A stretch of 52,202 nt of DNA, taken from positions 1 through 52,202 of the forward strand of contig CACZCM010000002.1 in assembly GCA_902779615.1 (NCBI GenBank). The letters are read 5' to 3'. Each line of letters starts with the position of its first letter. Position 1 is the stretch's first letter. The notes under the pieces were generated by a model. That model was not told where the DNA came from. It saw only the letters and a program-made list of their open reading frames with translations, and ran no database searches. Positions 1 through 52,202 of this stretch are shown piece after piece. The translations under genes were made by a program, and so were the position numbers. The DNA comes from an uncultured Ruminococcus sp. (GTDB lineage Bacteria; Bacillota; Clostridia; Oscillospirales; Acutalibacteraceae).

Positions 1-100
1 ACCGACCGACGCGGTTGGGAACCGTCCCCGACGGCAGCGGAGACCTCTGCCTTTGGAAACCGCAATCTTTTTTGAAAAAAAGATTGATCAAAAAACTTTA
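1..100. repeat. Partial copy (inverted orientation, modules reshuffled) of a modular GC-rich intergenic repeat family
   Basis: Shares blocks accgaccga, ggagacctctgc and ttttgaaaaaa..caaaaaacttta with the reverse complement of the repeats at 24761-25057 and 27957-28252, and with 6101-6134 and 9690-9736. Contains hairpin aatcttt/aaagatt. Confidence 0.5.
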
Positions 101-162
101 GATAGGGTTTAGTTCATATTTTGTTAACTCGTTCAAAAGCCGTGGACGCTTTGAATTTGTAC

Positions 163-191
163 TTGATTGATGCGAATTAATATTGTATAAT
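163..191 (+). promoter_or_regulatory. SigA/sigma-70-type promoter
   Basis: TTGATT (163-168), 17-nt spacer, TATAAT (186-191). Confidence 0.6.
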
Positions 192-225
192 GGTCTTATT
201 GACCTTTCAAGGAGAATGGATGTTT

Positions 226-1290
226 ATGAATAAAATTATTAAAACGATCTTTACTGCGGCGGCGGTCGTTCTGATCGCTGCTTTTGCAGGAACGGCGGCG
301 GGGCTTACGTATCTTTCCGTCAACGAATTGTCCCCCGCTGATGTTGAACCGGTCGATATAGGCGGCGAGCCTACGATCGAGATCCTGCCGGGCGACAAGA
401 TAAAGGCCATGACCTACAATATCGCTTACGGCGGTATGGGCAAGGGGCATACCGATCCTCTCGACGGCGGCAGCGGCGAGGAGCCTGCCGATATTGATGA
501 GATCGCAGATAATTTAACTAAGATCGCAAAGTTATGTACCGACAGAATGGCTCATGTCAATTTCTTTCAGCAGGCCGATATCAACTCAAAACGCTCCTGC
601 ATGACAGACGAACCTGCGATTTTGTCAGGCGGGATCTACGGCAGAACAAACGCCTTCGCCGTAGATCACAGCTGCGTGTTTGTGCCGTTTCCAATCGGCA
701 GCAGCGTAGGCGAGGTTCGGTCGGGGCTTCTCACGATGACCCGTTTCGGCGTTGATTCCGCCGAGCGCAGATCGCTTCCGAATGACTATGGCTGGCCCTC
801 AAGCACATGGAACCGCAAGCCTTGTATGCTGGTTGAACGAATAGACCTCGGCGACAGCGGCAGACAGCTTGTTCTTATAAACACGAATTTTGAGGAGTAC
901 GACAGCGGAGAGGTGAGGGCAGAATCGTTTAAGGTGCTGTGCGAATTTATGCAGAAGGAATATTCAAACGGCAGCTATATTGTCGCAGCAGGGGGCTTTA
1001 ACGCTCAGCTCCCCAGCGTACAGCACGGAAAGTATGAAGACAGCGCAGATGACAATTTTACTCCGCTGGAGCTTTCGACCGAGCTTCTTACGGGCGGCTG
1101 GAAATACTGCACCGACAGTTCTGCGCCCACCGTTCGCCGCCTCAACGCAGAGAGCGGCGCCGCAGAGTATTCAGCCGACGGCTTTATTACTTCGCCGAAT
1201 ACGATAGTGGAGCACACGGAAACTATTGACACCGACTTTCGCTTCAGCAACCACAATCCGGTGGTCTGCGAAGTTACGCTCGTGAATTGA
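226..1290 (+). CDS. Membrane-anchored endonuclease/exonuclease/phosphatase (EEP) family protein
   Basis: ORF 190-1290. The ATG at 190 lies inside the predicted -10 box, so the start is ATG 220 or 226 after GGAGA (211-215). N-terminal hydrophobic anchor IFTAAAVVLIAAFAG. EEP-like blocks MTYNIAYGG, FFQQADINS and C-terminal SNHNPVVCEV. Confidence 0.65.
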   Translation: MNKIIKTIFTAAAVVLIAAFAGTAAGLTYLSVNELSPADVEPVDIGGEPTIEILPGDKIKAMTYNIAYGGMGKGHTDPLDGGSGEEPADIDEIADNLTKIAKLCTDRMAHVNFFQQADINSKRSCMTDEPAILSGGIYGRTNAFAVDHSCVFVPFPIGSSVGEVRSGLLTMTRFGVDSAERRSLPNDYGWPSSTWNRKPCMLVERIDLGDSGRQLVLINTNFEEYDSGEVRAESFKVLCEFMQKEYSNGSYIVAAGGFNAQLPSVQHGKYEDSADDNFTPLELSTELLTGGWKYCTDSSAPTVRRLNAESGAAEYSADGFITSPNTIVEHTETIDTDFRFSNHNPVVCEVTLVN

Positions 1291-1301
1291 GGAAGGGTAA
1301 T

Positions 1302-1895
1302 ATGGATTGTTCGATCGTCTACTATTCCGCATACAAAACGGGTTATATCCAGCGCAGCCTTGAAAAGAAGTTCAGAACAATGACAAATATCACCGTCAGG
1401 TCGGGCTATGCTGCAGTTTCACCGAAGGATATGCAAATGAAATTTTGCCGCGCGCTGGGCGAGTCGTCGCTCGTGATAATTGTAGGCGGGCTGTCGCTTT
1501 TTGGTGAAAATAATGTTATGACTGCGCTTTCGGATTATTTTTCTAAGGCGAGGCTTTCGGTGGAGTCAAACAAGCGGGTGCTCAATGAAAATGGTGACGA
1601 CGGCTACCTTATAAAAACGGGCGGTAAGTATGTTCTTGTTCTTCCCGACGACCCCGAAGCGGCGGAGAGAATGTTTGGAGTACAGCTGCTGAAAAATATC
1701 GACACGGGCAGCAGCCCGGACGAGATAGCCGAGCCGGTCAGAACGCACACTATAGTTTTTGCGCCCGAGCCGAACGATGACGCCGCCGAAAGACTGCGTT
1801 CCCGCCGTCTTTCAACGGTTGCTGTTATAACGATCGTGCTTACCGCAGCTGTCTGCATAGCGGCAGGGATATGGATATTGGGAAATTTGAGCTGA
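1302..1895 (+). CDS. Hypothetical protein with C-terminal transmembrane helix
   Basis: ATG 1302 preceded by GGAAGGG. C-terminal TVAVITIVLTAAVCIAAGIWILG. No family recognised with confidence. Confidence 0.5.
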   Translation: MDCSIVYYSAYKTGYIQRSLEKKFRTMTNITVRSGYAAVSPKDMQMKFCRALGESSLVIIVGGLSLFGENNVMTALSDYFSKARLSVESNKRVLNENGDDGYLIKTGGKYVLVLPDDPEAAERMFGVQLLKNIDTGSSPDEIAEPVRTHTIVFAPEPNDDAAERLRSRRLSTVAVITIVLTAAVCIAAGIWILGNLS

Positions 1896-2230
1896 AAAGC
1901 TTTCACCATGACTTTTGAAAGAAACTCGCTTTTGCAGAAATCTCCCTTAAAAGCTCTGATTTCAACAATCAGACACAAGCCGCAGGCTAGTGCGTCTGTG
2001 GTCATAATGATTAACCCAAGCTTCCCGCATCATAAATACTTAGAAAAATATAATTATATCACCTTGATGTTCACTTGTGGGAAGTTCGAGTGATCAAAAT
2101 GAAGTCAGACCGGCTTATTCCATAACGTGGATTCGTAATAATCAAAAGCAGTTATGTAAATGAGAGCCGTTTTTGTGTAAATATCATTTAAATAAATTTT
2201 TCGTGGATAATCTTTGTTGCATTATTGCTA

Positions 2231-2259
2231 TTGATTTATCCGGAAAAATGGAATATAAT
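2231..2259 (+). promoter_or_regulatory. SigA-type promoter of the glutamine synthetase gene
   Basis: TTGATT (2231-2236), 17 nt, TATAAT (2254-2259). Leaves a ~125-nt leader before ATG 2391. Confidence 0.6.
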
Positions 2260-2281
2260 AAGCGTGTCTTAAACAGCAAAG

Positions 2282-2318
2282 GCGCTGTGGGTGTGAGAAT
2301 ACCCATAGCGTCTTTTTT
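2282..2318 (+). terminator. Intrinsic-terminator-like hairpin inside the glutamine synthetase 5' leader (candidate attenuator)
   Basis: gcgctgtgggt (2282-2292) pairs with acccatagcgt (2301-2311): 11 bp including 2 G-U. Followed by cTTTTTTgc (2313-2318), 70 nt upstream of the start codon. Confidence 0.55.
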
Positions 2319-2390
2319 GCTTTATCACTCGCATACAATGATCGTATGAGATCGTTTCGTGCAGACTTCATTTTAACGGAGGTTATTATT

Positions 2391-4505
<2,115 letters not shown>

Positions 4506-4517
4506 ATAAGAAAAATC

Positions 4518-4550
4518 AGCGCCCTATGATGAAATGTCATAGGGCGCTTT
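4518..4550 (+). terminator. Rho-independent terminator of the glutamine synthetase gene
   Basis: Perfect 12-bp stem agcgccctatga / tcatagggcgct with a 7-nt loop and a short T tract. Confidence 0.6.
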
Positions 4551-4600
4551 GGGCTGATGTTTCGTGACGATAAGTATTTCTGTAATGCATATTGGCAATG

Positions 4601-4807
4601 TATTCAAAAATAAAATCCAGACTTGCAGGTGGGTCATAAACGATTAAAAAACAACGTATTTACGTGATACGATTTGCTTAAAACGAGTTTTTTGGGAAAT
4701 CGAAAATGTCATTTCCGCATGTCATTTCCGCTAATTATATTGATTTTTGTTGCATAGACACAATGTTTCTATGACCCTTGTGCAAGTCGGGATTTATTCA
4801 AAAATAA
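4601..4807. mobile_element. MITE-like element: ~26-bp imperfect terminal inverted repeats flanked by a 13-bp direct repeat
   Basis: aaatccagacttgcaggtgggtcata (4613-4638) versus the reverse complement of 4770-4795 (aaatcccgacttgcacaagggtcata) gives 22/26 identity. Identical tattcaaaaataa at 4601-4613 and 4795-4807. Internal tandem 13-mer atgtcatttccgc x2 (4706-4731). No ORF inside. Confidence 0.45.
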
Positions 4808-4846
4808 TGGCAGTGTGAAGGAATAGGAAGAGAGCCGGGAGCAGAC

Positions 4847-5527
4847 TTATTTTCCCGGGAGATCTTTGATGAGCGGCTTGATCTCGTCGAAAATCATCTT
4901 GATGGAATCACGGTCATAGATCTTCATAAGATCGTTGTTGATCTGTGAGCGCGATTTGCCGTTTAGCACGACCTTGATGGTTTCTTCGATAACTGCATTG
5001 CGGTTGCCGCTGATCTGGATATTGTTGAAATGCTCGTCTATAAAGCTGCGAACCTCTTGCTCTCTTTCGGTTTTCTTAGTTGTCTTGCGGCGAGGCGCCG
5101 ACTGTTTTTTCTCCTGCTTGTCGTTTTCGGAGAGCTTTTTGTCGTTTTTTTTTATGTTAGCAAGGTCTGTCTGCTTCTTTGCGTCGATCTTCTTGGTTTT
5201 GAAATCCTCGATCGGTTTATCGAAATCACTGTCATTGGAAATAATGATATACTCCGCCTTTTTGTTTTCGGAGGCGATATCGCGAAGGTCAAAAAGGATC
5301 ATACAATCGGCTGCGTTTTTGATCGGAACTTCAACCTCTATATATTCGAATTTTGCGTTGGACTGCATCATTTGTTTAAGCAAAATGATCGGTATATTTT
5401 CAAGAGGGTTGGAGTAGTAGATCCTTACACAGTCTTTTGAAGAAAGCTTATCTATCCCGCGAAGACCGCTTCGGTGAACATTTTCCATATCGACGAAGTA
5501 ATATCGCTTGAATTTATTGTCACCCAT
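4847..5527 (-). CDS. NYN/PIN-like (LabA-type) nuclease-domain protein with Lys-rich linker
   Basis: 226-aa ORF. N-terminal YYFVDMENV .. IIISNDSDFD pattern typical of NYN/PIN-like folds. Central KKNDKKLSENDKQEKKQSAPRRKTTKK low-complexity stretch. Family call is from motif memory only. Confidence 0.45.
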   Translation of the reverse strand: MGDNKFKRYYFVDMENVHRSGLRGIDKLSSKDCVRIYYSNPLENIPIILLKQMMQSNAKFEYIEVEVPIKNAADCMILFDLRDIASENKKAEYIIISNDSDFDKPIEDFKTKKIDAKKQTDLANIKKNDKKLSENDKQEKKQSAPRRKTTKKTEREQEVRSFIDEHFNNIQISGNRNAVIEETIKVVLNGKSRSQINNDLMKIYDRDSIKMIFDEIKPLIKDLPGK

Positions 5528-5549
5528 TTTTCATCTCCCTTTCATAAGG

Positions 5550-5741
5550 GCGGCAGGCATGCGCCTGCAGGCAAATTCCGTCCGAATTAGTTTATAACAT
5601 GACGTATTCCCGCGTTTTGGATTTATTCATTCCGCGGCTAACCGAGCGGCAGGCATGCGCCTGCAGGCAAATTCCGTCCGAATTAGTTTATAACATGACG
5701 TATTCCCGCGTTTTGAATTTATTGATTCCACGGCTAACCGA
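5550..5741. repeat. Tandem direct duplication, 2 x 96 bp
   Basis: Unit 5550-5645 is repeated at 5646-5741 with 3 mismatches. Each unit starts with hairpin gcaggc-atgc-gcctgc. Lies directly upstream (minus-strand sense) of the NYN-like gene. Confidence 0.9.
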
Positions 5742-6100
5742 TTAATATTGCGCAGAAAACGGGGTAATTGTATCTGCGCACAAGGCTATTGCACGAAAAC
5801 ATCATTTCAATTATAACAAACCGCGACAGAAAAATTGTGAACATTCGGAAAACTTTTTAAACTTTTTGTGACAGCGACGCATGGTAATGACCATAAAACA
5901 CCACACATGCTGTTTAATAGCAGAATTAAGGATCTAATGATTAAAGTGCGTTCTAAGGATTGGCACTCATTTCACTTGTTTTTTGTGAAATTGCCTTCAA
6001 AATCGTTGAATACGTCAGTATTACTGCGGATTATTCAAACGATCTGCCTGAAAAATACCTGTGCAATGTGAATACCGGGTTTTATCCGTGATCCCTTGAG

Positions 6101-6134
6101 TTTTTTGCCGCCTTTTGAAAAGACGGCAAAAACT
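6101..6134. repeat. Short copy of the hairpin module of the intergenic repeat family
   Basis: ttttgccg-ccttttgaaaaga-cggcaaaaact. Same loop (ttttgaaaa) and tail (caaaaact) as 70-100, 9690-9727 and the reverse complement of 24773-24800 and 27969-27998, but with different stem arms. Confidence 0.5.
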
Positions 6135-6185
6135 GTTTGCCAATTATATTCATTCAAAAGCCATTAGAAAATAATAAAAAAATAC

Positions 6186-6214
6186 TTGACAGGCATTTAA
6201 AAGTGTGGTAAAAT
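6186..6214 (+). promoter_or_regulatory. SigA-type promoter of the rpmG-secE-nusG operon
   Basis: TTGACA (6186-6191), 17 nt, TAAAAT (6209-6214) with TGn extension. Confidence 0.65.
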
Positions 6215-6300
6215 TTAAAGTACCTCGAGAGGGGTTTTTATTTTTGTGCCCTTTTTTAGAGGGAGGCTAAATTTACCGATTAAACGGAGGTGCCGCTACA

Positions 6301-6450
6301 ATGAGAGTGAAGATCACAATGGCCTGCACTGAGTGCAAACAGCGCAACTACAACACCATGAAGAACAAGAAGAACGATCCCGACAGACTTGAAATGAACA
6401 AGTACTGCAGATTCTGCAAGAAGCACACTCTGCATAAGGAAACAAAGTAA
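6301..6450 (+). CDS. rpmG: 50S ribosomal protein L33
   Basis: Not in the ORF track (49 aa): [57 protein letters not shown]. CxxC..CxxC zinc ribbon. Classical position before secE-nusG. Confidence 0.9.
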
Positions 6451-6464
6451 CGGAGGTTTGCGAA

Positions 6465-6854
6465 ATGGCTAAGGCTAAGAAAAAGAAGTCAGGCAGCAAG
6501 AGCAAGGCTCAGAAAAGCGTTGCTTTGGAAAAGAAAGCCGAAGACGTTCAGAACGCAAAAGCCTCTGAGGAGAACACTAAGCCCGAAAAGGCTGCAAAAA
6601 GCTCCGAAAAGAAAGCGTCTGAGAAGAAGTCTTCCGACAAGAAGGCTGCCGAGAAGAAGCCGTCTGTTTTCGCAAGGATTGCAAAGTATTTCAGAGAGTG
6701 CCGCAGCGAGGTCAAGAAGATCGTTTGGCCTACGCCAAAGGCAACGTTCAAGAACGTTGGCATCGTGCTGAGCGTTCTGCTGATAGTAGGTCTGTTTGTG
6801 TGGCTGCTTGATACCGGTTTCATAGCGCTGTTCAAGCTCGTTATGGATATCTGA
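6465..6854 (+). CDS. secE: Preprotein translocase subunit SecE with ~65-aa Lys/Ser/Glu-rich N-terminal extension
   Basis: C-terminal FRECRSEVKKIVWPTPKATFKNVGIVLSVLLIVGLFVWLLD is the SecE core. GGAGG RBS. rpmG-secE-nusG synteny. Confidence 0.85.
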   Translation: MAKAKKKKSGSKSKAQKSVALEKKAEDVQNAKASEENTKPEKAAKSSEKKASEKKSSDKKAAEKKPSVFARIAKYFRECRSEVKKIVWPTPKATFKNVGIVLSVLLIVGLFVWLLDTGFIALFKLVMDI

Positions 6855-6894
6855 TCTGGCTGTCTAAAAAGACCGAAAGGATGGATGATGCTCT

Positions 6895-7428
6895 GTGTCC
6901 GGAGACTTTAGATGGTATGTCGTTCACACGTATTCGGGTTACGAAAACAAGGTAGCCTCAAACCTGAGAACGACCATCGAGAACAGAAATCTGCATGATC
7001 TCTTCGAGGACGTTAGAGTCCCCGTTGAAAAGGTGCAGGAGGTAAGCGACGGCAAAACAAAAGAGGTCGAGCGCAAGCTTTTTCCGGGGTATGTGTTTAT
7101 CAAAATGGTACATACGGACGAATCTTGGTATGTAGTCAAAAATATTCGAGGCTGCACGGGGTTTGTCGGCCCTGAGTCCAAACCTGTTCCCCTGACAAAC
7201 GAGGAAGCGGTAAAGATGGGCGTTGAGGCTCCCGAAAGCGAAAGCCGCATTTACGATGTTCCTTACGAAGTCGGAGATTCGGTTCGTATTATCGAAGGCG
7301 CATTTATCGACCGTATCGTTCGTGTCGAAGACATCGACCTCGATTCGGGCAAGCTCACCGTTATTATCCAGATGATGGGATCGGATACTAAGGCTGAACT
7401 TGATCTCGATATGGTTGAACCGCTGTAA
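6895..7428 (+). CDS. nusG: Transcription termination/antitermination factor NusG
   Basis: GTG start (the only in-frame start after stop 6886). WYVVHTYSGYENKV, FPGYVFIKM, and C-terminal KOW-like GDSVRIIEGAF. Confidence 0.9.
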   Translation: MSGDFRWYVVHTYSGYENKVASNLRTTIENRNLHDLFEDVRVPVEKVQEVSDGKTKEVERKLFPGYVFIKMVHTDESWYVVKNIRGCTGFVGPESKPVPLTNEEAVKMGVEAPESESRIYDVPYEVGDSVRIIEGAFIDRIVRVEDIDLDSGKLTVIIQMMGSDTKAELDLDMVEPL

Positions 7429-7662
7429 CATTCAGAGTAAACAGGACCCAAGACGCTTTTGGCGTTCTGTACGGAAGCGCTGCGAGAGTGCCGGCGTATA
7501 TTATATTGGGTCGGGCTGCTCTTTTATGTGCGATCAGTCGGCTCGCACGCCGCTAAACGTGCGGTCACACATAATGTGTGTCAGCCGAGGAAACTCGGCA
7601 AGTGGGAGGGACGAAATTTTTAACGTTCCGTTTTACCACTATTTTTGGAGGTGCAATTTAAA

Positions 7663-8088
7663 ATGGCTCAGAAGGTAACAGGATTTATTAAACTCCAGAT
7701 ACCTGCCGGAAAAGCAACACCGGCACCGCCGGTTGGCCCTGCATTAGGTCAGCATGGCGTTAACATCATGGCATTTACTAAGGAATTCAACGAGCGTACA
7801 AAGGGCGACGTGGGTATGATCATCCCTGTTGTTATCACTGTATACGCAGACCGTTCCTTTACATTTATCACCAAGACGCCGCCGGCAGCCGTTCTTATCA
7901 AGAAGGCTTGCAACATTCAGAGCGGTTCGGGTGTACCGAATAAAACTAAGGTAGCCAACATTACCCGTGATCAGGTCAGGAAGATTGCCGAGCAGAAGAT
8001 GAAGGACTTGAATGCGTCCAGCGTTGAGTCTGCTATGAGCATGATAGCGGGAACAGCACGCAGCATGGGCGTTGTTGTTGTAGACTAA
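7663..8088 (+). CDS. rplK: 50S ribosomal protein L11
   Basis: ATG 7663 after [48 protein letters not shown]. Confidence 0.95.
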
Positions 8089-8106
8089 TTAACTGACTGA
8101 TTACCC

Positions 8107-8135
8107 GGTGGGAGGACTTGTTCCGCAATTACCAC
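8107..8135 (+). promoter_or_regulatory. Candidate L1 autoregulatory mRNA site (mimic of the 23S rRNA L1 stalk)
   Basis: ggtgggaggacttgttccgcaattaccac lies 20 nt upstream of rplA. It resembles the 23S L1-stalk strands GGUGGGAGGC...AAAUACCACC as I remember them. Alignment by eye only. Confidence 0.4.
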
Positions 8136-8154
8136 TCGATAGGGAGGAAAACTG

Positions 8155-8850
8155 ATGAAACACGGTAAGAGATATGTTGACAGTGCAAAGACTGTTGACA
8201 GAACAAAATTTTATGAGCCGAAAGAGGCTCTCGAAACAGTTATCAGCACTGCAAAGGCTAAGTTTGACGAAACTGTTGAAGTACACGTAAAGCTTGGTGT
8301 TGACGGCCGTCACGCAGACCAGCAGGTCAGAGGCGCTATCGTTCTTCCGAACGGTACAGGTAAAAACGTTCGTGTTCTTGCGATCGTAAAGGGCGCAAAT
8401 GTTGATATCGCAAAGGAAGCAGGCGCTGATTTTGTCGGCGCTGAGGATATGACTCAGAAGATCCAGCAGGAGAACTGGATGGACTTCGACGTTCTCATCA
8501 CAACACCCGACTGCATGGGTCTTGTAGGACGTCTCGGTAGAATCCTTGGTCCCCGCGGTCTTATGCCGAACCCGAAGGCCGGCACTGTAACTCCCGATGT
8601 TGCTAAGGCAATCAAGGAGGCTAAGGCAGGTAAGATCGAGTATCGTCTTGATAAGACGAACATCATTCACTGCCCGATCGGCAAGGCTTCTTTCGGAGCA
8701 GACAAGCTCCAGGAGAACTTTGATACGCTCATGGGCGCTATCGTTAAGGCTAAGCCGGCAGCAGCAAAGGGTCAGTACGTTAAGTCCTGCGCTGTAGCTT
8801 CGACTATGGGTCCGTCCGTAAGGATCAGCCCGAGCAAGTTCCAGGCTTGA
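8155..8850 (+). CDS. rplA: 50S ribosomal protein L1
   Basis: [21 protein letters not shown].., [29 protein letters not shown]. Confidence 0.95.
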
Positions 8851-8873
8851 TTTAAAAATAAGTAAAATTTTAA

Positions 8874-8899
8874 GGAGTCCTTTAAAGGACTCCTTTTTT
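8874..8899. terminator. Bidirectional rho-independent terminator
   Basis: ggagtcc-tttaaa-ggactcc followed by tttttt on the plus strand. Sits between convergent rplA and the minus-strand ORF ending at 8903. Confidence 0.75.
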
Positions 8900-8902
8900 G
8901 TG

Positions 8903-9555
8903 TTATTGCGATCTGAATTTTGACAGCACCTCTTCTTCGAGCATCACATTGAGATCGTCCGTTCCGGTGCCGTATGTTTCTATATTAACGCGATGATTAT
9001 TTATGTACTCGCAAACGTATTTCCAGTCTTTAGCCGACTGTTCGGTGCTGTTTATCGTGCAGATAGTGTAATCGTCGCCGCCTGCAGTAACTTTAAGCAC
9101 CAGCGTTTCGGCAGTGGTGCCGTCCGAATTCTTTTTCGGATACCCTTGAATGAACAATGCGTTTATCTCATTGTAGAAAAAGATCATGCTGTTACCTTTT
9201 CCCATAATACAGTGTTCACCGAGAATAAAGCAGCCGTCAAATTTTCTTTCGCCGATTCTGACATCGAGTATAGCATAGTTGAGTAAGCCGTGTTCGTCTA
9301 AATACTTGATCTTGTTATAAAAACGTCCTTCCGACTTTGAGATCATACGGCTGCATATAACGGCCAATATAATAAATGACACTATCGCAGATACGATCAA
9401 ACAGGGTAAAAATGTCTGTGGTGCGGGTTTGGGTTATTCTCAGACCCGCCCATTTGCAAAAGTGCGCCGACAGGCACAATAAAAAGGTAGATCGGAAAAA
9501 AATTCGTTATAAGACTTTTCCTGCTTGTGAGACAAAATTCTTTTAATTCTTTCAT
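8903..9555 (-). pseudogene. Possible frameshifted gene for a two-TM membrane protein (ORFs 9555-9397 and 9400-8903)
   Basis: The upstream ORF (MKELKEF..ITNFFPIYLFIVPVGALL..) stops at 9397. The downstream 165-aa ORF has only a TTG start without an RBS, and its frame is open 13 codons further up (PKPAPQTFLPCL IVSAIVSFIILAVIC..). The frames switch in the aacccaaaccc tract. Confidence 0.35.
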
Positions 9556-9689
9556 ATTAATAACCTTGATTAGTTGGAGATCAGATGGTCGATGTGAAAT
9601 ATAGAGTTTGTCCAAAACTTTATGCTGTTGTGCGGCGGCTGTTTATGTATACTATACAGTCGGACGGAAATTGTCTGCAGGCGCAAACC

Positions 9690-9736
9690 TGCCCCGCTTT
9701 TTTGAAGAGAGCGGGGCAAAAAACTTTATGCTGTGG
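9690..9736. repeat. Copy of the hairpin-plus-tail module of the intergenic repeat family, abutting the metG stop codon
   Basis: tgccccgct-tttttgaagag-agcggggca followed by aaaaactttatgctgtgg. The tail matches the reverse complement of 24761-24792 (gcggggcaaaaactatgtgctgtgc). Confidence 0.6.
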
Positions 9737-9737
9737 T

Positions 9738-11696
9738 TCACCTAAGTGTGCTGCCTGCGGGAACGTCGTCAACCATGATAACCTTGATATCGCCGTTAGG
9801 ACAATCTGCCGAAAGTATCATGCCGTTGCTCTCTACTCCGCATAATTTCGCAGGCGCAAGATTCGATACAACGATAAGCGTGTGCCCGATAAGCTCCTCG
9901 GGCTTATAGTACTGCGCTATTCCCGATACTACCGTGCGGTCATTTGTGCCATCGTTCAGCGTGAATTTCAATAGCTTCTTTGAACGCTTGATGTTTTCGC
10001 ACGAAACGACTTTCATTGTTGTAAGCTGTACCTTTGCAAAATCATCTATACCAATGATCGCCACGCCCTCGGGCTTTTTTCCCTCGTGGTGCTCGGGCTT
10101 TTTCTCCTCGGTCTTGGGTGCGCTGCTCTTGAGTATTTCGTTCAATGCATCGATCTCTTTTTCAATGTCTATCCTCGGGAAGAGAGCAGCGCCTTTCTTT
10201 ACGGTAACGTTAAGCGGAAGAACGCCGAATCTTTCTGCGTTATCGTAGGAAGCCTCTTCGGCGCTTGCTCCGATCTGTTCGAATACCTTCGGCATTGTTG
10301 CAGGCATGAACGCAGATAAAAGCGTAGAAACGATACGGATAGTTTCAAGCAGGTTATAGAGCACGCTTGAAAGTCTTGCCTTCTTCGTTTCGTCCTTGCC
10401 GAGAACCCAGGGCATTGTTTCGTCTATATATTTGTTGGCACGGGAAACAACGCTGAATATTTCGATAAGGGCTTTGTTAATCTGAGTCAGATCGATATAC
10501 TCATCGACTTTTTCACGAAGTGCGCATGCTTCGGTGATAAGCTCGTCGTCAAAGTCGCCGTGTTCTCTGTCCTCGGGGAGAGTGCCGCCGAAATATTTGT
10601 CGACCATCGCCACTGTTCTCGATACAAGGTTGCCCAGTCCGTTTGCAAGATCGGTATTGATGCGCTTTATCATTATCTCGTTCGAGAAGTCACTGTCTGC
10701 GCCGAGCGCCATTTCTCTGAGAATATGGTAGCGGATCGCGTCTGCGCCGTAACGTTCGCCAAGAATAAACGGATCAACAACGTTGCCGAGAGATTTGCTC
10801 ATTTTAACGCCGTTGAAGGTGATCCAGCCGTGAACCGCCAGATGCTTCGGCAAGGGCTGATCCAATGCCATGAGGATAGCAGGCCAAGTGATAGCATGGA
10901 ATCTCATGATATCCTTTGCGACCATGTGCACGTCGGCAGGCCAGAATTTATCGTAATCGTCAAATGTTTCGTTATCGTAGCCCAGAGCAGAGATATAGTT
11001 TGAAAGCGCGTCTACCCAGACATACACAACATGATCGCTGTCAAACGGCACGGGAATGCCCCATTTGAATGAGTTGCGGGATACGCAGAGATCCTCAAGC
11101 CCGGGTTTGATAAAGTTGTTCACAAGCTCCAGCGCGCGGGTCTTCGGACGAAGATAATCGGTTTCGGTGAGGAGCTTTTCGAGCCTGTCGGCAAACGGCG
11201 CCATTTTCATGAAGTACGCCTCTTCCTTCGCCTGTTTTACGCTGCGGTGACACTCGGGGCAGCAGCCGTTTTCGTCAAGCTGACTGTCTGTCCAGAAGCT
11301 TTCGCAGGGAGTACAGTAGTTCCCGGAATATTCGCCCTTGTAGATATAGCCTTTGTCATAGAGCGCTTTGAATATTTTCTGAACCGATTCAACGTGATAG
11401 TCGTCTGTTGTTCTGATATAACGGTCATAGTCAATGTTCATGTATTTCCAGAGCTTTTTGAAGACCTCGACTATTTCGTCAACATACTGCTTCGGAGTAA
11501 CGCCCTTTGCTTTTGCGTTTTGTTCGATCTTCTGACCATGTTCGTCGGTGCCTGTCAGGAACATTACGTCGTAGCCCTGCATTCGCTTATAGCGGGCGAT
11601 AGAATCGCACGCGACCGTTGTATAGCAATGCCCGATATGCGGATTGCCCGAGGGGTAATATATCGGGGTGGTAATATAGAATTTTCCCTTACTCAT
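9738..11696 (-). CDS. metG: Methionine--tRNA ligase with C-terminal tRNA-binding (EMAP/Trbp111-like) domain
   Basis: ATG 11696 after AAAGGAAAG. MSKGKFYITTPIYYPSGNPHIGH (HIGH), CPECH zinc knuckle, KMSKS. The first 35 codons of the tracked ORF are upstream of the RBS. Confidence 0.95.
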   Translation of the reverse strand: MSKGKFYITTPIYYPSGNPHIGHCYTTVACDSIARYKRMQGYDVMFLTGTDEHGQKIEQNAKAKGVTPKQYVDEIVEVFKKLWKYMNIDYDRYIRTTDDYHVESVQKIFKALYDKGYIYKGEYSGNYCTPCESFWTDSQLDENGCCPECHRSVKQAKEEAYFMKMAPFADRLEKLLTETDYLRPKTRALELVNNFIKPGLEDLCVSRNSFKWGIPVPFDSDHVVYVWVDALSNYISALGYDNETFDDYDKFWPADVHMVAKDIMRFHAITWPAILMALDQPLPKHLAVHGWITFNGVKMSKSLGNVVDPFILGERYGADAIRYHILREMALGADSDFSNEIMIKRINTDLANGLGNLVSRTVAMVDKYFGGTLPEDREHGDFDDELITEACALREKVDEYIDLTQINKALIEIFSVVSRANKYIDETMPWVLGKDETKKARLSSVLYNLLETIRIVSTLLSAFMPATMPKVFEQIGASAEEASYDNAERFGVLPLNVTVKKGAALFPRIDIEKEIDALNEILKSSAPKTEEKKPEHHEGKKPEGVAIIGIDDFAKVQLTTMKVVSCENIKRSKKLLKFTLNDGTNDRTVVSGIAQYYKPEELIGHTLIVVSNLAPAKLCGVESNGMILSADCPNGDIKVIMVDDVPAGSTLR

Positions 11697-11918
11697 ATTA
11701 TCTTTCCTTTCGCAGAAAATGAAAGTCTGCCGCGCTTCGATCGGTGAATGAAGCGCAGCGAACTTACCTACAATTTTATCACGTATTAACGAATATTTCA
11801 AGTAGTGGTGAGAAAATATCCGTGGAAATCAATTCGGCGCGGGCAGCAAGTATGTCAGCGGGATCTGTCCGCGCCAATATTAACAATTTGTAAAAATCAA
11901 TATTGCACTTGAAGAAAT

Positions 11919-11947
11919 GTGAGGATTGTGGTATCATATAATGTGAG
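11919..11947 (+). promoter_or_regulatory. SigA-type promoter for miaB (extended -10)
   Basis: TTGAAG (11919-11924), 17 nt, TGgTATCAT (11939-11947). Confidence 0.5.
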
Positions 11948-11989
11948 TACATATTGTTAAGCAGCGTCTGAGCATTAGGAGTTGATATA

Positions 11990-13405
11990 TTGGCGATCAA
12001 TTTTGAGTACAAACAATTCAGCGATGACAATAATTATTTACATTTGTGCGCCGAGGTGATGGCGGTCCGCGCCCGAGGGGATATCCCCATGGCGTGCATA
12101 CGTACATACGGCTGTCAGCAAAATGTTGCGGACAGCGAAAAGATAAAGGGTATGCTTTCGCAGATGGGCTTTGGCTTTACGGAGGAGGCGGAGGACGCCG
12201 ACTTTATTCTTTTCAATACCTGCGCCGTCAGAGAACACGCCGAAGACAGAGTGTTCGGCAATGTCGGCGCGTTGAAAAATATAAAGCGCCGTCACCCGTC
12301 AGTGGTTATAGGGCTGTGCGGCTGCATGATGGAGCAGGAACACGTGACGGATCGCCTGTACAAGAGCTTTCCGTTTGTGAATCTTGTTTTCGGCACGCAT
12401 TCTCTTCATAAATTCCCGGAGCTTTTCTACAATACCGTGACATACGGCGGCAGAGTGTACGAAACCGGCGTTGACGATAAAACGGTGTATGAGGGTATCC
12501 CCACACGCCGCGACGGTACGTTTAAAGGCTGGCTGCCGATAATGTATGGATGCAATAATTTCTGCACATACTGTATAGTGCCCTACACAAGGGGAAGGGA
12601 GCGCAGCCGTAAATTTGAAGACGTCGTAAACGAGGCTCGCGAGATGATAAACAGCGGGTACAAGGAGATCACGCTTCTCGGTCAGAATGTAAATTCCTAC
12701 GGAAAAAATTTGGAGGAGCGTCATACATTCGCCGAGCTGCTGGCGGAGATCGATAAAACAGACGGCGACTATATCCTGCGCTTCATGACCTCGCACCCGA
12801 AGGACTGCTCCAAAGAACTGATAGATGTGATCGCGGACAGCAGGCATATCTCAAGCCATCTTCATCTGCCGTTCCAATCCGGTTCGAACCGCGTTTTGAA
12901 GGCGATGAACCGCAGCTATACAAGAGAGAAATATCTTGATATAATAAACTATGCTAAAGAGCGCATACCCGACTTATCGCTTACATCTGACGTTATAGTG
13001 GGCTTCCCGGGCGAAACGTATGAGGAGTTTTTGGAAACAGTATCACTTGTAAAAGAAGTGGAATTTACATCGCTGTTTACGTTCATTTATTCTCCGAGAA
13101 AGGGCACGCCCGCAGCAAAAATGGACGACCCTTATACTCACAAAGAAAAGTCGCAGTGGTTCTCACAGCTTCTGAAGGTTCAGGAGGAGATAGCCGCAGC
13201 GAGATGTGCGTCGATGGTGGGGAAGACGGTGCGGGTGCTTGTTGAGGGCAAGACCGACAAGGACGGCGTGCTTACCTCTCGGACAAGCGGAAATATAATT
13301 GTGGATTTCCCGGGCGACGAATCGCTTGTGGGGAATTTTGCGAATGTAAAGATCACCAATGCCCGCAACTGGATCTTAAACGGCGAACTGACACAAGGAG
13401 AGTGA
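11990..13405 (+). CDS. miaB: tRNA-2-methylthio-N6-dimethylallyladenosine synthase (radical SAM methylthiotransferase)
   Basis: TTG start 9 nt after AGGAG. TYGCQQNVADSE, radical-SAM CNNFCTYCIVP, C-terminal TRAM-like domain. Confidence 0.9.
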   Translation: MAINFEYKQFSDDNNYLHLCAEVMAVRARGDIPMACIRTYGCQQNVADSEKIKGMLSQMGFGFTEEAEDADFILFNTCAVREHAEDRVFGNVGALKNIKRRHPSVVIGLCGCMMEQEHVTDRLYKSFPFVNLVFGTHSLHKFPELFYNTVTYGGRVYETGVDDKTVYEGIPTRRDGTFKGWLPIMYGCNNFCTYCIVPYTRGRERSRKFEDVVNEAREMINSGYKEITLLGQNVNSYGKNLEERHTFAELLAEIDKTDGDYILRFMTSHPKDCSKELIDVIADSRHISSHLHLPFQSGSNRVLKAMNRSYTREKYLDIINYAKERIPDLSLTSDVIVGFPGETYEEFLETVSLVKEVEFTSLFTFIYSPRKGTPAAKMDDPYTHKEKSQWFSQLLKVQEEIAAARCASMVGKTVRVLVEGKTDKDGVLTSRTSGNIIVDFPGDESLVGNFANVKITNARNWILNGELTQGE

Positions 13406-13409
13406 AACG

Positions 13410-13814
13410 ATGGATCTGATCGAGCTTGCACGAAACTTAGGCGCTGCGCTGCAGCAGGACGAGGCATATATCAATATGAGAACAGCCGAGCAGATAAGCG
13501 AGGAGGACAAAGAGCTTTCGCAGCTTATGGAGGATTACAACACAAAGCGTATGGCGATCAATTATGAGGCGTCAAAAGCGGACAGGGACGACGAAAAAAT
13601 GCAGTTGCTCAATAAAGAGATGCGTTCGCTTTATGCAAAGATCATGCAGAACTCGCATATGAAGGATTATAACGCCGCAAAGTCGAAGTTCGATACGAAG
13701 CTTCAGGCGGTTTTGGGGATCATTCAGAACAGCGCGATGGGCGATGATCCGTATACCACAGATCCGGTAAGCGGCTGCACAGGGTCGTGCTCAACGTGCG
13801 GGGGCTGCGGATAA
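13410..13814 (+). CDS. YlbF/YmcA-family regulatory protein with C-terminal Cys cluster
   Basis: 134 aa. Helical N-terminal region similar to YlbF (UPF0342). Ends GCTGSCSTCGGCG. Confidence 0.6.
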   Translation: MDLIELARNLGAALQQDEAYINMRTAEQISEEDKELSQLMEDYNTKRMAINYEASKADRDDEKMQLLNKEMRSLYAKIMQNSHMKDYNAAKSKFDTKLQAVLGIIQNSAMGDDPYTTDPVSGCTGSCSTCGGCG

Positions 13815-13901
13815 GGGAGGACTTATCCGCTGTATCTGTTTTGCAGCGGTACAAAGCAAGTGAAATTCGGCGGTGCTGCGCCGTCGAGCGGAGGGAAGAA
13901 T

Positions 13902-16508
13902 ATGGCAGAGTTATCTCCTATGATGAAGCAGTATTTTGCTATCAAGGAGCAGAACAAAGACAGTATATTATTTTTCAGATTGGGCGATTTCTACGAAATG
14001 TTCTTTGACGATGCGATCCTTGCGTCAAGGGAGCTGGAGCTGACGCTGACGGGACGTGACTGCGGACAGGAACAGCGCGCGCCTATGTGCGGAGTTCCGT
14101 TTCACAGTTACGAGCAGTACGCCGCAAAGCTGGTGGCGAAGGGCTATAAGGTCGCTATATGCGAGCAGACCGAAGACCCCGCAGCGGCGAAGGGGATAGT
14201 TCGCCGAGAAATAATACGCATTATAACTCCCGGAACAGTTATGGAAGATTCCATGCTGGACGAAACAAAAAACAATTTTATCTGCTCGGCTTATGTGGAA
14301 GGTGAAACTGCATATTCCGCATTCTGCGATATTTCTACAGGCGAACTCTACTGCGCGGCTCTCGATCTTGATAATGAGTGCCGCCGCTTCAAAAGCGAGC
14401 TTTCGGTCTATTCTCCGCCGGAAATGCTTATCGGCGGTCTGGTGGAGAAAATAACGCCTATTATCCCCTTCCTTAAAGATAAGCTGAAAACCTCGGTCGA
14501 GATGCTTGAGGACGAGTATTTTGATCTTGCTGCCTGCGCAGAGTCGGTCAAAAAGCAATTTGGCGCAAGTCAGTATGATATGCTGTCAGAGCATAATACG
14601 GCGGGCTGCGTGCGGTCGGTAGGCGGACTTTTGAAGTACCTCAAGGAAACTCAGAAAACCGGTCTTGAACGGATACGCCGAATTGAATTATACAGCGAAA
14701 ACCGTTCAATGCAGCTCGACTACAATACAAAGCGGAATCTCGAACTGACGGAAACCATACTTTCCAAAGAGAAAAAGGGTTCGCTTTTGTGGGTGCTTGA
14801 CAATACTAAAACCGCAATGGGCAAGCGGCTTATACGAAGATATATCGAGCAGCCTCTGATGAGTGTTGCGGCGATAATCAGACGGCAGAATGCGGTGGAG
14901 GAGCTTGTGAATGACGCAATGCTCCGAGGAGAATCGGCGCAGTCGATGTCGGGAATACCCGATATCGAGAGATTGATGACAAAAATCGTTTACGGTTCCG
15001 CAAATGCCCGCGACCTGAGGGGACTTTGCGCAGCGCTTGAAAAGCTCCCTGCGGTCAAAGAGAATCTTTCGGGCGTAATGTCTACCGAGCTGAAAAGGAT
15101 CTATGACGATCTGGATCTTTGTGATGACATACATGATCTTATCGAAAACGCGATAGATGAAGATCCGCCGTTTTCGGTGCGAGAGGGCGGCATGATAAAA
15201 CGTGGGTTCAGCAGCGATCTCGATGTGCTGCGGCATGATATGAACGATTCGACCGGCGTGCTGACGGGTATGGAACAGCAGCAGCGGGAAGCTACCGGGA
15301 TCCCCAAGCTGAAAATAGGCTACAACCGTGTTTTCGGCTACTATATCGAGGTGTCCAATTCATATAAAAAGCAGGTGCCGGATACTTTCATACGCAAACA
15401 GACGCTTGCGAACTGCGAACGCTACATAACGCCCGAACTAAAAGCTCTTGAAGGCAGGATATTAGGCGCAAAGGACAGGGCGTCAACGCTTGAGTATCAG
15501 CTTTTTACGCAGGTGCGTGAAAAGGTCGCGGCGGCGCTCGAGAGGATCACGTCCTCGGCAAAGGCGGTCGCAAGACTTGACGTATTTCAGAGCTTTGCGC
15601 AGACTGCCGCCGATATGCGCTACTGCCGCCCGGAAATAAACGATACCGGAGAGATCATCATCAAAAACGGTCGTCATCCGGTGGTGGAGAAGCTTCTGAG
15701 CGATGTTCCGTTTGTTGCGAATGATGTTCATCTTGACAACGGAAAGAATAGGGCGGCTATTATTACTGGCCCGAATATGGCCGGAAAATCTACATATATG
15801 AGACAGACGGCGCTGATCGTTATTATGGCGCATATCGGGTCGTTCGTTCCTGCGGAGTATGCATCGGTGTCGGTGACGGACGCTGTATATACTAGAGTAG
15901 GAGCAAGCGACGACCTTGCAAACGGCAGATCGACGTTTATGGTCGAGATGAATGAGGTCGCAGAAATACTAAAGCACGCTACCTCGCGCAGTCTGCTGAT
16001 CCTTGACGAGATCGGCCGGGGCACTTCAACGTTTGACGGAATGAGCATTGCAAGAGCCGTTCTGGAATATGCGGTGGACAGAAAAAGGGTAGGTGCAAGG
16101 ACACTTTTCGCAACGCACTACCATGAATTGACGGCGCTTGAGAGTATGATAGACGGCGTAAAAAATTACAATATCGCCGTGAAGAAGCGCGGCGATGATA
16201 TCACCTTTTTAAGGCGTATCGTGCCCGGAGGTGCAGACGACAGCTACGGCATTGAGGTAGCAAAGCTTGCGGGGCTGCCCGATGAGGTGATATCACGCGC
16301 GAAGGTGATATTGAAGGAGCTGGAGCAGGGGAAGAAGACGAAGCGCCCGAAGGAGCCGAAGCGGGACGTTCTCGAAACGCAGCAGATGACGCTTTTGCCT
16401 GCGGTCGGCTCGCAGCTGGAGGAGTATATACGCAGCATTGACGTGAACACACTGACCCCGGTGGAGGCGCTGAACAAGCTGTATGAACTAAAAAATATGT
16501 GTGAATGA
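13902..16508 (+). CDS. mutS: DNA mismatch repair protein MutS
   Basis: ATG 13902 after GGAGGG. MAELSPMMKQYFAIKEQ, GDFYEMFFDDA, Walker A GPNMAGKST, LILDEIGRGTST. Confidence 0.95.
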   Translation: MAELSPMMKQYFAIKEQNKDSILFFRLGDFYEMFFDDAILASRELELTLTGRDCGQEQRAPMCGVPFHSYEQYAAKLVAKGYKVAICEQTEDPAAAKGIVRREIIRIITPGTVMEDSMLDETKNNFICSAYVEGETAYSAFCDISTGELYCAALDLDNECRRFKSELSVYSPPEMLIGGLVEKITPIIPFLKDKLKTSVEMLEDEYFDLAACAESVKKQFGASQYDMLSEHNTAGCVRSVGGLLKYLKETQKTGLERIRRIELYSENRSMQLDYNTKRNLELTETILSKEKKGSLLWVLDNTKTAMGKRLIRRYIEQPLMSVAAIIRRQNAVEELVNDAMLRGESAQSMSGIPDIERLMTKIVYGSANARDLRGLCAALEKLPAVKENLSGVMSTELKRIYDDLDLCDDIHDLIENAIDEDPPFSVREGGMIKRGFSSDLDVLRHDMNDSTGVLTGMEQQQREATGIPKLKIGYNRVFGYYIEVSNSYKKQVPDTFIRKQTLANCERYITPELKALEGRILGAKDRASTLEYQLFTQVREKVAAALERITSSAKAVARLDVFQSFAQTAADMRYCRPEINDTGEIIIKNGRHPVVEKLLSDVPFVANDVHLDNGKNRAAIITGPNMAGKSTYMRQTALIVIMAHIGSFVPAEYASVSVTDAVYTRVGASDDLANGRSTFMVEMNEVAEILKHATSRSLLILDEIGRGTSTFDGMSIARAVLEYAVDRKRVGARTLFATHYHELTALESMIDGVKNYNIAVKKRGDDITFLRRIVPGGADDSYGIEVAKLAGLPDEVISRAKVILKELEQGKKTKRPKEPKRDVLETQQMTLLPAVGSQLEEYIRSIDVNTLTPVEALNKLYELKNMCE

Positions 16509-16520
16509 CAGGTGAATGAT

Positions 16521-17051
16521 ATGATAACGAATCAATACATTGTCACGAAAAAGCTTTACATGGACTGGGCTGCCGAAGACAGGAAGAAGGGATTGTCGCT
16601 GAAGATCAATATTCTTTGGGCAGTCATTCTGGTTATACTTATCGCAGCCACGGTCGTATACATGAGAATGAGATCTGAAGGAAACGGAGATATGTCGCTG
16701 CTGCTTGTGCTGGAGGGCGCGCTGCTGGTGTTCACGGTGTATCAGCTGTTTTTCAGAGGCAAGTCTTCCGCAGGCGCAATGTACGACAAGATCGCAGCGC
16801 AGCTCGGACATGACTGGACGAGAACGATGCATTTCAAAAACGACGCTCTCTACATCAGTGAGGGCAGCTTTGAGATCAACTATCCGTACAGTGAGATAGT
16901 GTCGGTTAAGAATATCGGCAACGAGATCATGATCGAAACCGACAAAAAGCTTGTTCTTCACGCATATAAGGACAAGTTTATCGAAGGGGACTACAGCAGA
17001 TTCAAGAGATTTATCGAGAGTAAGGTAGTTAATAAATGCTTCCTTAACTGA
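16521..17051 (+). CDS. Hypothetical membrane protein (two TM helices plus C-terminal YcxB-like domain) inserted between mutS and mutL
   Basis: ATG 16521 after AGGTGA. ILWAVILVILIAATVVY and LLLVLEGALLVFTVYQLFF hydrophobic helices. Confidence 0.5.
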   Translation: MITNQYIVTKKLYMDWAAEDRKKGLSLKINILWAVILVILIAATVVYMRMRSEGNGDMSLLLVLEGALLVFTVYQLFFRGKSSAGAMYDKIAAQLGHDWTRTMHFKNDALYISEGSFEINYPYSEIVSVKNIGNEIMIETDKKLVLHAYKDKFIEGDYSRFKRFIESKVVNKCFLN

Positions 17052-17086
17052 GTGACTAAAGCTGAAATGAAAGAGGGGTGACGAAA

Positions 17087-19201
17087 TTGGGCAGAATAAA
17101 TGTTCTTGATAAGCACATAGCGGAGCTTATCGCAGCGGGCGAGGTCGTTGAGCGGCCGAGCTCGGTCATTAAGGAGCTTGTTGAAAACTCGATCGATTCT
17201 GGCGCAACGGCTATTACAGTCGAAATACAGGACGGCGGTATATCTATGCTCAGAGTGACCGACAACGGGTGCGGCATTATGCGGGAGGACATACGAAACG
17301 CCTTCAAGCGTCACGCCACAAGCAAGGTGCGCGAAAAAGAAGACCTTGAATCGATCGGCACATTGGGCTTCAGAGGAGAAGCGCTGGCGTCGATCTGCGC
17401 GGTGGCGAAGGTGGAGCTGCTCACACGAGCGAACAACGAGGACATAGGCACGCACTACATGATCGAGGGCGGCGACGAGGTCCTCATGGAAGACTCGGGC
17501 TGCCCGGGCGGGACTACGTTTATTGTCAGAAATATTTTTTACAATGTTCCGGCACGAATGAAATTCCTCAAGAAGAACACCTCGGAATCGACCGCAGCTG
17601 CGGCTGTTGTTGACAAGATCGCTTTGTCGCACCCGGATATTGCGTTTACGTTTATTCGCGATCACAGACAGACGCTGACAACGGCGGGTGACGGCGTTGA
17701 AAAGAACTGTATATATTCCGTGTTGGGGCGGGAGTTTGCAGTGAACGCCGTGCCTGTAAAGTACGAACTCGGAGATATCAGAGTGACCGGGTATGTCACA
17801 AAGCCTCAGGCTGCAAGGGCGAGCCGCGCGCTGCAGAACTTCTTCATCAACGGCAGATTTGTCAAAAGCAGAACGGCTATGGCAGCTGTTGAGGAAGCGT
17901 GCAAGGGAATGGTCATGGTCGGAAAATTCCCCGGGTGCGTTCTTCACATCGAGATGCCGTATGAGCTTGTTGACGTAAACGTTCACCCCGCCAAGATCGA
18001 GGTGCGTTTTGTGAACGAACGGCCTGTGTTTGAGGCAGTGTACCATGCGGTGAGGACTTCGCTGATAGACGGCGATACGATCAAGGAATTCAAGCTCGAT
18101 CCGCAGGCGTCGTTTGATAAGCTGATCGATAAAAGCGTTGTAAAAAAGCCGTTCACGATGTCCCAGCATGAGGTGAACAGCATAAAAAATACGCCCGTTG
18201 TTCCGCCGTCAAAGCAAAACGAGAGACAGTCGATAGACGTATACAACAAACTGATCAGGGAGTCGCTGAGCGGCAGCGGACGGCTTGTTCTGGAGGATCC
18301 TCAGGCGGCGATGCGCACCGCAGCGCCAAACAATGCATTCATGTTCGGCGGTGCAGAGAATATGTCGCTTGATATCGAAGCCGACGAAGAGAGCGTCTAC
18401 GGAATAAAAAAATCGGGCGAGAAGGCGAAGATCGTTCGTGAGGAGGAAGCTTTGCCCGAGCCTGAAAGCGGCGGAAAGGACGATATGTCGTGCGATAATG
18501 CGTCGGAACAAAGCTTTGAAGCGAATGCCGAAAGCGAAACGGAAGCTGCAAAGGAAGGCTCGATCGATGTACCGACACACGAAGAAGTAGCGTCGGAAGA
18601 CACGCATTTCGAGCCGATCGTCGATGTGACGGGCGATTATGTGAGGTTTGTGGGCGAAGCGTTCAAAACATACATAATAATCGAGCGGAATCGGGAGCTT
18701 GTGATGATCGACAAGCACGCTCTTCATGAAAGAATAATTTACGAAAAGCTCAGGCGGGAGCAGGGAAAAAAGTATGCGCAGTACCTTCTTGAGCCTGCAG
18801 CGGTAACGCTTTCAAAGCCGCAGTATGACGGGATACTCTCAAAAAAGGATCTGATGTATGAGTCGGGCTTTGAGATCGAGGAGTTCGGCGGCAGCACGAT
18901 ACTTGTGCGGTCTGCGCCCTCGTTTATAGACGCATTTGACGTTGCGGCGACCGTTGAGGAAATGGCACAGCATATTCTTGATGACAAGAGCAATATCGAA
19001 AGCGAATATACCGATTGGCTTTACCACAATATTGCGTGCAGGAGCGCAATAAAGGGCGGCGACAAAAGCTCGCCCGAGGAGCTTATCGGGCTGTATCTCG
19101 AGATGGGCGAAGACCCGAACTACCGCTACTGCCCTCACGGCAGGCCGACCTCGATCGTTATGACGAAGTATTCGATCGAAAAACAATTTGGCAGGGTGTG
19201 A
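17087..19201 (+). CDS. mutL: DNA mismatch repair protein MutL
   Basis: TTG 17087 lies 8 nt after AGAGGGG (alternative GTG 17078). IAAGEVVERPSSVIKELVENSIDSGAT, GFRGEAL. Acidic variable linker. C-terminal endonuclease region with the ACRSAIKGG block. Confidence 0.9.
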   Translation: MGRINVLDKHIAELIAAGEVVERPSSVIKELVENSIDSGATAITVEIQDGGISMLRVTDNGCGIMREDIRNAFKRHATSKVREKEDLESIGTLGFRGEALASICAVAKVELLTRANNEDIGTHYMIEGGDEVLMEDSGCPGGTTFIVRNIFYNVPARMKFLKKNTSESTAAAAVVDKIALSHPDIAFTFIRDHRQTLTTAGDGVEKNCIYSVLGREFAVNAVPVKYELGDIRVTGYVTKPQAARASRALQNFFINGRFVKSRTAMAAVEEACKGMVMVGKFPGCVLHIEMPYELVDVNVHPAKIEVRFVNERPVFEAVYHAVRTSLIDGDTIKEFKLDPQASFDKLIDKSVVKKPFTMSQHEVNSIKNTPVVPPSKQNERQSIDVYNKLIRESLSGSGRLVLEDPQAAMRTAAPNNAFMFGGAENMSLDIEADEESVYGIKKSGEKAKIVREEEALPEPESGGKDDMSCDNASEQSFEANAESETEAAKEGSIDVPTHEEVASEDTHFEPIVDVTGDYVRFVGEAFKTYIIIERNRELVMIDKHALHERIIYEKLRREQGKKYAQYLLEPAAVTLSKPQYDGILSKKDLMYESGFEIEEFGGSTILVRSAPSFIDAFDVAATVEEMAQHILDDKSNIESEYTDWLYHNIACRSAIKGGDKSSPEELIGLYLEMGEDPNYRYCPHGRPTSIVMTKYSIEKQFGRV

Positions 19202-19205
19202 CCTC

Positions 19206-20156
19206 ATGAACGGCAAAAAAATAAAAATAGCGGCGGTGGTGGGACCGACAGCCTCGGGAAAAACAAGGCTTGGGATCACACTTGCGAAAAGGCTCGGCGG
19301 AGAGGTCGTCTCTGCGGATTCTATGCAGATCTACGAAGGAATGGATATCGGTTCCGCAAAGCCGACAGAGCAGGAAATGCAGGGAGTGCCGCACCATCTG
19401 ATCGGCGTTATCCCGAGAGATAAAAATTTCAGTGTGGCAATGTACACAGAGCTTGCGCATGAGAAGATAAAAGAAGCTGCGGCGAGAGGAAATGTGCCGA
19501 TAATAGTCGGGGGCACGGGGCTGTATGTGGATTCGCTCATCAATAACGTTAAGTTTACCGAATATGAGGTCGATGAGAAGCTGCGGCAGTCGCTTTTTGA
19601 GCGCGCAGAGAACGAATCTCCGATGTCGCTTTGGCAATGTCTTCGTGATATCGACCCGCAGTCGGCGGAAAAGATCGAGCCGAACAATATAAAGCGTGTC
19701 GTGCGGGCGCTCGAGATATATTATACGACAGGAATTACCATGACGGAACAGAATGCTCGCTCCAAAAGTGTGCCGTCGCCGTACAGCGCTGTGAAATTCG
19801 GATTGAAGACAGCCGATCGTGCAGTGCTCTACAATAGGATAAACGTCAGAGTTGACGAGATGATGAAGCTGGGGCTGCTTGATGAAGCAAGAAAGCTCAT
19901 CGAAGGCGGCGGACGATCGTCAACGGCGGCCAAAGCTATAGGCTGCAAGGAATTCATACCGTATTTTTTTGGTGAACAAACGCTTGAAGAGGCGGTCGAA
20001 ACGCTGAAAAGAGAAACGAGGCGGTATGCTAAACGGCAGCTGACGTGGTTCTTGAGGGATAAGGAGATACGCTGGTTCAATACGGACGAATACGGCAGCT
20101 TTAGCGAAATAGAGGACGAAGCCGAAGAGTGCCTGCGCAGTCATATTCGGCTATGA
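19206..20156 (+). CDS. miaA: tRNA dimethylallyltransferase
   Basis: ATG 19206. VVGPTASGKT P-loop, DSMQIYEGMDIGSAKPT, YAKRQLTWF. Confidence 0.9.
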   Translation: MNGKKIKIAAVVGPTASGKTRLGITLAKRLGGEVVSADSMQIYEGMDIGSAKPTEQEMQGVPHHLIGVIPRDKNFSVAMYTELAHEKIKEAAARGNVPIIVGGTGLYVDSLINNVKFTEYEVDEKLRQSLFERAENESPMSLWQCLRDIDPQSAEKIEPNNIKRVVRALEIYYTTGITMTEQNARSKSVPSPYSAVKFGLKTADRAVLYNRINVRVDEMMKLGLLDEARKLIEGGGRSSTAAKAIGCKEFIPYFFGEQTLEEAVETLKRETRRYAKRQLTWFLRDKEIRWFNTDEYGSFSEIEDEAEECLRSHIRL

Positions 20157-20305
20157 GCTGGCGGGAATGAATGCGGCAGTATACAGAGCCGATAGTTTTT
20201 ACTATTTATATAAACTAAGCACCGGGCTTATGCTACAAAGCCGGAATGGGAGCGGTCGGATCAGGAACTGCCGACAACATAACTTGCAGCATACGGAGGA
20301 CGTCT

Positions 20306-21688
20306 ATGGACGAGGAATACAATACGCATAAGACAGACGAGCATGACGCAGATATTATCAGACAGCGCCACGAGCGCAGGCGTGCAAAGCGCAGAAAGAT
20401 CCGCAGAAGGCGAAAGCTGATAACACGAATATTTGCAGGGGTGTTTGCGCTTTTTTTTCTGACATATTTTTCGATGCTGCTGTATACGTCTAATTTTAAT
20501 GTTATGGAAACCGAGCAAGCCGATTTTTACGAATACAGCGATGGGCTTGACGTTGAGGCGGTCGCACTTCGCAGCGAAGAGTATATCACGAATTCCAAAA
20601 AGGGGATAATCTCATATACCGCAGGCGACGGTGAAAAGATCAATGCAGGCGGGACTGTGGCGAAGCTTTTTGCGTCTGAGGGGGAGGTCGAGAATTGGCA
20701 GCGCTATAACGACATCAACAGCGAGCTTACTCTTCTTCGCGGCATGACAGGCTCCAACGACAGCTTGTTTGTTGATCTTGATACGGTTGACGCGCAGATC
20801 AGCAAAAAGATCACCGACTTCAAAAACGAAACCGCACAGAATAAGCTGACGGGAGCAGACAAATATAAGCTCAATCTGCTTCGGCTGTTTAACGAGCGCA
20901 CGGTTGTGACCGGCGGGTCGTCAAACTTTGACGGAAGGATAAGCGAGCTTCAGGCGCAGCTTGACGAGATCAAGATCTCAGAGGGGCTTGGCAGCGTGAA
21001 GAGCAAGCGCTCCGGCTTTTTTTCTTCGCGGCTCGACGGCTGGGAAAATTCGCTGGATTATTCAAAAGCGGAGCAGCTGACTGCGGACACAGTAAACGCG
21101 GCGGTTCGGAAGGATCCTCCCTCCGATGCAGTCGGACGCGTTATTACAACGATCAACTGGTATCTGCTGTGTCCCGTAACGGGCGAACAGGCGCTGACGG
21201 TATCTTCGGGAGACAGCGTGGTATCTGTGTCGATCCCGAGAGTGATGTCGGGCAGTATTCCGGCAACGGTCATCGGAGTGAATCAAAGCTCTGCCGTTTC
21301 TGACGGGCTGCTCGTTCTGAAAAGCGACTACATGGACGGTACGCTTGCGGACATTCGCCGCGAAAACATTTCGATCAAAACATATACCTACAGTGGGCTG
21401 AGGATCAGCCGAAGCGCTATTCACGACGACTTTATCAAGGTTCAGGATTATAACGACGAGGGGGAGCCGATCGGAGAGCCTCATGAGGAAAAGGTGCAGG
21501 GGGTCTACGTTTTGTATGGAAAGCGGCTCGAGTTCGTGCAGGTGAAGATCATATATTCGGACAATGATTTTGTGATATGCAGCGAGGATACGACCGACCC
21601 CGAGCTTCTGAACGGAAAAACCGTCAAGCTTCATGATACGGTCGTGGTCAGGGGAAAGGAGCTTTACGATGGAAAGATTGTCAGATGA
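20306..21688 (+). CDS. Membrane-anchored HlyD-like (barrel-sandwich/coiled-coil) protein of the division cluster
   Basis: ATG 20306 after GGAGG. Arg-rich cytoplasmic head (RRRAKRRKIRRRRK), one TM helix, then a long extracytoplasmic domain. Family name is from memory of clostridial annotations. Confidence 0.4.
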   Translation: MDEEYNTHKTDEHDADIIRQRHERRRAKRRKIRRRRKLITRIFAGVFALFFLTYFSMLLYTSNFNVMETEQADFYEYSDGLDVEAVALRSEEYITNSKKGIISYTAGDGEKINAGGTVAKLFASEGEVENWQRYNDINSELTLLRGMTGSNDSLFVDLDTVDAQISKKITDFKNETAQNKLTGADKYKLNLLRLFNERTVVTGGSSNFDGRISELQAQLDEIKISEGLGSVKSKRSGFFSSRLDGWENSLDYSKAEQLTADTVNAAVRKDPPSDAVGRVITTINWYLLCPVTGEQALTVSSGDSVVSVSIPRVMSGSIPATVIGVNQSSAVSDGLLVLKSDYMDGTLADIRRENISIKTYTYSGLRISRSAIHDDFIKVQDYNDEGEPIGEPHEEKVQGVYVLYGKRLEFVQVKIIYSDNDFVICSEDTTDPELLNGKTVKLHDTVVVRGKELYDGKIVR

Positions 21689-22406
21689 GCAGCTTGGGCT
21701 GAAGCTCAGGCAGGTCGAAGAGAACTACAAATATATTGAAGAAAGCATTTCTCAGGCGGCGTTTAAAAGCGGCAGACAGCGTGAGGACATAACGTTTTTG
21801 GCGGCGACAAAAACAGTAGAGCCGAGCGTCATCGATCATGCGATCGGGCTTGGGCTCAAATATATCGGCGAAAACAGGGTACAGGAGCTTCTTTCAAAAT
21901 ACAGCGAATACGATCTGAATAATGCTCAGCTTCAGTTTATAGGCAGACTTCAATCGAACAAGGTGCGTCAGGTTATCGACAAGGTGTCGCTGATACAGTC
22001 GGTAGACAGCGCAAAGCTTGCTCTTGAGATATCACGCAGAGCGAAGGAACATGGGCTGACGATGGACGTGCTGGTCGAGGTAAACATTGGCGATGAGGAA
22101 AATAAGTCGGGCGTTCGTTACGAGATGCTTGACGATCTGATAGGTGAGATAGCCGAGATGGAGTGTATTTCGGTAAAAGGACTAATGGCGATACCTCCGA
22201 TTTGTGAAACTTCACGGGAGGTCTGCAAATATTTTGAGAAAATGCACAAAATTTTTATTGACATTTCAACAAAAAAGACAGATAATGTATCTATGGATAT
22301 ACTGTCGATGGGTATGAGCGACGACTACAGCGAAGCTATAATGTGCGGCGCAAACATGGTCAGAGTCGGATCGGCGCTGTTCGGCAGAAGGAATTATGCG
22401 GTTTGA
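21669..22406 (+). CDS. yggS: YggS/YlmE-family pyridoxal-phosphate homeostasis protein
   Basis: ATG 21669 after AAGGAG, overlaps the preceding gene by 20 nt. LAATKTV, IGENRVQEL, LQFIGRLQSNK, SMGMSDDY, VRVGSALFG. Confidence 0.85.
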   Translation: MERLSDEQLGLKLRQVEENYKYIEESISQAAFKSGRQREDITFLAATKTVEPSVIDHAIGLGLKYIGENRVQELLSKYSEYDLNNAQLQFIGRLQSNKVRQVIDKVSLIQSVDSAKLALEISRRAKEHGLTMDVLVEVNIGDEENKSGVRYEMLDDLIGEIAEMECISVKGLMAIPPICETSREVCKYFEKMHKIFIDISTKKTDNVSMDILSMGMSDDYSEAIMCGANMVRVGSALFGRRNYAV

Positions 22407-22582
22407 GAGCCACTATCCACAGACTAGGCATAATTAAAGGCTTCCAAAGCCTTTGTAAAGAGGGGGATCTTTGAAGAAAATCCCCGATTTACGGTTTGCT
22501 GTACCTGTTATCGCCGTTTCAAAATGAAATAAGCGATATACGGCAGCGTATGGCTTGTACACATTAAAAGGAGGATAAACAA

Positions 22583-23161
22583 ATGAGCGACATATTGAAG
22601 AAGATTAAAAATATGTGGAATACTCCCGATGATGAATATGATTACGATGATGAATTTGAGGACGAAGAGCCTGTAGAAAAGGGCAGGAGCAGTTCGCAGG
22701 ACTACTACAGCGACCCGCAGCCCGACCCCGACCCGATCGCTGATGATTCGGTCAGCTATGCGTCTGCTCCGATCTATACTCCCGAGCCAAGCTACACGCC
22801 CGAACCGAGTTATACGCCTGCGCCGAGCTACTCTTCGTCATCGAGCCTCAATAATAATATTATGAATATAGATGCCACAACAAAGCTTCAGGTTGTGGTA
22901 TTCCGTCCCGACAGGTTCAGCGATGAAACCAGAAATATCGCCGACGAGCTGATGAAGCAGCATACCGTTGTTCTGAGTCTTGAAAACGCCAATAAAGACA
23001 ACTCGCGCAGGATAATCGATTTCATGAGCGGAGCGGCCTATGCGAGCGGCGGCAAGATCAAGCGTGTTGCTACGAGCACATTTTTGGTGATCCCGAGTAC
23101 GGTACATATGACCGGAGAGGATCTTGTGGAGCAGCTCAGACAGAACGGCTTCGATATCTGA
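22583..23161 (+). CDS. sepF: Cell division protein SepF
   Basis: AGGAGG RBS. Disordered Pro/Tyr-rich linker, then the conserved C-terminal domain (VVVFRPDRFSDETRNIADELMKQHTVVLSLEN..DFMSGAAYASGGKIKRV). Confidence 0.85.
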   Translation: MSDILKKIKNMWNTPDDEYDYDDEFEDEEPVEKGRSSSQDYYSDPQPDPDPIADDSVSYASAPIYTPEPSYTPEPSYTPAPSYSSSSSLNNNIMNIDATTKLQVVVFRPDRFSDETRNIADELMKQHTVVLSLENANKDNSRRIIDFMSGAAYASGGKIKRVATSTFLVIPSTVHMTGEDLVEQLRQNGFDI

Positions 23162-23162
23162 T

Positions 23163-23912
23163 ATGACCGATGAACAGAAAAACGCCGATGTATTGGTCAG
23201 AGAGCTTATCAGGCTTCAGGAAAAGCGGTATAACGTGTGTGTATCGGATTTTCTGAATGAGGGGCAGCAGGCTTATGCCGCAAAGGAGCTTGAGCAGCAG
23301 GGGTGCCGCTGCCACATGTTTTTTGGCGGCTTTGAGAATGCCGAGCGCAGAGTGCTCGCTGTGTATCCGGAATATATTATTCCGCAGAACGATGATTTCG
23401 GGATAACAGAGCTTCACATCAGATACCGCAAAAATGCCGAAATATCTCACCGCGATATATTGGGAGCGCTGATGGGGCTGGGTATCAGGCGTGAGAAGAT
23501 AGGAGATATCGTTGTCCAGAGCGGCAGGGCGACGTTTTTCATAAAAACGGAGCTTGCGCAGTATGTTTCTTCTCAGCTTGAGAAGGTCGGCAGAGAGGGC
23601 GTTGAGTTTTCGGAGATAGGCGCTGACCTTACGGCCGCTGCGCCAAAGCTTTTGACGAGGGGAGTCACGGCTTCATCGCTTAGACTCGATGTTTTGGTCG
23701 GCGAATGCGCAAATCTCAGCCGCAGCAAGGCTCAGGCAGCCGTGCGCGGCGGGCTTGTGTATGTAAATTCGCTTCCTGTCGATAAATGCGACGTAAAGCT
23801 TTCGAGCGGAGATAAAATATCGGTTCGGGGCAGCGGAAAATTCATTGTGGAATTTGACGGGGAGCTGAGTAAAAAAGGAAAATACAAGATCACCATATCA
23901 AAATATTTGTAA
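23163..23912 (+). CDS. ylmH: YlmH-family RNA-binding (S4 domain) protein
   Basis: ATG 23163, 1 nt after the sepF stop. C-terminal S4-like RLDVLVGECANLSRSKAQAAVRGGLVYVN. sepF-ylmH-divIVA synteny. Confidence 0.8.
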   Translation: MTDEQKNADVLVRELIRLQEKRYNVCVSDFLNEGQQAYAAKELEQQGCRCHMFFGGFENAERRVLAVYPEYIIPQNDDFGITELHIRYRKNAEISHRDILGALMGLGIRREKIGDIVVQSGRATFFIKTELAQYVSSQLEKVGREGVEFSEIGADLTAAAPKLLTRGVTASSLRLDVLVGECANLSRSKAQAAVRGGLVYVNSLPVDKCDVKLSSGDKISVRGSGKFIVEFDGELSKKGKYKITISKYL

Positions 23913-23930
23913 AGGATAGAGGGGATATAT

Positions 23931-24731
23931 ATGCTTACATTGGACGAGATACAGAATATCAAGTTTAAAAAAGCAAGTATCGGCGGGTACCGTGTCGATG
24001 AGGTGGACAGCTTTATCGATGATGTTGAGAAGCTTGCGGAGCAGCTTGAGGATCTGCCGAGGCTTCGCAAGGAGAACGCCGATTATGAAGACAGATGCCA
24101 GCGGCTGATGAAGATGCTCGAAGAGAAGCGTTCGGAGGAGAGCGCAGTTTCGGCTGTTTTGGTCAAGGCTCAGAAGGACGCCGACAAGATCAGAGCGGAG
24201 GCGCAGGCCGAGGCCAAGGAGATAATCGAGAAGGCTCACAAGGAAGCTGACAAGGCAGTGGCTGATACTAACAACCGTATCAAGGCTCAAAAGCAGCAGG
24301 CTGTCAGAATAACCGAGGAAGCCGAGATCATCAGAAAAAAGCTGATCGAGAATTTTGAAAAACAGATCGAGTCGCTGAAGCTTCTGCCCGAGGACGGCGA
24401 GAGCGCAAAGCTGAAGGAGAAGCTTGACGAGGAATACCCCACAAAGACGTTTGCGGATGAGGACAAGACGAAATCAAAGCCGAAGCCGAAGGCAGACAAA
24501 GCGGAAGAAGAAGGTTTCCAAACGATCGAGGAAGCCGTTGAGGACGCTACAGCTGCGACCGAAGACTCCGCAAACGCAGAAGCCGCAGCCGCTCCTGTCG
24601 GCGAGAGTGAGAAGGACGACAAGGAAGACAGCGCAAAGGACGGCAAAATTCAAATCGATAAATCAAAGTTTGAGTCACGCTTCGGCAAGCTGAAGTTCGG
24701 CGAGGACTATGATGTAAAAAAGGCTGATTAA
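23931..24731 (+). CDS. divIVA: DivIVA-domain cell division protein with long charged C-terminal tail
   Basis: MLTLDEIQNIKFKKASIGGYRVDEVDSFIDDV is the DivIVA N-terminal signature, followed by coiled-coil sequence. Confidence 0.85.
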   Translation: MLTLDEIQNIKFKKASIGGYRVDEVDSFIDDVEKLAEQLEDLPRLRKENADYEDRCQRLMKMLEEKRSEESAVSAVLVKAQKDADKIRAEAQAEAKEIIEKAHKEADKAVADTNNRIKAQKQQAVRITEEAEIIRKKLIENFEKQIESLKLLPEDGESAKLKEKLDEEYPTKTFADEDKTKSKPKPKADKAEEEGFQTIEEAVEDATAATEDSANAEAAAAPVGESEKDDKEDSAKDGKIQIDKSKFESRFGKLKFGEDYDVKKAD

Positions 24732-24760
24732 CGTAATGGCTTTTCTAAAGGCTAAAAATG

Positions 24761-25057
24761 GCACAGCACATAGTTTTTGCCCCGCTTTTTTCAAAAGGTG
24801 ACCAAAGGAAATCCCTTCAGGGACGGGCAGGTTGCAAGGGCAGCGCCCTTGCCCGCCGGAGGCATGCTTCATGTCTCGCCTGCCGGCTCGGTCGGCGCTT
24901 CTGCTTCGCAGAGGTCTCCCCTGGAGACCCGCGCCCCTTTTAGGGGTGAAGTTCGAAAACAGTCCAGCGGACTGTTTTCGAAAGAGGTGCATTTTGCATG
25001 ACCATGCCCCTTGCTAATGGCTTGCATTAAAGTGCCCTCGCCGCACCAAGGCGACGC
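24761..25057. repeat. Mosaic GC-rich intergenic repeat, copy A (upstream of ileS)
   Basis: About 297 bp built from the same modules as copy B (27957-28252): gcacagcac..ccccgcttttttcaaaaggtgacc..ggaaatccctt.agggacgggcaggttgcaaggg; tctcgcctgccggctcggtcgg.gctt.tgcttcgcagaggtctccc..ggagacccgc; cccttgcccgccggaggcatg.ttca (at a different position in A and B); terminator-like hairpin; terminal ccctcgccgc.ccaaggcgac. Confidence 0.85.
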
Positions 25058-25157
25058 ATAAACTTGTGGTTATGAAGCCATGTTTTAGAATTGCCCATAT
25101 TTAATAAGCCGCCAATTTACGTGACTGTGTGAATCAGCACGAAAGGAGAAATTACCA

Positions 25158-27938
25158 ATGGCACAGGATTTTAAGAACACGATGAATCTTCCGGCAACCA
25201 AGTTCCCGATGAGGGCAGGTCTGCCGAAGAGCGAACCCGAAACTCTCAAAACGTGGGAGAACGATAAGATCTATGAGAATCTTATGAAGAAAAACGAGGG
25301 CAAGCCGCTTTTCGTTCTTCATGACGGCCCTCCGTATGCAAACGGCGATATCCATTTGGGTACTGCTCTCAATAAGATACTTAAAGATTTTATTATCAGA
25401 TATAAGAATATGGCGGGGTTCAAAGCGCCGTATGTTCCCGGTTGGGATACCCACGGTCTGCCCACGGAGCTTAAAGCAAGAGCTAAGGCCGGTATCACGA
25501 ATTCTACGTCTATTTCCGATACCGAGCTTCGCAAGATCTGCCGCGATTTCGTTGACCAATACCTCAACGATCAACGCAATTCGTTTAAGCGTCTTGGCGC
25601 GATCGGCGATTGGGAGAATCCGTATATTACTCTTCAGCATGAGTTCGAGGCTCGTCAGATCGAGGTCTTTTCCGATATGGCGTGCAAGGGTTACATTTAC
25701 AAGGGTCTGAAGCCTGTGTACTGGTGCCCCGACTGTAAGACCGCTCTTGCGGAGGCCGAGATCGAGTATGCAGAGGATCCGTGTCATTCTATCTATGTCA
25801 AGTTCAAAGTTACCGACGATAAGGGTCTGCTTACCGAAAAAGGTATTCCCGCAGACAAGACCTCCTTCGTTATCTGGACTACGACTACATGGACGCTCCC
25901 CGCAAACGTTGCTATCTGCGTCGGCCCGACATTCGACTATAATGTTATCAAGTGCGGCGATGAGTATTTCATCATGGCGGACGCTCTTTATGCCGAGGCT
26001 ATGGAGGCTGCCGGCAAGACAGATTATGAAGTCGTTGCAGCGTTTAAGGGCAGCGAGTTTGAGTTTATGAAGGTTCAGCACCCGTTCCTCGATCGCGAAT
26101 CCGTACTTATTGTCGGCGATCACGTAACTCTCGACAGCGGTACAGGCTGCGTTCACACCGCGCCCGGTCACGGCATCGAGGACTATGACGTGTGCAGAAA
26201 TTATCCCGATATCCCGATCGTTGTTCCGGTTGACGCCGACGGCGTTTTGACGGAGGAAGCAGGTCGTTTTGCAGGTCTTTCGACCGAAGACGCAAACAAG
26301 CCGATCGCTCTTTATCTTGAGGAAACAGGTTCGCTGTTCGCACTCAAGAAGATCATTCACCAGTATCCGCACTGCTGGAGATGCAAGAAGCCGGTTCTTT
26401 TCAGAGCTACTGATCAGTGGTTCTGCTCGGTTGAGGACTTCAAGGAGAAAACTCTCGAAGCCATCAAGGGCGTTGAGTGGATTCCCGGCTGGGGCGAGGT
26501 TCGTATCTCGAACATGGTTAGAGAGCGCAAGGACTGGTGTATTTCCCGTCAGAGAAAATGGGGCGTTCCGATTCCGATCTTCTTCTGCAAAAACTGCGGC
26601 GAGCCGCACATCGACAAGGACGCTATGCAGGCTGTAGCCGATCTGTTCAGAGCCGAGGGTTCGGACGCATGGTTCGAAAAGAGTGCTGCCGACATTCTCC
26701 CCGAGGGCACGAAGTGCAAAAAGTGCGGCGGCGTAGATTTTGATAAAGAGAAGGATATCATGGACGTTTGGTTCGATTCCGGCTCGACTCATGCAGCGGT
26801 TCTCAGAGAGCGCAAGGATCTTAGATTCCCCGCCGATCTCTATCTTGAGGGCGCGGATCAGTACAGAGGCTGGTTCCAGTCTTCACTTTTGACGAGCGTT
26901 GCAACAACGGGCGAGTCGCCGTACAAGGCAGTTTTGACTCACGGCTGGGTCGTTGACGGTCAGGGCAGAAAAATGAGTAAGTCGCTTGGAAACGGAATTC
27001 TCCCAAGCGAGGTCGTTGAGCAGTACGGCGCTGATATTCTCCGTTTGTGGGTGGCTTCAAGTGATTATCATGCGGATATTCGTATCTCGAAGGATATTCT
27101 CAAGCAGCTTTCCGAATCTTACCGCAAGATCAGAAACACCGCGCGTTACATTCTCTCGAACCTCTACGACTTCGACCCCAATACGGATATGGTTTCGCTC
27201 GACGAGCTTCTCCCGATCGACAAATGGGCTGTATACAAGCTCAAGGAGCTTGACAAGAAGGTTCGTGCAGGCTATGACGCTTACGAGTTCCACAATGTTT
27301 ATCATGCGATCCACAATTTCTGCGTAATCGATATGTCGAATTTCTACCTCGACGTTTTGAAGGACAGACTCTACACCGAGGCTGCCGACTGCAAGGAGCG
27401 CAGAGCGGCTCAGACGGCTATCTACATCATTCTTGACGCAATGACAAGAATGATCACACCTATCCTTGCGTACACTTCCGATGAGATCTGGAAGTTTATG
27501 CCTCATGCAGACAATGTGAACAAGGAACACGCTGTTTACAACGAGATGCCCGTTATCCCCGAGATCGGTGCGGACGAAGAGTTTATCGCGCGTTGGGACA
27601 AGATTCACGAGCTGCGCGATATAGTGAAGAAGTCCATTGAAGAAGCCGTATCGAAGAAAATCGTTAAGTCGTCGCTTGAGTGCAGCATTACTCTTGCGTG
27701 CACAGGCGATGAGTTTGAATTCATCAAGTCGGTTGAGGACGAGCTGAAGACGGCGTTCATCGTTTCGGGCGTGAAGCTTGTTAATGATGAGAGCGCAAAG
27801 GAACTTGCCGTTACTGTTGAGAAGGCAGAGGGCGAAAAGTGCGAACGCTGCTGGGCATACTCAACAACTGTCGGCAAAGACGCAGATTATCCCTGCGTTT
27901 GCGCAAGATGCGCCGGCGTACTGAAATCACGTTCGTGA
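25158..27938 (+). CDS. ileS: Isoleucine--tRNA ligase (type 1, C-terminal zinc finger)
   Basis: AAAGGAG RBS. HDGPPYANGDIHLGT (HIGH), KMSKSLGN, C-terminal CERCW...CARC. Confidence 0.95.
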   Translation: MAQDFKNTMNLPATKFPMRAGLPKSEPETLKTWENDKIYENLMKKNEGKPLFVLHDGPPYANGDIHLGTALNKILKDFIIRYKNMAGFKAPYVPGWDTHGLPTELKARAKAGITNSTSISDTELRKICRDFVDQYLNDQRNSFKRLGAIGDWENPYITLQHEFEARQIEVFSDMACKGYIYKGLKPVYWCPDCKTALAEAEIEYAEDPCHSIYVKFKVTDDKGLLTEKGIPADKTSFVIWTTTTWTLPANVAICVGPTFDYNVIKCGDEYFIMADALYAEAMEAAGKTDYEVVAAFKGSEFEFMKVQHPFLDRESVLIVGDHVTLDSGTGCVHTAPGHGIEDYDVCRNYPDIPIVVPVDADGVLTEEAGRFAGLSTEDANKPIALYLEETGSLFALKKIIHQYPHCWRCKKPVLFRATDQWFCSVEDFKEKTLEAIKGVEWIPGWGEVRISNMVRERKDWCISRQRKWGVPIPIFFCKNCGEPHIDKDAMQAVADLFRAEGSDAWFEKSAADILPEGTKCKKCGGVDFDKEKDIMDVWFDSGSTHAAVLRERKDLRFPADLYLEGADQYRGWFQSSLLTSVATTGESPYKAVLTHGWVVDGQGRKMSKSLGNGILPSEVVEQYGADILRLWVASSDYHADIRISKDILKQLSESYRKIRNTARYILSNLYDFDPNTDMVSLDELLPIDKWAVYKLKELDKKVRAGYDAYEFHNVYHAIHNFCVIDMSNFYLDVLKDRLYTEAADCKERRAAQTAIYIILDAMTRMITPILAYTSDEIWKFMPHADNVNKEHAVYNEMPVIPEIGADEEFIARWDKIHELRDIVKKSIEEAVSKKIVKSSLECSITLACTGDEFEFIKSVEDELKTAFIVSGVKLVNDESAKELAVTVEKAEGEKCERCWAYSTTVGKDADYPCVCARCAGVLKSRS

Positions 27939-27956
27939 TCTGATAGTTTCGATAGA

Positions 27957-28252
27957 GCACAGCACGAAGTTTTTACCCCGCTTTTTTCAAAAAGGTGACC
28001 GAGGGAAATCCCTTTAGGGACGGGCAGGTTGCAAGGGCGCGAGTCTCGCCTGCCGGCTCGGTCGGTGCTTTTGCTTCGCAGAGGTCTCCCCCGGAGACCC
28101 GCACCCCTTGCCCGCCGGAGGCATGATTCAGCCCTTTGCAAGGGTGAATTCAAAAACAATCCGGGGGATTGTTTTTGAAGAGGGACGCTTTGGCAGAAAG
28201 CGTCCCTTAGTTCCGGTTTGCACCAAAGCCCCCTCGCCGCTCCAAGGCGACA
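27957..28252. repeat. Mosaic GC-rich intergenic repeat, copy B (downstream of ileS)
   Basis: Direct-orientation partner of copy A. Hairpin aaaacaatcc-ggg-ggattgttttt corresponds to aaaacagtcc-agc-ggactgtttt in A, with compensatory stem changes. Confidence 0.85.
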
Positions 28253-28310
28253 CATTAATTTTTTATGAAAATAAAAAATTGCTCATTTTTAGTTTAGAAA
28301 GGATCTTTCG

Positions 28311-28796
28311 ATGACAGTAATTGCAATAATAATGATAATCCTGCTGGTCGCCGTCGATCAGTTGTCAAAACTTTATGCGCTCAACGTCGTCAAGCCTGCC
28401 GGGCTTATCACCGTGATCGATAATTTCTATTACTTCGTTTATGTGGAGAATCGCGGCGCGGCATTCGGAATCATGCAGAATAAACAGTGGTTCTTTATAA
28501 TTGTAACGCTGATAATATTTGGCGGTATGGGCTATCTTTTCTATAATTATAAAATAGAAGGCAAGTTGTTTTTTGCGGCAATTGTATTGATTATAGGCGG
28601 CGGTGTCGGAAATCTGATCGACAGGATATTTCGCGGTTATGTCGTAGATTTCCTGCAATTTTCGTTTTTTGCACCCGTGTGCAACCTTGCGGATTACTTC
28701 ATCACGGTCGGCGCAGTGCTGCTGATAATATCGGTTATCTTTTGCAAAAAGAACATCGCTCCAAAAATTCGCGTCGAGAAAAATGAGGATCGATAA
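28311..28796 (+). CDS. lspA: Lipoprotein signal peptidase (signal peptidase II)
   Basis: 161 aa, four hydrophobic segments. VENRGAAFG and GNLIDR..GYVVDF motifs. Confidence 0.9.
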   Translation: MTVIAIIMIILLVAVDQLSKLYALNVVKPAGLITVIDNFYYFVYVENRGAAFGIMQNKQWFFIIVTLIIFGGMGYLFYNYKIEGKLFFAAIVLIIGGGVGNLIDRIFRGYVVDFLQFSFFAPVCNLADYFITVGAVLLIISVIFCKKNIAPKIRVEKNEDR

Positions 28797-29710
28797 TGGA
28801 TTACAGATTGATAGTTACGGCGGAAAACGAGGGCGTGCGTATTGATAAGCTTGTGTGCGACTGCATAGAAACGCTTTCTCGAAGCGCAGTATCTCAGCTT
28901 GCAGATGAAGGCAGGATAACCGTCAACGGCGCGGCGGTGAATAAAAAGTTCAAGCCGAAAGCGGGCGATTTGATCGAACTTGATGTGCCGGAGCCGAAGA
29001 AGCTTGAAGCGGAAGCGGAAGATATCCCGCTCGACATCGTGTATGAGGACGACGATCTGCTTGTTGTGAACAAGTGCAAGGGCATGGTTGTTCACCCCGC
29101 GCCGGGAAACTACAGCGGTACGCTCGTCAATGCGCTTTTGTACCACTGCAAGGACAGTTTGTCCGGTATCAACGGTGTTTTGCGTCCGGGAATCGTTCAC
29201 CGTATCGACAAAGATACAAGCGGGCTTTTGATCGTGGCGAAAAATGACAGGGCGCATATCAGGCTTGCCGAGCAGATCAAGGTGCATTCGTTTTCGCGGG
29301 AATACGAAGCGGTGGTGTACGGCAGACTCAAAAACGACAGCGGTACGATCGACGCGCCTATCGGCAGGAGCAAGATCGACCGCAAGAAAATGTGCGTTAC
29401 CGACAGCAATTCGAAACCTGCTGTTACTCATTACAAAGTCATAGACAACGGCGGCGGATTTTCGCATGTTGCGCTGAAATTGGAAACGGGGCGCACGCAT
29501 CAGATACGTGTTCACATGGCATATATTGGTCATGCGGTGGCGGGTGACCCGGTGTATGGTCCGCAAAAAGTTATAACCGAGCTGCGCGGGCAATGTCTGC
29601 ATGCAAAAAAGATCGGCTTCGTTCACCCGATTACGGGGGAGTATTTGTCGTTTGATTCCGAATTGCCCGATTATTTTAAGCGATTTTTGAGCAAAAACGA
29701 GATTTTGTAA
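28796..29710 (+). CDS. rluD: RluA-family 23S rRNA pseudouridine synthase (RluD-like, N-terminal S4 domain)
   Basis: TAATG overlap with lspA. VVNKCKGMVVHP, HRIDKDTSGLLIVAKN, GRTHQIRVHM. Confidence 0.9.
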   Translation: MDYRLIVTAENEGVRIDKLVCDCIETLSRSAVSQLADEGRITVNGAAVNKKFKPKAGDLIELDVPEPKKLEAEAEDIPLDIVYEDDDLLVVNKCKGMVVHPAPGNYSGTLVNALLYHCKDSLSGINGVLRPGIVHRIDKDTSGLLIVAKNDRAHIRLAEQIKVHSFSREYEAVVYGRLKNDSGTIDAPIGRSKIDRKKMCVTDSNSKPAVTHYKVIDNGGGFSHVALKLETGRTHQIRVHMAYIGHAVAGDPVYGPQKVITELRGQCLHAKKIGFVHPITGEYLSFDSELPDYFKRFLSKNEIL

Positions 29711-29726
29711 AATTTCAATTAATATA

Positions 29727-29755
29727 TTGCAATAGTCAACAATTTGTGATATAAT
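29727..29755 (+). promoter_or_regulatory. Near-consensus SigA promoter of rplS
   Basis: TTGCAA (29727-29732), 17 nt, TGaTATAAT (29747-29755). Leaves a ~145-nt leader. Confidence 0.7.
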
Positions 29756-29906
29756 ATTATACGCATTTGAACCGTTGGTTTTTTGCCAATGCGATTCACT
29801 GCCCGGTCGGAAATTTGACCGAACAATGAAGCGGACAGTCCTCTGGCTAAAGCAGCAGCTTCATGCTTTACGTTAAGAATGTCTGTAAACTTAGGAGGAA
29901 AATAAA

Positions 29907-30257
29907 ATGGATGCATTGAAGTTGATCGCAGCCGATTCCGTTAAGAAGGAAGTTCCTTCGTTTGAGGTCGGCGACACAGTAAGAGTTAGCGTAAACATTC
30001 GCGAGGGTGACAGAGAGAGAATTCAGATGTTCGAGGGCACCGTTATTGCGAAGAAGTCGAGCGGCGTTGCCGAAACATTCACGGTTAGACGTGTTGCTTA
30101 CGGCGTTGGCGTTGAGAGAGTTTTCCCGCTCCACTGCCCGAACGTTAAGGACGTTAAGGTCATCAGACGAGGCAAGGTTAGACGTGCTAAGCTGTATTAT
30201 CTCCGTGACAGAGTTGGTAAGGCTGCCAAGGTTAAGGAGAAAATCGTTAAGGCATAA
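29907..30257 (+). CDS. rplS: 50S ribosomal protein L19
   Basis: [51 protein letters not shown]. Confidence 0.95.
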
Positions 30258-30272
30258 TTTATTATGCCATCA

Positions 30273-30302
30273 AAAGAGAGGTCTGTTGATCTCTCTTTTT
30301 TT
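30273..30302 (+). terminator. Rho-independent terminator of rplS
   Basis: aaagagag-gtctgttgat-ctctcttt followed by a T run. Preceded by a second perfect hairpin ggcataat-tt-attatgcc (30251-30268) that includes the stop codon. Confidence 0.7.
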
Positions 30303-30413
30303 ACTCATTAAAAAAACTGTTGTCCTCAAAGTGAAATATTGACATCACTGCGTTTTTCGGGTATAATAACTATAGTAAAAATAATAACCCAAGTTTATGC
30401 GGAGCTGAGATAA

Positions 30414-31157
30414 ATGGATACTCAAATTTTTGATAAGGTAGAAGTACCTAAGAACAGTGAAAGCGAACCGGTCGTTCATGACAGTCGAAACGCTGTTGTA
30501 CAGCATGATATTCCCGATCTTGCAAGTGTTAATAAAAACGATGAGCCGGTGGATATGGAGCTTTCTGAGGACGAGGACGAAACTCCCCGCCGTAAGAAAA
30601 AACGCAAAAAAGCGCCTAAAAAGGACGGCGCGTCTGCTTTTGTTACGAACCTTTTCGACTGGGCCTCTGCGTTTTTGTTCGCCCTTGTGTTTGTTGTTAT
30701 AATAATGACGTTCTGCTTCCGTTTGGTCGATGTTGACGGCGATTCGATGCTTCAGACGCTCCAGAATGAAAATAAAATAATCGTAACAGGTCTGAATTAT
30801 GATCCCGAGGTCGGCGATATTGTTGTTATCAGTCATGGTGTAGAGCTTGACAAGGCTCTCGTTAAGCGTGTTATTGCCGTGGGCGGTCAGACTGTGGATA
30901 TCAATTCCGACACGGGCGAGGTCATAGTAGACGGAATCGTTATCGATGAGCCGTATATCAACGGCAAAACAACTGCGATCGGCGATGTGAAGTTCCCTGT
31001 GGAGGTCGATGAGGGAACGGTATTTGTGCTCGGCGACAACAGACCTATCTCGAAGGACAGCCGTTTCAGCGATGTAGGAATGATCCCGACTGACGCCATC
31101 ATCGGTAAGGTGCGTTTTCGTGTGCTGCCGGTAGATGAGTTCGGTAAAGTGGAATAA
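30414..31157 (+). CDS. lepB: Signal peptidase I with ~85-aa charged N-terminal extension
   Basis: GDSMLQTL (catalytic Ser box), VKRVIAVGGQTV, VFVLGDNRPISKDSR. Confidence 0.85.
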   Translation: MDTQIFDKVEVPKNSESEPVVHDSRNAVVQHDIPDLASVNKNDEPVDMELSEDEDETPRRKKKRKKAPKKDGASAFVTNLFDWASAFLFALVFVVIIMTFCFRLVDVDGDSMLQTLQNENKIIVTGLNYDPEVGDIVVISHGVELDKALVKRVIAVGGQTVDINSDTGEVIVDGIVIDEPYINGKTTAIGDVKFPVEVDEGTVFVLGDNRPISKDSRFSDVGMIPTDAIIGKVRFRVLPVDEFGKVE

Positions 31158-31214
31158 TTAATGGGCGCTTTGATTTGCTATGGGATTTTTTCCTGTGGTA
31201 TGAGTGCTTATGTG

Positions 31215-31252
31215 TACGCCTAAGCGTAGTTGGCTTAGGCGTATATTTATAT
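31215..31252 (+). terminator. Rho-independent terminator of lepB
   Basis: 11-bp perfect stem tacgcctaagc / gcttaggcgta with a 7-nt loop, then tatttatat. Confidence 0.65.
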
Positions 31253-31276
31253 TTGAATATATTATGGTGAATAAAT

Positions 31277-32353
31277 ATGAAAAACAGTAAATTAGGCAAT
31301 AAAAAGGTCATCAAAGGCAAGCGTGAACGCTACAAGAAGGATGCTGAGCGCAGATACGGCGCAAAAACGAAGCCGGGCACGCCGAAAGCGCCCTCTCAGG
31401 CAAAAATTCAGCACAAAGAGGCGCGCCGAAGACGGCGGGAGAGTGCTCCTGTCACCAATGCTGCTCGCAGCGAGAATTCGCAGTATATCCAGTGGTTTCC
31501 CGGTCACATGACGAGAACTAAGAGAAAGATCCAGGCCGATCTGAAACTCGTGGACGCAGTAGCTGAGATCATTGACGCCAGAGTGCCCCTCTCCAGCAGA
31601 AATCCCGATTTGCCGTCGATGGTGGGCAATAAGCCGAGAGTTATTCTCATGAATAAATGCGACCTTGCAGACCCTATAATCACTCGCCGCTGGGCGCAGT
31701 ATTTTAAGGAACAAGGTATTAAGGCGATCGAACTAAACTGCAAGACGGGCAGCGGTATCAATAATTTTACAGCGGCGGTGCGTGAGGTGCTTGCCGATAA
31801 AATCGAAGCGTGGGCGGCAAAGGGCATGGTGAATCGTCCGCTGAGGGTGATGGTGGTGGGTATACCGAATGTTGGAAAATCCACTTTCATCAACAGGATC
31901 TCGAAGACTTCAAAGGCAAAAACCGAGGACCGTCCCGGCGTAACGAGAGGCAACCAGTGGTTCACATTAAGCTATGGCGGCGTTAATATTGATCTGCTTG
32001 ATACGCCGGGTGTGTTGTGGCCGAGGTTTGACGATCAGCAGGTGGGCGAGCGGCTGGCGTTTACGGGCGCAGTGAAAGACGATGTTACCGATTCGCAGCA
32101 GTTGGCTCTGCGCCTTCTGGAATTTTTTAAGACATCGCCAACACAGGTCTTCTGCGAAAGATTTGGCCTTACATTTGAGGATATATCCGATAAAACATCA
32201 TTTGAGCTGCTGGACATGATCGCAAAGAAACGTGGAATGCTGATCTCGGGCGGCGAAGCGGATACGGAGCGTGCGGCGATAATGCTGCTTGACGAATTCC
32301 GTGAAGCAAAGCTTGGGCGTATCACACTTGACGAACTGCCCGAACAGCGATAG
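31277..32353 (+). CDS. rbgA: Ribosome biogenesis GTPase A (YlqF/RbgA) with ~70-aa Lys/Arg-rich N-terminal extension
   Basis: IQWFPGHMTRTKR, circularly permuted GTPase order MNKCDL .. GIPNVGKSTFIN .. DTPG. No in-frame Met closer to the conserved core. Confidence 0.85.
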   Translation: MKNSKLGNKKVIKGKRERYKKDAERRYGAKTKPGTPKAPSQAKIQHKEARRRRRESAPVTNAARSENSQYIQWFPGHMTRTKRKIQADLKLVDAVAEIIDARVPLSSRNPDLPSMVGNKPRVILMNKCDLADPIITRRWAQYFKEQGIKAIELNCKTGSGINNFTAAVREVLADKIEAWAAKGMVNRPLRVMVVGIPNVGKSTFINRISKTSKAKTEDRPGVTRGNQWFTLSYGGVNIDLLDTPGVLWPRFDDQQVGERLAFTGAVKDDVTDSQQLALRLLEFFKTSPTQVFCERFGLTFEDISDKTSFELLDMIAKKRGMLISGGEADTERAAIMLLDEFREAKLGRITLDELPEQR

Positions 32354-32382
32354 TTGATACTATAATAACAAGGAGAATTGAT

Positions 32383-32994
32383 TTGAACTGGCTTGAATTT
32401 GAGAATAAAGCGTATTCCGAGGGAAGACTTGCGGTGTGTGGGATCGATGAAGCCGGACGAGGACCGCTGGCGGGTCCTGTGTGCGCCGCTGCCGTTGTGC
32501 TGCCGAGAGGTCTTGTGATCGAGGGTGTAAACGATTCGAAGAGGCTTAGCGAGAAGAAGCGTGAAAAGCTTTTTGACATTATAATCGAAAAAAGTACTGC
32601 GCATTGCATAGCATGGGCGAGCGTTGAGGAGATCGAAGCGATGAACATTCTGAATGCTGCTATGCTTGCGATGAAGCGAGCTTGCGAGGGGCTTGATCCG
32701 GCTGCGGATTATGCGATAATTGACGGCAACAAAACGCCTGATCTGTCCATTGAGTGTGAAGCGGTTGTGAAGGGCGACGCGAGGAGTATGTCGGTTGCTG
32801 CGGCGTCCATACTGGCGAAGGTTAGCCGTGACAGACTTATGCTCGAATACGCAGAAAAATACCCGCAGTACGGATTCGAGAAGCACAAGGGCTACGGCAC
32901 GAAGGCGCACTGCGAGGCGATACTGAAATATGGCGAAACACCGATACACCGCCCGTCGTTTTTGAGGAAACTGTATGACAAAGCCGGCAAGTGA
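32383..32994 (+). CDS. rnhB: Ribonuclease HII
   Basis: TTG start 7 nt after AAGGAG. GIDEAGRGPLAGPV, DSKRLSEKKRE, IIDGN, ASILAKVSRD, KGYGT. Confidence 0.9.
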   Translation: MNWLEFENKAYSEGRLAVCGIDEAGRGPLAGPVCAAAVVLPRGLVIEGVNDSKRLSEKKREKLFDIIIEKSTAHCIAWASVEEIEAMNILNAAMLAMKRACEGLDPAADYAIIDGNKTPDLSIECEAVVKGDARSMSVAAASILAKVSRDRLMLEYAEKYPQYGFEKHKGYGTKAHCEAILKYGETPIHRPSFLRKLYDKAGK

Positions 32995-33379
32995 TAGAGA
33001 ATTTCGCATCGGCAGCCGAGGAAAGGCGGGGGAGAGGTATGTTTGCGAATACCTTGAAAAACGAGGCTGTGTTATATGCGAATCGAATTACAGAAAACGT
33101 TACGGAGAGATAGATATAATTGCCGAGAACGAGGCGCGGCTTATATTTGTTGAGGTGAAGACGAGAACGAAACACTCGATGGTGAGCGGTTTTGAGAGCA
33201 TCACTCCCTCGAAGGTGAAGAAAATAGTGAAGACCGCGGCGGCGTATCTGGCAGAACGTCCTACGAAAAAGCAGATACGTTTTGACTGCGCGCAGGTGAT
33301 CGTTGAAGAGAAAACGAACGCTTTGATACGTATTGATTACATAAAAAATGCCGTAGAAGAAGCGATGTATTGTTTGTAA
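32975..33379 (+). CDS. yraN: YraN-family (UPF0102) endonuclease-like protein
   Basis: GEIDIIAENEARLIFVEVKTRT motif. Overlaps the rnhB 3' end by 20 nt. Classical rnhB-yraN synteny. Confidence 0.8.
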   Translation: MTKPASDREFRIGSRGKAGERYVCEYLEKRGCVICESNYRKRYGEIDIIAENEARLIFVEVKTRTKHSMVSGFESITPSKVKKIVKTAAAYLAERPTKKQIRFDCAQVIVEEKTNALIRIDYIKNAVEEAMYCL

Positions 33380-33395
33380 AGGAGTGTGAGTCAAT

Positions 33396-34532
33396 ATGGA
33401 CAGAGAGACGAAAGATAATGGCGAGAAAAAGAAAACATTTTTCGCAGCACCCATTTTTATTGTCGTTTGTATTATTATCGGTTTTTTCGGAGGCACGTTA
33501 TTTGGAAAGCTGACAGAAGGCAGCAATTTTGAAGCTGTAGATATAGTAGTTTTGCTCATAATTGCGTTGGTATCGTTTTATGCAACAATAATTATTCATG
33601 AATGCGGACATCTTGTTATGGGAATGTGTACGGGGTACAAGTTTGTGTCGTTCAGAGTAGGCTCTCTGATGATAGCGGATGAAAACGGCAGGCTTGTAAG
33701 AAAAAAGTTTTCGATCCCCGGAACTGCCGGGCAGTGCATTATGACGCATGATCTTGTAAGAGATCCGAGTGAGATAAAGTTTTTTTGGTACCATTTTGGC
33801 GGTGTATTCTTTAATATAATAACAGCGCTGTTGTTCGGCAGCGCTGCAGCATTTATGGGCGAAGGCCTGCTTCGTATGATTTTCATTGTATTTGCGTCAA
33901 TATCGCTGATACAGGGAATACTGAATATTATCCCTATGAACGCAAGCGTGCCGAATGATGGCATGAATATTTTGGTGCAGTATAAATCACCCGAAAAACG
34001 TGTCGTTATGGCAAATATTTTAGCAGCTAACGGACTTATGCACAAGGGCATTAGTCCAGCCGATCTGCCCGATGAATACCTGATAACGGCAGATGAGAAC
34101 GGAGATTCGCCGTTCTGCGATTTGTGTATTCTGAAGGCGATGAATCTAATGTACAAGCACGATCATGAGGCGGCGGAGCGTATGTTCACATCGCTGTCGG
34201 AGAACAGCAAGATGGCGGAGATCCAGCGAAACGAATGCAGATGCGATCTGCTTTACTGTATGATAATGCTTCAGCGTGACAAGGCGGAGATCGAAAAGCT
34301 TTACTCCGAAATGAAGAATTACATAAAACAAATGGAGAAGTATGCTGTCGGGCGGCATAGGCTGATGTATGCGTATTACAAGCTTGTTCAAAATGACGAT
34401 CAAAAGGCACAGGCGGAGCTTGCAGCTGCCGAGAAAATGGCGGATACCTACCCGCTCCGAAGTGAGTTTGAGGAGGAAATGAAGCTTATTAAGTACATAG
34501 ATGCTGTAAGTAAACATGGGGTCACTGAATAG
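33396..34532 (+). CDS. Site-2-protease-like (M50) membrane metalloprotease with C-terminal helical-repeat domain
   Basis: HExxH within a TM helix (IIIHECGHLVMG) and LNIIPMNASVPNDG (NxxPxxxxDG-like) motif. Several TM segments. Soluble helical C-terminus. Confidence 0.6.
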   Translation: MDRETKDNGEKKKTFFAAPIFIVVCIIIGFFGGTLFGKLTEGSNFEAVDIVVLLIIALVSFYATIIIHECGHLVMGMCTGYKFVSFRVGSLMIADENGRLVRKKFSIPGTAGQCIMTHDLVRDPSEIKFFWYHFGGVFFNIITALLFGSAAAFMGEGLLRMIFIVFASISLIQGILNIIPMNASVPNDGMNILVQYKSPEKRVVMANILAANGLMHKGISPADLPDEYLITADENGDSPFCDLCILKAMNLMYKHDHEAAERMFTSLSENSKMAEIQRNECRCDLLYCMIMLQRDKAEIEKLYSEMKNYIKQMEKYAVGRHRLMYAYYKLVQNDDQKAQAELAAAEKMADTYPLRSEFEEEMKLIKYIDAVSKHGVTE

Positions 34533-34564
34533 ATCACGATCCGTGAATCATGCAGCTAAAGGAA

Positions 34565-34589
34565 GTGCCTCTGTCCCGCAAAGGCGACG
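34565..34589. repeat. Isolated copy of the terminal module of the repeat family
   Basis: gtgcctctgtcccgcaaaggcgacg versus gtgccctcgccgcaccaaggcgacg at 25032-25056 (about 19/25). Confidence 0.5.
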
Positions 34590-34645
34590 TAAGTACTTTA
34601 CTGTATAACAATTCTATAGTAAATAATCAAATATTATTATACAAA

Positions 34646-34676
34646 CAAAAACAGACCGCCGAGGCGGTCCGTTTTT
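34646..34676. terminator. Bidirectional rho-independent terminator
   Basis: aaaaaca-GACCGCC-gag-GCGGTC-cgttttt between convergent genes. Confidence 0.75.
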
Positions 34677-34721
34677 GGGTCTAACATCTAACATCAAAAT
34701 TACAAGGAAACAGCTAAATAA

Positions 34722-34988
34722 TTATTCAACAACTGCGTCGCCTGTATCGCCGAGCAGGTTGAATCTGAACAGCTTACGCTCATCTTCCGGATTCTCCGCA
34801 ATGATGTAAGCCTCTGCGATCTTACCGCCTTCAATAAGCTGTGTCAAGCCAACCAGCTGGCAAAGCTTACTTCTGAGGTTGAGGTGATCGCCCTCCTTTG
34901 TTACCAAGAATACGTTACCTTCGCAAGTGTCAAGCACGGCAAGGAACTTAGTAACGTCAACGTCATGTAATTCAAGAATAGGTGACAT
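34722..34988 (-). CDS. Small conserved hypothetical protein (88 aa)
   Basis: AGGAGG RBS 7 nt upstream, consensus promoter, own terminator. No family assigned with confidence. Confidence 0.6.
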   Translation of the reverse strand: MSPILELHDVDVTKFLAVLDTCEGNVFLVTKEGDHLNLRSKLCQLVGLTQLIEGGKIAEAYIIAENPEDERKLFRFNLLGDTGDAVVE

Positions 34989-35092
34989 ATTTATTCCTCC
35001 TTTAAAACTTTCGTGCCTACTTTGATTTTCTTCTCATTTCGGAAATACTGCAGGTTGTTTGGTTTTTTCTTGTTCCCTCAACCTGTGATTTT

Positions 35093-35120
35093 ATTATATC
35101 ACAAATTTTGTAAATGTCAA
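35093..35120 (-). promoter_or_regulatory. Consensus SigA promoter for the 88-aa ORF
   Basis: On the minus strand: TTGACA, 16 nt, TGaTATAAT. The leader contains hairpin caggttg..21 nt..caacctg. Confidence 0.7.
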
Positions 35121-35598
35121 CAAAAACTTGAAAAATAATTTGTGCAAGTGCAATATTCGCTTGTTAAATATCGATAAATTAAAGGTGTAAAAATTGTGCA
35201 ACACTGACAAAGATAATTCGAATTTAGAAAATAAGGTTACAAACAAAATCGATGGTTTTATGAATAAACTAAAAAATAAAATTTAAGAAAATGACAGTTT
35301 TGTTGCTTTTGCCGTTTTTTAAAAAAAGCCTTTAAAACAATTTTTTTGAATAAATACAGCGTCTGGGGACTTGCTATCGAAAAAATAACCGAAATGAGCC
35401 ATTGGGCTGCGTATTCTGTTTTCATTATAAGTGATAAACCCAGAGGAGCTGTCATTCGTTTCTATTGGGGGCAGGTTCCATCTCACGTTCGGCAGGGGTA
35501 TAAACAAAATGCCGTTAACTTAAGTATCGATAGAGAACAGCACAAATTCTTTTCCAAGCTTTTTTCAACGGGATCTAAAGGTGATGGGATGGAGTAAC

Positions 35599-35669
35599 GC
35601 TCGCCGGAGAAATGCATCTGCCCCTAGGCTGCGGCTGGCACCAAGCCGATATCGCCTCCCAAGGCGACG
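35599..35669. repeat. Degenerate copy of two modules of the repeat family
   Basis: gctcgccggagaaatgcatctg (compare gcccgccggaggcatgcttca) and ggcaccaagccgatatcgcctcccaaggcgacg (compare gcaccaaagccccctcgccgctccaaggcgac at 28220-28251). Confidence 0.5.
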
Positions 35670-35781
35670 ATAAAGTATTAAGATATGGATCCGCTGCTGA
35701 ACGTACAAGCCTAAGGAACGTTCTATGCTCGTTGAAAGCATAGGTTTTAATACAGTGCTTACAGCACATATACAGTATATC

Positions 35782-35816
35782 AAAAAAGCCCGAAAGAACA
35801 ACATAGTTTTCGGGCT
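35782..35816 (-). terminator. Rho-independent terminator of the phoH-ybeY operon
   Basis: On the minus strand: agcccgaaa-actatgttgttc-tttcgggct followed by tttttt. Confidence 0.8.
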
Positions 35817-35859
35817 TGTATGCTATATTGCAGCATTTTGAAGAATCATAATTGGGAGA

Positions 35860-36363
35860 TCATTCTTCGTCAATAACATATGAAGATGAAGCGGGCAGAC
35901 CCAGCTGCTCCATAACAAGCTCTTCTTTTTCACGCATATGGACTTTTTCGAGCCCTGTTTCGTGGTCATAACCCAGAAGATGCAGAACAGAGTGCGCTGT
36001 CAGATATGCCACCTCACGCTGGATAGAGTGGCCGTAAAGCGCAGCCTGGTCTTTGGCTTTCTCCATAGATATCACAACGTCGCCCAGCATTTTTGCGCCT
36101 GTTTCGGGGTCAACGTCATATTCATTGTTTTCGCCAAGAGGAAACGAGAGCACATCCGTAGCCGAATCGATATTTCGGTACTGCTTGTTAAGCTTGTGGA
36201 TCTCTTCGTTATCAACAAATGTAACGCTGACCTCTGCCGAGCCTTCAAACTTTTCAAGCTTGAGAACAGCATTGCAGCAGCGGCGGACAAGCATTCGCAT
36301 GCCGGTGGGAATTTTGATCTTCTTCTGCTTATTGGTGATTACCACCCGGATTTTGTTAGTCAT
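35860..36363 (-). CDS. ybeY: rRNA maturation endoribonuclease YbeY
   Basis: HSVLHLLGYDH zinc motif. ATGA overlap with phoH. Confidence 0.9.
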   Translation of the reverse strand: MTNKIRVVITNKQKKIKIPTGMRMLVRRCCNAVLKLEKFEGSAEVSVTFVDNEEIHKLNKQYRNIDSATDVLSFPLGENNEYDVDPETGAKMLGDVVISMEKAKDQAALYGHSIQREVAYLTAHSVLHLLGYDHETGLEKVHMREKEELVMEQLGLPASSSYVIDEE

Positions 36364-37280
36364 TTGTTCTTTCTTACCTCCTCTAGTTTTGCGTAGGCCT
36401 TAATTATGTCTTGTACAAGGCGATGTCTGACGACATCTTTTTCGTTAAAGGTGACCTGAGCGATATCGTTAATATTTTTCAGTACCTTCATACATTCCTT
36501 GAGGCCGCTGCGGCTGCCGCCGGGCAGATCGATTTGAGTGATATCTCCCGTGATGACCATTTTAGAATTGAATCCGAGTCTGGTCAGGAACATTTTCATC
36601 TGCTCGCCGGTAGTGTTTTGTGCTTCATCGAGAATTATGAAGCTGTCGTCAAGCGTTCTGCCTCTCATGTATGCAAGCGGCGCAACCTCGATGCTGCCCC
36701 GATCGACATAGCGCTGATAGGTTTCTGCGCCCAACATATCGAACAATGCGTCATACAACGGACGCAGATAAGGATCGACTTTGCTTTGAAGGTCGCCCGG
36801 CAGGAAGCCCAGCTTTTCTCCCGCTTCAACGGCGGGGCGGGTCAGAATTATGCGGTTTACCTCGTGAGCGCGAAAAGCCGTTACCGCAAGCGCCACGGCG
36901 AGGTAGGTTTTGCCTGTGCCTGCAGGGCCGACGCCGATCGTTATCGTGTTGTTTTTGATGGCGTCACAGTAACGCTTTTGGCCGATTGTTTTCGGCTTAA
37001 CGGGCTTGCCCTTGGAGCTGACGCAGATGCAGTCACCCGATAAAGCCGCAAGCTTGCTTTCGCTGCCCTCGTTGACGAGCGAGATGCAGTAGCGCACGTT
37101 CTGCTCGTTCAGGGTTTCGCCTTTATTGATGAGCAAAAGCAGGCTTTCGATCACCTTTGATGCAAGCAAAACCGACTCAGGCTCTCCGCAGACCTTAAGC
37201 TGCGATCCTCTCATTACAACGTCAACGTCATAAGCTTTTTCGACGAGCTTTATGTTTTCATCGAAGCTGCCGAAAAGCAT
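36360..37280 (-). CDS. phoH: PhoH-family ATPase
   Basis: Walker A GPAGTGKTYLAVA, Walker B FIILDEAQN. ATG 37280 lacks an RBS and the frame is open 19 codons further upstream, so the 5' end is uncertain. Confidence 0.85.
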   Translation of the reverse strand: MLFGSFDENIKLVEKAYDVDVVMRGSQLKVCGEPESVLLASKVIESLLLLINKGETLNEQNVRYCISLVNEGSESKLAALSGDCICVSSKGKPVKPKTIGQKRYCDAIKNNTITIGVGPAGTGKTYLAVALAVTAFRAHEVNRIILTRPAVEAGEKLGFLPGDLQSKVDPYLRPLYDALFDMLGAETYQRYVDRGSIEVAPLAYMRGRTLDDSFIILDEAQNTTGEQMKMFLTRLGFNSKMVITGDITQIDLPGGSRSGLKECMKVLKNINDIAQVTFNEKDVVRHRLVQDIIKAYAKLEEVRKNK

Positions 37281-37709
37281 TACTGTTTGTTCAAGTCTTT
37301 CAATATTAATGATCTGTTCCGTATTACATCGTTCCCTTCACGATCTGAAATTTTGGCGGTGTACATCAAAAAAGGTACAACTGCCCATAATTTAAATCGT
37401 TTGAAATATATTATAACACATTATTTCCCGAATGTCACTAAAAAACAATAAATTTATTAAGAATTTTGAAATTTTATTAGAAATACACAAACGAATGTTG
37501 CAAAAAGAACAATAATTAACCGTTTTTAATGATAAAACGCCGAATTTTACGTCATTTTGCCGAGTATTGTCTGATCGTAAACGGTTTTGGCTGAATAAAA
37601 AAGGGAGTTTTTTAGGAAAATTTGTCGATGATCGATATTTAGAACGACCTGCTGTGATAAATGGAGTCATATTTGATATATTAAATTTTTAATCTTTTTG
37701 CCTAAAGCG

Positions 37710-37738
37710 GTTGACAAATGGTAAATAATGGTGTAAAA
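37710..37738 (+). promoter_or_regulatory. SigA-type promoter upstream of the AbrB-like gene
   Basis: TTGACA (37710-37715), 17 nt, TAAAAT (37733-37738). Implies a ~205-nt leader. Confidence 0.6.
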
Positions 37739-37951
37739 TGTAGTTACAGTAAGTTTTGGGTTGTTTATGTTATAGTTGCCTGCTTTTATCATATCTGCTT
37801 GTGTTTACTATCCGCCCCTTGAACGGGTAAAACGGGACGATGGATATATTTAGGCAGCAGGTATGAAAGCAATAATAATGATGCCGTAAGAAGACCGGCG
37901 AAAATTTACTGACCTTATTATTAACTAATGCAATGAAACGGAGTGGTCAAA

Positions 37952-38194
37952 ATGAAAAAAACAGGAGATCTTTGTAAGGTGGATTCATTGGGACGGATCG
38001 TTATCCCTGTTAAGCTTCGCAGGAGTCTTGGGCTTGAGGCGAACGTTCCGCTTGAGGTATTTTCAAACGATGACGAGATAATACTCAAGAGGTATATTCC
38101 CGTATGCATTTTCTGCAGCAGCGATGAGGAACTTGTGCCTTACAAATCAAAGTATATATGCAAAAAATGCGCAGACGAATTGAAAGGCGTATGA
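37952..38194 (+). CDS. AbrB/SpoVT-type (SpoVT-AbrB swapped-hairpin) DNA-binding protein with C-terminal CxxC..CxxC zinc-ribbon tail
   Basis: ATG 37952, 8 nt after GGAG. DSLGRIVIPVKLRRSLGL..EIILKRY is the AbrB N-domain signature. C-terminus CIFCSS...CKKC. Confidence 0.8.
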   Translation: MKKTGDLCKVDSLGRIVIPVKLRRSLGLEANVPLEVFSNDDEIILKRYIPVCIFCSSDEELVPYKSKYICKKCADELKGV

Positions 38195-38226
38195 TCTGAC
38201 GAACATTATACCTGAGAAAACGGACA

Positions 38227-38272
38227 GCTGACCCGATACGGTTTCGGGCGCTGTCCGTTTTTTATTCGCGAA
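38227..38272 (+). terminator. Rho-independent terminator
   Basis: aaacggacagc ... gctgtccgttt with inner cccga/tcggg pairing, then tttttt. Confidence 0.8.
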
Positions 38273-38365
38273 AAGGGGCTGCATATTAGCGTAAAACAGC
38301 ATAATGTTCAAAAATACACATAAAATTTTGTGAATAATTATCATACAGTATTTTGTTTACACCGA

Positions 38366-38394
38366 TTGAAAATCGATCGAAAAAATGATAAAAT
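38366..38394 (+). promoter_or_regulatory. SigA-type promoter of pullulanase gene 1
   Basis: TTGAAA (38366-38371), 17 nt, TGaTAAAAT (38386-38394). Overlaps inverted repeat tcgatt-gaa-aatcga. Confidence 0.5.
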
Positions 38395-38526
38395 GATAAT
38401 AGTGTATTGCGTGAATGAATGCGCTTTATTTGCTCTGCGCTTTTTCGTGCGTGAAGAGCGGATAAGCTATTGTCCGCTGTTCAGGCATGAAGATAAGTTT
38501 GCTTCATGCGTGATGGAGGAAATAAA

Positions 38527-41500
38527 GTGGATAAAGAAAAGATAAAGAAATGGATTTGCGGGTTCGCTGCGGCTGCTGTGATCGCAGCTCCGACTTTGGA
38601 CGTTTTCGCCGACAGCGATAACGACAGCGTGCCTGTCGAAGAAAATGATAATATTCAAACTCAGGCGGAGGAGAATTTTGTGACAGAACTTGACAAACTG
38701 GCGTACAGCGGCAGCGATTTGGGCGCTGTGTACACCAAAGACAGCACCACCTTCAAGGTGTGGTCGCCTACCGCAAAAAAGGTGCAACTGATGATCTATG
38801 CCGACGGCGACGCAGCTGCCGGCAGCGCATATGAATCGTGTATCGATATGGAGTATGACGAAAAGACGGGCGTCTGGGCGGCTGCCGTGAAGGGCGATCT
38901 TGCAAATAAGTACTACACATACTATATTTACAACGGCGTAAAGGGCAAGGAGGTCGTTGATATCTACGCAAAGGCGGCGGGCGTCAACGGCAACAGAGGA
39001 ATGGTCGTTGATCTGGGCAGCACCGACCCCGAGGGTTGGGAGAGCGATACTCATGTAAGCGTTGACAAGCCGACCGAGGCGATCGTTTGGGAGGTAAACG
39101 TTAAGGACTTTTCCGGCGACCCGGCAAGCGGCGTCAGTGAAAAGAACCGAGGTAAATATCTTGCTTTCACTGAGAGCGATACGACTGTTGACGGAGCCGG
39201 TATGGGAACAACTGGGCTTGCCTACCTGAAGGATCTGGGCGTGAATTATGTTCAGCTGCTGCCGATATTTGATTTCGGCTCGGTAGACGAATCGTCAAAG
39301 GCGGATCAGTTCAACTGGGGCTACGACCCGAAGAACTATAACGTTCCGGAAGGCTCCTACTCAAGCGATCCGTACAACGGAAATGTCAGGATCACCGAGG
39401 CTAAGCAGATGATCAAGGCCATACATGACAATGGTATGGGCGTTATTATGGATGTTGTGTTTAATCACACATACGAGGGCGCAAAGTCGTGGTTCAATAT
39501 GACGGTGCCCGATTATTACTACAGATTTACCGACAGCGGCTCATGGTCGAACGGCTCGGGCTGCGGCAACGACACCGCCAGCGAGCATCTGATGTTCAGG
39601 AAGTATATGGTCGATTCTGTGACATATTGGGCGAGCGAATACCATATTGACGGATTCAGATTCGATCTGATGGGACTTCATGACGTTGAAACGATGAAAG
39701 CGATCAGGGAAGCGCTCGACAAGCTGGACGGCGGCGAAAAGATAATCATGTACGGCGAGGGCTGGGACATGGCAACGAGTGCAGAGCCGGGAACGGTGAT
39801 GGCGACTCAGAAAAACGTCAAGAAGCTGGGCGAGAGGATCGGCGCGTTTAACGACGGATTCCGCGACGGCGTGAAGGGCAGCAATTTCAATGCGTCCGAA
39901 GGAGCGTTTATTCAGGGCGGCAGCGGTCAGGCGGCGGTGAAGTCCGGAATAAAAGCCGAAATCGAAAACTGGGCGGCTGTTCCGTCACAAGTCGTGACTT
40001 ATAATTCGTGCCACGACAACTACACATTGTGGGACAAACTCACTGCAACGAGCGGTTCGCCCGATGATTATGATTCGAGAAACGAGCAGCTTGTCGCTAT
40101 GAATAAGCTTGCGGCGGCGATCTCGCTTACGTCGCAGGGCATAAACTTTTTCCAGGCCGGTGAGGAATTTGCGCGCACAAAGCACGGCGATGAGAATTCG
40201 TTCAGATCTTCTTCAAAGATCAATCGCCTAGACTGGAAGAGGAGAAACGAATACAACGATCTTGTTCAGTATTATGCAGGGCTGATCGAAATACGCAGAA
40301 ATTTTGCGCCTTTTACCGACGCAACGGCAAAGTCTGCAAGTACCATCTCATTCCTCGATACAGACAAGGGCGTTATCGCATATACAATAGAAAACGTACT
40401 CACTCCCGATGATGAGTGGAAGCACGCTGCGCTGATCTTTAATTCCACTGGAGATGACAAGGAGATCGTTCTGAAGGGAGATAAGCTGCCTGCGGAGTGG
40501 GTGACTGTTGTAAACGGAAGCAGCGCGGGACTTCAGGAGCTTGACATCATAAACGAGAATAAAGTTACCGTGCCTGCGGGGACGGCTATGATGCTGGTCG
40601 ACAAAGAAAGCTTTGACAGCTGTCGGCTAAAGTCCTCAAAGGGCAGGGTCTATGTAAAGCACATTAACGTTGAAGACGGAAGCCTGATAAAGACGCAGGT
40701 GTTTTCGGGTACTATCGGCACAAGGTACTTGATCGCGCCCGACTCTGCGCTTTCGCTCGATTATACTTATGTTAATACTCAGGGAAACACATCGGGAGTT
40801 TACTCCGAGGAGCGCAGCGAGATCACGTTCGGATACAATAAATACAACGGCACGTTCGGGACGGTTTCGATATCCTTCGTTGACGAGCAGAGCGGCGAGG
40901 AGCTGGCTGATACGATCGTAAAGAGAGGGAAGACCGGCGAGAGGTATTTTACAGCGGAGCTTCCTTCGATAAGCGGCTACGCGCTTGACCTGACAAAGCT
41001 GCCGAAAAACGGCGCAGGGAAATATACAGACGGCAATATCGATATCCAATACTTATATCAGCCAATTGAGAATAAGCCCGTTACGGTGCATTATTATAAT
41101 GAAAACAACTGGAACAGCCTGACTCTGTACGCATACGGAAACGGCGTGCAGAACAGCGGCGAGATGAAGGAGCTTGCGGGCGAATGGCCGGGCATGGCGA
41201 TGAACGATGACGGTGACGGCTGGTGGTCATGCACGATTCCCGCCGAGTCGCTTGTCGGCGTCAGCGGAGTAAGGTTGATCGCAGCCCACGGACACGCACA
41301 GGATCCCCTTGCAGGCAACGAAGGCTACATGGTTTCAGGCGAGGTCTGGATCAAGGACGGAAAGGTCACCGACAAACACGACCATGAGGTCTTTACAAGC
41401 GGCAGCGTCAATGTTATCTGCGTTGATTATTCCGGCGCGGTTATCGATACCGATGTTGTAACGGGAAGAGTGAATGACGAATACCGCATCGTTCCGAAGG

Positions 41501-41724
41501 ATTTCTTCGGCTATGAGCTTGTTGATAAAGACAGCGAGTTTGTCGGCACGTATACCGGTGAGGAGATCAATCTGATATTCAACTATAAGCCGAACTACGG
41601 TACAAGCCTGCTGGTATGGCTAGCGGGAGGCGGAGTTGCCGTCCTGGCGGGAGGCGTCGCAGCGTTCATTCTTCGCAGGCGTGGTAATTCTGCCGTTCAA
41701 GGCGAAGCGCAGTCCAATGCATGA
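38527..41724 (+). CDS. Type I pullulanase (GH13) with signal peptide, MucBP-like repeats, starch-binding-like module and C-terminal TM anchor
   Basis: GTG 38527, 6 nt after GGAGGA. Signal peptide ..AAPTLDVFA. FNWGYDPKNYNVPEGSY pullulanase signature. GH13 regions MDVVFNHT, DGFRFDLMG, YGEGWD, SCHDN. C-terminus LLVWLAGGGVAVLAGGVAAFILRRRG without a canonical LPXTG. Confidence 0.85.
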   Translation: MDKEKIKKWICGFAAAAVIAAPTLDVFADSDNDSVPVEENDNIQTQAEENFVTELDKLAYSGSDLGAVYTKDSTTFKVWSPTAKKVQLMIYADGDAAAGSAYESCIDMEYDEKTGVWAAAVKGDLANKYYTYYIYNGVKGKEVVDIYAKAAGVNGNRGMVVDLGSTDPEGWESDTHVSVDKPTEAIVWEVNVKDFSGDPASGVSEKNRGKYLAFTESDTTVDGAGMGTTGLAYLKDLGVNYVQLLPIFDFGSVDESSKADQFNWGYDPKNYNVPEGSYSSDPYNGNVRITEAKQMIKAIHDNGMGVIMDVVFNHTYEGAKSWFNMTVPDYYYRFTDSGSWSNGSGCGNDTASEHLMFRKYMVDSVTYWASEYHIDGFRFDLMGLHDVETMKAIREALDKLDGGEKIIMYGEGWDMATSAEPGTVMATQKNVKKLGERIGAFNDGFRDGVKGSNFNASEGAFIQGGSGQAAVKSGIKAEIENWAAVPSQVVTYNSCHDNYTLWDKLTATSGSPDDYDSRNEQLVAMNKLAAAISLTSQGINFFQAGEEFARTKHGDENSFRSSSKINRLDWKRRNEYNDLVQYYAGLIEIRRNFAPFTDATAKSASTISFLDTDKGVIAYTIENVLTPDDEWKHAALIFNSTGDDKEIVLKGDKLPAEWVTVVNGSSAGLQELDIINENKVTVPAGTAMMLVDKESFDSCRLKSSKGRVYVKHINVEDGSLIKTQVFSGTIGTRYLIAPDSALSLDYTYVNTQGNTSGVYSEERSEITFGYNKYNGTFGTVSISFVDEQSGEELADTIVKRGKTGERYFTAELPSISGYALDLTKLPKNGAGKYTDGNIDIQYLYQPIENKPVTVHYYNENNWNSLTLYAYGNGVQNSGEMKELAGEWPGMAMNDDGDGWWSCTIPAESLVGVSGVRLIAAHGHAQDPLAGNEGYMVSGEVWIKDGKVTDKHDHEVFTSGSVNVICVDYSGAVIDTDVVTGRVNDEYRIVPKDFFGYELVDKDSEFVGTYTGEEINLIFNYKPNYGTSLLVWLAGGGVAVLAGGVAAFILRRRGNSAVQGEAQSNA

Positions 41725-41933
41725 TCTGCGTTAGGCTGACGATATGATATTCAAAGCTTTGCTTTTAACAAGCAGGTACAGGAAACATCAGATGCAGTTA
41801 TCTGTCCGAGTGTTTTGAACCGATAAAAATCGTTCTTATCTCGGCGCATACAACAAACATGGCAATTACCCGCTGTATATCGGCGGGATAAGCAATTCAC
41901 ATCATAAATCAAAATATCAAGGAGGAAACAGTT

Positions 41934-44900
41934 ATGGGATTCAAAAAAGCGTTTTCGGGTTTCATAGCGGCAGCGATGCTTTGTTCGTCTTTTGCTGTTG
42001 CAGGCAGCGTTACTGCAAGCGCAGCGGCTGCCAACGTTGACGCAATAGACCCGAGCGACTTCTCGAGCTACACCACCTACAGCGGCAATGATCTGGGTGC
42101 GGTGTATACTCCCGAGGCAACGACATTCAAGGTTTGGGCGCCGACATCTACCGATGTAAAGCTGAAGCTCTATAAGACGGGCAGCGACAGCGAAGAGGGC
42201 GCAGGTCTTATTTCCACAACACAGATGACGCTCGACAAATCAACGGGCGTTTGGAGCGTTAAGGTTGACGGCGACATCAAGAATACGTATTATACGTATG
42301 AGGTGAAGAACTCACTGAACCCTGACGGCATTGAGGTCGTTGATATTTATGCGAAGGCAGCAGGCGTTAACGGCAACAGAGGCATGGTTGTCGATCTTGA
42401 TTCCACAGACCCCGCAGGCTGGGCAAGCGACACGCACAAGCTGGTTGAATCACCGACACAGGCAGAGGTTTGGGAGATCCATGTCAAGGACTTCTCCTAC
42501 GATCCCGAATCGGGCGTAAGCGAGCAGTACAGAGGCAAGTACATGGCATTCACCGAGTTTGAAACAACTCTCAACAATGCAGGCGATGTTAAGACCTGTA
42601 TGAATTATCTCAAGGATCTCGGCGTAAATTATGTACAGATCAACCCGATGTATGACTACGGTTCCGTCAACGAGGCGTCGGGCGACGATACTCAGTTCAA
42701 CTGGGGCTACGATCCGAAGAACTACAACGTTCCCGAAGGCTCTTACTCGACAAATGCTTTTGACGGCAACGTTCGTATCAACGAAATGAAGACCATGATC
42801 AAGGCGCTGCACGACAACGGTATCGGCGTTATCATGGACGTGGTATACAATCATACCTACGCGTCACAGGATTCGTGGTTTAACCTTACGGTTCCGAATT
42901 ATTACTACAGATTCCAGAGCAGCGGCGCATGGTCAAACGGTTCGGGCTGCGGCAATGATACGGCTTCCGAGCGTGAGATGTTCAAGAAGTTCATGGTGGA
43001 TTCCGTATCGTACTGGGCAGACGAATATCACATCGACGGCTTCCGTTTTGACCTGATGGGTCTTCACGACAGCGACACGATGGACGCAGTTCGCGAGGAG
43101 CTCGACAAGATCGATAAAAGGATTATCATGTACGGCGAGGGCTGGACAATGGGCACTACCGCCGACAGAACAAACTGGAAGGGCAACAAGACATCACTTT
43201 GCATTCAGGCAAAGGCAAAGAGAATAAGCGACAGGATCGGCTTCTTTAATGACGACGTTCGCGACGCCATCAAGGGTAAAGCATTTGATGATCTTACAAG
43301 CCCCGGCTACGTTTCCGGCAACAACGGCGCAGCAGGCACCATCTACAGCAGTGTTATCGGTCACTACACGACATCTAACTGGAAGGTAGCAAGACCCGGA
43401 CAGAATGTTGTATACTCATGCTGCCATGACAATCAGACTCTGTGGGACAGACTCGTTTGCTCCACATACGGTTCTGCGGCAGCTCCGGAGATCTTCGACA
43501 AGAGAAATGAGAGATTCGTTTCGGGCAACAAGCTTGCAGGTGCGATCACAATGACAGCACAGGGCATTCCGTTTATCCTTGCAGGTGAGGAATTCTCCAG
43601 AACTAAGTACGGCGATCACAACAGCTATCGTTCGTCCCCGAACATCAATATGCTCGACTGGTCGAGAGCGGCTGAATACTCCGATGTAGTATCGTACTAC
43701 AAGGGTCTTATCGAGCTTAGAAACGCATTCCCCGGCTTTGCCGATGATACACTCGACACGGCTAAGGCTATTGAGCAGCTTGAAACTCCTACAAATGTAG
43801 TCGGATTCAAGGTTCCGAATCTCAAGGACACTTCCGGCAATACATGGTCAGAGATGTACGTTTATTACAACGGCAATCTTGAGAATTCTGCAGCGATCAC
43901 ACTACCCGCAGTAAGCGGCGAGGGCAGCAGCTTCAAGGGCGATGTTGACAATGACGGCACTATCACTTCCTCCGACGCACTCTCTATCCTTCGTGCAAGC
44001 GTTAATCTCGAAAAGTTCAACGCAGCCAAGAAGGCAACAGCAGATATTGACGGCGATGATATTATCACATCGTTTGATGCACTTATGGTTCTTCGTATGA
44101 GCATTGATCTTGAGGAGAAGATAGCAGTTGGCGGAGAGTACAGCGTTCTCGTTAACAAGCAGCTTGCAGGCGTTGAGGAGCTTGAAGTTGTATCGGGTAC
44201 GATCTCCGTTGAGCCCAATTCTGCGCTTGTTCTCGTTAAGAAGAGCGACTACAATAAAGCCAATATCGGCAAGACAACAGACGAAAACACAGCTTACCTC
44301 GTTGTAAATCACATTAACAGCGCAACGAATAAGACTATTGCAACAACCACAACTAAGGGCACTGTAGGTCAGGGCTACTCGACTCAGCCGGACGATGAAC
44401 TTGCTCTTAATTATGACTTCGACAAGATCGAAGGCGCAGCAAGCGGCACACTCAAGAAGGGTACAACAACAGTTAATTACTACTACAAGCCTTACACTGC
44501 AGGCGTTGGCACTGTAGTTATTAAGTATGTTGACGCAACAACAGGCAGAGCACTCGCAGAAACAGTTACAAAGAGCGCTCGTGTAGGACTTGACTACACA
44601 TCTGACGTTCTTGGATTCCCGTGGTATAAGCTGAAGGCTGTTCCTGCAAATGCACAGGGCAAGTTTACGGCAGATCCTATCGAGGTAGTTTACGAATATG
44701 AACCTACGGAAGAGGTTGTAACATCTACGATCCACGTTAAGCTGGACGACGGCACAGCGTTTACTCCGTATCTCCACATTTGGAACTACTACTATGACGG
44801 CAACAAGACCCAGGGTACAGAATGGTCGGGCGTTGACCTTACAAAGGCTCAAGCTCAGAAAAAGGGCAGCGGAATCACGATAAATGCGGTTGACAGTGAG

Positions 44901-45059
44901 GGCTGGTATTCGGTAACATTCGAAAACGGCAACGGTTACAACTGGATCCTTAATGACAACGCCGGTTCGCAGACAGCTGATATGTCAAGCGGCGGTGACA
45001 TCTGGGTAGTAGCTCACGGTTCGGCAGCTAATGTTACGGTTTACACAGAAAAGCCGTAA
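41934..45059 (+). CDS. Type I pullulanase (GH13) paralogue carrying an internal dockerin, MucBP-like repeats and a C-terminal starch-binding-like module
   Basis: AGGAGG RBS. Signal peptide ..SVTASAAAA. Same GH13/pullulanase motifs (FNWGYDPKNYNVPEGSY, MDVVYNHT, DGFRFDLMG, YGEGW, CCHDN). Dockerin duplicated Ca-loops DVDNDGTITSSDA and DIDGDDIITSFDA (43941-44108). Confidence 0.85.
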   Translation: MGFKKAFSGFIAAAMLCSSFAVAGSVTASAAAANVDAIDPSDFSSYTTYSGNDLGAVYTPEATTFKVWAPTSTDVKLKLYKTGSDSEEGAGLISTTQMTLDKSTGVWSVKVDGDIKNTYYTYEVKNSLNPDGIEVVDIYAKAAGVNGNRGMVVDLDSTDPAGWASDTHKLVESPTQAEVWEIHVKDFSYDPESGVSEQYRGKYMAFTEFETTLNNAGDVKTCMNYLKDLGVNYVQINPMYDYGSVNEASGDDTQFNWGYDPKNYNVPEGSYSTNAFDGNVRINEMKTMIKALHDNGIGVIMDVVYNHTYASQDSWFNLTVPNYYYRFQSSGAWSNGSGCGNDTASEREMFKKFMVDSVSYWADEYHIDGFRFDLMGLHDSDTMDAVREELDKIDKRIIMYGEGWTMGTTADRTNWKGNKTSLCIQAKAKRISDRIGFFNDDVRDAIKGKAFDDLTSPGYVSGNNGAAGTIYSSVIGHYTTSNWKVARPGQNVVYSCCHDNQTLWDRLVCSTYGSAAAPEIFDKRNERFVSGNKLAGAITMTAQGIPFILAGEEFSRTKYGDHNSYRSSPNINMLDWSRAAEYSDVVSYYKGLIELRNAFPGFADDTLDTAKAIEQLETPTNVVGFKVPNLKDTSGNTWSEMYVYYNGNLENSAAITLPAVSGEGSSFKGDVDNDGTITSSDALSILRASVNLEKFNAAKKATADIDGDDIITSFDALMVLRMSIDLEEKIAVGGEYSVLVNKQLAGVEELEVVSGTISVEPNSALVLVKKSDYNKANIGKTTDENTAYLVVNHINSATNKTIATTTTKGTVGQGYSTQPDDELALNYDFDKIEGAASGTLKKGTTTVNYYYKPYTAGVGTVVIKYVDATTGRALAETVTKSARVGLDYTSDVLGFPWYKLKAVPANAQGKFTADPIEVVYEYEPTEEVVTSTIHVKLDDGTAFTPYLHIWNYYYDGNKTQGTEWSGVDLTKAQAQKKGSGITINAVDSEGWYSVTFENGNGYNWILNDNAGSQTADMSSGGDIWVVAHGSAANVTVYTEKP

Positions 45060-45101
45060 AAACGCAGAGGTCGCTGACCGAAGCCAATAACAGATAAACA
45101 A

Positions 45102-45136
45102 ATGAAGCACAGCTTTTTTAGGCTGTGCTTCATTTT
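45102..45136. terminator. Bidirectional rho-independent terminator
   Basis: 12-bp perfect stem atgaagcacagc / gctgtgcttcat with T tracts on both strands. Sits between convergent pullulanase 2 and the DAHP synthase gene. Confidence 0.8.
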
Positions 45137-45138
45137 CA

Positions 45139-46173
45139 TCAAATAATATCGGCGATCTCAAGAATAAGCTTCTCGGACTTTTCCCACCCAAGACAAGGGT
45201 CGGTGATCGATTTGCCGTAGATCATATCGTCGGCTTCGGTGATCTTTTGATTGCCGTCTTCGATGTAGCTTTCGATCATCAAACCTTTGACAAGGCGCTT
45301 GATATCGGCGTTCTGGTGGATCGAATGAATGACATCGTGGCTAATGCGGATCTGTTCCAAAAATTGCTTGCCTGAGTTTGAGTGGTTGGTGTCGATTATG
45401 ACTGCGGGATTTTTGAGGTTTGTTTTAGCATACTCCTCGTTGAGCGCAACGAGATTTTCGTAATGGTAGTTTGAAACGCTGCCCATCGGACTTTGGTATC
45501 CTCGAAGGATCGCATGACAATAGGGGTTTCCGGTGCTCTCGACCTCCCAGCCTCGATAGATGAATGTTTGCTTGCTCTGCGCAGCGGTAATGGCGTTGAG
45601 CATAATGCTCATATCGCCGCCCGTTGGGTTTTTCATGCCTACAGGTACATCTATCCCGCTTGCGGTAAGACGGTGCTGCTGATTCTCAACGGAGCGTGCG
45701 CCTACGGCAACGTATGACAATAAGTCGGACAAATAGCGATAGTTGTCGGGGTACAGCATTTCGTCCGCGCTCGAAAGTCCTGTTTCGGCGAGAACTCGCA
45801 TATGAAGCTTTCTGATCTTCAAGATACCCTTCAGCATATCGGAATCAGAAAGCGGATCCGGCTGATGGAGCATACCCTTGTAGCCCTTGCCGTTGGTTCG
45901 GGGTTTGTTGGTGTAAACTCTGGGCACGAGAAGCAGCTTGTCTGCCACTTGTTCCTGAATTCTAGCAAGGCGGGTAACATAATCCATAACTGATGTTTCG
46001 TAATCCGCAGAACAGGGGCCGATAATAAGCAGAAACTTATCCGACTCCCCCGAAAAAATTCTTTTGATCTCCTCGTCACGTTTATTTTTTACCTCAGCCA
46101 TTTCGGAAGTAACGGGGTACTCGGCTTTTACCTCTTGCGGAATGGGGAGCTTGCGTTTGAATGTACAGTTCAT
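45139..46173 (-). CDS. 3-deoxy-7-phosphoheptulonate (DAHP) synthase, class I-alpha (AroF/G/H type)
   Basis: LLIIGPCSADYE, PRVYTNKPRT, VGARSVENQQHR, PVGMKNPTGG, IIDTNHSNSGKQ, and GKSITDPCLGWE all parallel E. coli AroG blocks. Confidence 0.9.
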   Translation of the reverse strand: MNCTFKRKLPIPQEVKAEYPVTSEMAEVKNKRDEEIKRIFSGESDKFLLIIGPCSADYETSVMDYVTRLARIQEQVADKLLLVPRVYTNKPRTNGKGYKGMLHQPDPLSDSDMLKGILKIRKLHMRVLAETGLSSADEMLYPDNYRYLSDLLSYVAVGARSVENQQHRLTASGIDVPVGMKNPTGGDMSIMLNAITAAQSKQTFIYRGWEVESTGNPYCHAILRGYQSPMGSVSNYHYENLVALNEEYAKTNLKNPAVIIDTNHSNSGKQFLEQIRISHDVIHSIHQNADIKRLVKGLMIESYIEDGNQKITEADDMIYGKSITDPCLGWEKSEKLILEIADII

Positions 46174-46200
46174 AATTATCGTCTCCTGATACTAATTTTT

Positions 46201-46243
46201 GACAAAACAAAAAGCCGATATCCACAAACGCAGATATCGGCTT
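46201..46243 (-). terminator. Intrinsic terminator inside the DAHP synthase leader (attenuator)
   Basis: On the minus strand: aagccgatatc-tgcgtttgtg-gatatcggctt then ttttgttttg. Ends ~28 nt before the RBS and ATG of the DAHP synthase gene. Confidence 0.7.
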
Positions 46244-46266
46244 AAACTACATACCAATTTGCCGGA

Positions 46267-46374
46267 TCAAACCACGATCACATCTGCGCATGACGAAAAG
46301 GCCGGATAGTAACCCGGCTTGGTAAAGTAAAAGTATGAAATTACAGCGGCGATAATACCGATCATACTTGTCAT
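46267..46374 (-). CDS. Candidate aromatic-rich leader peptide (35 aa)
   Basis: Not in the ORF track. GAGG, 6 nt, ATG 46374. MTSMIGIIAAVISYFYFTKPGYYPAFSSCADVIVV, with 7 Phe/Tyr in codons 14-26. Its stop lies ~25 nt upstream of the leader terminator. Could alternatively be a small hydrophobic protein. Confidence 0.35.
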   Translation of the reverse strand: MTSMIGIIAAVISYFYFTKPGYYPAFSSCADVIVV

Positions 46375-46415
46375 AACGCACCTCAAATGTCAGATCATGA
46401 ATTGACTGCAAATAC

Positions 46416-46444
46416 AGTATAACAGAAAACAAGCTCGAAGTCAA
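46416..46444 (-). promoter_or_regulatory. SigA-type promoter of the DAHP synthase leader
   Basis: On the minus strand: TTGACT, 17 nt, TGtTATACT. Confidence 0.6.
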
Positions 46445-46563
46445 GACATTAATCGGTAAAATCAGAGACTTTTGAATGAGAGTAGATGTTCAAAGTTTTT
46501 TTACATAGAAAATAGGACGTATATTAAGATCAAAATACAGGTCAAAAAATTTTCAAAAAACCA

Positions 46564-46592
46564 TTGACAAACCGTGTGACGTATGGTATAAT
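46564..46592 (+). promoter_or_regulatory. Consensus SigA promoter of the tRNA pair
   Basis: TTGACA (46564-46569), 17 nt, TGgTATAAT (46584-46592). Confidence 0.8.
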
Positions 46593-46612
46593 AAATGACG
46601 TTGTAAGGACAC

Positions 46613-46686
46613 GCAGATGTAGTTTAGTGGTAGAACTTCAGCCTTCCAAGCTGACCGTGTGGGTTCGATTCCCATCATCTGCTCCA
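46613..46686 (+). tRNA. tRNA-Gly (anticodon UCC), CCA encoded
   Basis: Acceptor gcagatg/catctgc. Anticodon arm tcagc-CTTCCAA-gctga. T arm gtggg-ttcgatt-cccat. Discriminator T plus CCA. Confidence 0.9.
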
Positions 46687-46689
46687 AAT

Positions 46690-46766
46690 GCGCCAATAGC
46701 TCAGCTGGATAGAGCAACTGCCTTCTAAGCAGTAGGTCAGGGGTTCGAGTCCCTTTTGGCGCGCCA
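46690..46766 (+). tRNA. tRNA-Arg (anticodon UCU), CCA encoded
   Basis: Acceptor gcgccaa/ttggcgc. D arm gctc-agctggata-gagc. Anticodon arm actgc-CTTCTAA-gcagt. T arm agggg-ttcgagt-ccctt. Discriminator G plus CCA. Confidence 0.9.
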
Positions 46767-46777
46767 GATGTACAAAG

Positions 46778-46810
46778 GCTGTGTTATCGCAAGGTAACAT
46801 AGCTTATTGT
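46778..46810 (+). terminator. Hairpin after the tRNA pair (weak terminator or processing site)
   Basis: gctgtgtta-tcgcaagg-taacatagc (9 bp, one G-U) followed by ttattgt. Confidence 0.4.
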
Positions 46811-47172
46811 ACTAACAGTGATGTATTGACAGCTTTTTTTATCATATTTTGATTGCCATCAAAATTGTAGTAATCACTAAGAGATACGTTATCCTGCGCC
46901 TGACAGTGCCTTTCGACTCTTTTAATTACTCGCCGCGTATTTGACAGATAGGCTTTTGCCCTATCTTACCGTTCACCGAAGGTAGCAACCGAAGTTCGAG
47001 GCGGTTGGCTCGCTTTCCTTGAAAGGCTTAACGCAGCGTTAAGGTCGTGGCGTAACTGTTATCGGTGAGTGTTGTATGCTCTCTCTTGTGATGTCTATTC
47101 AATTTTAATAGAGTTTAACTCGAAGAAAGCGGCTGGTTGGACAGCCGCTTTTCTTTATGGGCTAAAACTCCA
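46811..47172. ncRNA. Candidate structured non-coding RNA(s), strand unresolved
   Basis: No ORF with an RBS on either strand. Hairpins ccttaacg-cag-cgttaagg (8 bp), gatagg/cctatc, aaccg/cggtt and ctttc/gaaag. Long-range pairing aagag..atac (47068-47081, minus sense) with gtat-ctctt (46879-46887). Duplicated accgaag (read on the minus strand as two cUUCGg). Bounded by a plus-strand terminator (47126-47158) and a minus-strand promoter (47179-47208). Confidence 0.3.
47126..47158 (+). terminator. Rho-independent terminator (plus strand)
   Basis: aaagcggctg-gttgga-cagccgcttt followed by tctttat. Confidence 0.65.
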
Positions 47173-47178
47173 TCTATC

Positions 47179-47208
47179 ATAATACTACAGATCATATACA
47201 TTTGTCAA
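47179..47208 (-). promoter_or_regulatory. SigA-type promoter pointing leftwards into the ORF-free region
   Basis: On the minus strand: TTGACA, 18 nt, TATTAT. Confidence 0.45.
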
Positions 47209-47250
47209 GACGTTAGTGCGAGATTCTCGTATTAACGTCTTTTTTGTTTT
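47208..47250 (+). terminator. Rho-independent terminator (plus strand)
   Basis: agacgtta..cgaga-t-tctcg..taacgtct compound hairpin followed by tttttgtttt. Confidence 0.65.
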
Positions 47251-47254
47251 TGGA

Positions 47255-47293
47255 CGAAAAAAGAGGGCAGTTACCCATGCAGGTATGCCCTCT
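47255..47293 (-). terminator. Rho-independent terminator of the XRE gene
   Basis: On the minus strand: agagggca-tacctgcatgggtaac-tgccctct followed by tttttt. Confidence 0.75.
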
Positions 47294-47340
47294 TCTCTCC
47301 ATATAAAACATATATCAAAACGTCGATATATTAGGAATAC

Positions 47341-47580
47341 TCAATCATCAAGATCGTTGTACAAGAATTTATACGCAGGCACATTAAGCGCCTTTGCGAT
47401 ATCAAACAACGAGTCAAGTGAAACAGTACGCTTTACGCCTTGAGCTTCGACGGCTCCCAAAAACGACACGTTAAGGTCAACCATCTCCGCAAGCTCCTCC
47501 TGCGTCAAACCTCTCATTCTTCTATACGTTGCTATTTTTATTCCGAGTATTCTATACTCCTCCGAATGTTCTGCTTTCAT
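47341..47580 (-). CDS. XRE/Cro-CI-family helix-turn-helix transcriptional regulator
   Basis: ATG 47580. IKIATYRRMRGLTQEELAEMVDLNVSFLGAVE is a classical HTH_3 pattern. Confidence 0.85.
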   Translation of the reverse strand: MKAEHSEEYRILGIKIATYRRMRGLTQEELAEMVDLNVSFLGAVEAQGVKRTVSLDSLFDIAKALNVPAYKFLYNDLDD

Positions 47581-47651
47581 TTGCAATCCCTACTTTCAGT
47601 ATAATCTTACCATCTTTATATTGCAATGTGAATTTGGTGATTTACAAAGTA

Positions 47652-47670
47652 TATTGTATCTGATACAATA
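47652..47670. promoter_or_regulatory. 19-bp perfect palindrome (candidate operator) in the divergent XRE/SLOG intergenic region
   Basis: tattgtatc-t-gatacaata. The same region also holds the inverted pair ttgcaat (47581-47587) and attgcaa (47620-47626). Related half-sites tgtacaat occur at 48219-48226 and 48341-48348. Confidence 0.5.
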
Positions 47671-47727
47671 ATATATAAATGTGCAATTTTTTGAAAACTA
47701 CGGCTATCGAATATGGAGATGATATAA

Positions 47728-48201
47728 ATGAAAGCTGCCTGTTTTACCGGTCATAGGAAAATAAAGGAAGATACCTCGATTCTTTCTCAACGATTATATG
47801 AGACTCTTGAAAAACACATTCCTTGCGGGCTAACGGATCATTATATCGGAGGCGCGATCGGTTTTGATAAGATCGCAGCCTTAACCGTACTCAGACTTCG
47901 AAAAAAATACCCGTTGATTAAGCTGCACTTAGTGCTGCCGTGTCCCCCGGAGGAACAGAGCAAGTATTGGTCAGATTCAGATCGGCGGCAGTTATCTGAT
48001 ATCATTTCAGCAACTGACACAACTGAAATCGTATGCCCTCATTACACAAATGACTGTATGAGAATACGCAACTCTCGATTGGTAGAATACGCTGATATAT
48101 GTTTTTGTTATTACGATCCGAATAATACACGCTCTGGCACCGGGCAGACAGTGCGTATGGCGCAGTGGAAGGGTATTGAAGTGGTTAATCTGTTTCGGTG
48201 A
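47728..48201 (+). CDS. SLOG-superfamily protein (DUF1273 / YpsA-like)
   Basis: MKAACFTGHRKI.., GGAIGFDKIAA, and SGTGQTVRMA resemble the DUF1273/YpsA pattern (CxTGHR ... GxxxGxD ... GGT). GGAG RBS. Confidence 0.7.
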   Translation: MKAACFTGHRKIKEDTSILSQRLYETLEKHIPCGLTDHYIGGAIGFDKIAALTVLRLRKKYPLIKLHLVLPCPPEEQSKYWSDSDRRQLSDIISATDTTEIVCPHYTNDCMRIRNSRLVEYADICFCYYDPNNTRSGTGQTVRMAQWKGIEVVNLFR

Positions 48202-48384
48202 TGGAATTGGACACCAGTGGTGTACAATTAGCAGACTATCTTTCAATGATTAATACATGGGTAATTATTAACAAACTCTACAACAATTTTTTAGTGAAAA
48301 TAAAGCCTGTTATAAGACTATATTTTGTTGTATAATAAAAATGTACAATCTCTTTGATAGAATTTTTATACGGAGCTGAGACGA

Positions 48385-48624
48385 ATGCCGCTCAAATACA
48401 AATTTAATGTTTTAGAAGCGCTTAAAGACAAAGGTTATTCATCATATCGCTTATCAACAGAAAGAATACTTGCGAATTGCACTATTCAGCGTTTGCGGAA
48501 TGGTAAAATGCTGAATGCGGATAATATGGCTACACTTTGTCGCTTGCTTGAAGTGCAACCGGGTGAACTCCTGTATTATGAAGAAGAAAATGCTAATGAG
48601 AAAGGAATTGCGATAGAACACTAA
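48385..48624 (+). CDS. Small helix-turn-helix (Cro/XRE-like) protein immediately upstream of the SNF2 gene
   Basis: 79 aa. GGAG RBS. SYRLSTERILANCTIQRLRNGKMLNADNMATLCRLLEVQPGELL. Ends 12 nt before the SNF2 start. Confidence 0.65.
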   Translation: MPLKYKFNVLEALKDKGYSSYRLSTERILANCTIQRLRNGKMLNADNMATLCRLLEVQPGELLYYEEENANEKGIAIEH

Positions 48625-48636
48625 GGTTTTGTTGAT

Positions 48637-51600
48637 ATGAAAGTTATTGATAATATCAGTACATTACTGAAAGACGAACTCATAGATAGTATAAAGAAAG
48701 GCAGCAAAATGACTATTGCCGCCTCGTGCTTTTCTATGTATGCATACAAGGAATTGAAGAAACAGCTCGACGGTATCGACGAGCTGCGCTTCTTGTTTAC
48801 ATCACCAACATTCGTAAAGGAAGCGGCAAAAAAAGAAAAGAGAGAGTTTTATATTCCTCGGGTTAATCGAGAGATGGGTTTGTACGGTACAGAGTTTGAA
48901 ATAAAGCTCCGCAACGAAATGACGCAAAAAGCTATTGCAAGAGAATGTGCCGAGTGGGTCAAAGAGAAGGTCAGATTCCGCTCAAATGTCAGCGGTGACA
49001 GTATGAGTGGTTTTATCACTATTGATAATGCTAACGACTTAAATGCATATATGCCTATTGTTGGTTTTACAACTACCGATATAGGCTGTGACAGAGGCAA
49101 TAATGCCTATAACATGGTAAACAGCCTTGACGCTCCGTTTGCTCGGCAATATATTGCGCTCTTTAATCAGCTTTGGAACGACACCGCAAAGCTCGAAGAT
49201 GTTACAGATACCGTCATCGAAAACATAAGTACGGCATATAATGAGAATTCGCCCGAATTCATTTACTTCATAACACTGTATCACGTTTTTAGTGAGTTCC
49301 TCGAAGATATATCCGAAGATGAACTTCCGAACGAGGCAACCGGTTTTAAGAATAGTAAAATATGGAATTTGTTATATGACTTTCAGCGTGACGCAGTTCT
49401 CGCTATTATCAATAAACTCGAAAAATTTAACGGCTGTATTCTTGCTGACAGTGTCGGTCTTGGTAAAACGTTTACGGCACTTGCTGTAATTAAGTATTAT
49501 GAGAACAGAAACAAGACCGTTCTCGTTCTGTGTCCCAAAAAGCTTGCAAACAACTGGAACACATATAAAGACAACTATGTCAACAATCCTATAGCTGCCG
49601 ACAGACTGAATTACGATGTTCTGTTCCATACCGATCTTTCTCGTGACGGCGGCTATTCTAACGGACTTGATCTCGATCGTCTGAATTGGGGCAATTATGA
49701 TCTGATCGTAATTGATGAATCACATAATTTCAGAAACGGTATCGGTACACATTCCAACACGCAAGAGAACAGATATAAACGGCTTATGGATAAAGTTATT
49801 CGCGCCGGAGTCAAAACAAAGGTGCTTATGCTTTCCGCTACGCCTGTAAATAACCATTTTACAGATCTGCGAAATCAGCTTGCTCTTGCTTATGAGGGTA
49901 CATCGGAAAAGCTGACCGATAAACTTAACACAAAAAAATCCATTGAGCAGATATTCAGAGAGGCGCAAAGAGCATTTAATATCTGGAGCGACTATCCTAA
50001 AGAAGAGCGAACTACAGAATCGTTGCTGCGTATGCTTGATTTCGACTTTTTCGAGCTGCTTGACAGCGTAACAATTGCACGATCGAGAAAGCATATTCAG
50101 AAATACTACAATAGTGAAAAGATCGGGAAATTCCCCGAAAGGCTGAAGCCGGTCTCTCTTGCTCCGTCACTTTCCGATCTGGACAATGCGATAAACTACA
50201 ACGAAATATACAGCATTCTGATTGAACTGTCACTTTGCGTTTATCTGCCGTCTCATTATATTTTTGACAGTAAAAAGCCAAAGTATATGGACGAAAACGA
50301 TAATTTTCGTCAAACAAACCGTGAGCTTGGTATTCGCAGATTAATGGCTATCAATCTTCTTAAAAGACTTGAAAGCTCGGTTAATTCATTCTCACTTACC
50401 TTGCAGCGAATCTATAAATTGATAAATGACACTATCATCAAAATAAACAATTACGAAAGCAAACACGGTTTATCAGAGCTTGATGTATTTGATATCACCG
50501 AAGACGATTTCGATTTTGACGACAGTAATGCCGATTTTACGGTTGGAAAAAAAGTCAGGATCGATCTTGCGGATATGGATTATCGTTCGTGGAGAGCCGA
50601 TCTGCAAAAGGATAAAGACTCACTTGAATTGCTTATCTCTATGATTGGAGATATTACTCCCGAACACGATACCAAATTGCAGGCGCTTTTGGATCTCATA
50701 TCGAAAAAGCAGAATTCTCCGATCAATCCCGGCAATAAGAAAATGATTATCTTTACGGCGTTCTCGGATACGGCGGAATATCTTTACGACAATGTGAGTG
50801 CCTATGTAAAGAGTAAATTCGGTCTTGAAACGGCTGTGATCACCGGAACCATTGAAGGCAAAACCACGATCAGGCTGAAACAAACCAACCTTAATAATGT
50901 TTTAACGCTGTTTTCCCCGGTATCAAAAGGCAGAGATGTTCTTATGCCCGGAAATACACAGGAGATAGATATTCTTATCGCTACCGATTGTATTTCAGAA
51001 GGTCAGAATTTGCAGGACTGCGATTATCTTGTGAATTATGATATCCATTGGAATCCCGTTCGGATAACGCAGCGTTTCGGAAGAATTGACCGTATCGGCA
51101 GCAGAAACGAATGCATTCAGCTTGTGAATTTCTGGCCCGATATGGATCTCGACGATTATCTCAATCTTAAATCACGAGTGGAAACAAGAATGAAGATATC
51201 CGTTATGACTTCTACAGGCGATGATGATCTTATTAACGCAGAAGAAAAAGGTGATCTTGAATACCGCAGCTCGCAGCTTAAAAAGATGATGAGTGAAGTC
51301 GTTGATATGGAAGAAATGAACGACGGTATTTCCATCATGGATTTAGGTCTCAATGAGTATCGGCTTGATCTGCTCGATTACATAAAGGATCACAAAGATA
51401 TTGAGAAAAAGCCGAAAGGACTTCACGCCGTTGTACCCGCTACCGAGGAGCTTGGCGAAGGCGTTATCTTTGTTTTGAAAAATGTTAATGACGAGGTAAA
51501 TATAGGCAATCAAAACCGAATTCACCCGTTCTATATGGTGTATATCAGTATCGACGGCGAGGTGATATGCGACTATCTCAATCCCAAAGAGCTGCTTGAT

Positions 51601-51867
51601 GATATTCGTTTGCTGTGCAAGGGAAAATCCGAGCCCTTCAAAGACCTGTGCCGCATATTCAATGAGGAAACCGACGACGGCAGAGATATGGCACAAATGA
51701 GTGAACTTTTGAGTATTGCTATTGAGTCGATCATTGATACAAAAGCCGAAAGCGATATTGACAGTCTTTTCTCTCCGGGCGGCACAAGTGCGCTTATATC
51801 AGACGTTAACGGACTTGATGATTTTGAGCTTATCTGTTTTCTTGTGGTGAAGGACGGTGATAGTTAA
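48637..51867 (+). CDS. SNF2-family ATPase/helicase with ~240-aa N-terminal non-helicase domain (PLD-like fold suspected, no HxK motif seen)
   Basis: Motif I ILADSVGLGKTFTA, II DLIVIDESHNFRN, III LMLSATPVNN, V TDCISEGQNLQDC, VI HWNPVRITQRFGRIDRIGS. The split helicase core has a long insert. C-terminal ~250 aa has no recognised family. Confidence 0.85.
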   Translation: MKVIDNISTLLKDELIDSIKKGSKMTIAASCFSMYAYKELKKQLDGIDELRFLFTSPTFVKEAAKKEKREFYIPRVNREMGLYGTEFEIKLRNEMTQKAIARECAEWVKEKVRFRSNVSGDSMSGFITIDNANDLNAYMPIVGFTTTDIGCDRGNNAYNMVNSLDAPFARQYIALFNQLWNDTAKLEDVTDTVIENISTAYNENSPEFIYFITLYHVFSEFLEDISEDELPNEATGFKNSKIWNLLYDFQRDAVLAIINKLEKFNGCILADSVGLGKTFTALAVIKYYENRNKTVLVLCPKKLANNWNTYKDNYVNNPIAADRLNYDVLFHTDLSRDGGYSNGLDLDRLNWGNYDLIVIDESHNFRNGIGTHSNTQENRYKRLMDKVIRAGVKTKVLMLSATPVNNHFTDLRNQLALAYEGTSEKLTDKLNTKKSIEQIFREAQRAFNIWSDYPKEERTTESLLRMLDFDFFELLDSVTIARSRKHIQKYYNSEKIGKFPERLKPVSLAPSLSDLDNAINYNEIYSILIELSLCVYLPSHYIFDSKKPKYMDENDNFRQTNRELGIRRLMAINLLKRLESSVNSFSLTLQRIYKLINDTIIKINNYESKHGLSELDVFDITEDDFDFDDSNADFTVGKKVRIDLADMDYRSWRADLQKDKDSLELLISMIGDITPEHDTKLQALLDLISKKQNSPINPGNKKMIIFTAFSDTAEYLYDNVSAYVKSKFGLETAVITGTIEGKTTIRLKQTNLNNVLTLFSPVSKGRDVLMPGNTQEIDILIATDCISEGQNLQDCDYLVNYDIHWNPVRITQRFGRIDRIGSRNECIQLVNFWPDMDLDDYLNLKSRVETRMKISVMTSTGDDDLINAEEKGDLEYRSSQLKKMMSEVVDMEEMNDGISIMDLGLNEYRLDLLDYIKDHKDIEKKPKGLHAVVPATEELGEGVIFVLKNVNDEVNIGNQNRIHPFYMVYISIDGEVICDYLNPKELLDDIRLLCKGKSEPFKDLCRIFNEETDDGRDMAQMSELLSIAIESIIDTKAESDIDSLFSPGGTSALISDVNGLDDFELICFLVVKDGDS

Positions 51868-52202
51868 TGTTGAATTTTCCGCAAACAACATATTTCGGAA
51901 AACTTGTACCTAAAAATAAGTTTTACGACAAGCTCACTATCGACAAAAAACTGGAGCGCAGCTTTATAGATCAAATTACCTCTATACGTTGGGTGCATAA
52001 GCTGTCCGCAGATACATTGAATGTTGAGAAGGGCAGCACCGTTCAAGAAGTCGAGGTTTTCCTTGTAAAACTGAAAACGCCAGAGCTTGATATTAACGTG
52101 CTTAAACAGATGGACAGGCAGCTGCCGTACCATTTGATATTCATTCTTGAATTTGACGGCAAAATACAAGTATGGACAAGCTACAAGGAAGAAAGCACGG
52201 GC
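51867..52202 (+). CDS. DUF4391-like protein, 3'-truncated by the window end
   Basis: Not in the ORF track (no stop within the window). Its ATG overlaps the SNF2 stop (TAATG). MLNFPQTTYFGKLVPKNKFYDKLTIDKKLERSFIDQITSIRWVHKLSADTLNVEKGSTVQEVEVFLVKLKTPELDINVLKQMDRQLPYHLIFILEFDGKIQVW matches my recollection of DUF4391 N-terminal regions. Confidence 0.6.
   Translation, partial: MLNFPQTTYFGKLVPKNKFYDKLTIDKKLERSFIDQITSIRWVHKLSADTLNVEKGSTVQEVEVFLVKLKTPELDINVLKQMDRQLPYHLIFILEFDGKIQVWTSYKEESTG

Follow-up and report, generated by a model that had tools for sequence, protein, structure and literature searches.

At the right-hand end of the window, by which we mean the whole 52,202-nucleotide stretch of the uncultured Ruminococcus sp. 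contig analysed here, three rightward-transcribed genes lie head to tail, coding for a small helix-turn-helix (HTH) protein, a large SNF2-type ATPase, and a DUF4391 protein whose gene runs off the end (Table 1). Our ORF calls agree with an earlier sequence-only reading on the positions and lengths of the HTH gene and the SNF2 gene (48637-51867, 1076 aa), and on the 12-nt gap between them. The SNF2 stop codon (TAA, 51865-51867) overlaps the DUF4391 start codon at 51867 in the sequence TAATG, by which the two genes are evidently translationally coupled, and across related loci the spacing between them is mostly -8 to +12 nt.

Table 1. Coordinates of the features at the right-hand end of the window
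Feature	Position	Strand	Basis and remarks
tRNA-Gly(TCC) and tRNA-Arg(TCT)	46613..46766	+	ARAGORN; left edge of the low-GC island with the cassette
XRE-type HTH gene, 81 aa	47341..47586	-	Pfam HTH_3, 2.2e-10; divergent, island neighbour
YpsA/SLOG-family gene, 157 aa	47728..48201	+	Pfam YpsA, 4.5e-16; island neighbour
HTH_26 gene, Cro/C1-type, 79 aa	48385..48624	+	Pfam HTH_26, 2.2e-09; 12 nt before the SNF2 gene
SNF2 N-terminal domain, residues 1-245	48637..49371	+	Conserved; no Pfam match
SNF2-type SF2 ATPase core, residues 246-831	49372..51129	+	Pfam SNF2-rel_dom and Helicase_C
SNF2 C-terminal domain, residues 832-1076 and stop	51130..51867	+	Conserved; no Pfam match
DUF4391 gene, first 112 of 215 codons	51867..52202	+	Pfam DUF4391; runs off the window

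The genes lie in an island of the kind proposed earlier, adjoining a tRNA-Gly/tRNA-Arg pair from which the GC content drops from ~0.50 to ~0.40 (from ~46 kb onward), and the best reading is that the cassette is carried on horizontally acquired DNA. Two neighbours share the island. The 81-aa XRE protein matches the PADLOC HTH_VI and R-M 'Control_protein' profiles (1.8e-09 to 4.9e-09, with Control_protein at 4.9e-09), and its gene is also found in the closest relative, L007; the YpsA/SLOG gene is likewise common to the window and L007, is present in one further locus (L045), and lies outside the conserved cassette. The HTH_26 gene immediately upstream of SNF2 probably encodes a local regulator of operon transcription. 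Its protein matches none of the PADLOC (including Control_protein) or NCBIfam profiles, and a search for an operator repeat upstream of 48385 found no convincing one. It has an orthologue in L007; in other loci the same position holds non-orthologous HTH genes (HTH_26 in five, HTH_17 in five, others in fewer) or nothing. Because the small HTH genes before SNF2 belong to different families and occur in only a minority of loci, the HTH_26 gene falls outside the conserved module, which corrects the HTH-SNF2-DUF4391 unit first proposed.

The partial ORF at 51867, suggested earlier to be DUF4391, matches positions 1-111 of the 232 in the Pfam model (PF14335; 1.4e-30, 107.3 bits), and the full 215-aa protein scores 188.3 bits (2.6e-55), with a gathering threshold of 29.9 bits. 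The complete gene is available (positions 13231-13878) in contig L001, which is identical to the window and extends 1.7 kb past its end; in window numbering the gene is projected to stop at ~52514. Beyond the rest of DUF4391, L001 carries a 23S_rRNA_IVP four-helix-bundle gene and the N-terminus of a Type III Mod, within which both L001 and the window's own contig end, so that the genes downstream are not housekeeping genes. For the window organism we infer the Res from relatives: one with 92% identity in SNF2, and others with 80% identity in DUF4391, run on to a Type III Res. We give a little better than an even chance to the reading as a whole, in which the window holds the 5′ half of a SNF2 - DUF4391 - Type III Mod - Type III Res cassette on the acquired island.

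The two enzymes are recognised by homology and motifs as orthodox EcoP15I-type proteins, and PGAP and PADLOC already label them as Type III. The first 152 aa of Mod in L001 include the motif IYIDPPYNTG and are 88% identical to L007 Mod, which matches EcoP15I (4zcf_A, 4.6e-61) and PADLOC MTase_III (4.8e-229). L007 Res matches EcoP15I 4zcf_C (8.1e-64), PADLOC REase_III (8.8e-290), and Pfam ResIII and RE_endonuc. Conserved motifs (DPPY, FxGxG, GTGKT, DEPQ, and PD..ExK) mark Mod as an N6-adenine methyltransferase of the beta class and Res as an SF2 helicase that carries a PD-(D/E)xK nuclease in the same chain; the target-recognition domain (TRD) of Mod is exchangeable. From these features the pair is predicted to modify an asymmetric site and, using ATP, to cleave foreign DNA that lacks the methylation. 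In Type III R-M, ATP-dependent cleavage requires two inversely oriented unmethylated sites, and methylation of one strand leaves the site hemimethylated. The partner of the defence or R-M-like module proposed from the window alone is a canonical Type III R-M system and not a PLD-type one.

A genome scan yielded 80 loci, in phyla that include Bacillota, Bacteroidota, Pseudomonadota, Synergistota, Chloroflexota, Fibrobacterota, Planctomycetota, Acidobacteriota, and Spirochaetota, and presence was counted over evaluable loci only. SNF2 lies upstream of DUF4391 in 60 of 64 loci, Mod lies downstream in 55 of 56, and Res follows in 39 of 45, with SNF2, DUF4391, Mod, and Res in one order and on one strand throughout. 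The expectation that SNF2 and DUF4391 sit with a methyltransferase and a second helicase-nuclease is therefore borne out at almost every locus examined. When loci are compared in pairs, the identities of SNF2, Res, DUF4391, and the Mod core rise and fall together (Spearman 0.73-0.89), whereas the Mod TRD correlates with the other components at only 0.21-0.32, and TRDs can be just 15-28% identical in systems with SNF2 and Res 97% and DUF4391 92-94% identical. By these comparisons the four proteins co-diverge while the TRD swaps freely. The cassette is widespread in genomic terms, consisting of a predicted Type III enzyme pair plus an extra SNF2 motor and DUF4391, and we found no description of a SNF2-DUF4391-Mod-Res system in the searchable literature.

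Variable defence-type genes are inserted at the cassette junctions, and the mod-res pair is often interrupted. With so many other defence genes inside the same cassette, co-location is weak evidence of co-function, and SNF2 and DUF4391 could be an independent two-gene defence system that shares a hot spot with one Type III lineage and acts without its Mod and Res; PADLOC does have a stand-alone SNF2-family profile ('HKD+Snf2'), and in locus L026 the pair SNF2 and DUF4391 has neither Mod nor Res intact beside it. However, L026 and a second apparent exception, L031, still contain remnants of Mod, which makes them degenerate cassettes and not pairs that stand alone, and no SNF2-DUF4391 pair was seen beside any other kind of system in the loci examined. 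Order is fixed and linkage near-universal across phyla, SNF2 diverges in step with Res (Spearman 0.89) while the inserted cargo keeps changing, and no effector (nuclease) residues can be recognised in the SNF2 protein, all of which make an independent pair quite improbable.

Cassettes are also carried on relaxase and serine-recombinase elements, and on plasmids of E. coli and Acinetobacter; a complete one spans 3154-12215 of the E. coli plasmid pLAO18 (NZ_OP242248). Together with the tRNA-adjacent low-GC island, this mobility would suit a role for SNF2 and DUF4391 as a safety or establishment module of a mobile Type III system, restraining Res or promoting methylation on entry of the element into a new host or following replication, and so guarding against self-restriction instead of acting on invaders. 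Frequent TRD exchange creates new specificities that the host genome must survive, and SNF2 and DUF4391 come first in the operon transcription order. Classical Type III systems nevertheless do without one, an ATPase of 1076 aa that keeps 52-61% identity between phyla would be an expensive regulator, and the sole hint of a domain that reads methylation is a rare DUF4391-ASCH fusion; we consider this role unlikely.

Within the SNF2 protein, Pfam identifies SNF2-rel_dom (PF00176, residues 250-413; 7.8e-13, 48.6 bits) and Helicase_C (PF00271, residues 680-821; 3.2e-14, 53.5 bits). All of the helicase motifs reported from the sequence alone are there, and GLGKT (274-278), DESH (360-363), and QRFGRIDRIG (812-821) show no variation across 59 homologues; both lobes are present and motifs I, II, and VI are intact, as in SNF2-family SF2 ATPases. 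Among solved structures the protein comes closest to SNF2 ATPases of eukaryotes and archaea and to RapA, aligned over the core only. No SNF2 protein of bacteria is better known than RapA, and these weak core matches are what could be said for a housekeeping RapA/HepA-type RNA polymerase recycling factor in a coincidental neighbourhood. We give that explanation next to no weight: RapA orthology is rejected at 53.7 bits against an NCBIfam cut-off of 576, the similarity is confined to motifs V-VI, and hhalign gives the C-terminal domain a probability of 0.35% against the E. coli RapA C-terminus. The gene is also patchy across phyla and found on mobilisable elements and plasmids, occurring in only 10 of 5426 E. 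coli genomes, each of which has its own rapA. Of the three findings named with the first reading as ones that would overturn it (an ORF at 51867 outside DUF4391, housekeeping genes downstream, and RapA/HepA orthology), none is borne out.

The two domains flanking the ATPase core, which could not be assigned at first reading, are real, and neither has a Pfam match even at E<=1. For the whole protein the best PADLOC profile is PDLC01075 'HKD+Snf2' (full length, 2e-120), but the N-terminal domain searched alone has no PADLOC match, including to 'HKD+Snf2', and the C-terminal domain matches only the C-terminal part of that profile (739-947 of 948; 3.1e-16) and has no PDB relative by sequence. The N-terminal domain is strongly conserved, and its invariant residues among the 59 homologues include F32, S33, F52, F54, T55, E88, N93, E103, and W107; the HKD motif HxK(x)4D(x)6GSxN is absent, with no conserved His or Lys in residues 1-245 and the equivalent stretch variable. 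Although the AF2 model of this domain is poor (pLDDT 50), its best five Foldseek matches are all to the PLD superfamily (NgoAVII R, PPK, and SauUSI among them), at non-significant scores (E 0.3-1.4, TM <0.32), and the domain is probably a catalytically dead PLD-like fold. Since this PLD-like domain lacks catalytic residues, the SNF2 protein is predicted to be an active dsDNA translocase or remodeller and not a nuclease.

DUF4391 is modelled with moderate confidence (pLDDT 75, pTM 0.60) as an α/β domain with a coiled-coil hairpin, and its strictly conserved residues cluster at the hairpin tip, including an invariant EKQFNRQ. The model has no structural match in PDB or BFVD, to an enzyme or otherwise, and DUF4391 would appear to be a non-enzymatic subunit. 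Its median pairwise identity is 0.34, compared with 0.51-0.62 for its partners, and tandem diverged paralogues are present in three loci (L007, L023, and L082). Such fast evolution would be equally in keeping with DUF4391 being no passive adaptor but a sensor, or the target of phage anti-restriction proteins. For a small, rapidly evolving protein adjoining an HKD-SF2 helicase, a role in regulation or in interaction with viral triggers has been put forward (PMC10853773), and by analogy with such partners of HKD-helicases, for example PbeB (PMC10853773), DUF4391 could be a guard that senses phage anti-restriction proteins or infection and switches on the SNF2 motor or Res. The argument is purely analogical, however, and two features, a hairpin tip that does not vary and divergence in step with Res and the Mod core (Spearman 0.83-0.85), point instead to a fixed subunit interface, so that a guard or sensor seems rather unlikely. 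Gemella loci retain DUF4391, Mod, and Res without SNF2, which fits DUF4391 touching the R-M side.

Comparison with known systems places the cassette closest to Type III R-M (EcoP15I/EcoP1I, Mod2Res); its Mod and Res are clearly homologous to those of EcoP15I over most of their length. Classical Type III systems consist of two genes, whereas the cassette adds a SNF2 ATPase and DUF4391 before mod in nearly every locus. It shares with class 1 DISARM (DrmD, DrmMI, DrmA, DrmB, and DrmC) a SNF2 ATPase, an N6-adenine methyltransferase, and a second helicase, and the PLD-type domain of DISARM has a probable PLD-like counterpart in the cassette; DrmD profiles are among the best secondary matches of the SNF2 protein. 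Assignment to class 1 DISARM is rejected, as the SNF2 protein scores 150.9 bits against a DrmD (NF038317) cut-off of 610; no DrmA, DrmB (DUF1998), or separate DrmC/PLD gene was present in the neighbourhoods read, the probable PLD-like domain is fused and lacks HKD residues, and a genuine Type III Res takes the place of the second helicase. A similar three-part layout is seen in SauUSI, which is among the top non-significant Foldseek matches of the N-domain. SauUSI is a Type IV ATP-dependent, modification-dependent nuclease and, unlike the cassette, is a single protein, with an active PLD site, a non-SNF2 SF2 helicase, and a C-terminal target-recognition domain.

The 'Type-2 BREX-related' HKD-endoDNase and Swi2/Snf2 helicases, and PbeA of PbeABCD, have a comparable architecture, with an N-terminal PLD-type domain (probably PLD-like in the cassette protein), an SF2/SNF2 motor, and C-terminal alpha+beta domains, and with an adenine methyltransferase and a small accessory protein nearby. 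In those systems an active HKD nuclease is the main effector (Rakesh & Krishnan, PMC12839542; PMC10853773), and the partners are a DUF499 ATPase, a DUF1156 methyltransferase, and DUF3780, or a CxC ABC ATPase and DndE (PMC12839542; PMC10853773). The cassette SNF2 protein lacks the HKD motif and is partnered by DUF4391 and Type III Mod and Res. Hma (HmaA, HmaB, and HmaC) is a methyltransferase-linked Snf2 operon whose inter-gene junctions are hot spots for defence-gene insertion (PMC11232893), as the cassette junctions also are. HmaA joins Snf2 to a C-terminal NOV_C PD-(D/E)xK nickase and acts with DUF1156 and DUF499 proteins (PMC11232893), none of which the cassette has; the HmaA profile matches only the helicase C-lobe of the SNF2 protein. 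Both Type-2 BREX-related systems and Hma are rejected, as the neighbours are an N6_N4_Mtase-type Mod and a ResIII plus RE_endonuc Res and not DUF499 and DUF1156.

Because of the fixed order and linkage, the co-inheritance, and the tight SNF2-DUF4391 spacing, we favour a reading in which the four components would form a single restriction-modification cassette derived from Type III R-M. DUF4391 may link the SNF2 motor to the Mod-Res complex, an adaptor role suggested by its modelled structure, and the SNF2-DUF4391 pair would then help restriction along, license it, or widen its scope, for instance through loading of Mod-Res or through the clearance or remodelling of DNA that is covered by proteins or refractory in some other way. 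A comparable role is ascribed to the SNF2 helicases of class 1 DISARM and type 3 BREX. Two observations count against a four-component system: Res has its own intact ATPase and nuclease, with no obvious missing activity for a second motor to supply, and in the Gemella variant the R-M pair and DUF4391 persist without SNF2.

The stronger form of the four-component reading, in which SNF2 and DUF4391 are obligatory subunits of a distinct machine, with a dead-PLD remodeller docked through the invariant coiled-coil tip of a DUF4391 protein of novel fold, is tentative and on balance doubtful. The copy on an E. coli plasmid opens the cassette to experimental testing. If the stronger form is true, such a machine would restrict single-orientation sites and protein-coated or modified DNA, beyond the reach of classical Type III enzymes, or alternatively would sense and override phage anti-restriction, and the cassette would represent a new sub-class of ATP-dependent restriction-modification systems.

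At the right end of the window, an HTH gene, a SNF2-family ATPase gene and an ORF beginning at 51867 follow one another, and all three lie where the sequence-only reading had placed them. The TAA stop codon of the SNF2 gene (51865-51867) overlaps the ATG at 51867, from which the frame stays open to the window end, and the encoded protein matches Pfam DUF4391 (1.4e-30, profile positions 1-111 of 232), the family that had been proposed for it. Pfam identifies SNF2-rel_dom (residues 250-413) and Helicase_C (residues 680-821) in the SNF2 protein; as expected from the earlier claim that all helicase motifs are present, motifs I (GLGKT, 274-278), II (DESH, 360-363) and VI (QRFGRIDRIG, 812-821) were found, and they are invariant in 59 full-length homologues. 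Because residues 1-245 and 832-1076 have no Pfam match even at E<=1, the N- and C-terminal domains that had been left without assignment are indeed real.

Features at the right end of the window and in homologous loci (window numbering unless a locus is named)
Feature	Position	Strand	Description
tRNA-Gly + tRNA-Arg	46613-46766
Strong terminator-like hairpin	47207-47241		16 pairs then T-run; gap between tRNA pair and XRE gene
XRE-type HTH gene	47341-47586	(-), divergent	81-aa protein
YpsA/SLOG-family gene	47728-48201	(+)
HTH gene	48385-48624		79 aa; Pfam HTH_26 2.2e-09
SNF2 gene	48637-51867		1076 aa; starts 12 nt downstream of HTH gene
23S_rRNA_IVP four-helix-bundle gene	L001 14020-14382 (~52656-53018 in window numbering, outside the window)		120 aa
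Tandem DUF4391 paralogues	L007 5159-6612; L023 9086-10639; L082 9022-10609		long (271-324 aa) + standard (~215 aa)

An exact look-up of the SNF2 protein recovered an identical metagenomic contig (L001) that runs 1685 nt further. It encodes a complete DUF4391 protein (215 aa, 188 bits) and breaks off 152 codons into a gene that encodes the methyltransferase motif IYIDPPYNTG; this fragment shares 88% identity with the N-terminal part of the Type III Mod protein in the closest relative, locus L007. The L007 SNF2 protein is 92% identical to that of the window, and the upstream XRE-type HTH, YpsA and HTH_26 genes are shared; in L007, SNF2 is followed by a pair of DUF4391 paralogues, an AbiJ-like gene, Mod (636 aa), an ORF of 124 aa and finally Res (1015 aa). 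Loci L003-L006, in which DUF4391 is 80% identical and the host element has a relaxase and a serine recombinase, have the order SNF2, DUF4391, a 242-aa ORF, Mod, RhuM, Res.

Among representatives of 50%-identity clusters, DUF4391 has 1814 relatives (E<=0.001); the SNF2 search gave at least 8000 candidates at E<=1e-10. Scanning one genome per GTDB species with a degenerate pattern derived from a 10-sequence DUF4391 alignment yielded 80 loci, which include Bacillota, Bacteroidota, Pseudomonadota, Synergistota, Chloroflexota, Fibrobacterota, Planctomycetota, Acidobacteriota, Spirochaetota and others; ORFs called in these loci were labelled by phmmer and hmmsearch against reference proteins, and linkage was counted only in loci with enough flanking DNA. 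SNF2 lies directly upstream of DUF4391 in 60/64 evaluable loci, and Mod and Res lie downstream in 55/56 and 39/45, respectively, with the order and strand of the cassette genes constant across loci. Two of the exceptions, L026 and L031, have decayed: each retains remnants of the Mod N-terminus, and the L031 SNF2 is internally deleted. Four Fibrobacter loci are heavily filled with inserted genes; Res was not reached within the 10-kb flank and probably lies beyond it.

The cassette also travels on plasmids. A complete copy adjoins repA on the E. coli plasmid pLAO18 (NZ_OP242248.1 3154-12215) and is a convenient experimental model. The cassette is present in 10 of 5426 complete E. coli genomes, plasmid-borne at 10 of the 11 matching places, and its E. 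coli host plasmids are IncFIB and ~110 kb; homologues occur also on Acinetobacter, Citrobacter and other plasmids. Two unannotated 13-kb contigs from human faeces labelled 'Bacteriophage sp.' (MT836075.1 and MT836122.1) encode DUF4391 homologues with 45% and 37% identity.

Comparison of the L007 proteins with the Type III restriction-modification (R-M) enzyme EcoP15I (PDB 4zcf) gave 4.6e-61 for Mod and 8.1e-64 for Res; they match PADLOC MTase_III (4.8e-229) and REase_III (8.8e-290), and by Pfam Mod contains N6_N4_Mtase, whereas Res contains both ResIII and RE_endonuc. By these matches the two are assigned as true Type III subunits; the hallmarks of Type III R-M are found in Mod, and for Res in the relatives only. 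Since the Res motifs GTGKT, DEPQ and PD..ExK and the Mod motifs DPPY and FxGxG are kept, the pair is predicted to be fully competent.

Across 40 complete loci, SNF2, Res, DUF4391 and the Mod core diverge in step, their pairwise identities being strongly correlated (Spearman 0.73-0.89). In most loci, the window included, the SNF2 and DUF4391 genes overlap or lie close together. SNF2, DUF4391, Mod and Res thus form a conserved, co-inherited four-gene cassette. An independent two-gene system consisting of SNF2 and DUF4391 is unlikely. Median pairwise identity is 0.62 for Res, 0.60 for SNF2, 0.51 for Mod and 0.34 for DUF4391, the fastest-evolving cassette protein; SNF2 is unusually conserved, with 52-61% identity between phyla. 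The Mod target-recognition domain (TRD) does not track the other cassette proteins (Spearman 0.21-0.32, same 40 loci). TRDs can be only 27-28% identical in systems whose SNF2 and Res are 97% and DUF4391 92-94% identical, and L057/L058/L059, L014/L015, L047/L054 and other pairs combine TRD identities of 15-28% with SNF2/Res/DUF4391 identities of 88-97%. Such shuffling is what Type III mod genes are expected to show, and it indicates that TRDs are often exchanged and specificity thereby switched. The possibility that DUF4391 co-varies with the TRD as a specificity factor was rejected; as the TRD is uncoupled from DUF4391, the latter does not determine specificity.

The N-terminal domain of SNF2 (residues 1-245) has many invariant residues and no conserved His or Lys in the HKD pattern of phospholipase-D-type (PLD) nucleases. 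With the whole protein as query, the top PADLOC profile is 'HKD+Snf2' (PDLC01075; 2e-120, alignment starting at residue 2). The isolated N-domain gives no match to this profile, and the C-terminal domain (832-1076) matches only the profile's C-terminal part (3.1e-16). An AF2 model of the N-domain from 30 homologues (69-90% identity) was poor (pLDDT 50), and its five best Foldseek matches are all weak (E 0.3-1.4) and all PLD-superfamily, including the NgoAVII R-protein, polyphosphate kinase and SauUSI. We regard the N-domain as probably PLD-derived, catalytically dead and under strong selection, with the fold tentative. Overall, SNF2 is an ATPase with intact motifs and without nuclease residues. 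The C-domain has no detectable relative in the PDB or in RapA, and a RapA-like C-domain was rejected after an hhalign comparison with the C-terminus of E. coli RapA reached a probability of 0.35%. That the protein, a SNF2 ATPase like RapA, has a RapA-like housekeeping role is exceedingly improbable, given its 53.7 bits against a RapA cut-off of 576.

For DUF4391, an AF2 model from an 80-sequence alignment (pLDDT 75, pTM 0.60) comprises an alpha/beta domain (~1-155) and, after it, a coiled-coil hairpin whose antiparallel helices span 164-190 and 194-213. At the turn of the hairpin lies E191-K-Q-F-N-R-Q, the sole strictly invariant stretch of the family. Foldseek gave nothing convincing (best E 0.13 in the PDB and 0.056 in BFVD, TM <0.3), and PDB sequence searches with the SNF2 N-domain, C-domain and DUF4391 profiles gave no meaningful match. 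The conserved polar residues K16, E61 and K107 form no recognisable catalytic motif; a PD-(D/E)xK reading of the alpha/beta domain was rejected, as these residues and the strand order clash with the motif, and no nuclease is among the best 50 Foldseek matches listed. The model shows DUF4391 as a putative small coiled-coil protein without enzyme-like features. A sensor or guard role for DUF4391 is unlikely. Among rare variants, one representative (P0256) is a DUF4391-ASCH fusion, and 376-aa proteins (P0300, L045) have a ~160-aa C-terminal extension without assignment.

In three Gemella MAG loci (L041, L043, L065), DUF4391-Mod-Res is kept, and no SNF2 gene or remnant was found within 10 kb; a 421-426-aa protein is encoded upstream, weakly HEPN-like in L043 and without a match in L065. 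Because this variant keeps DUF4391 with Mod-Res, it hints that DUF4391 may contact the R-M side. We propose that Mod-Res would perform site recognition, methylation and cleavage, that SNF2 would act as a second dsDNA motor or remodeller, and that DUF4391 would couple it to the R-M complex, the pair assisting, licensing or broadening restriction. We give this four-component model slightly better than even chances, and consider it unlikely that SNF2-DUF4391 is instead a safety or establishment module.

The cassette lies downstream of a tRNA pair, from which GC falls from ~0.50 to ~0.40 through to the window end; position and GC fall fit a horizontally acquired island. A search for an island-free allele through the neighbouring DAHP synthase gene gave only a short contig broken near the tRNAs. 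Two alpha-amylases of >1000 aa, at 41934-45059 and in the gene upstream, carry CBM48 and MucBP, with a dockerin in one, and hint at a starch degrader of the amylosome type from the Ruminococcus group, in keeping with the organism names attached to the nearest homologues of SNF2 and DUF4391. Between tRNAs and cassette lie the YpsA/SLOG gene and the divergent XRE-type HTH gene, a pair that recurs in L007; YpsA also precedes the cassette in L045, an alphaproteobacterial MAG. Of the XRE protein and the 79-aa HTH_26 protein, only the former has matches among the PADLOC profiles for R-M controller (C) proteins. A small ORF lies <=150 nt upstream of SNF2 in 31 of 59 loci with full-length SNF2, including L003 and L007. 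A Pfam scan of 30 of these 31 plus the window's own HTH found HTH_26 in 5, HTH_17 in 5, a few other HTH families, and no match in the remainder. Because this slot holds differing HTH families, with an HTH_26 orthologue only in the nearest relative, the HTH is a recurrent, non-orthologous add-on, probably a local regulator.

Genes are inserted between DUF4391 and Mod in 40/67 loci and between Mod and Res in 17/50; on L001, the 23S_rRNA_IVP gene fills the first of these slots. Pfam scans of 77 inserted genes, with a few more separately, found AAA_13/SMC_N, AAA_21 with RloB, the YhcG PD-(D/E)xK nuclease, Fic/DOC, RhuM, Schlafen AlbA_2, TIR, SIR2, AbiJ, AbiGi, ThsA-Macro, GIY-YIG, DUF6680 and 23S_rRNA_IVP. 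Insertions of this kind are also known from Type I hsd loci, where the rlo genes are the cargo. With defence- and Abi-type inserts at both junctions, these are hot spots and the cassette a landing pad for such cargo. hmaABC is likewise reported to host inserted defence-type genes (PMC11232893). As a recurrent landing pad, the cassette is useful for defence-gene discovery.

The cassette differs from class 1 DISARM, since SNF2 scores 150.9 bits against a DrmD cut-off of 610 and DrmA, DrmB and DrmC are absent, and from Type-2 BREX-related and Hma systems, whose DUF499 and DUF1156 it lacks; nor does the SNF2 protein qualify as an active HKD nuclease. Literature searches for DUF4391, PF14335 and IPR025503 returned only non-functional mentions of DUF4391, and those for SNF2 or phage-plasmid SSU5 with Type III restriction returned no description of the cassette. 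The SNF2-DUF4391-Type III association is already visible in public annotation: RefSeq names the E. coli proteins helicase-related protein, DUF4391 domain-containing protein, site-specific DNA-methyltransferase, and type III restriction-modification system endonuclease.

Type III R-M enzymes are viewed as well-understood two-subunit machines. Compared with classical Type III R-M, this lineage adds two conserved genes, and we describe the cassette as a Type III lineage carrying two further conserved, putative subunits, for one of which no structural relative was found. A large Type III lineage is thus passed on as one unit together with a second motor, the highly conserved SNF2, and with DUF4391, a family spanning many phyla, gut anaerobes, and E. 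coli and Acinetobacter plasmids. A general idea is that SNF2 motors aid immunity based on methylation, with DISARM, BREX type 3 and BREX-related systems as examples, and the cassette is the simplest available setting in which to test it; resolving the role of the SNF2-DUF4391 pair would give DUF4391 a function.
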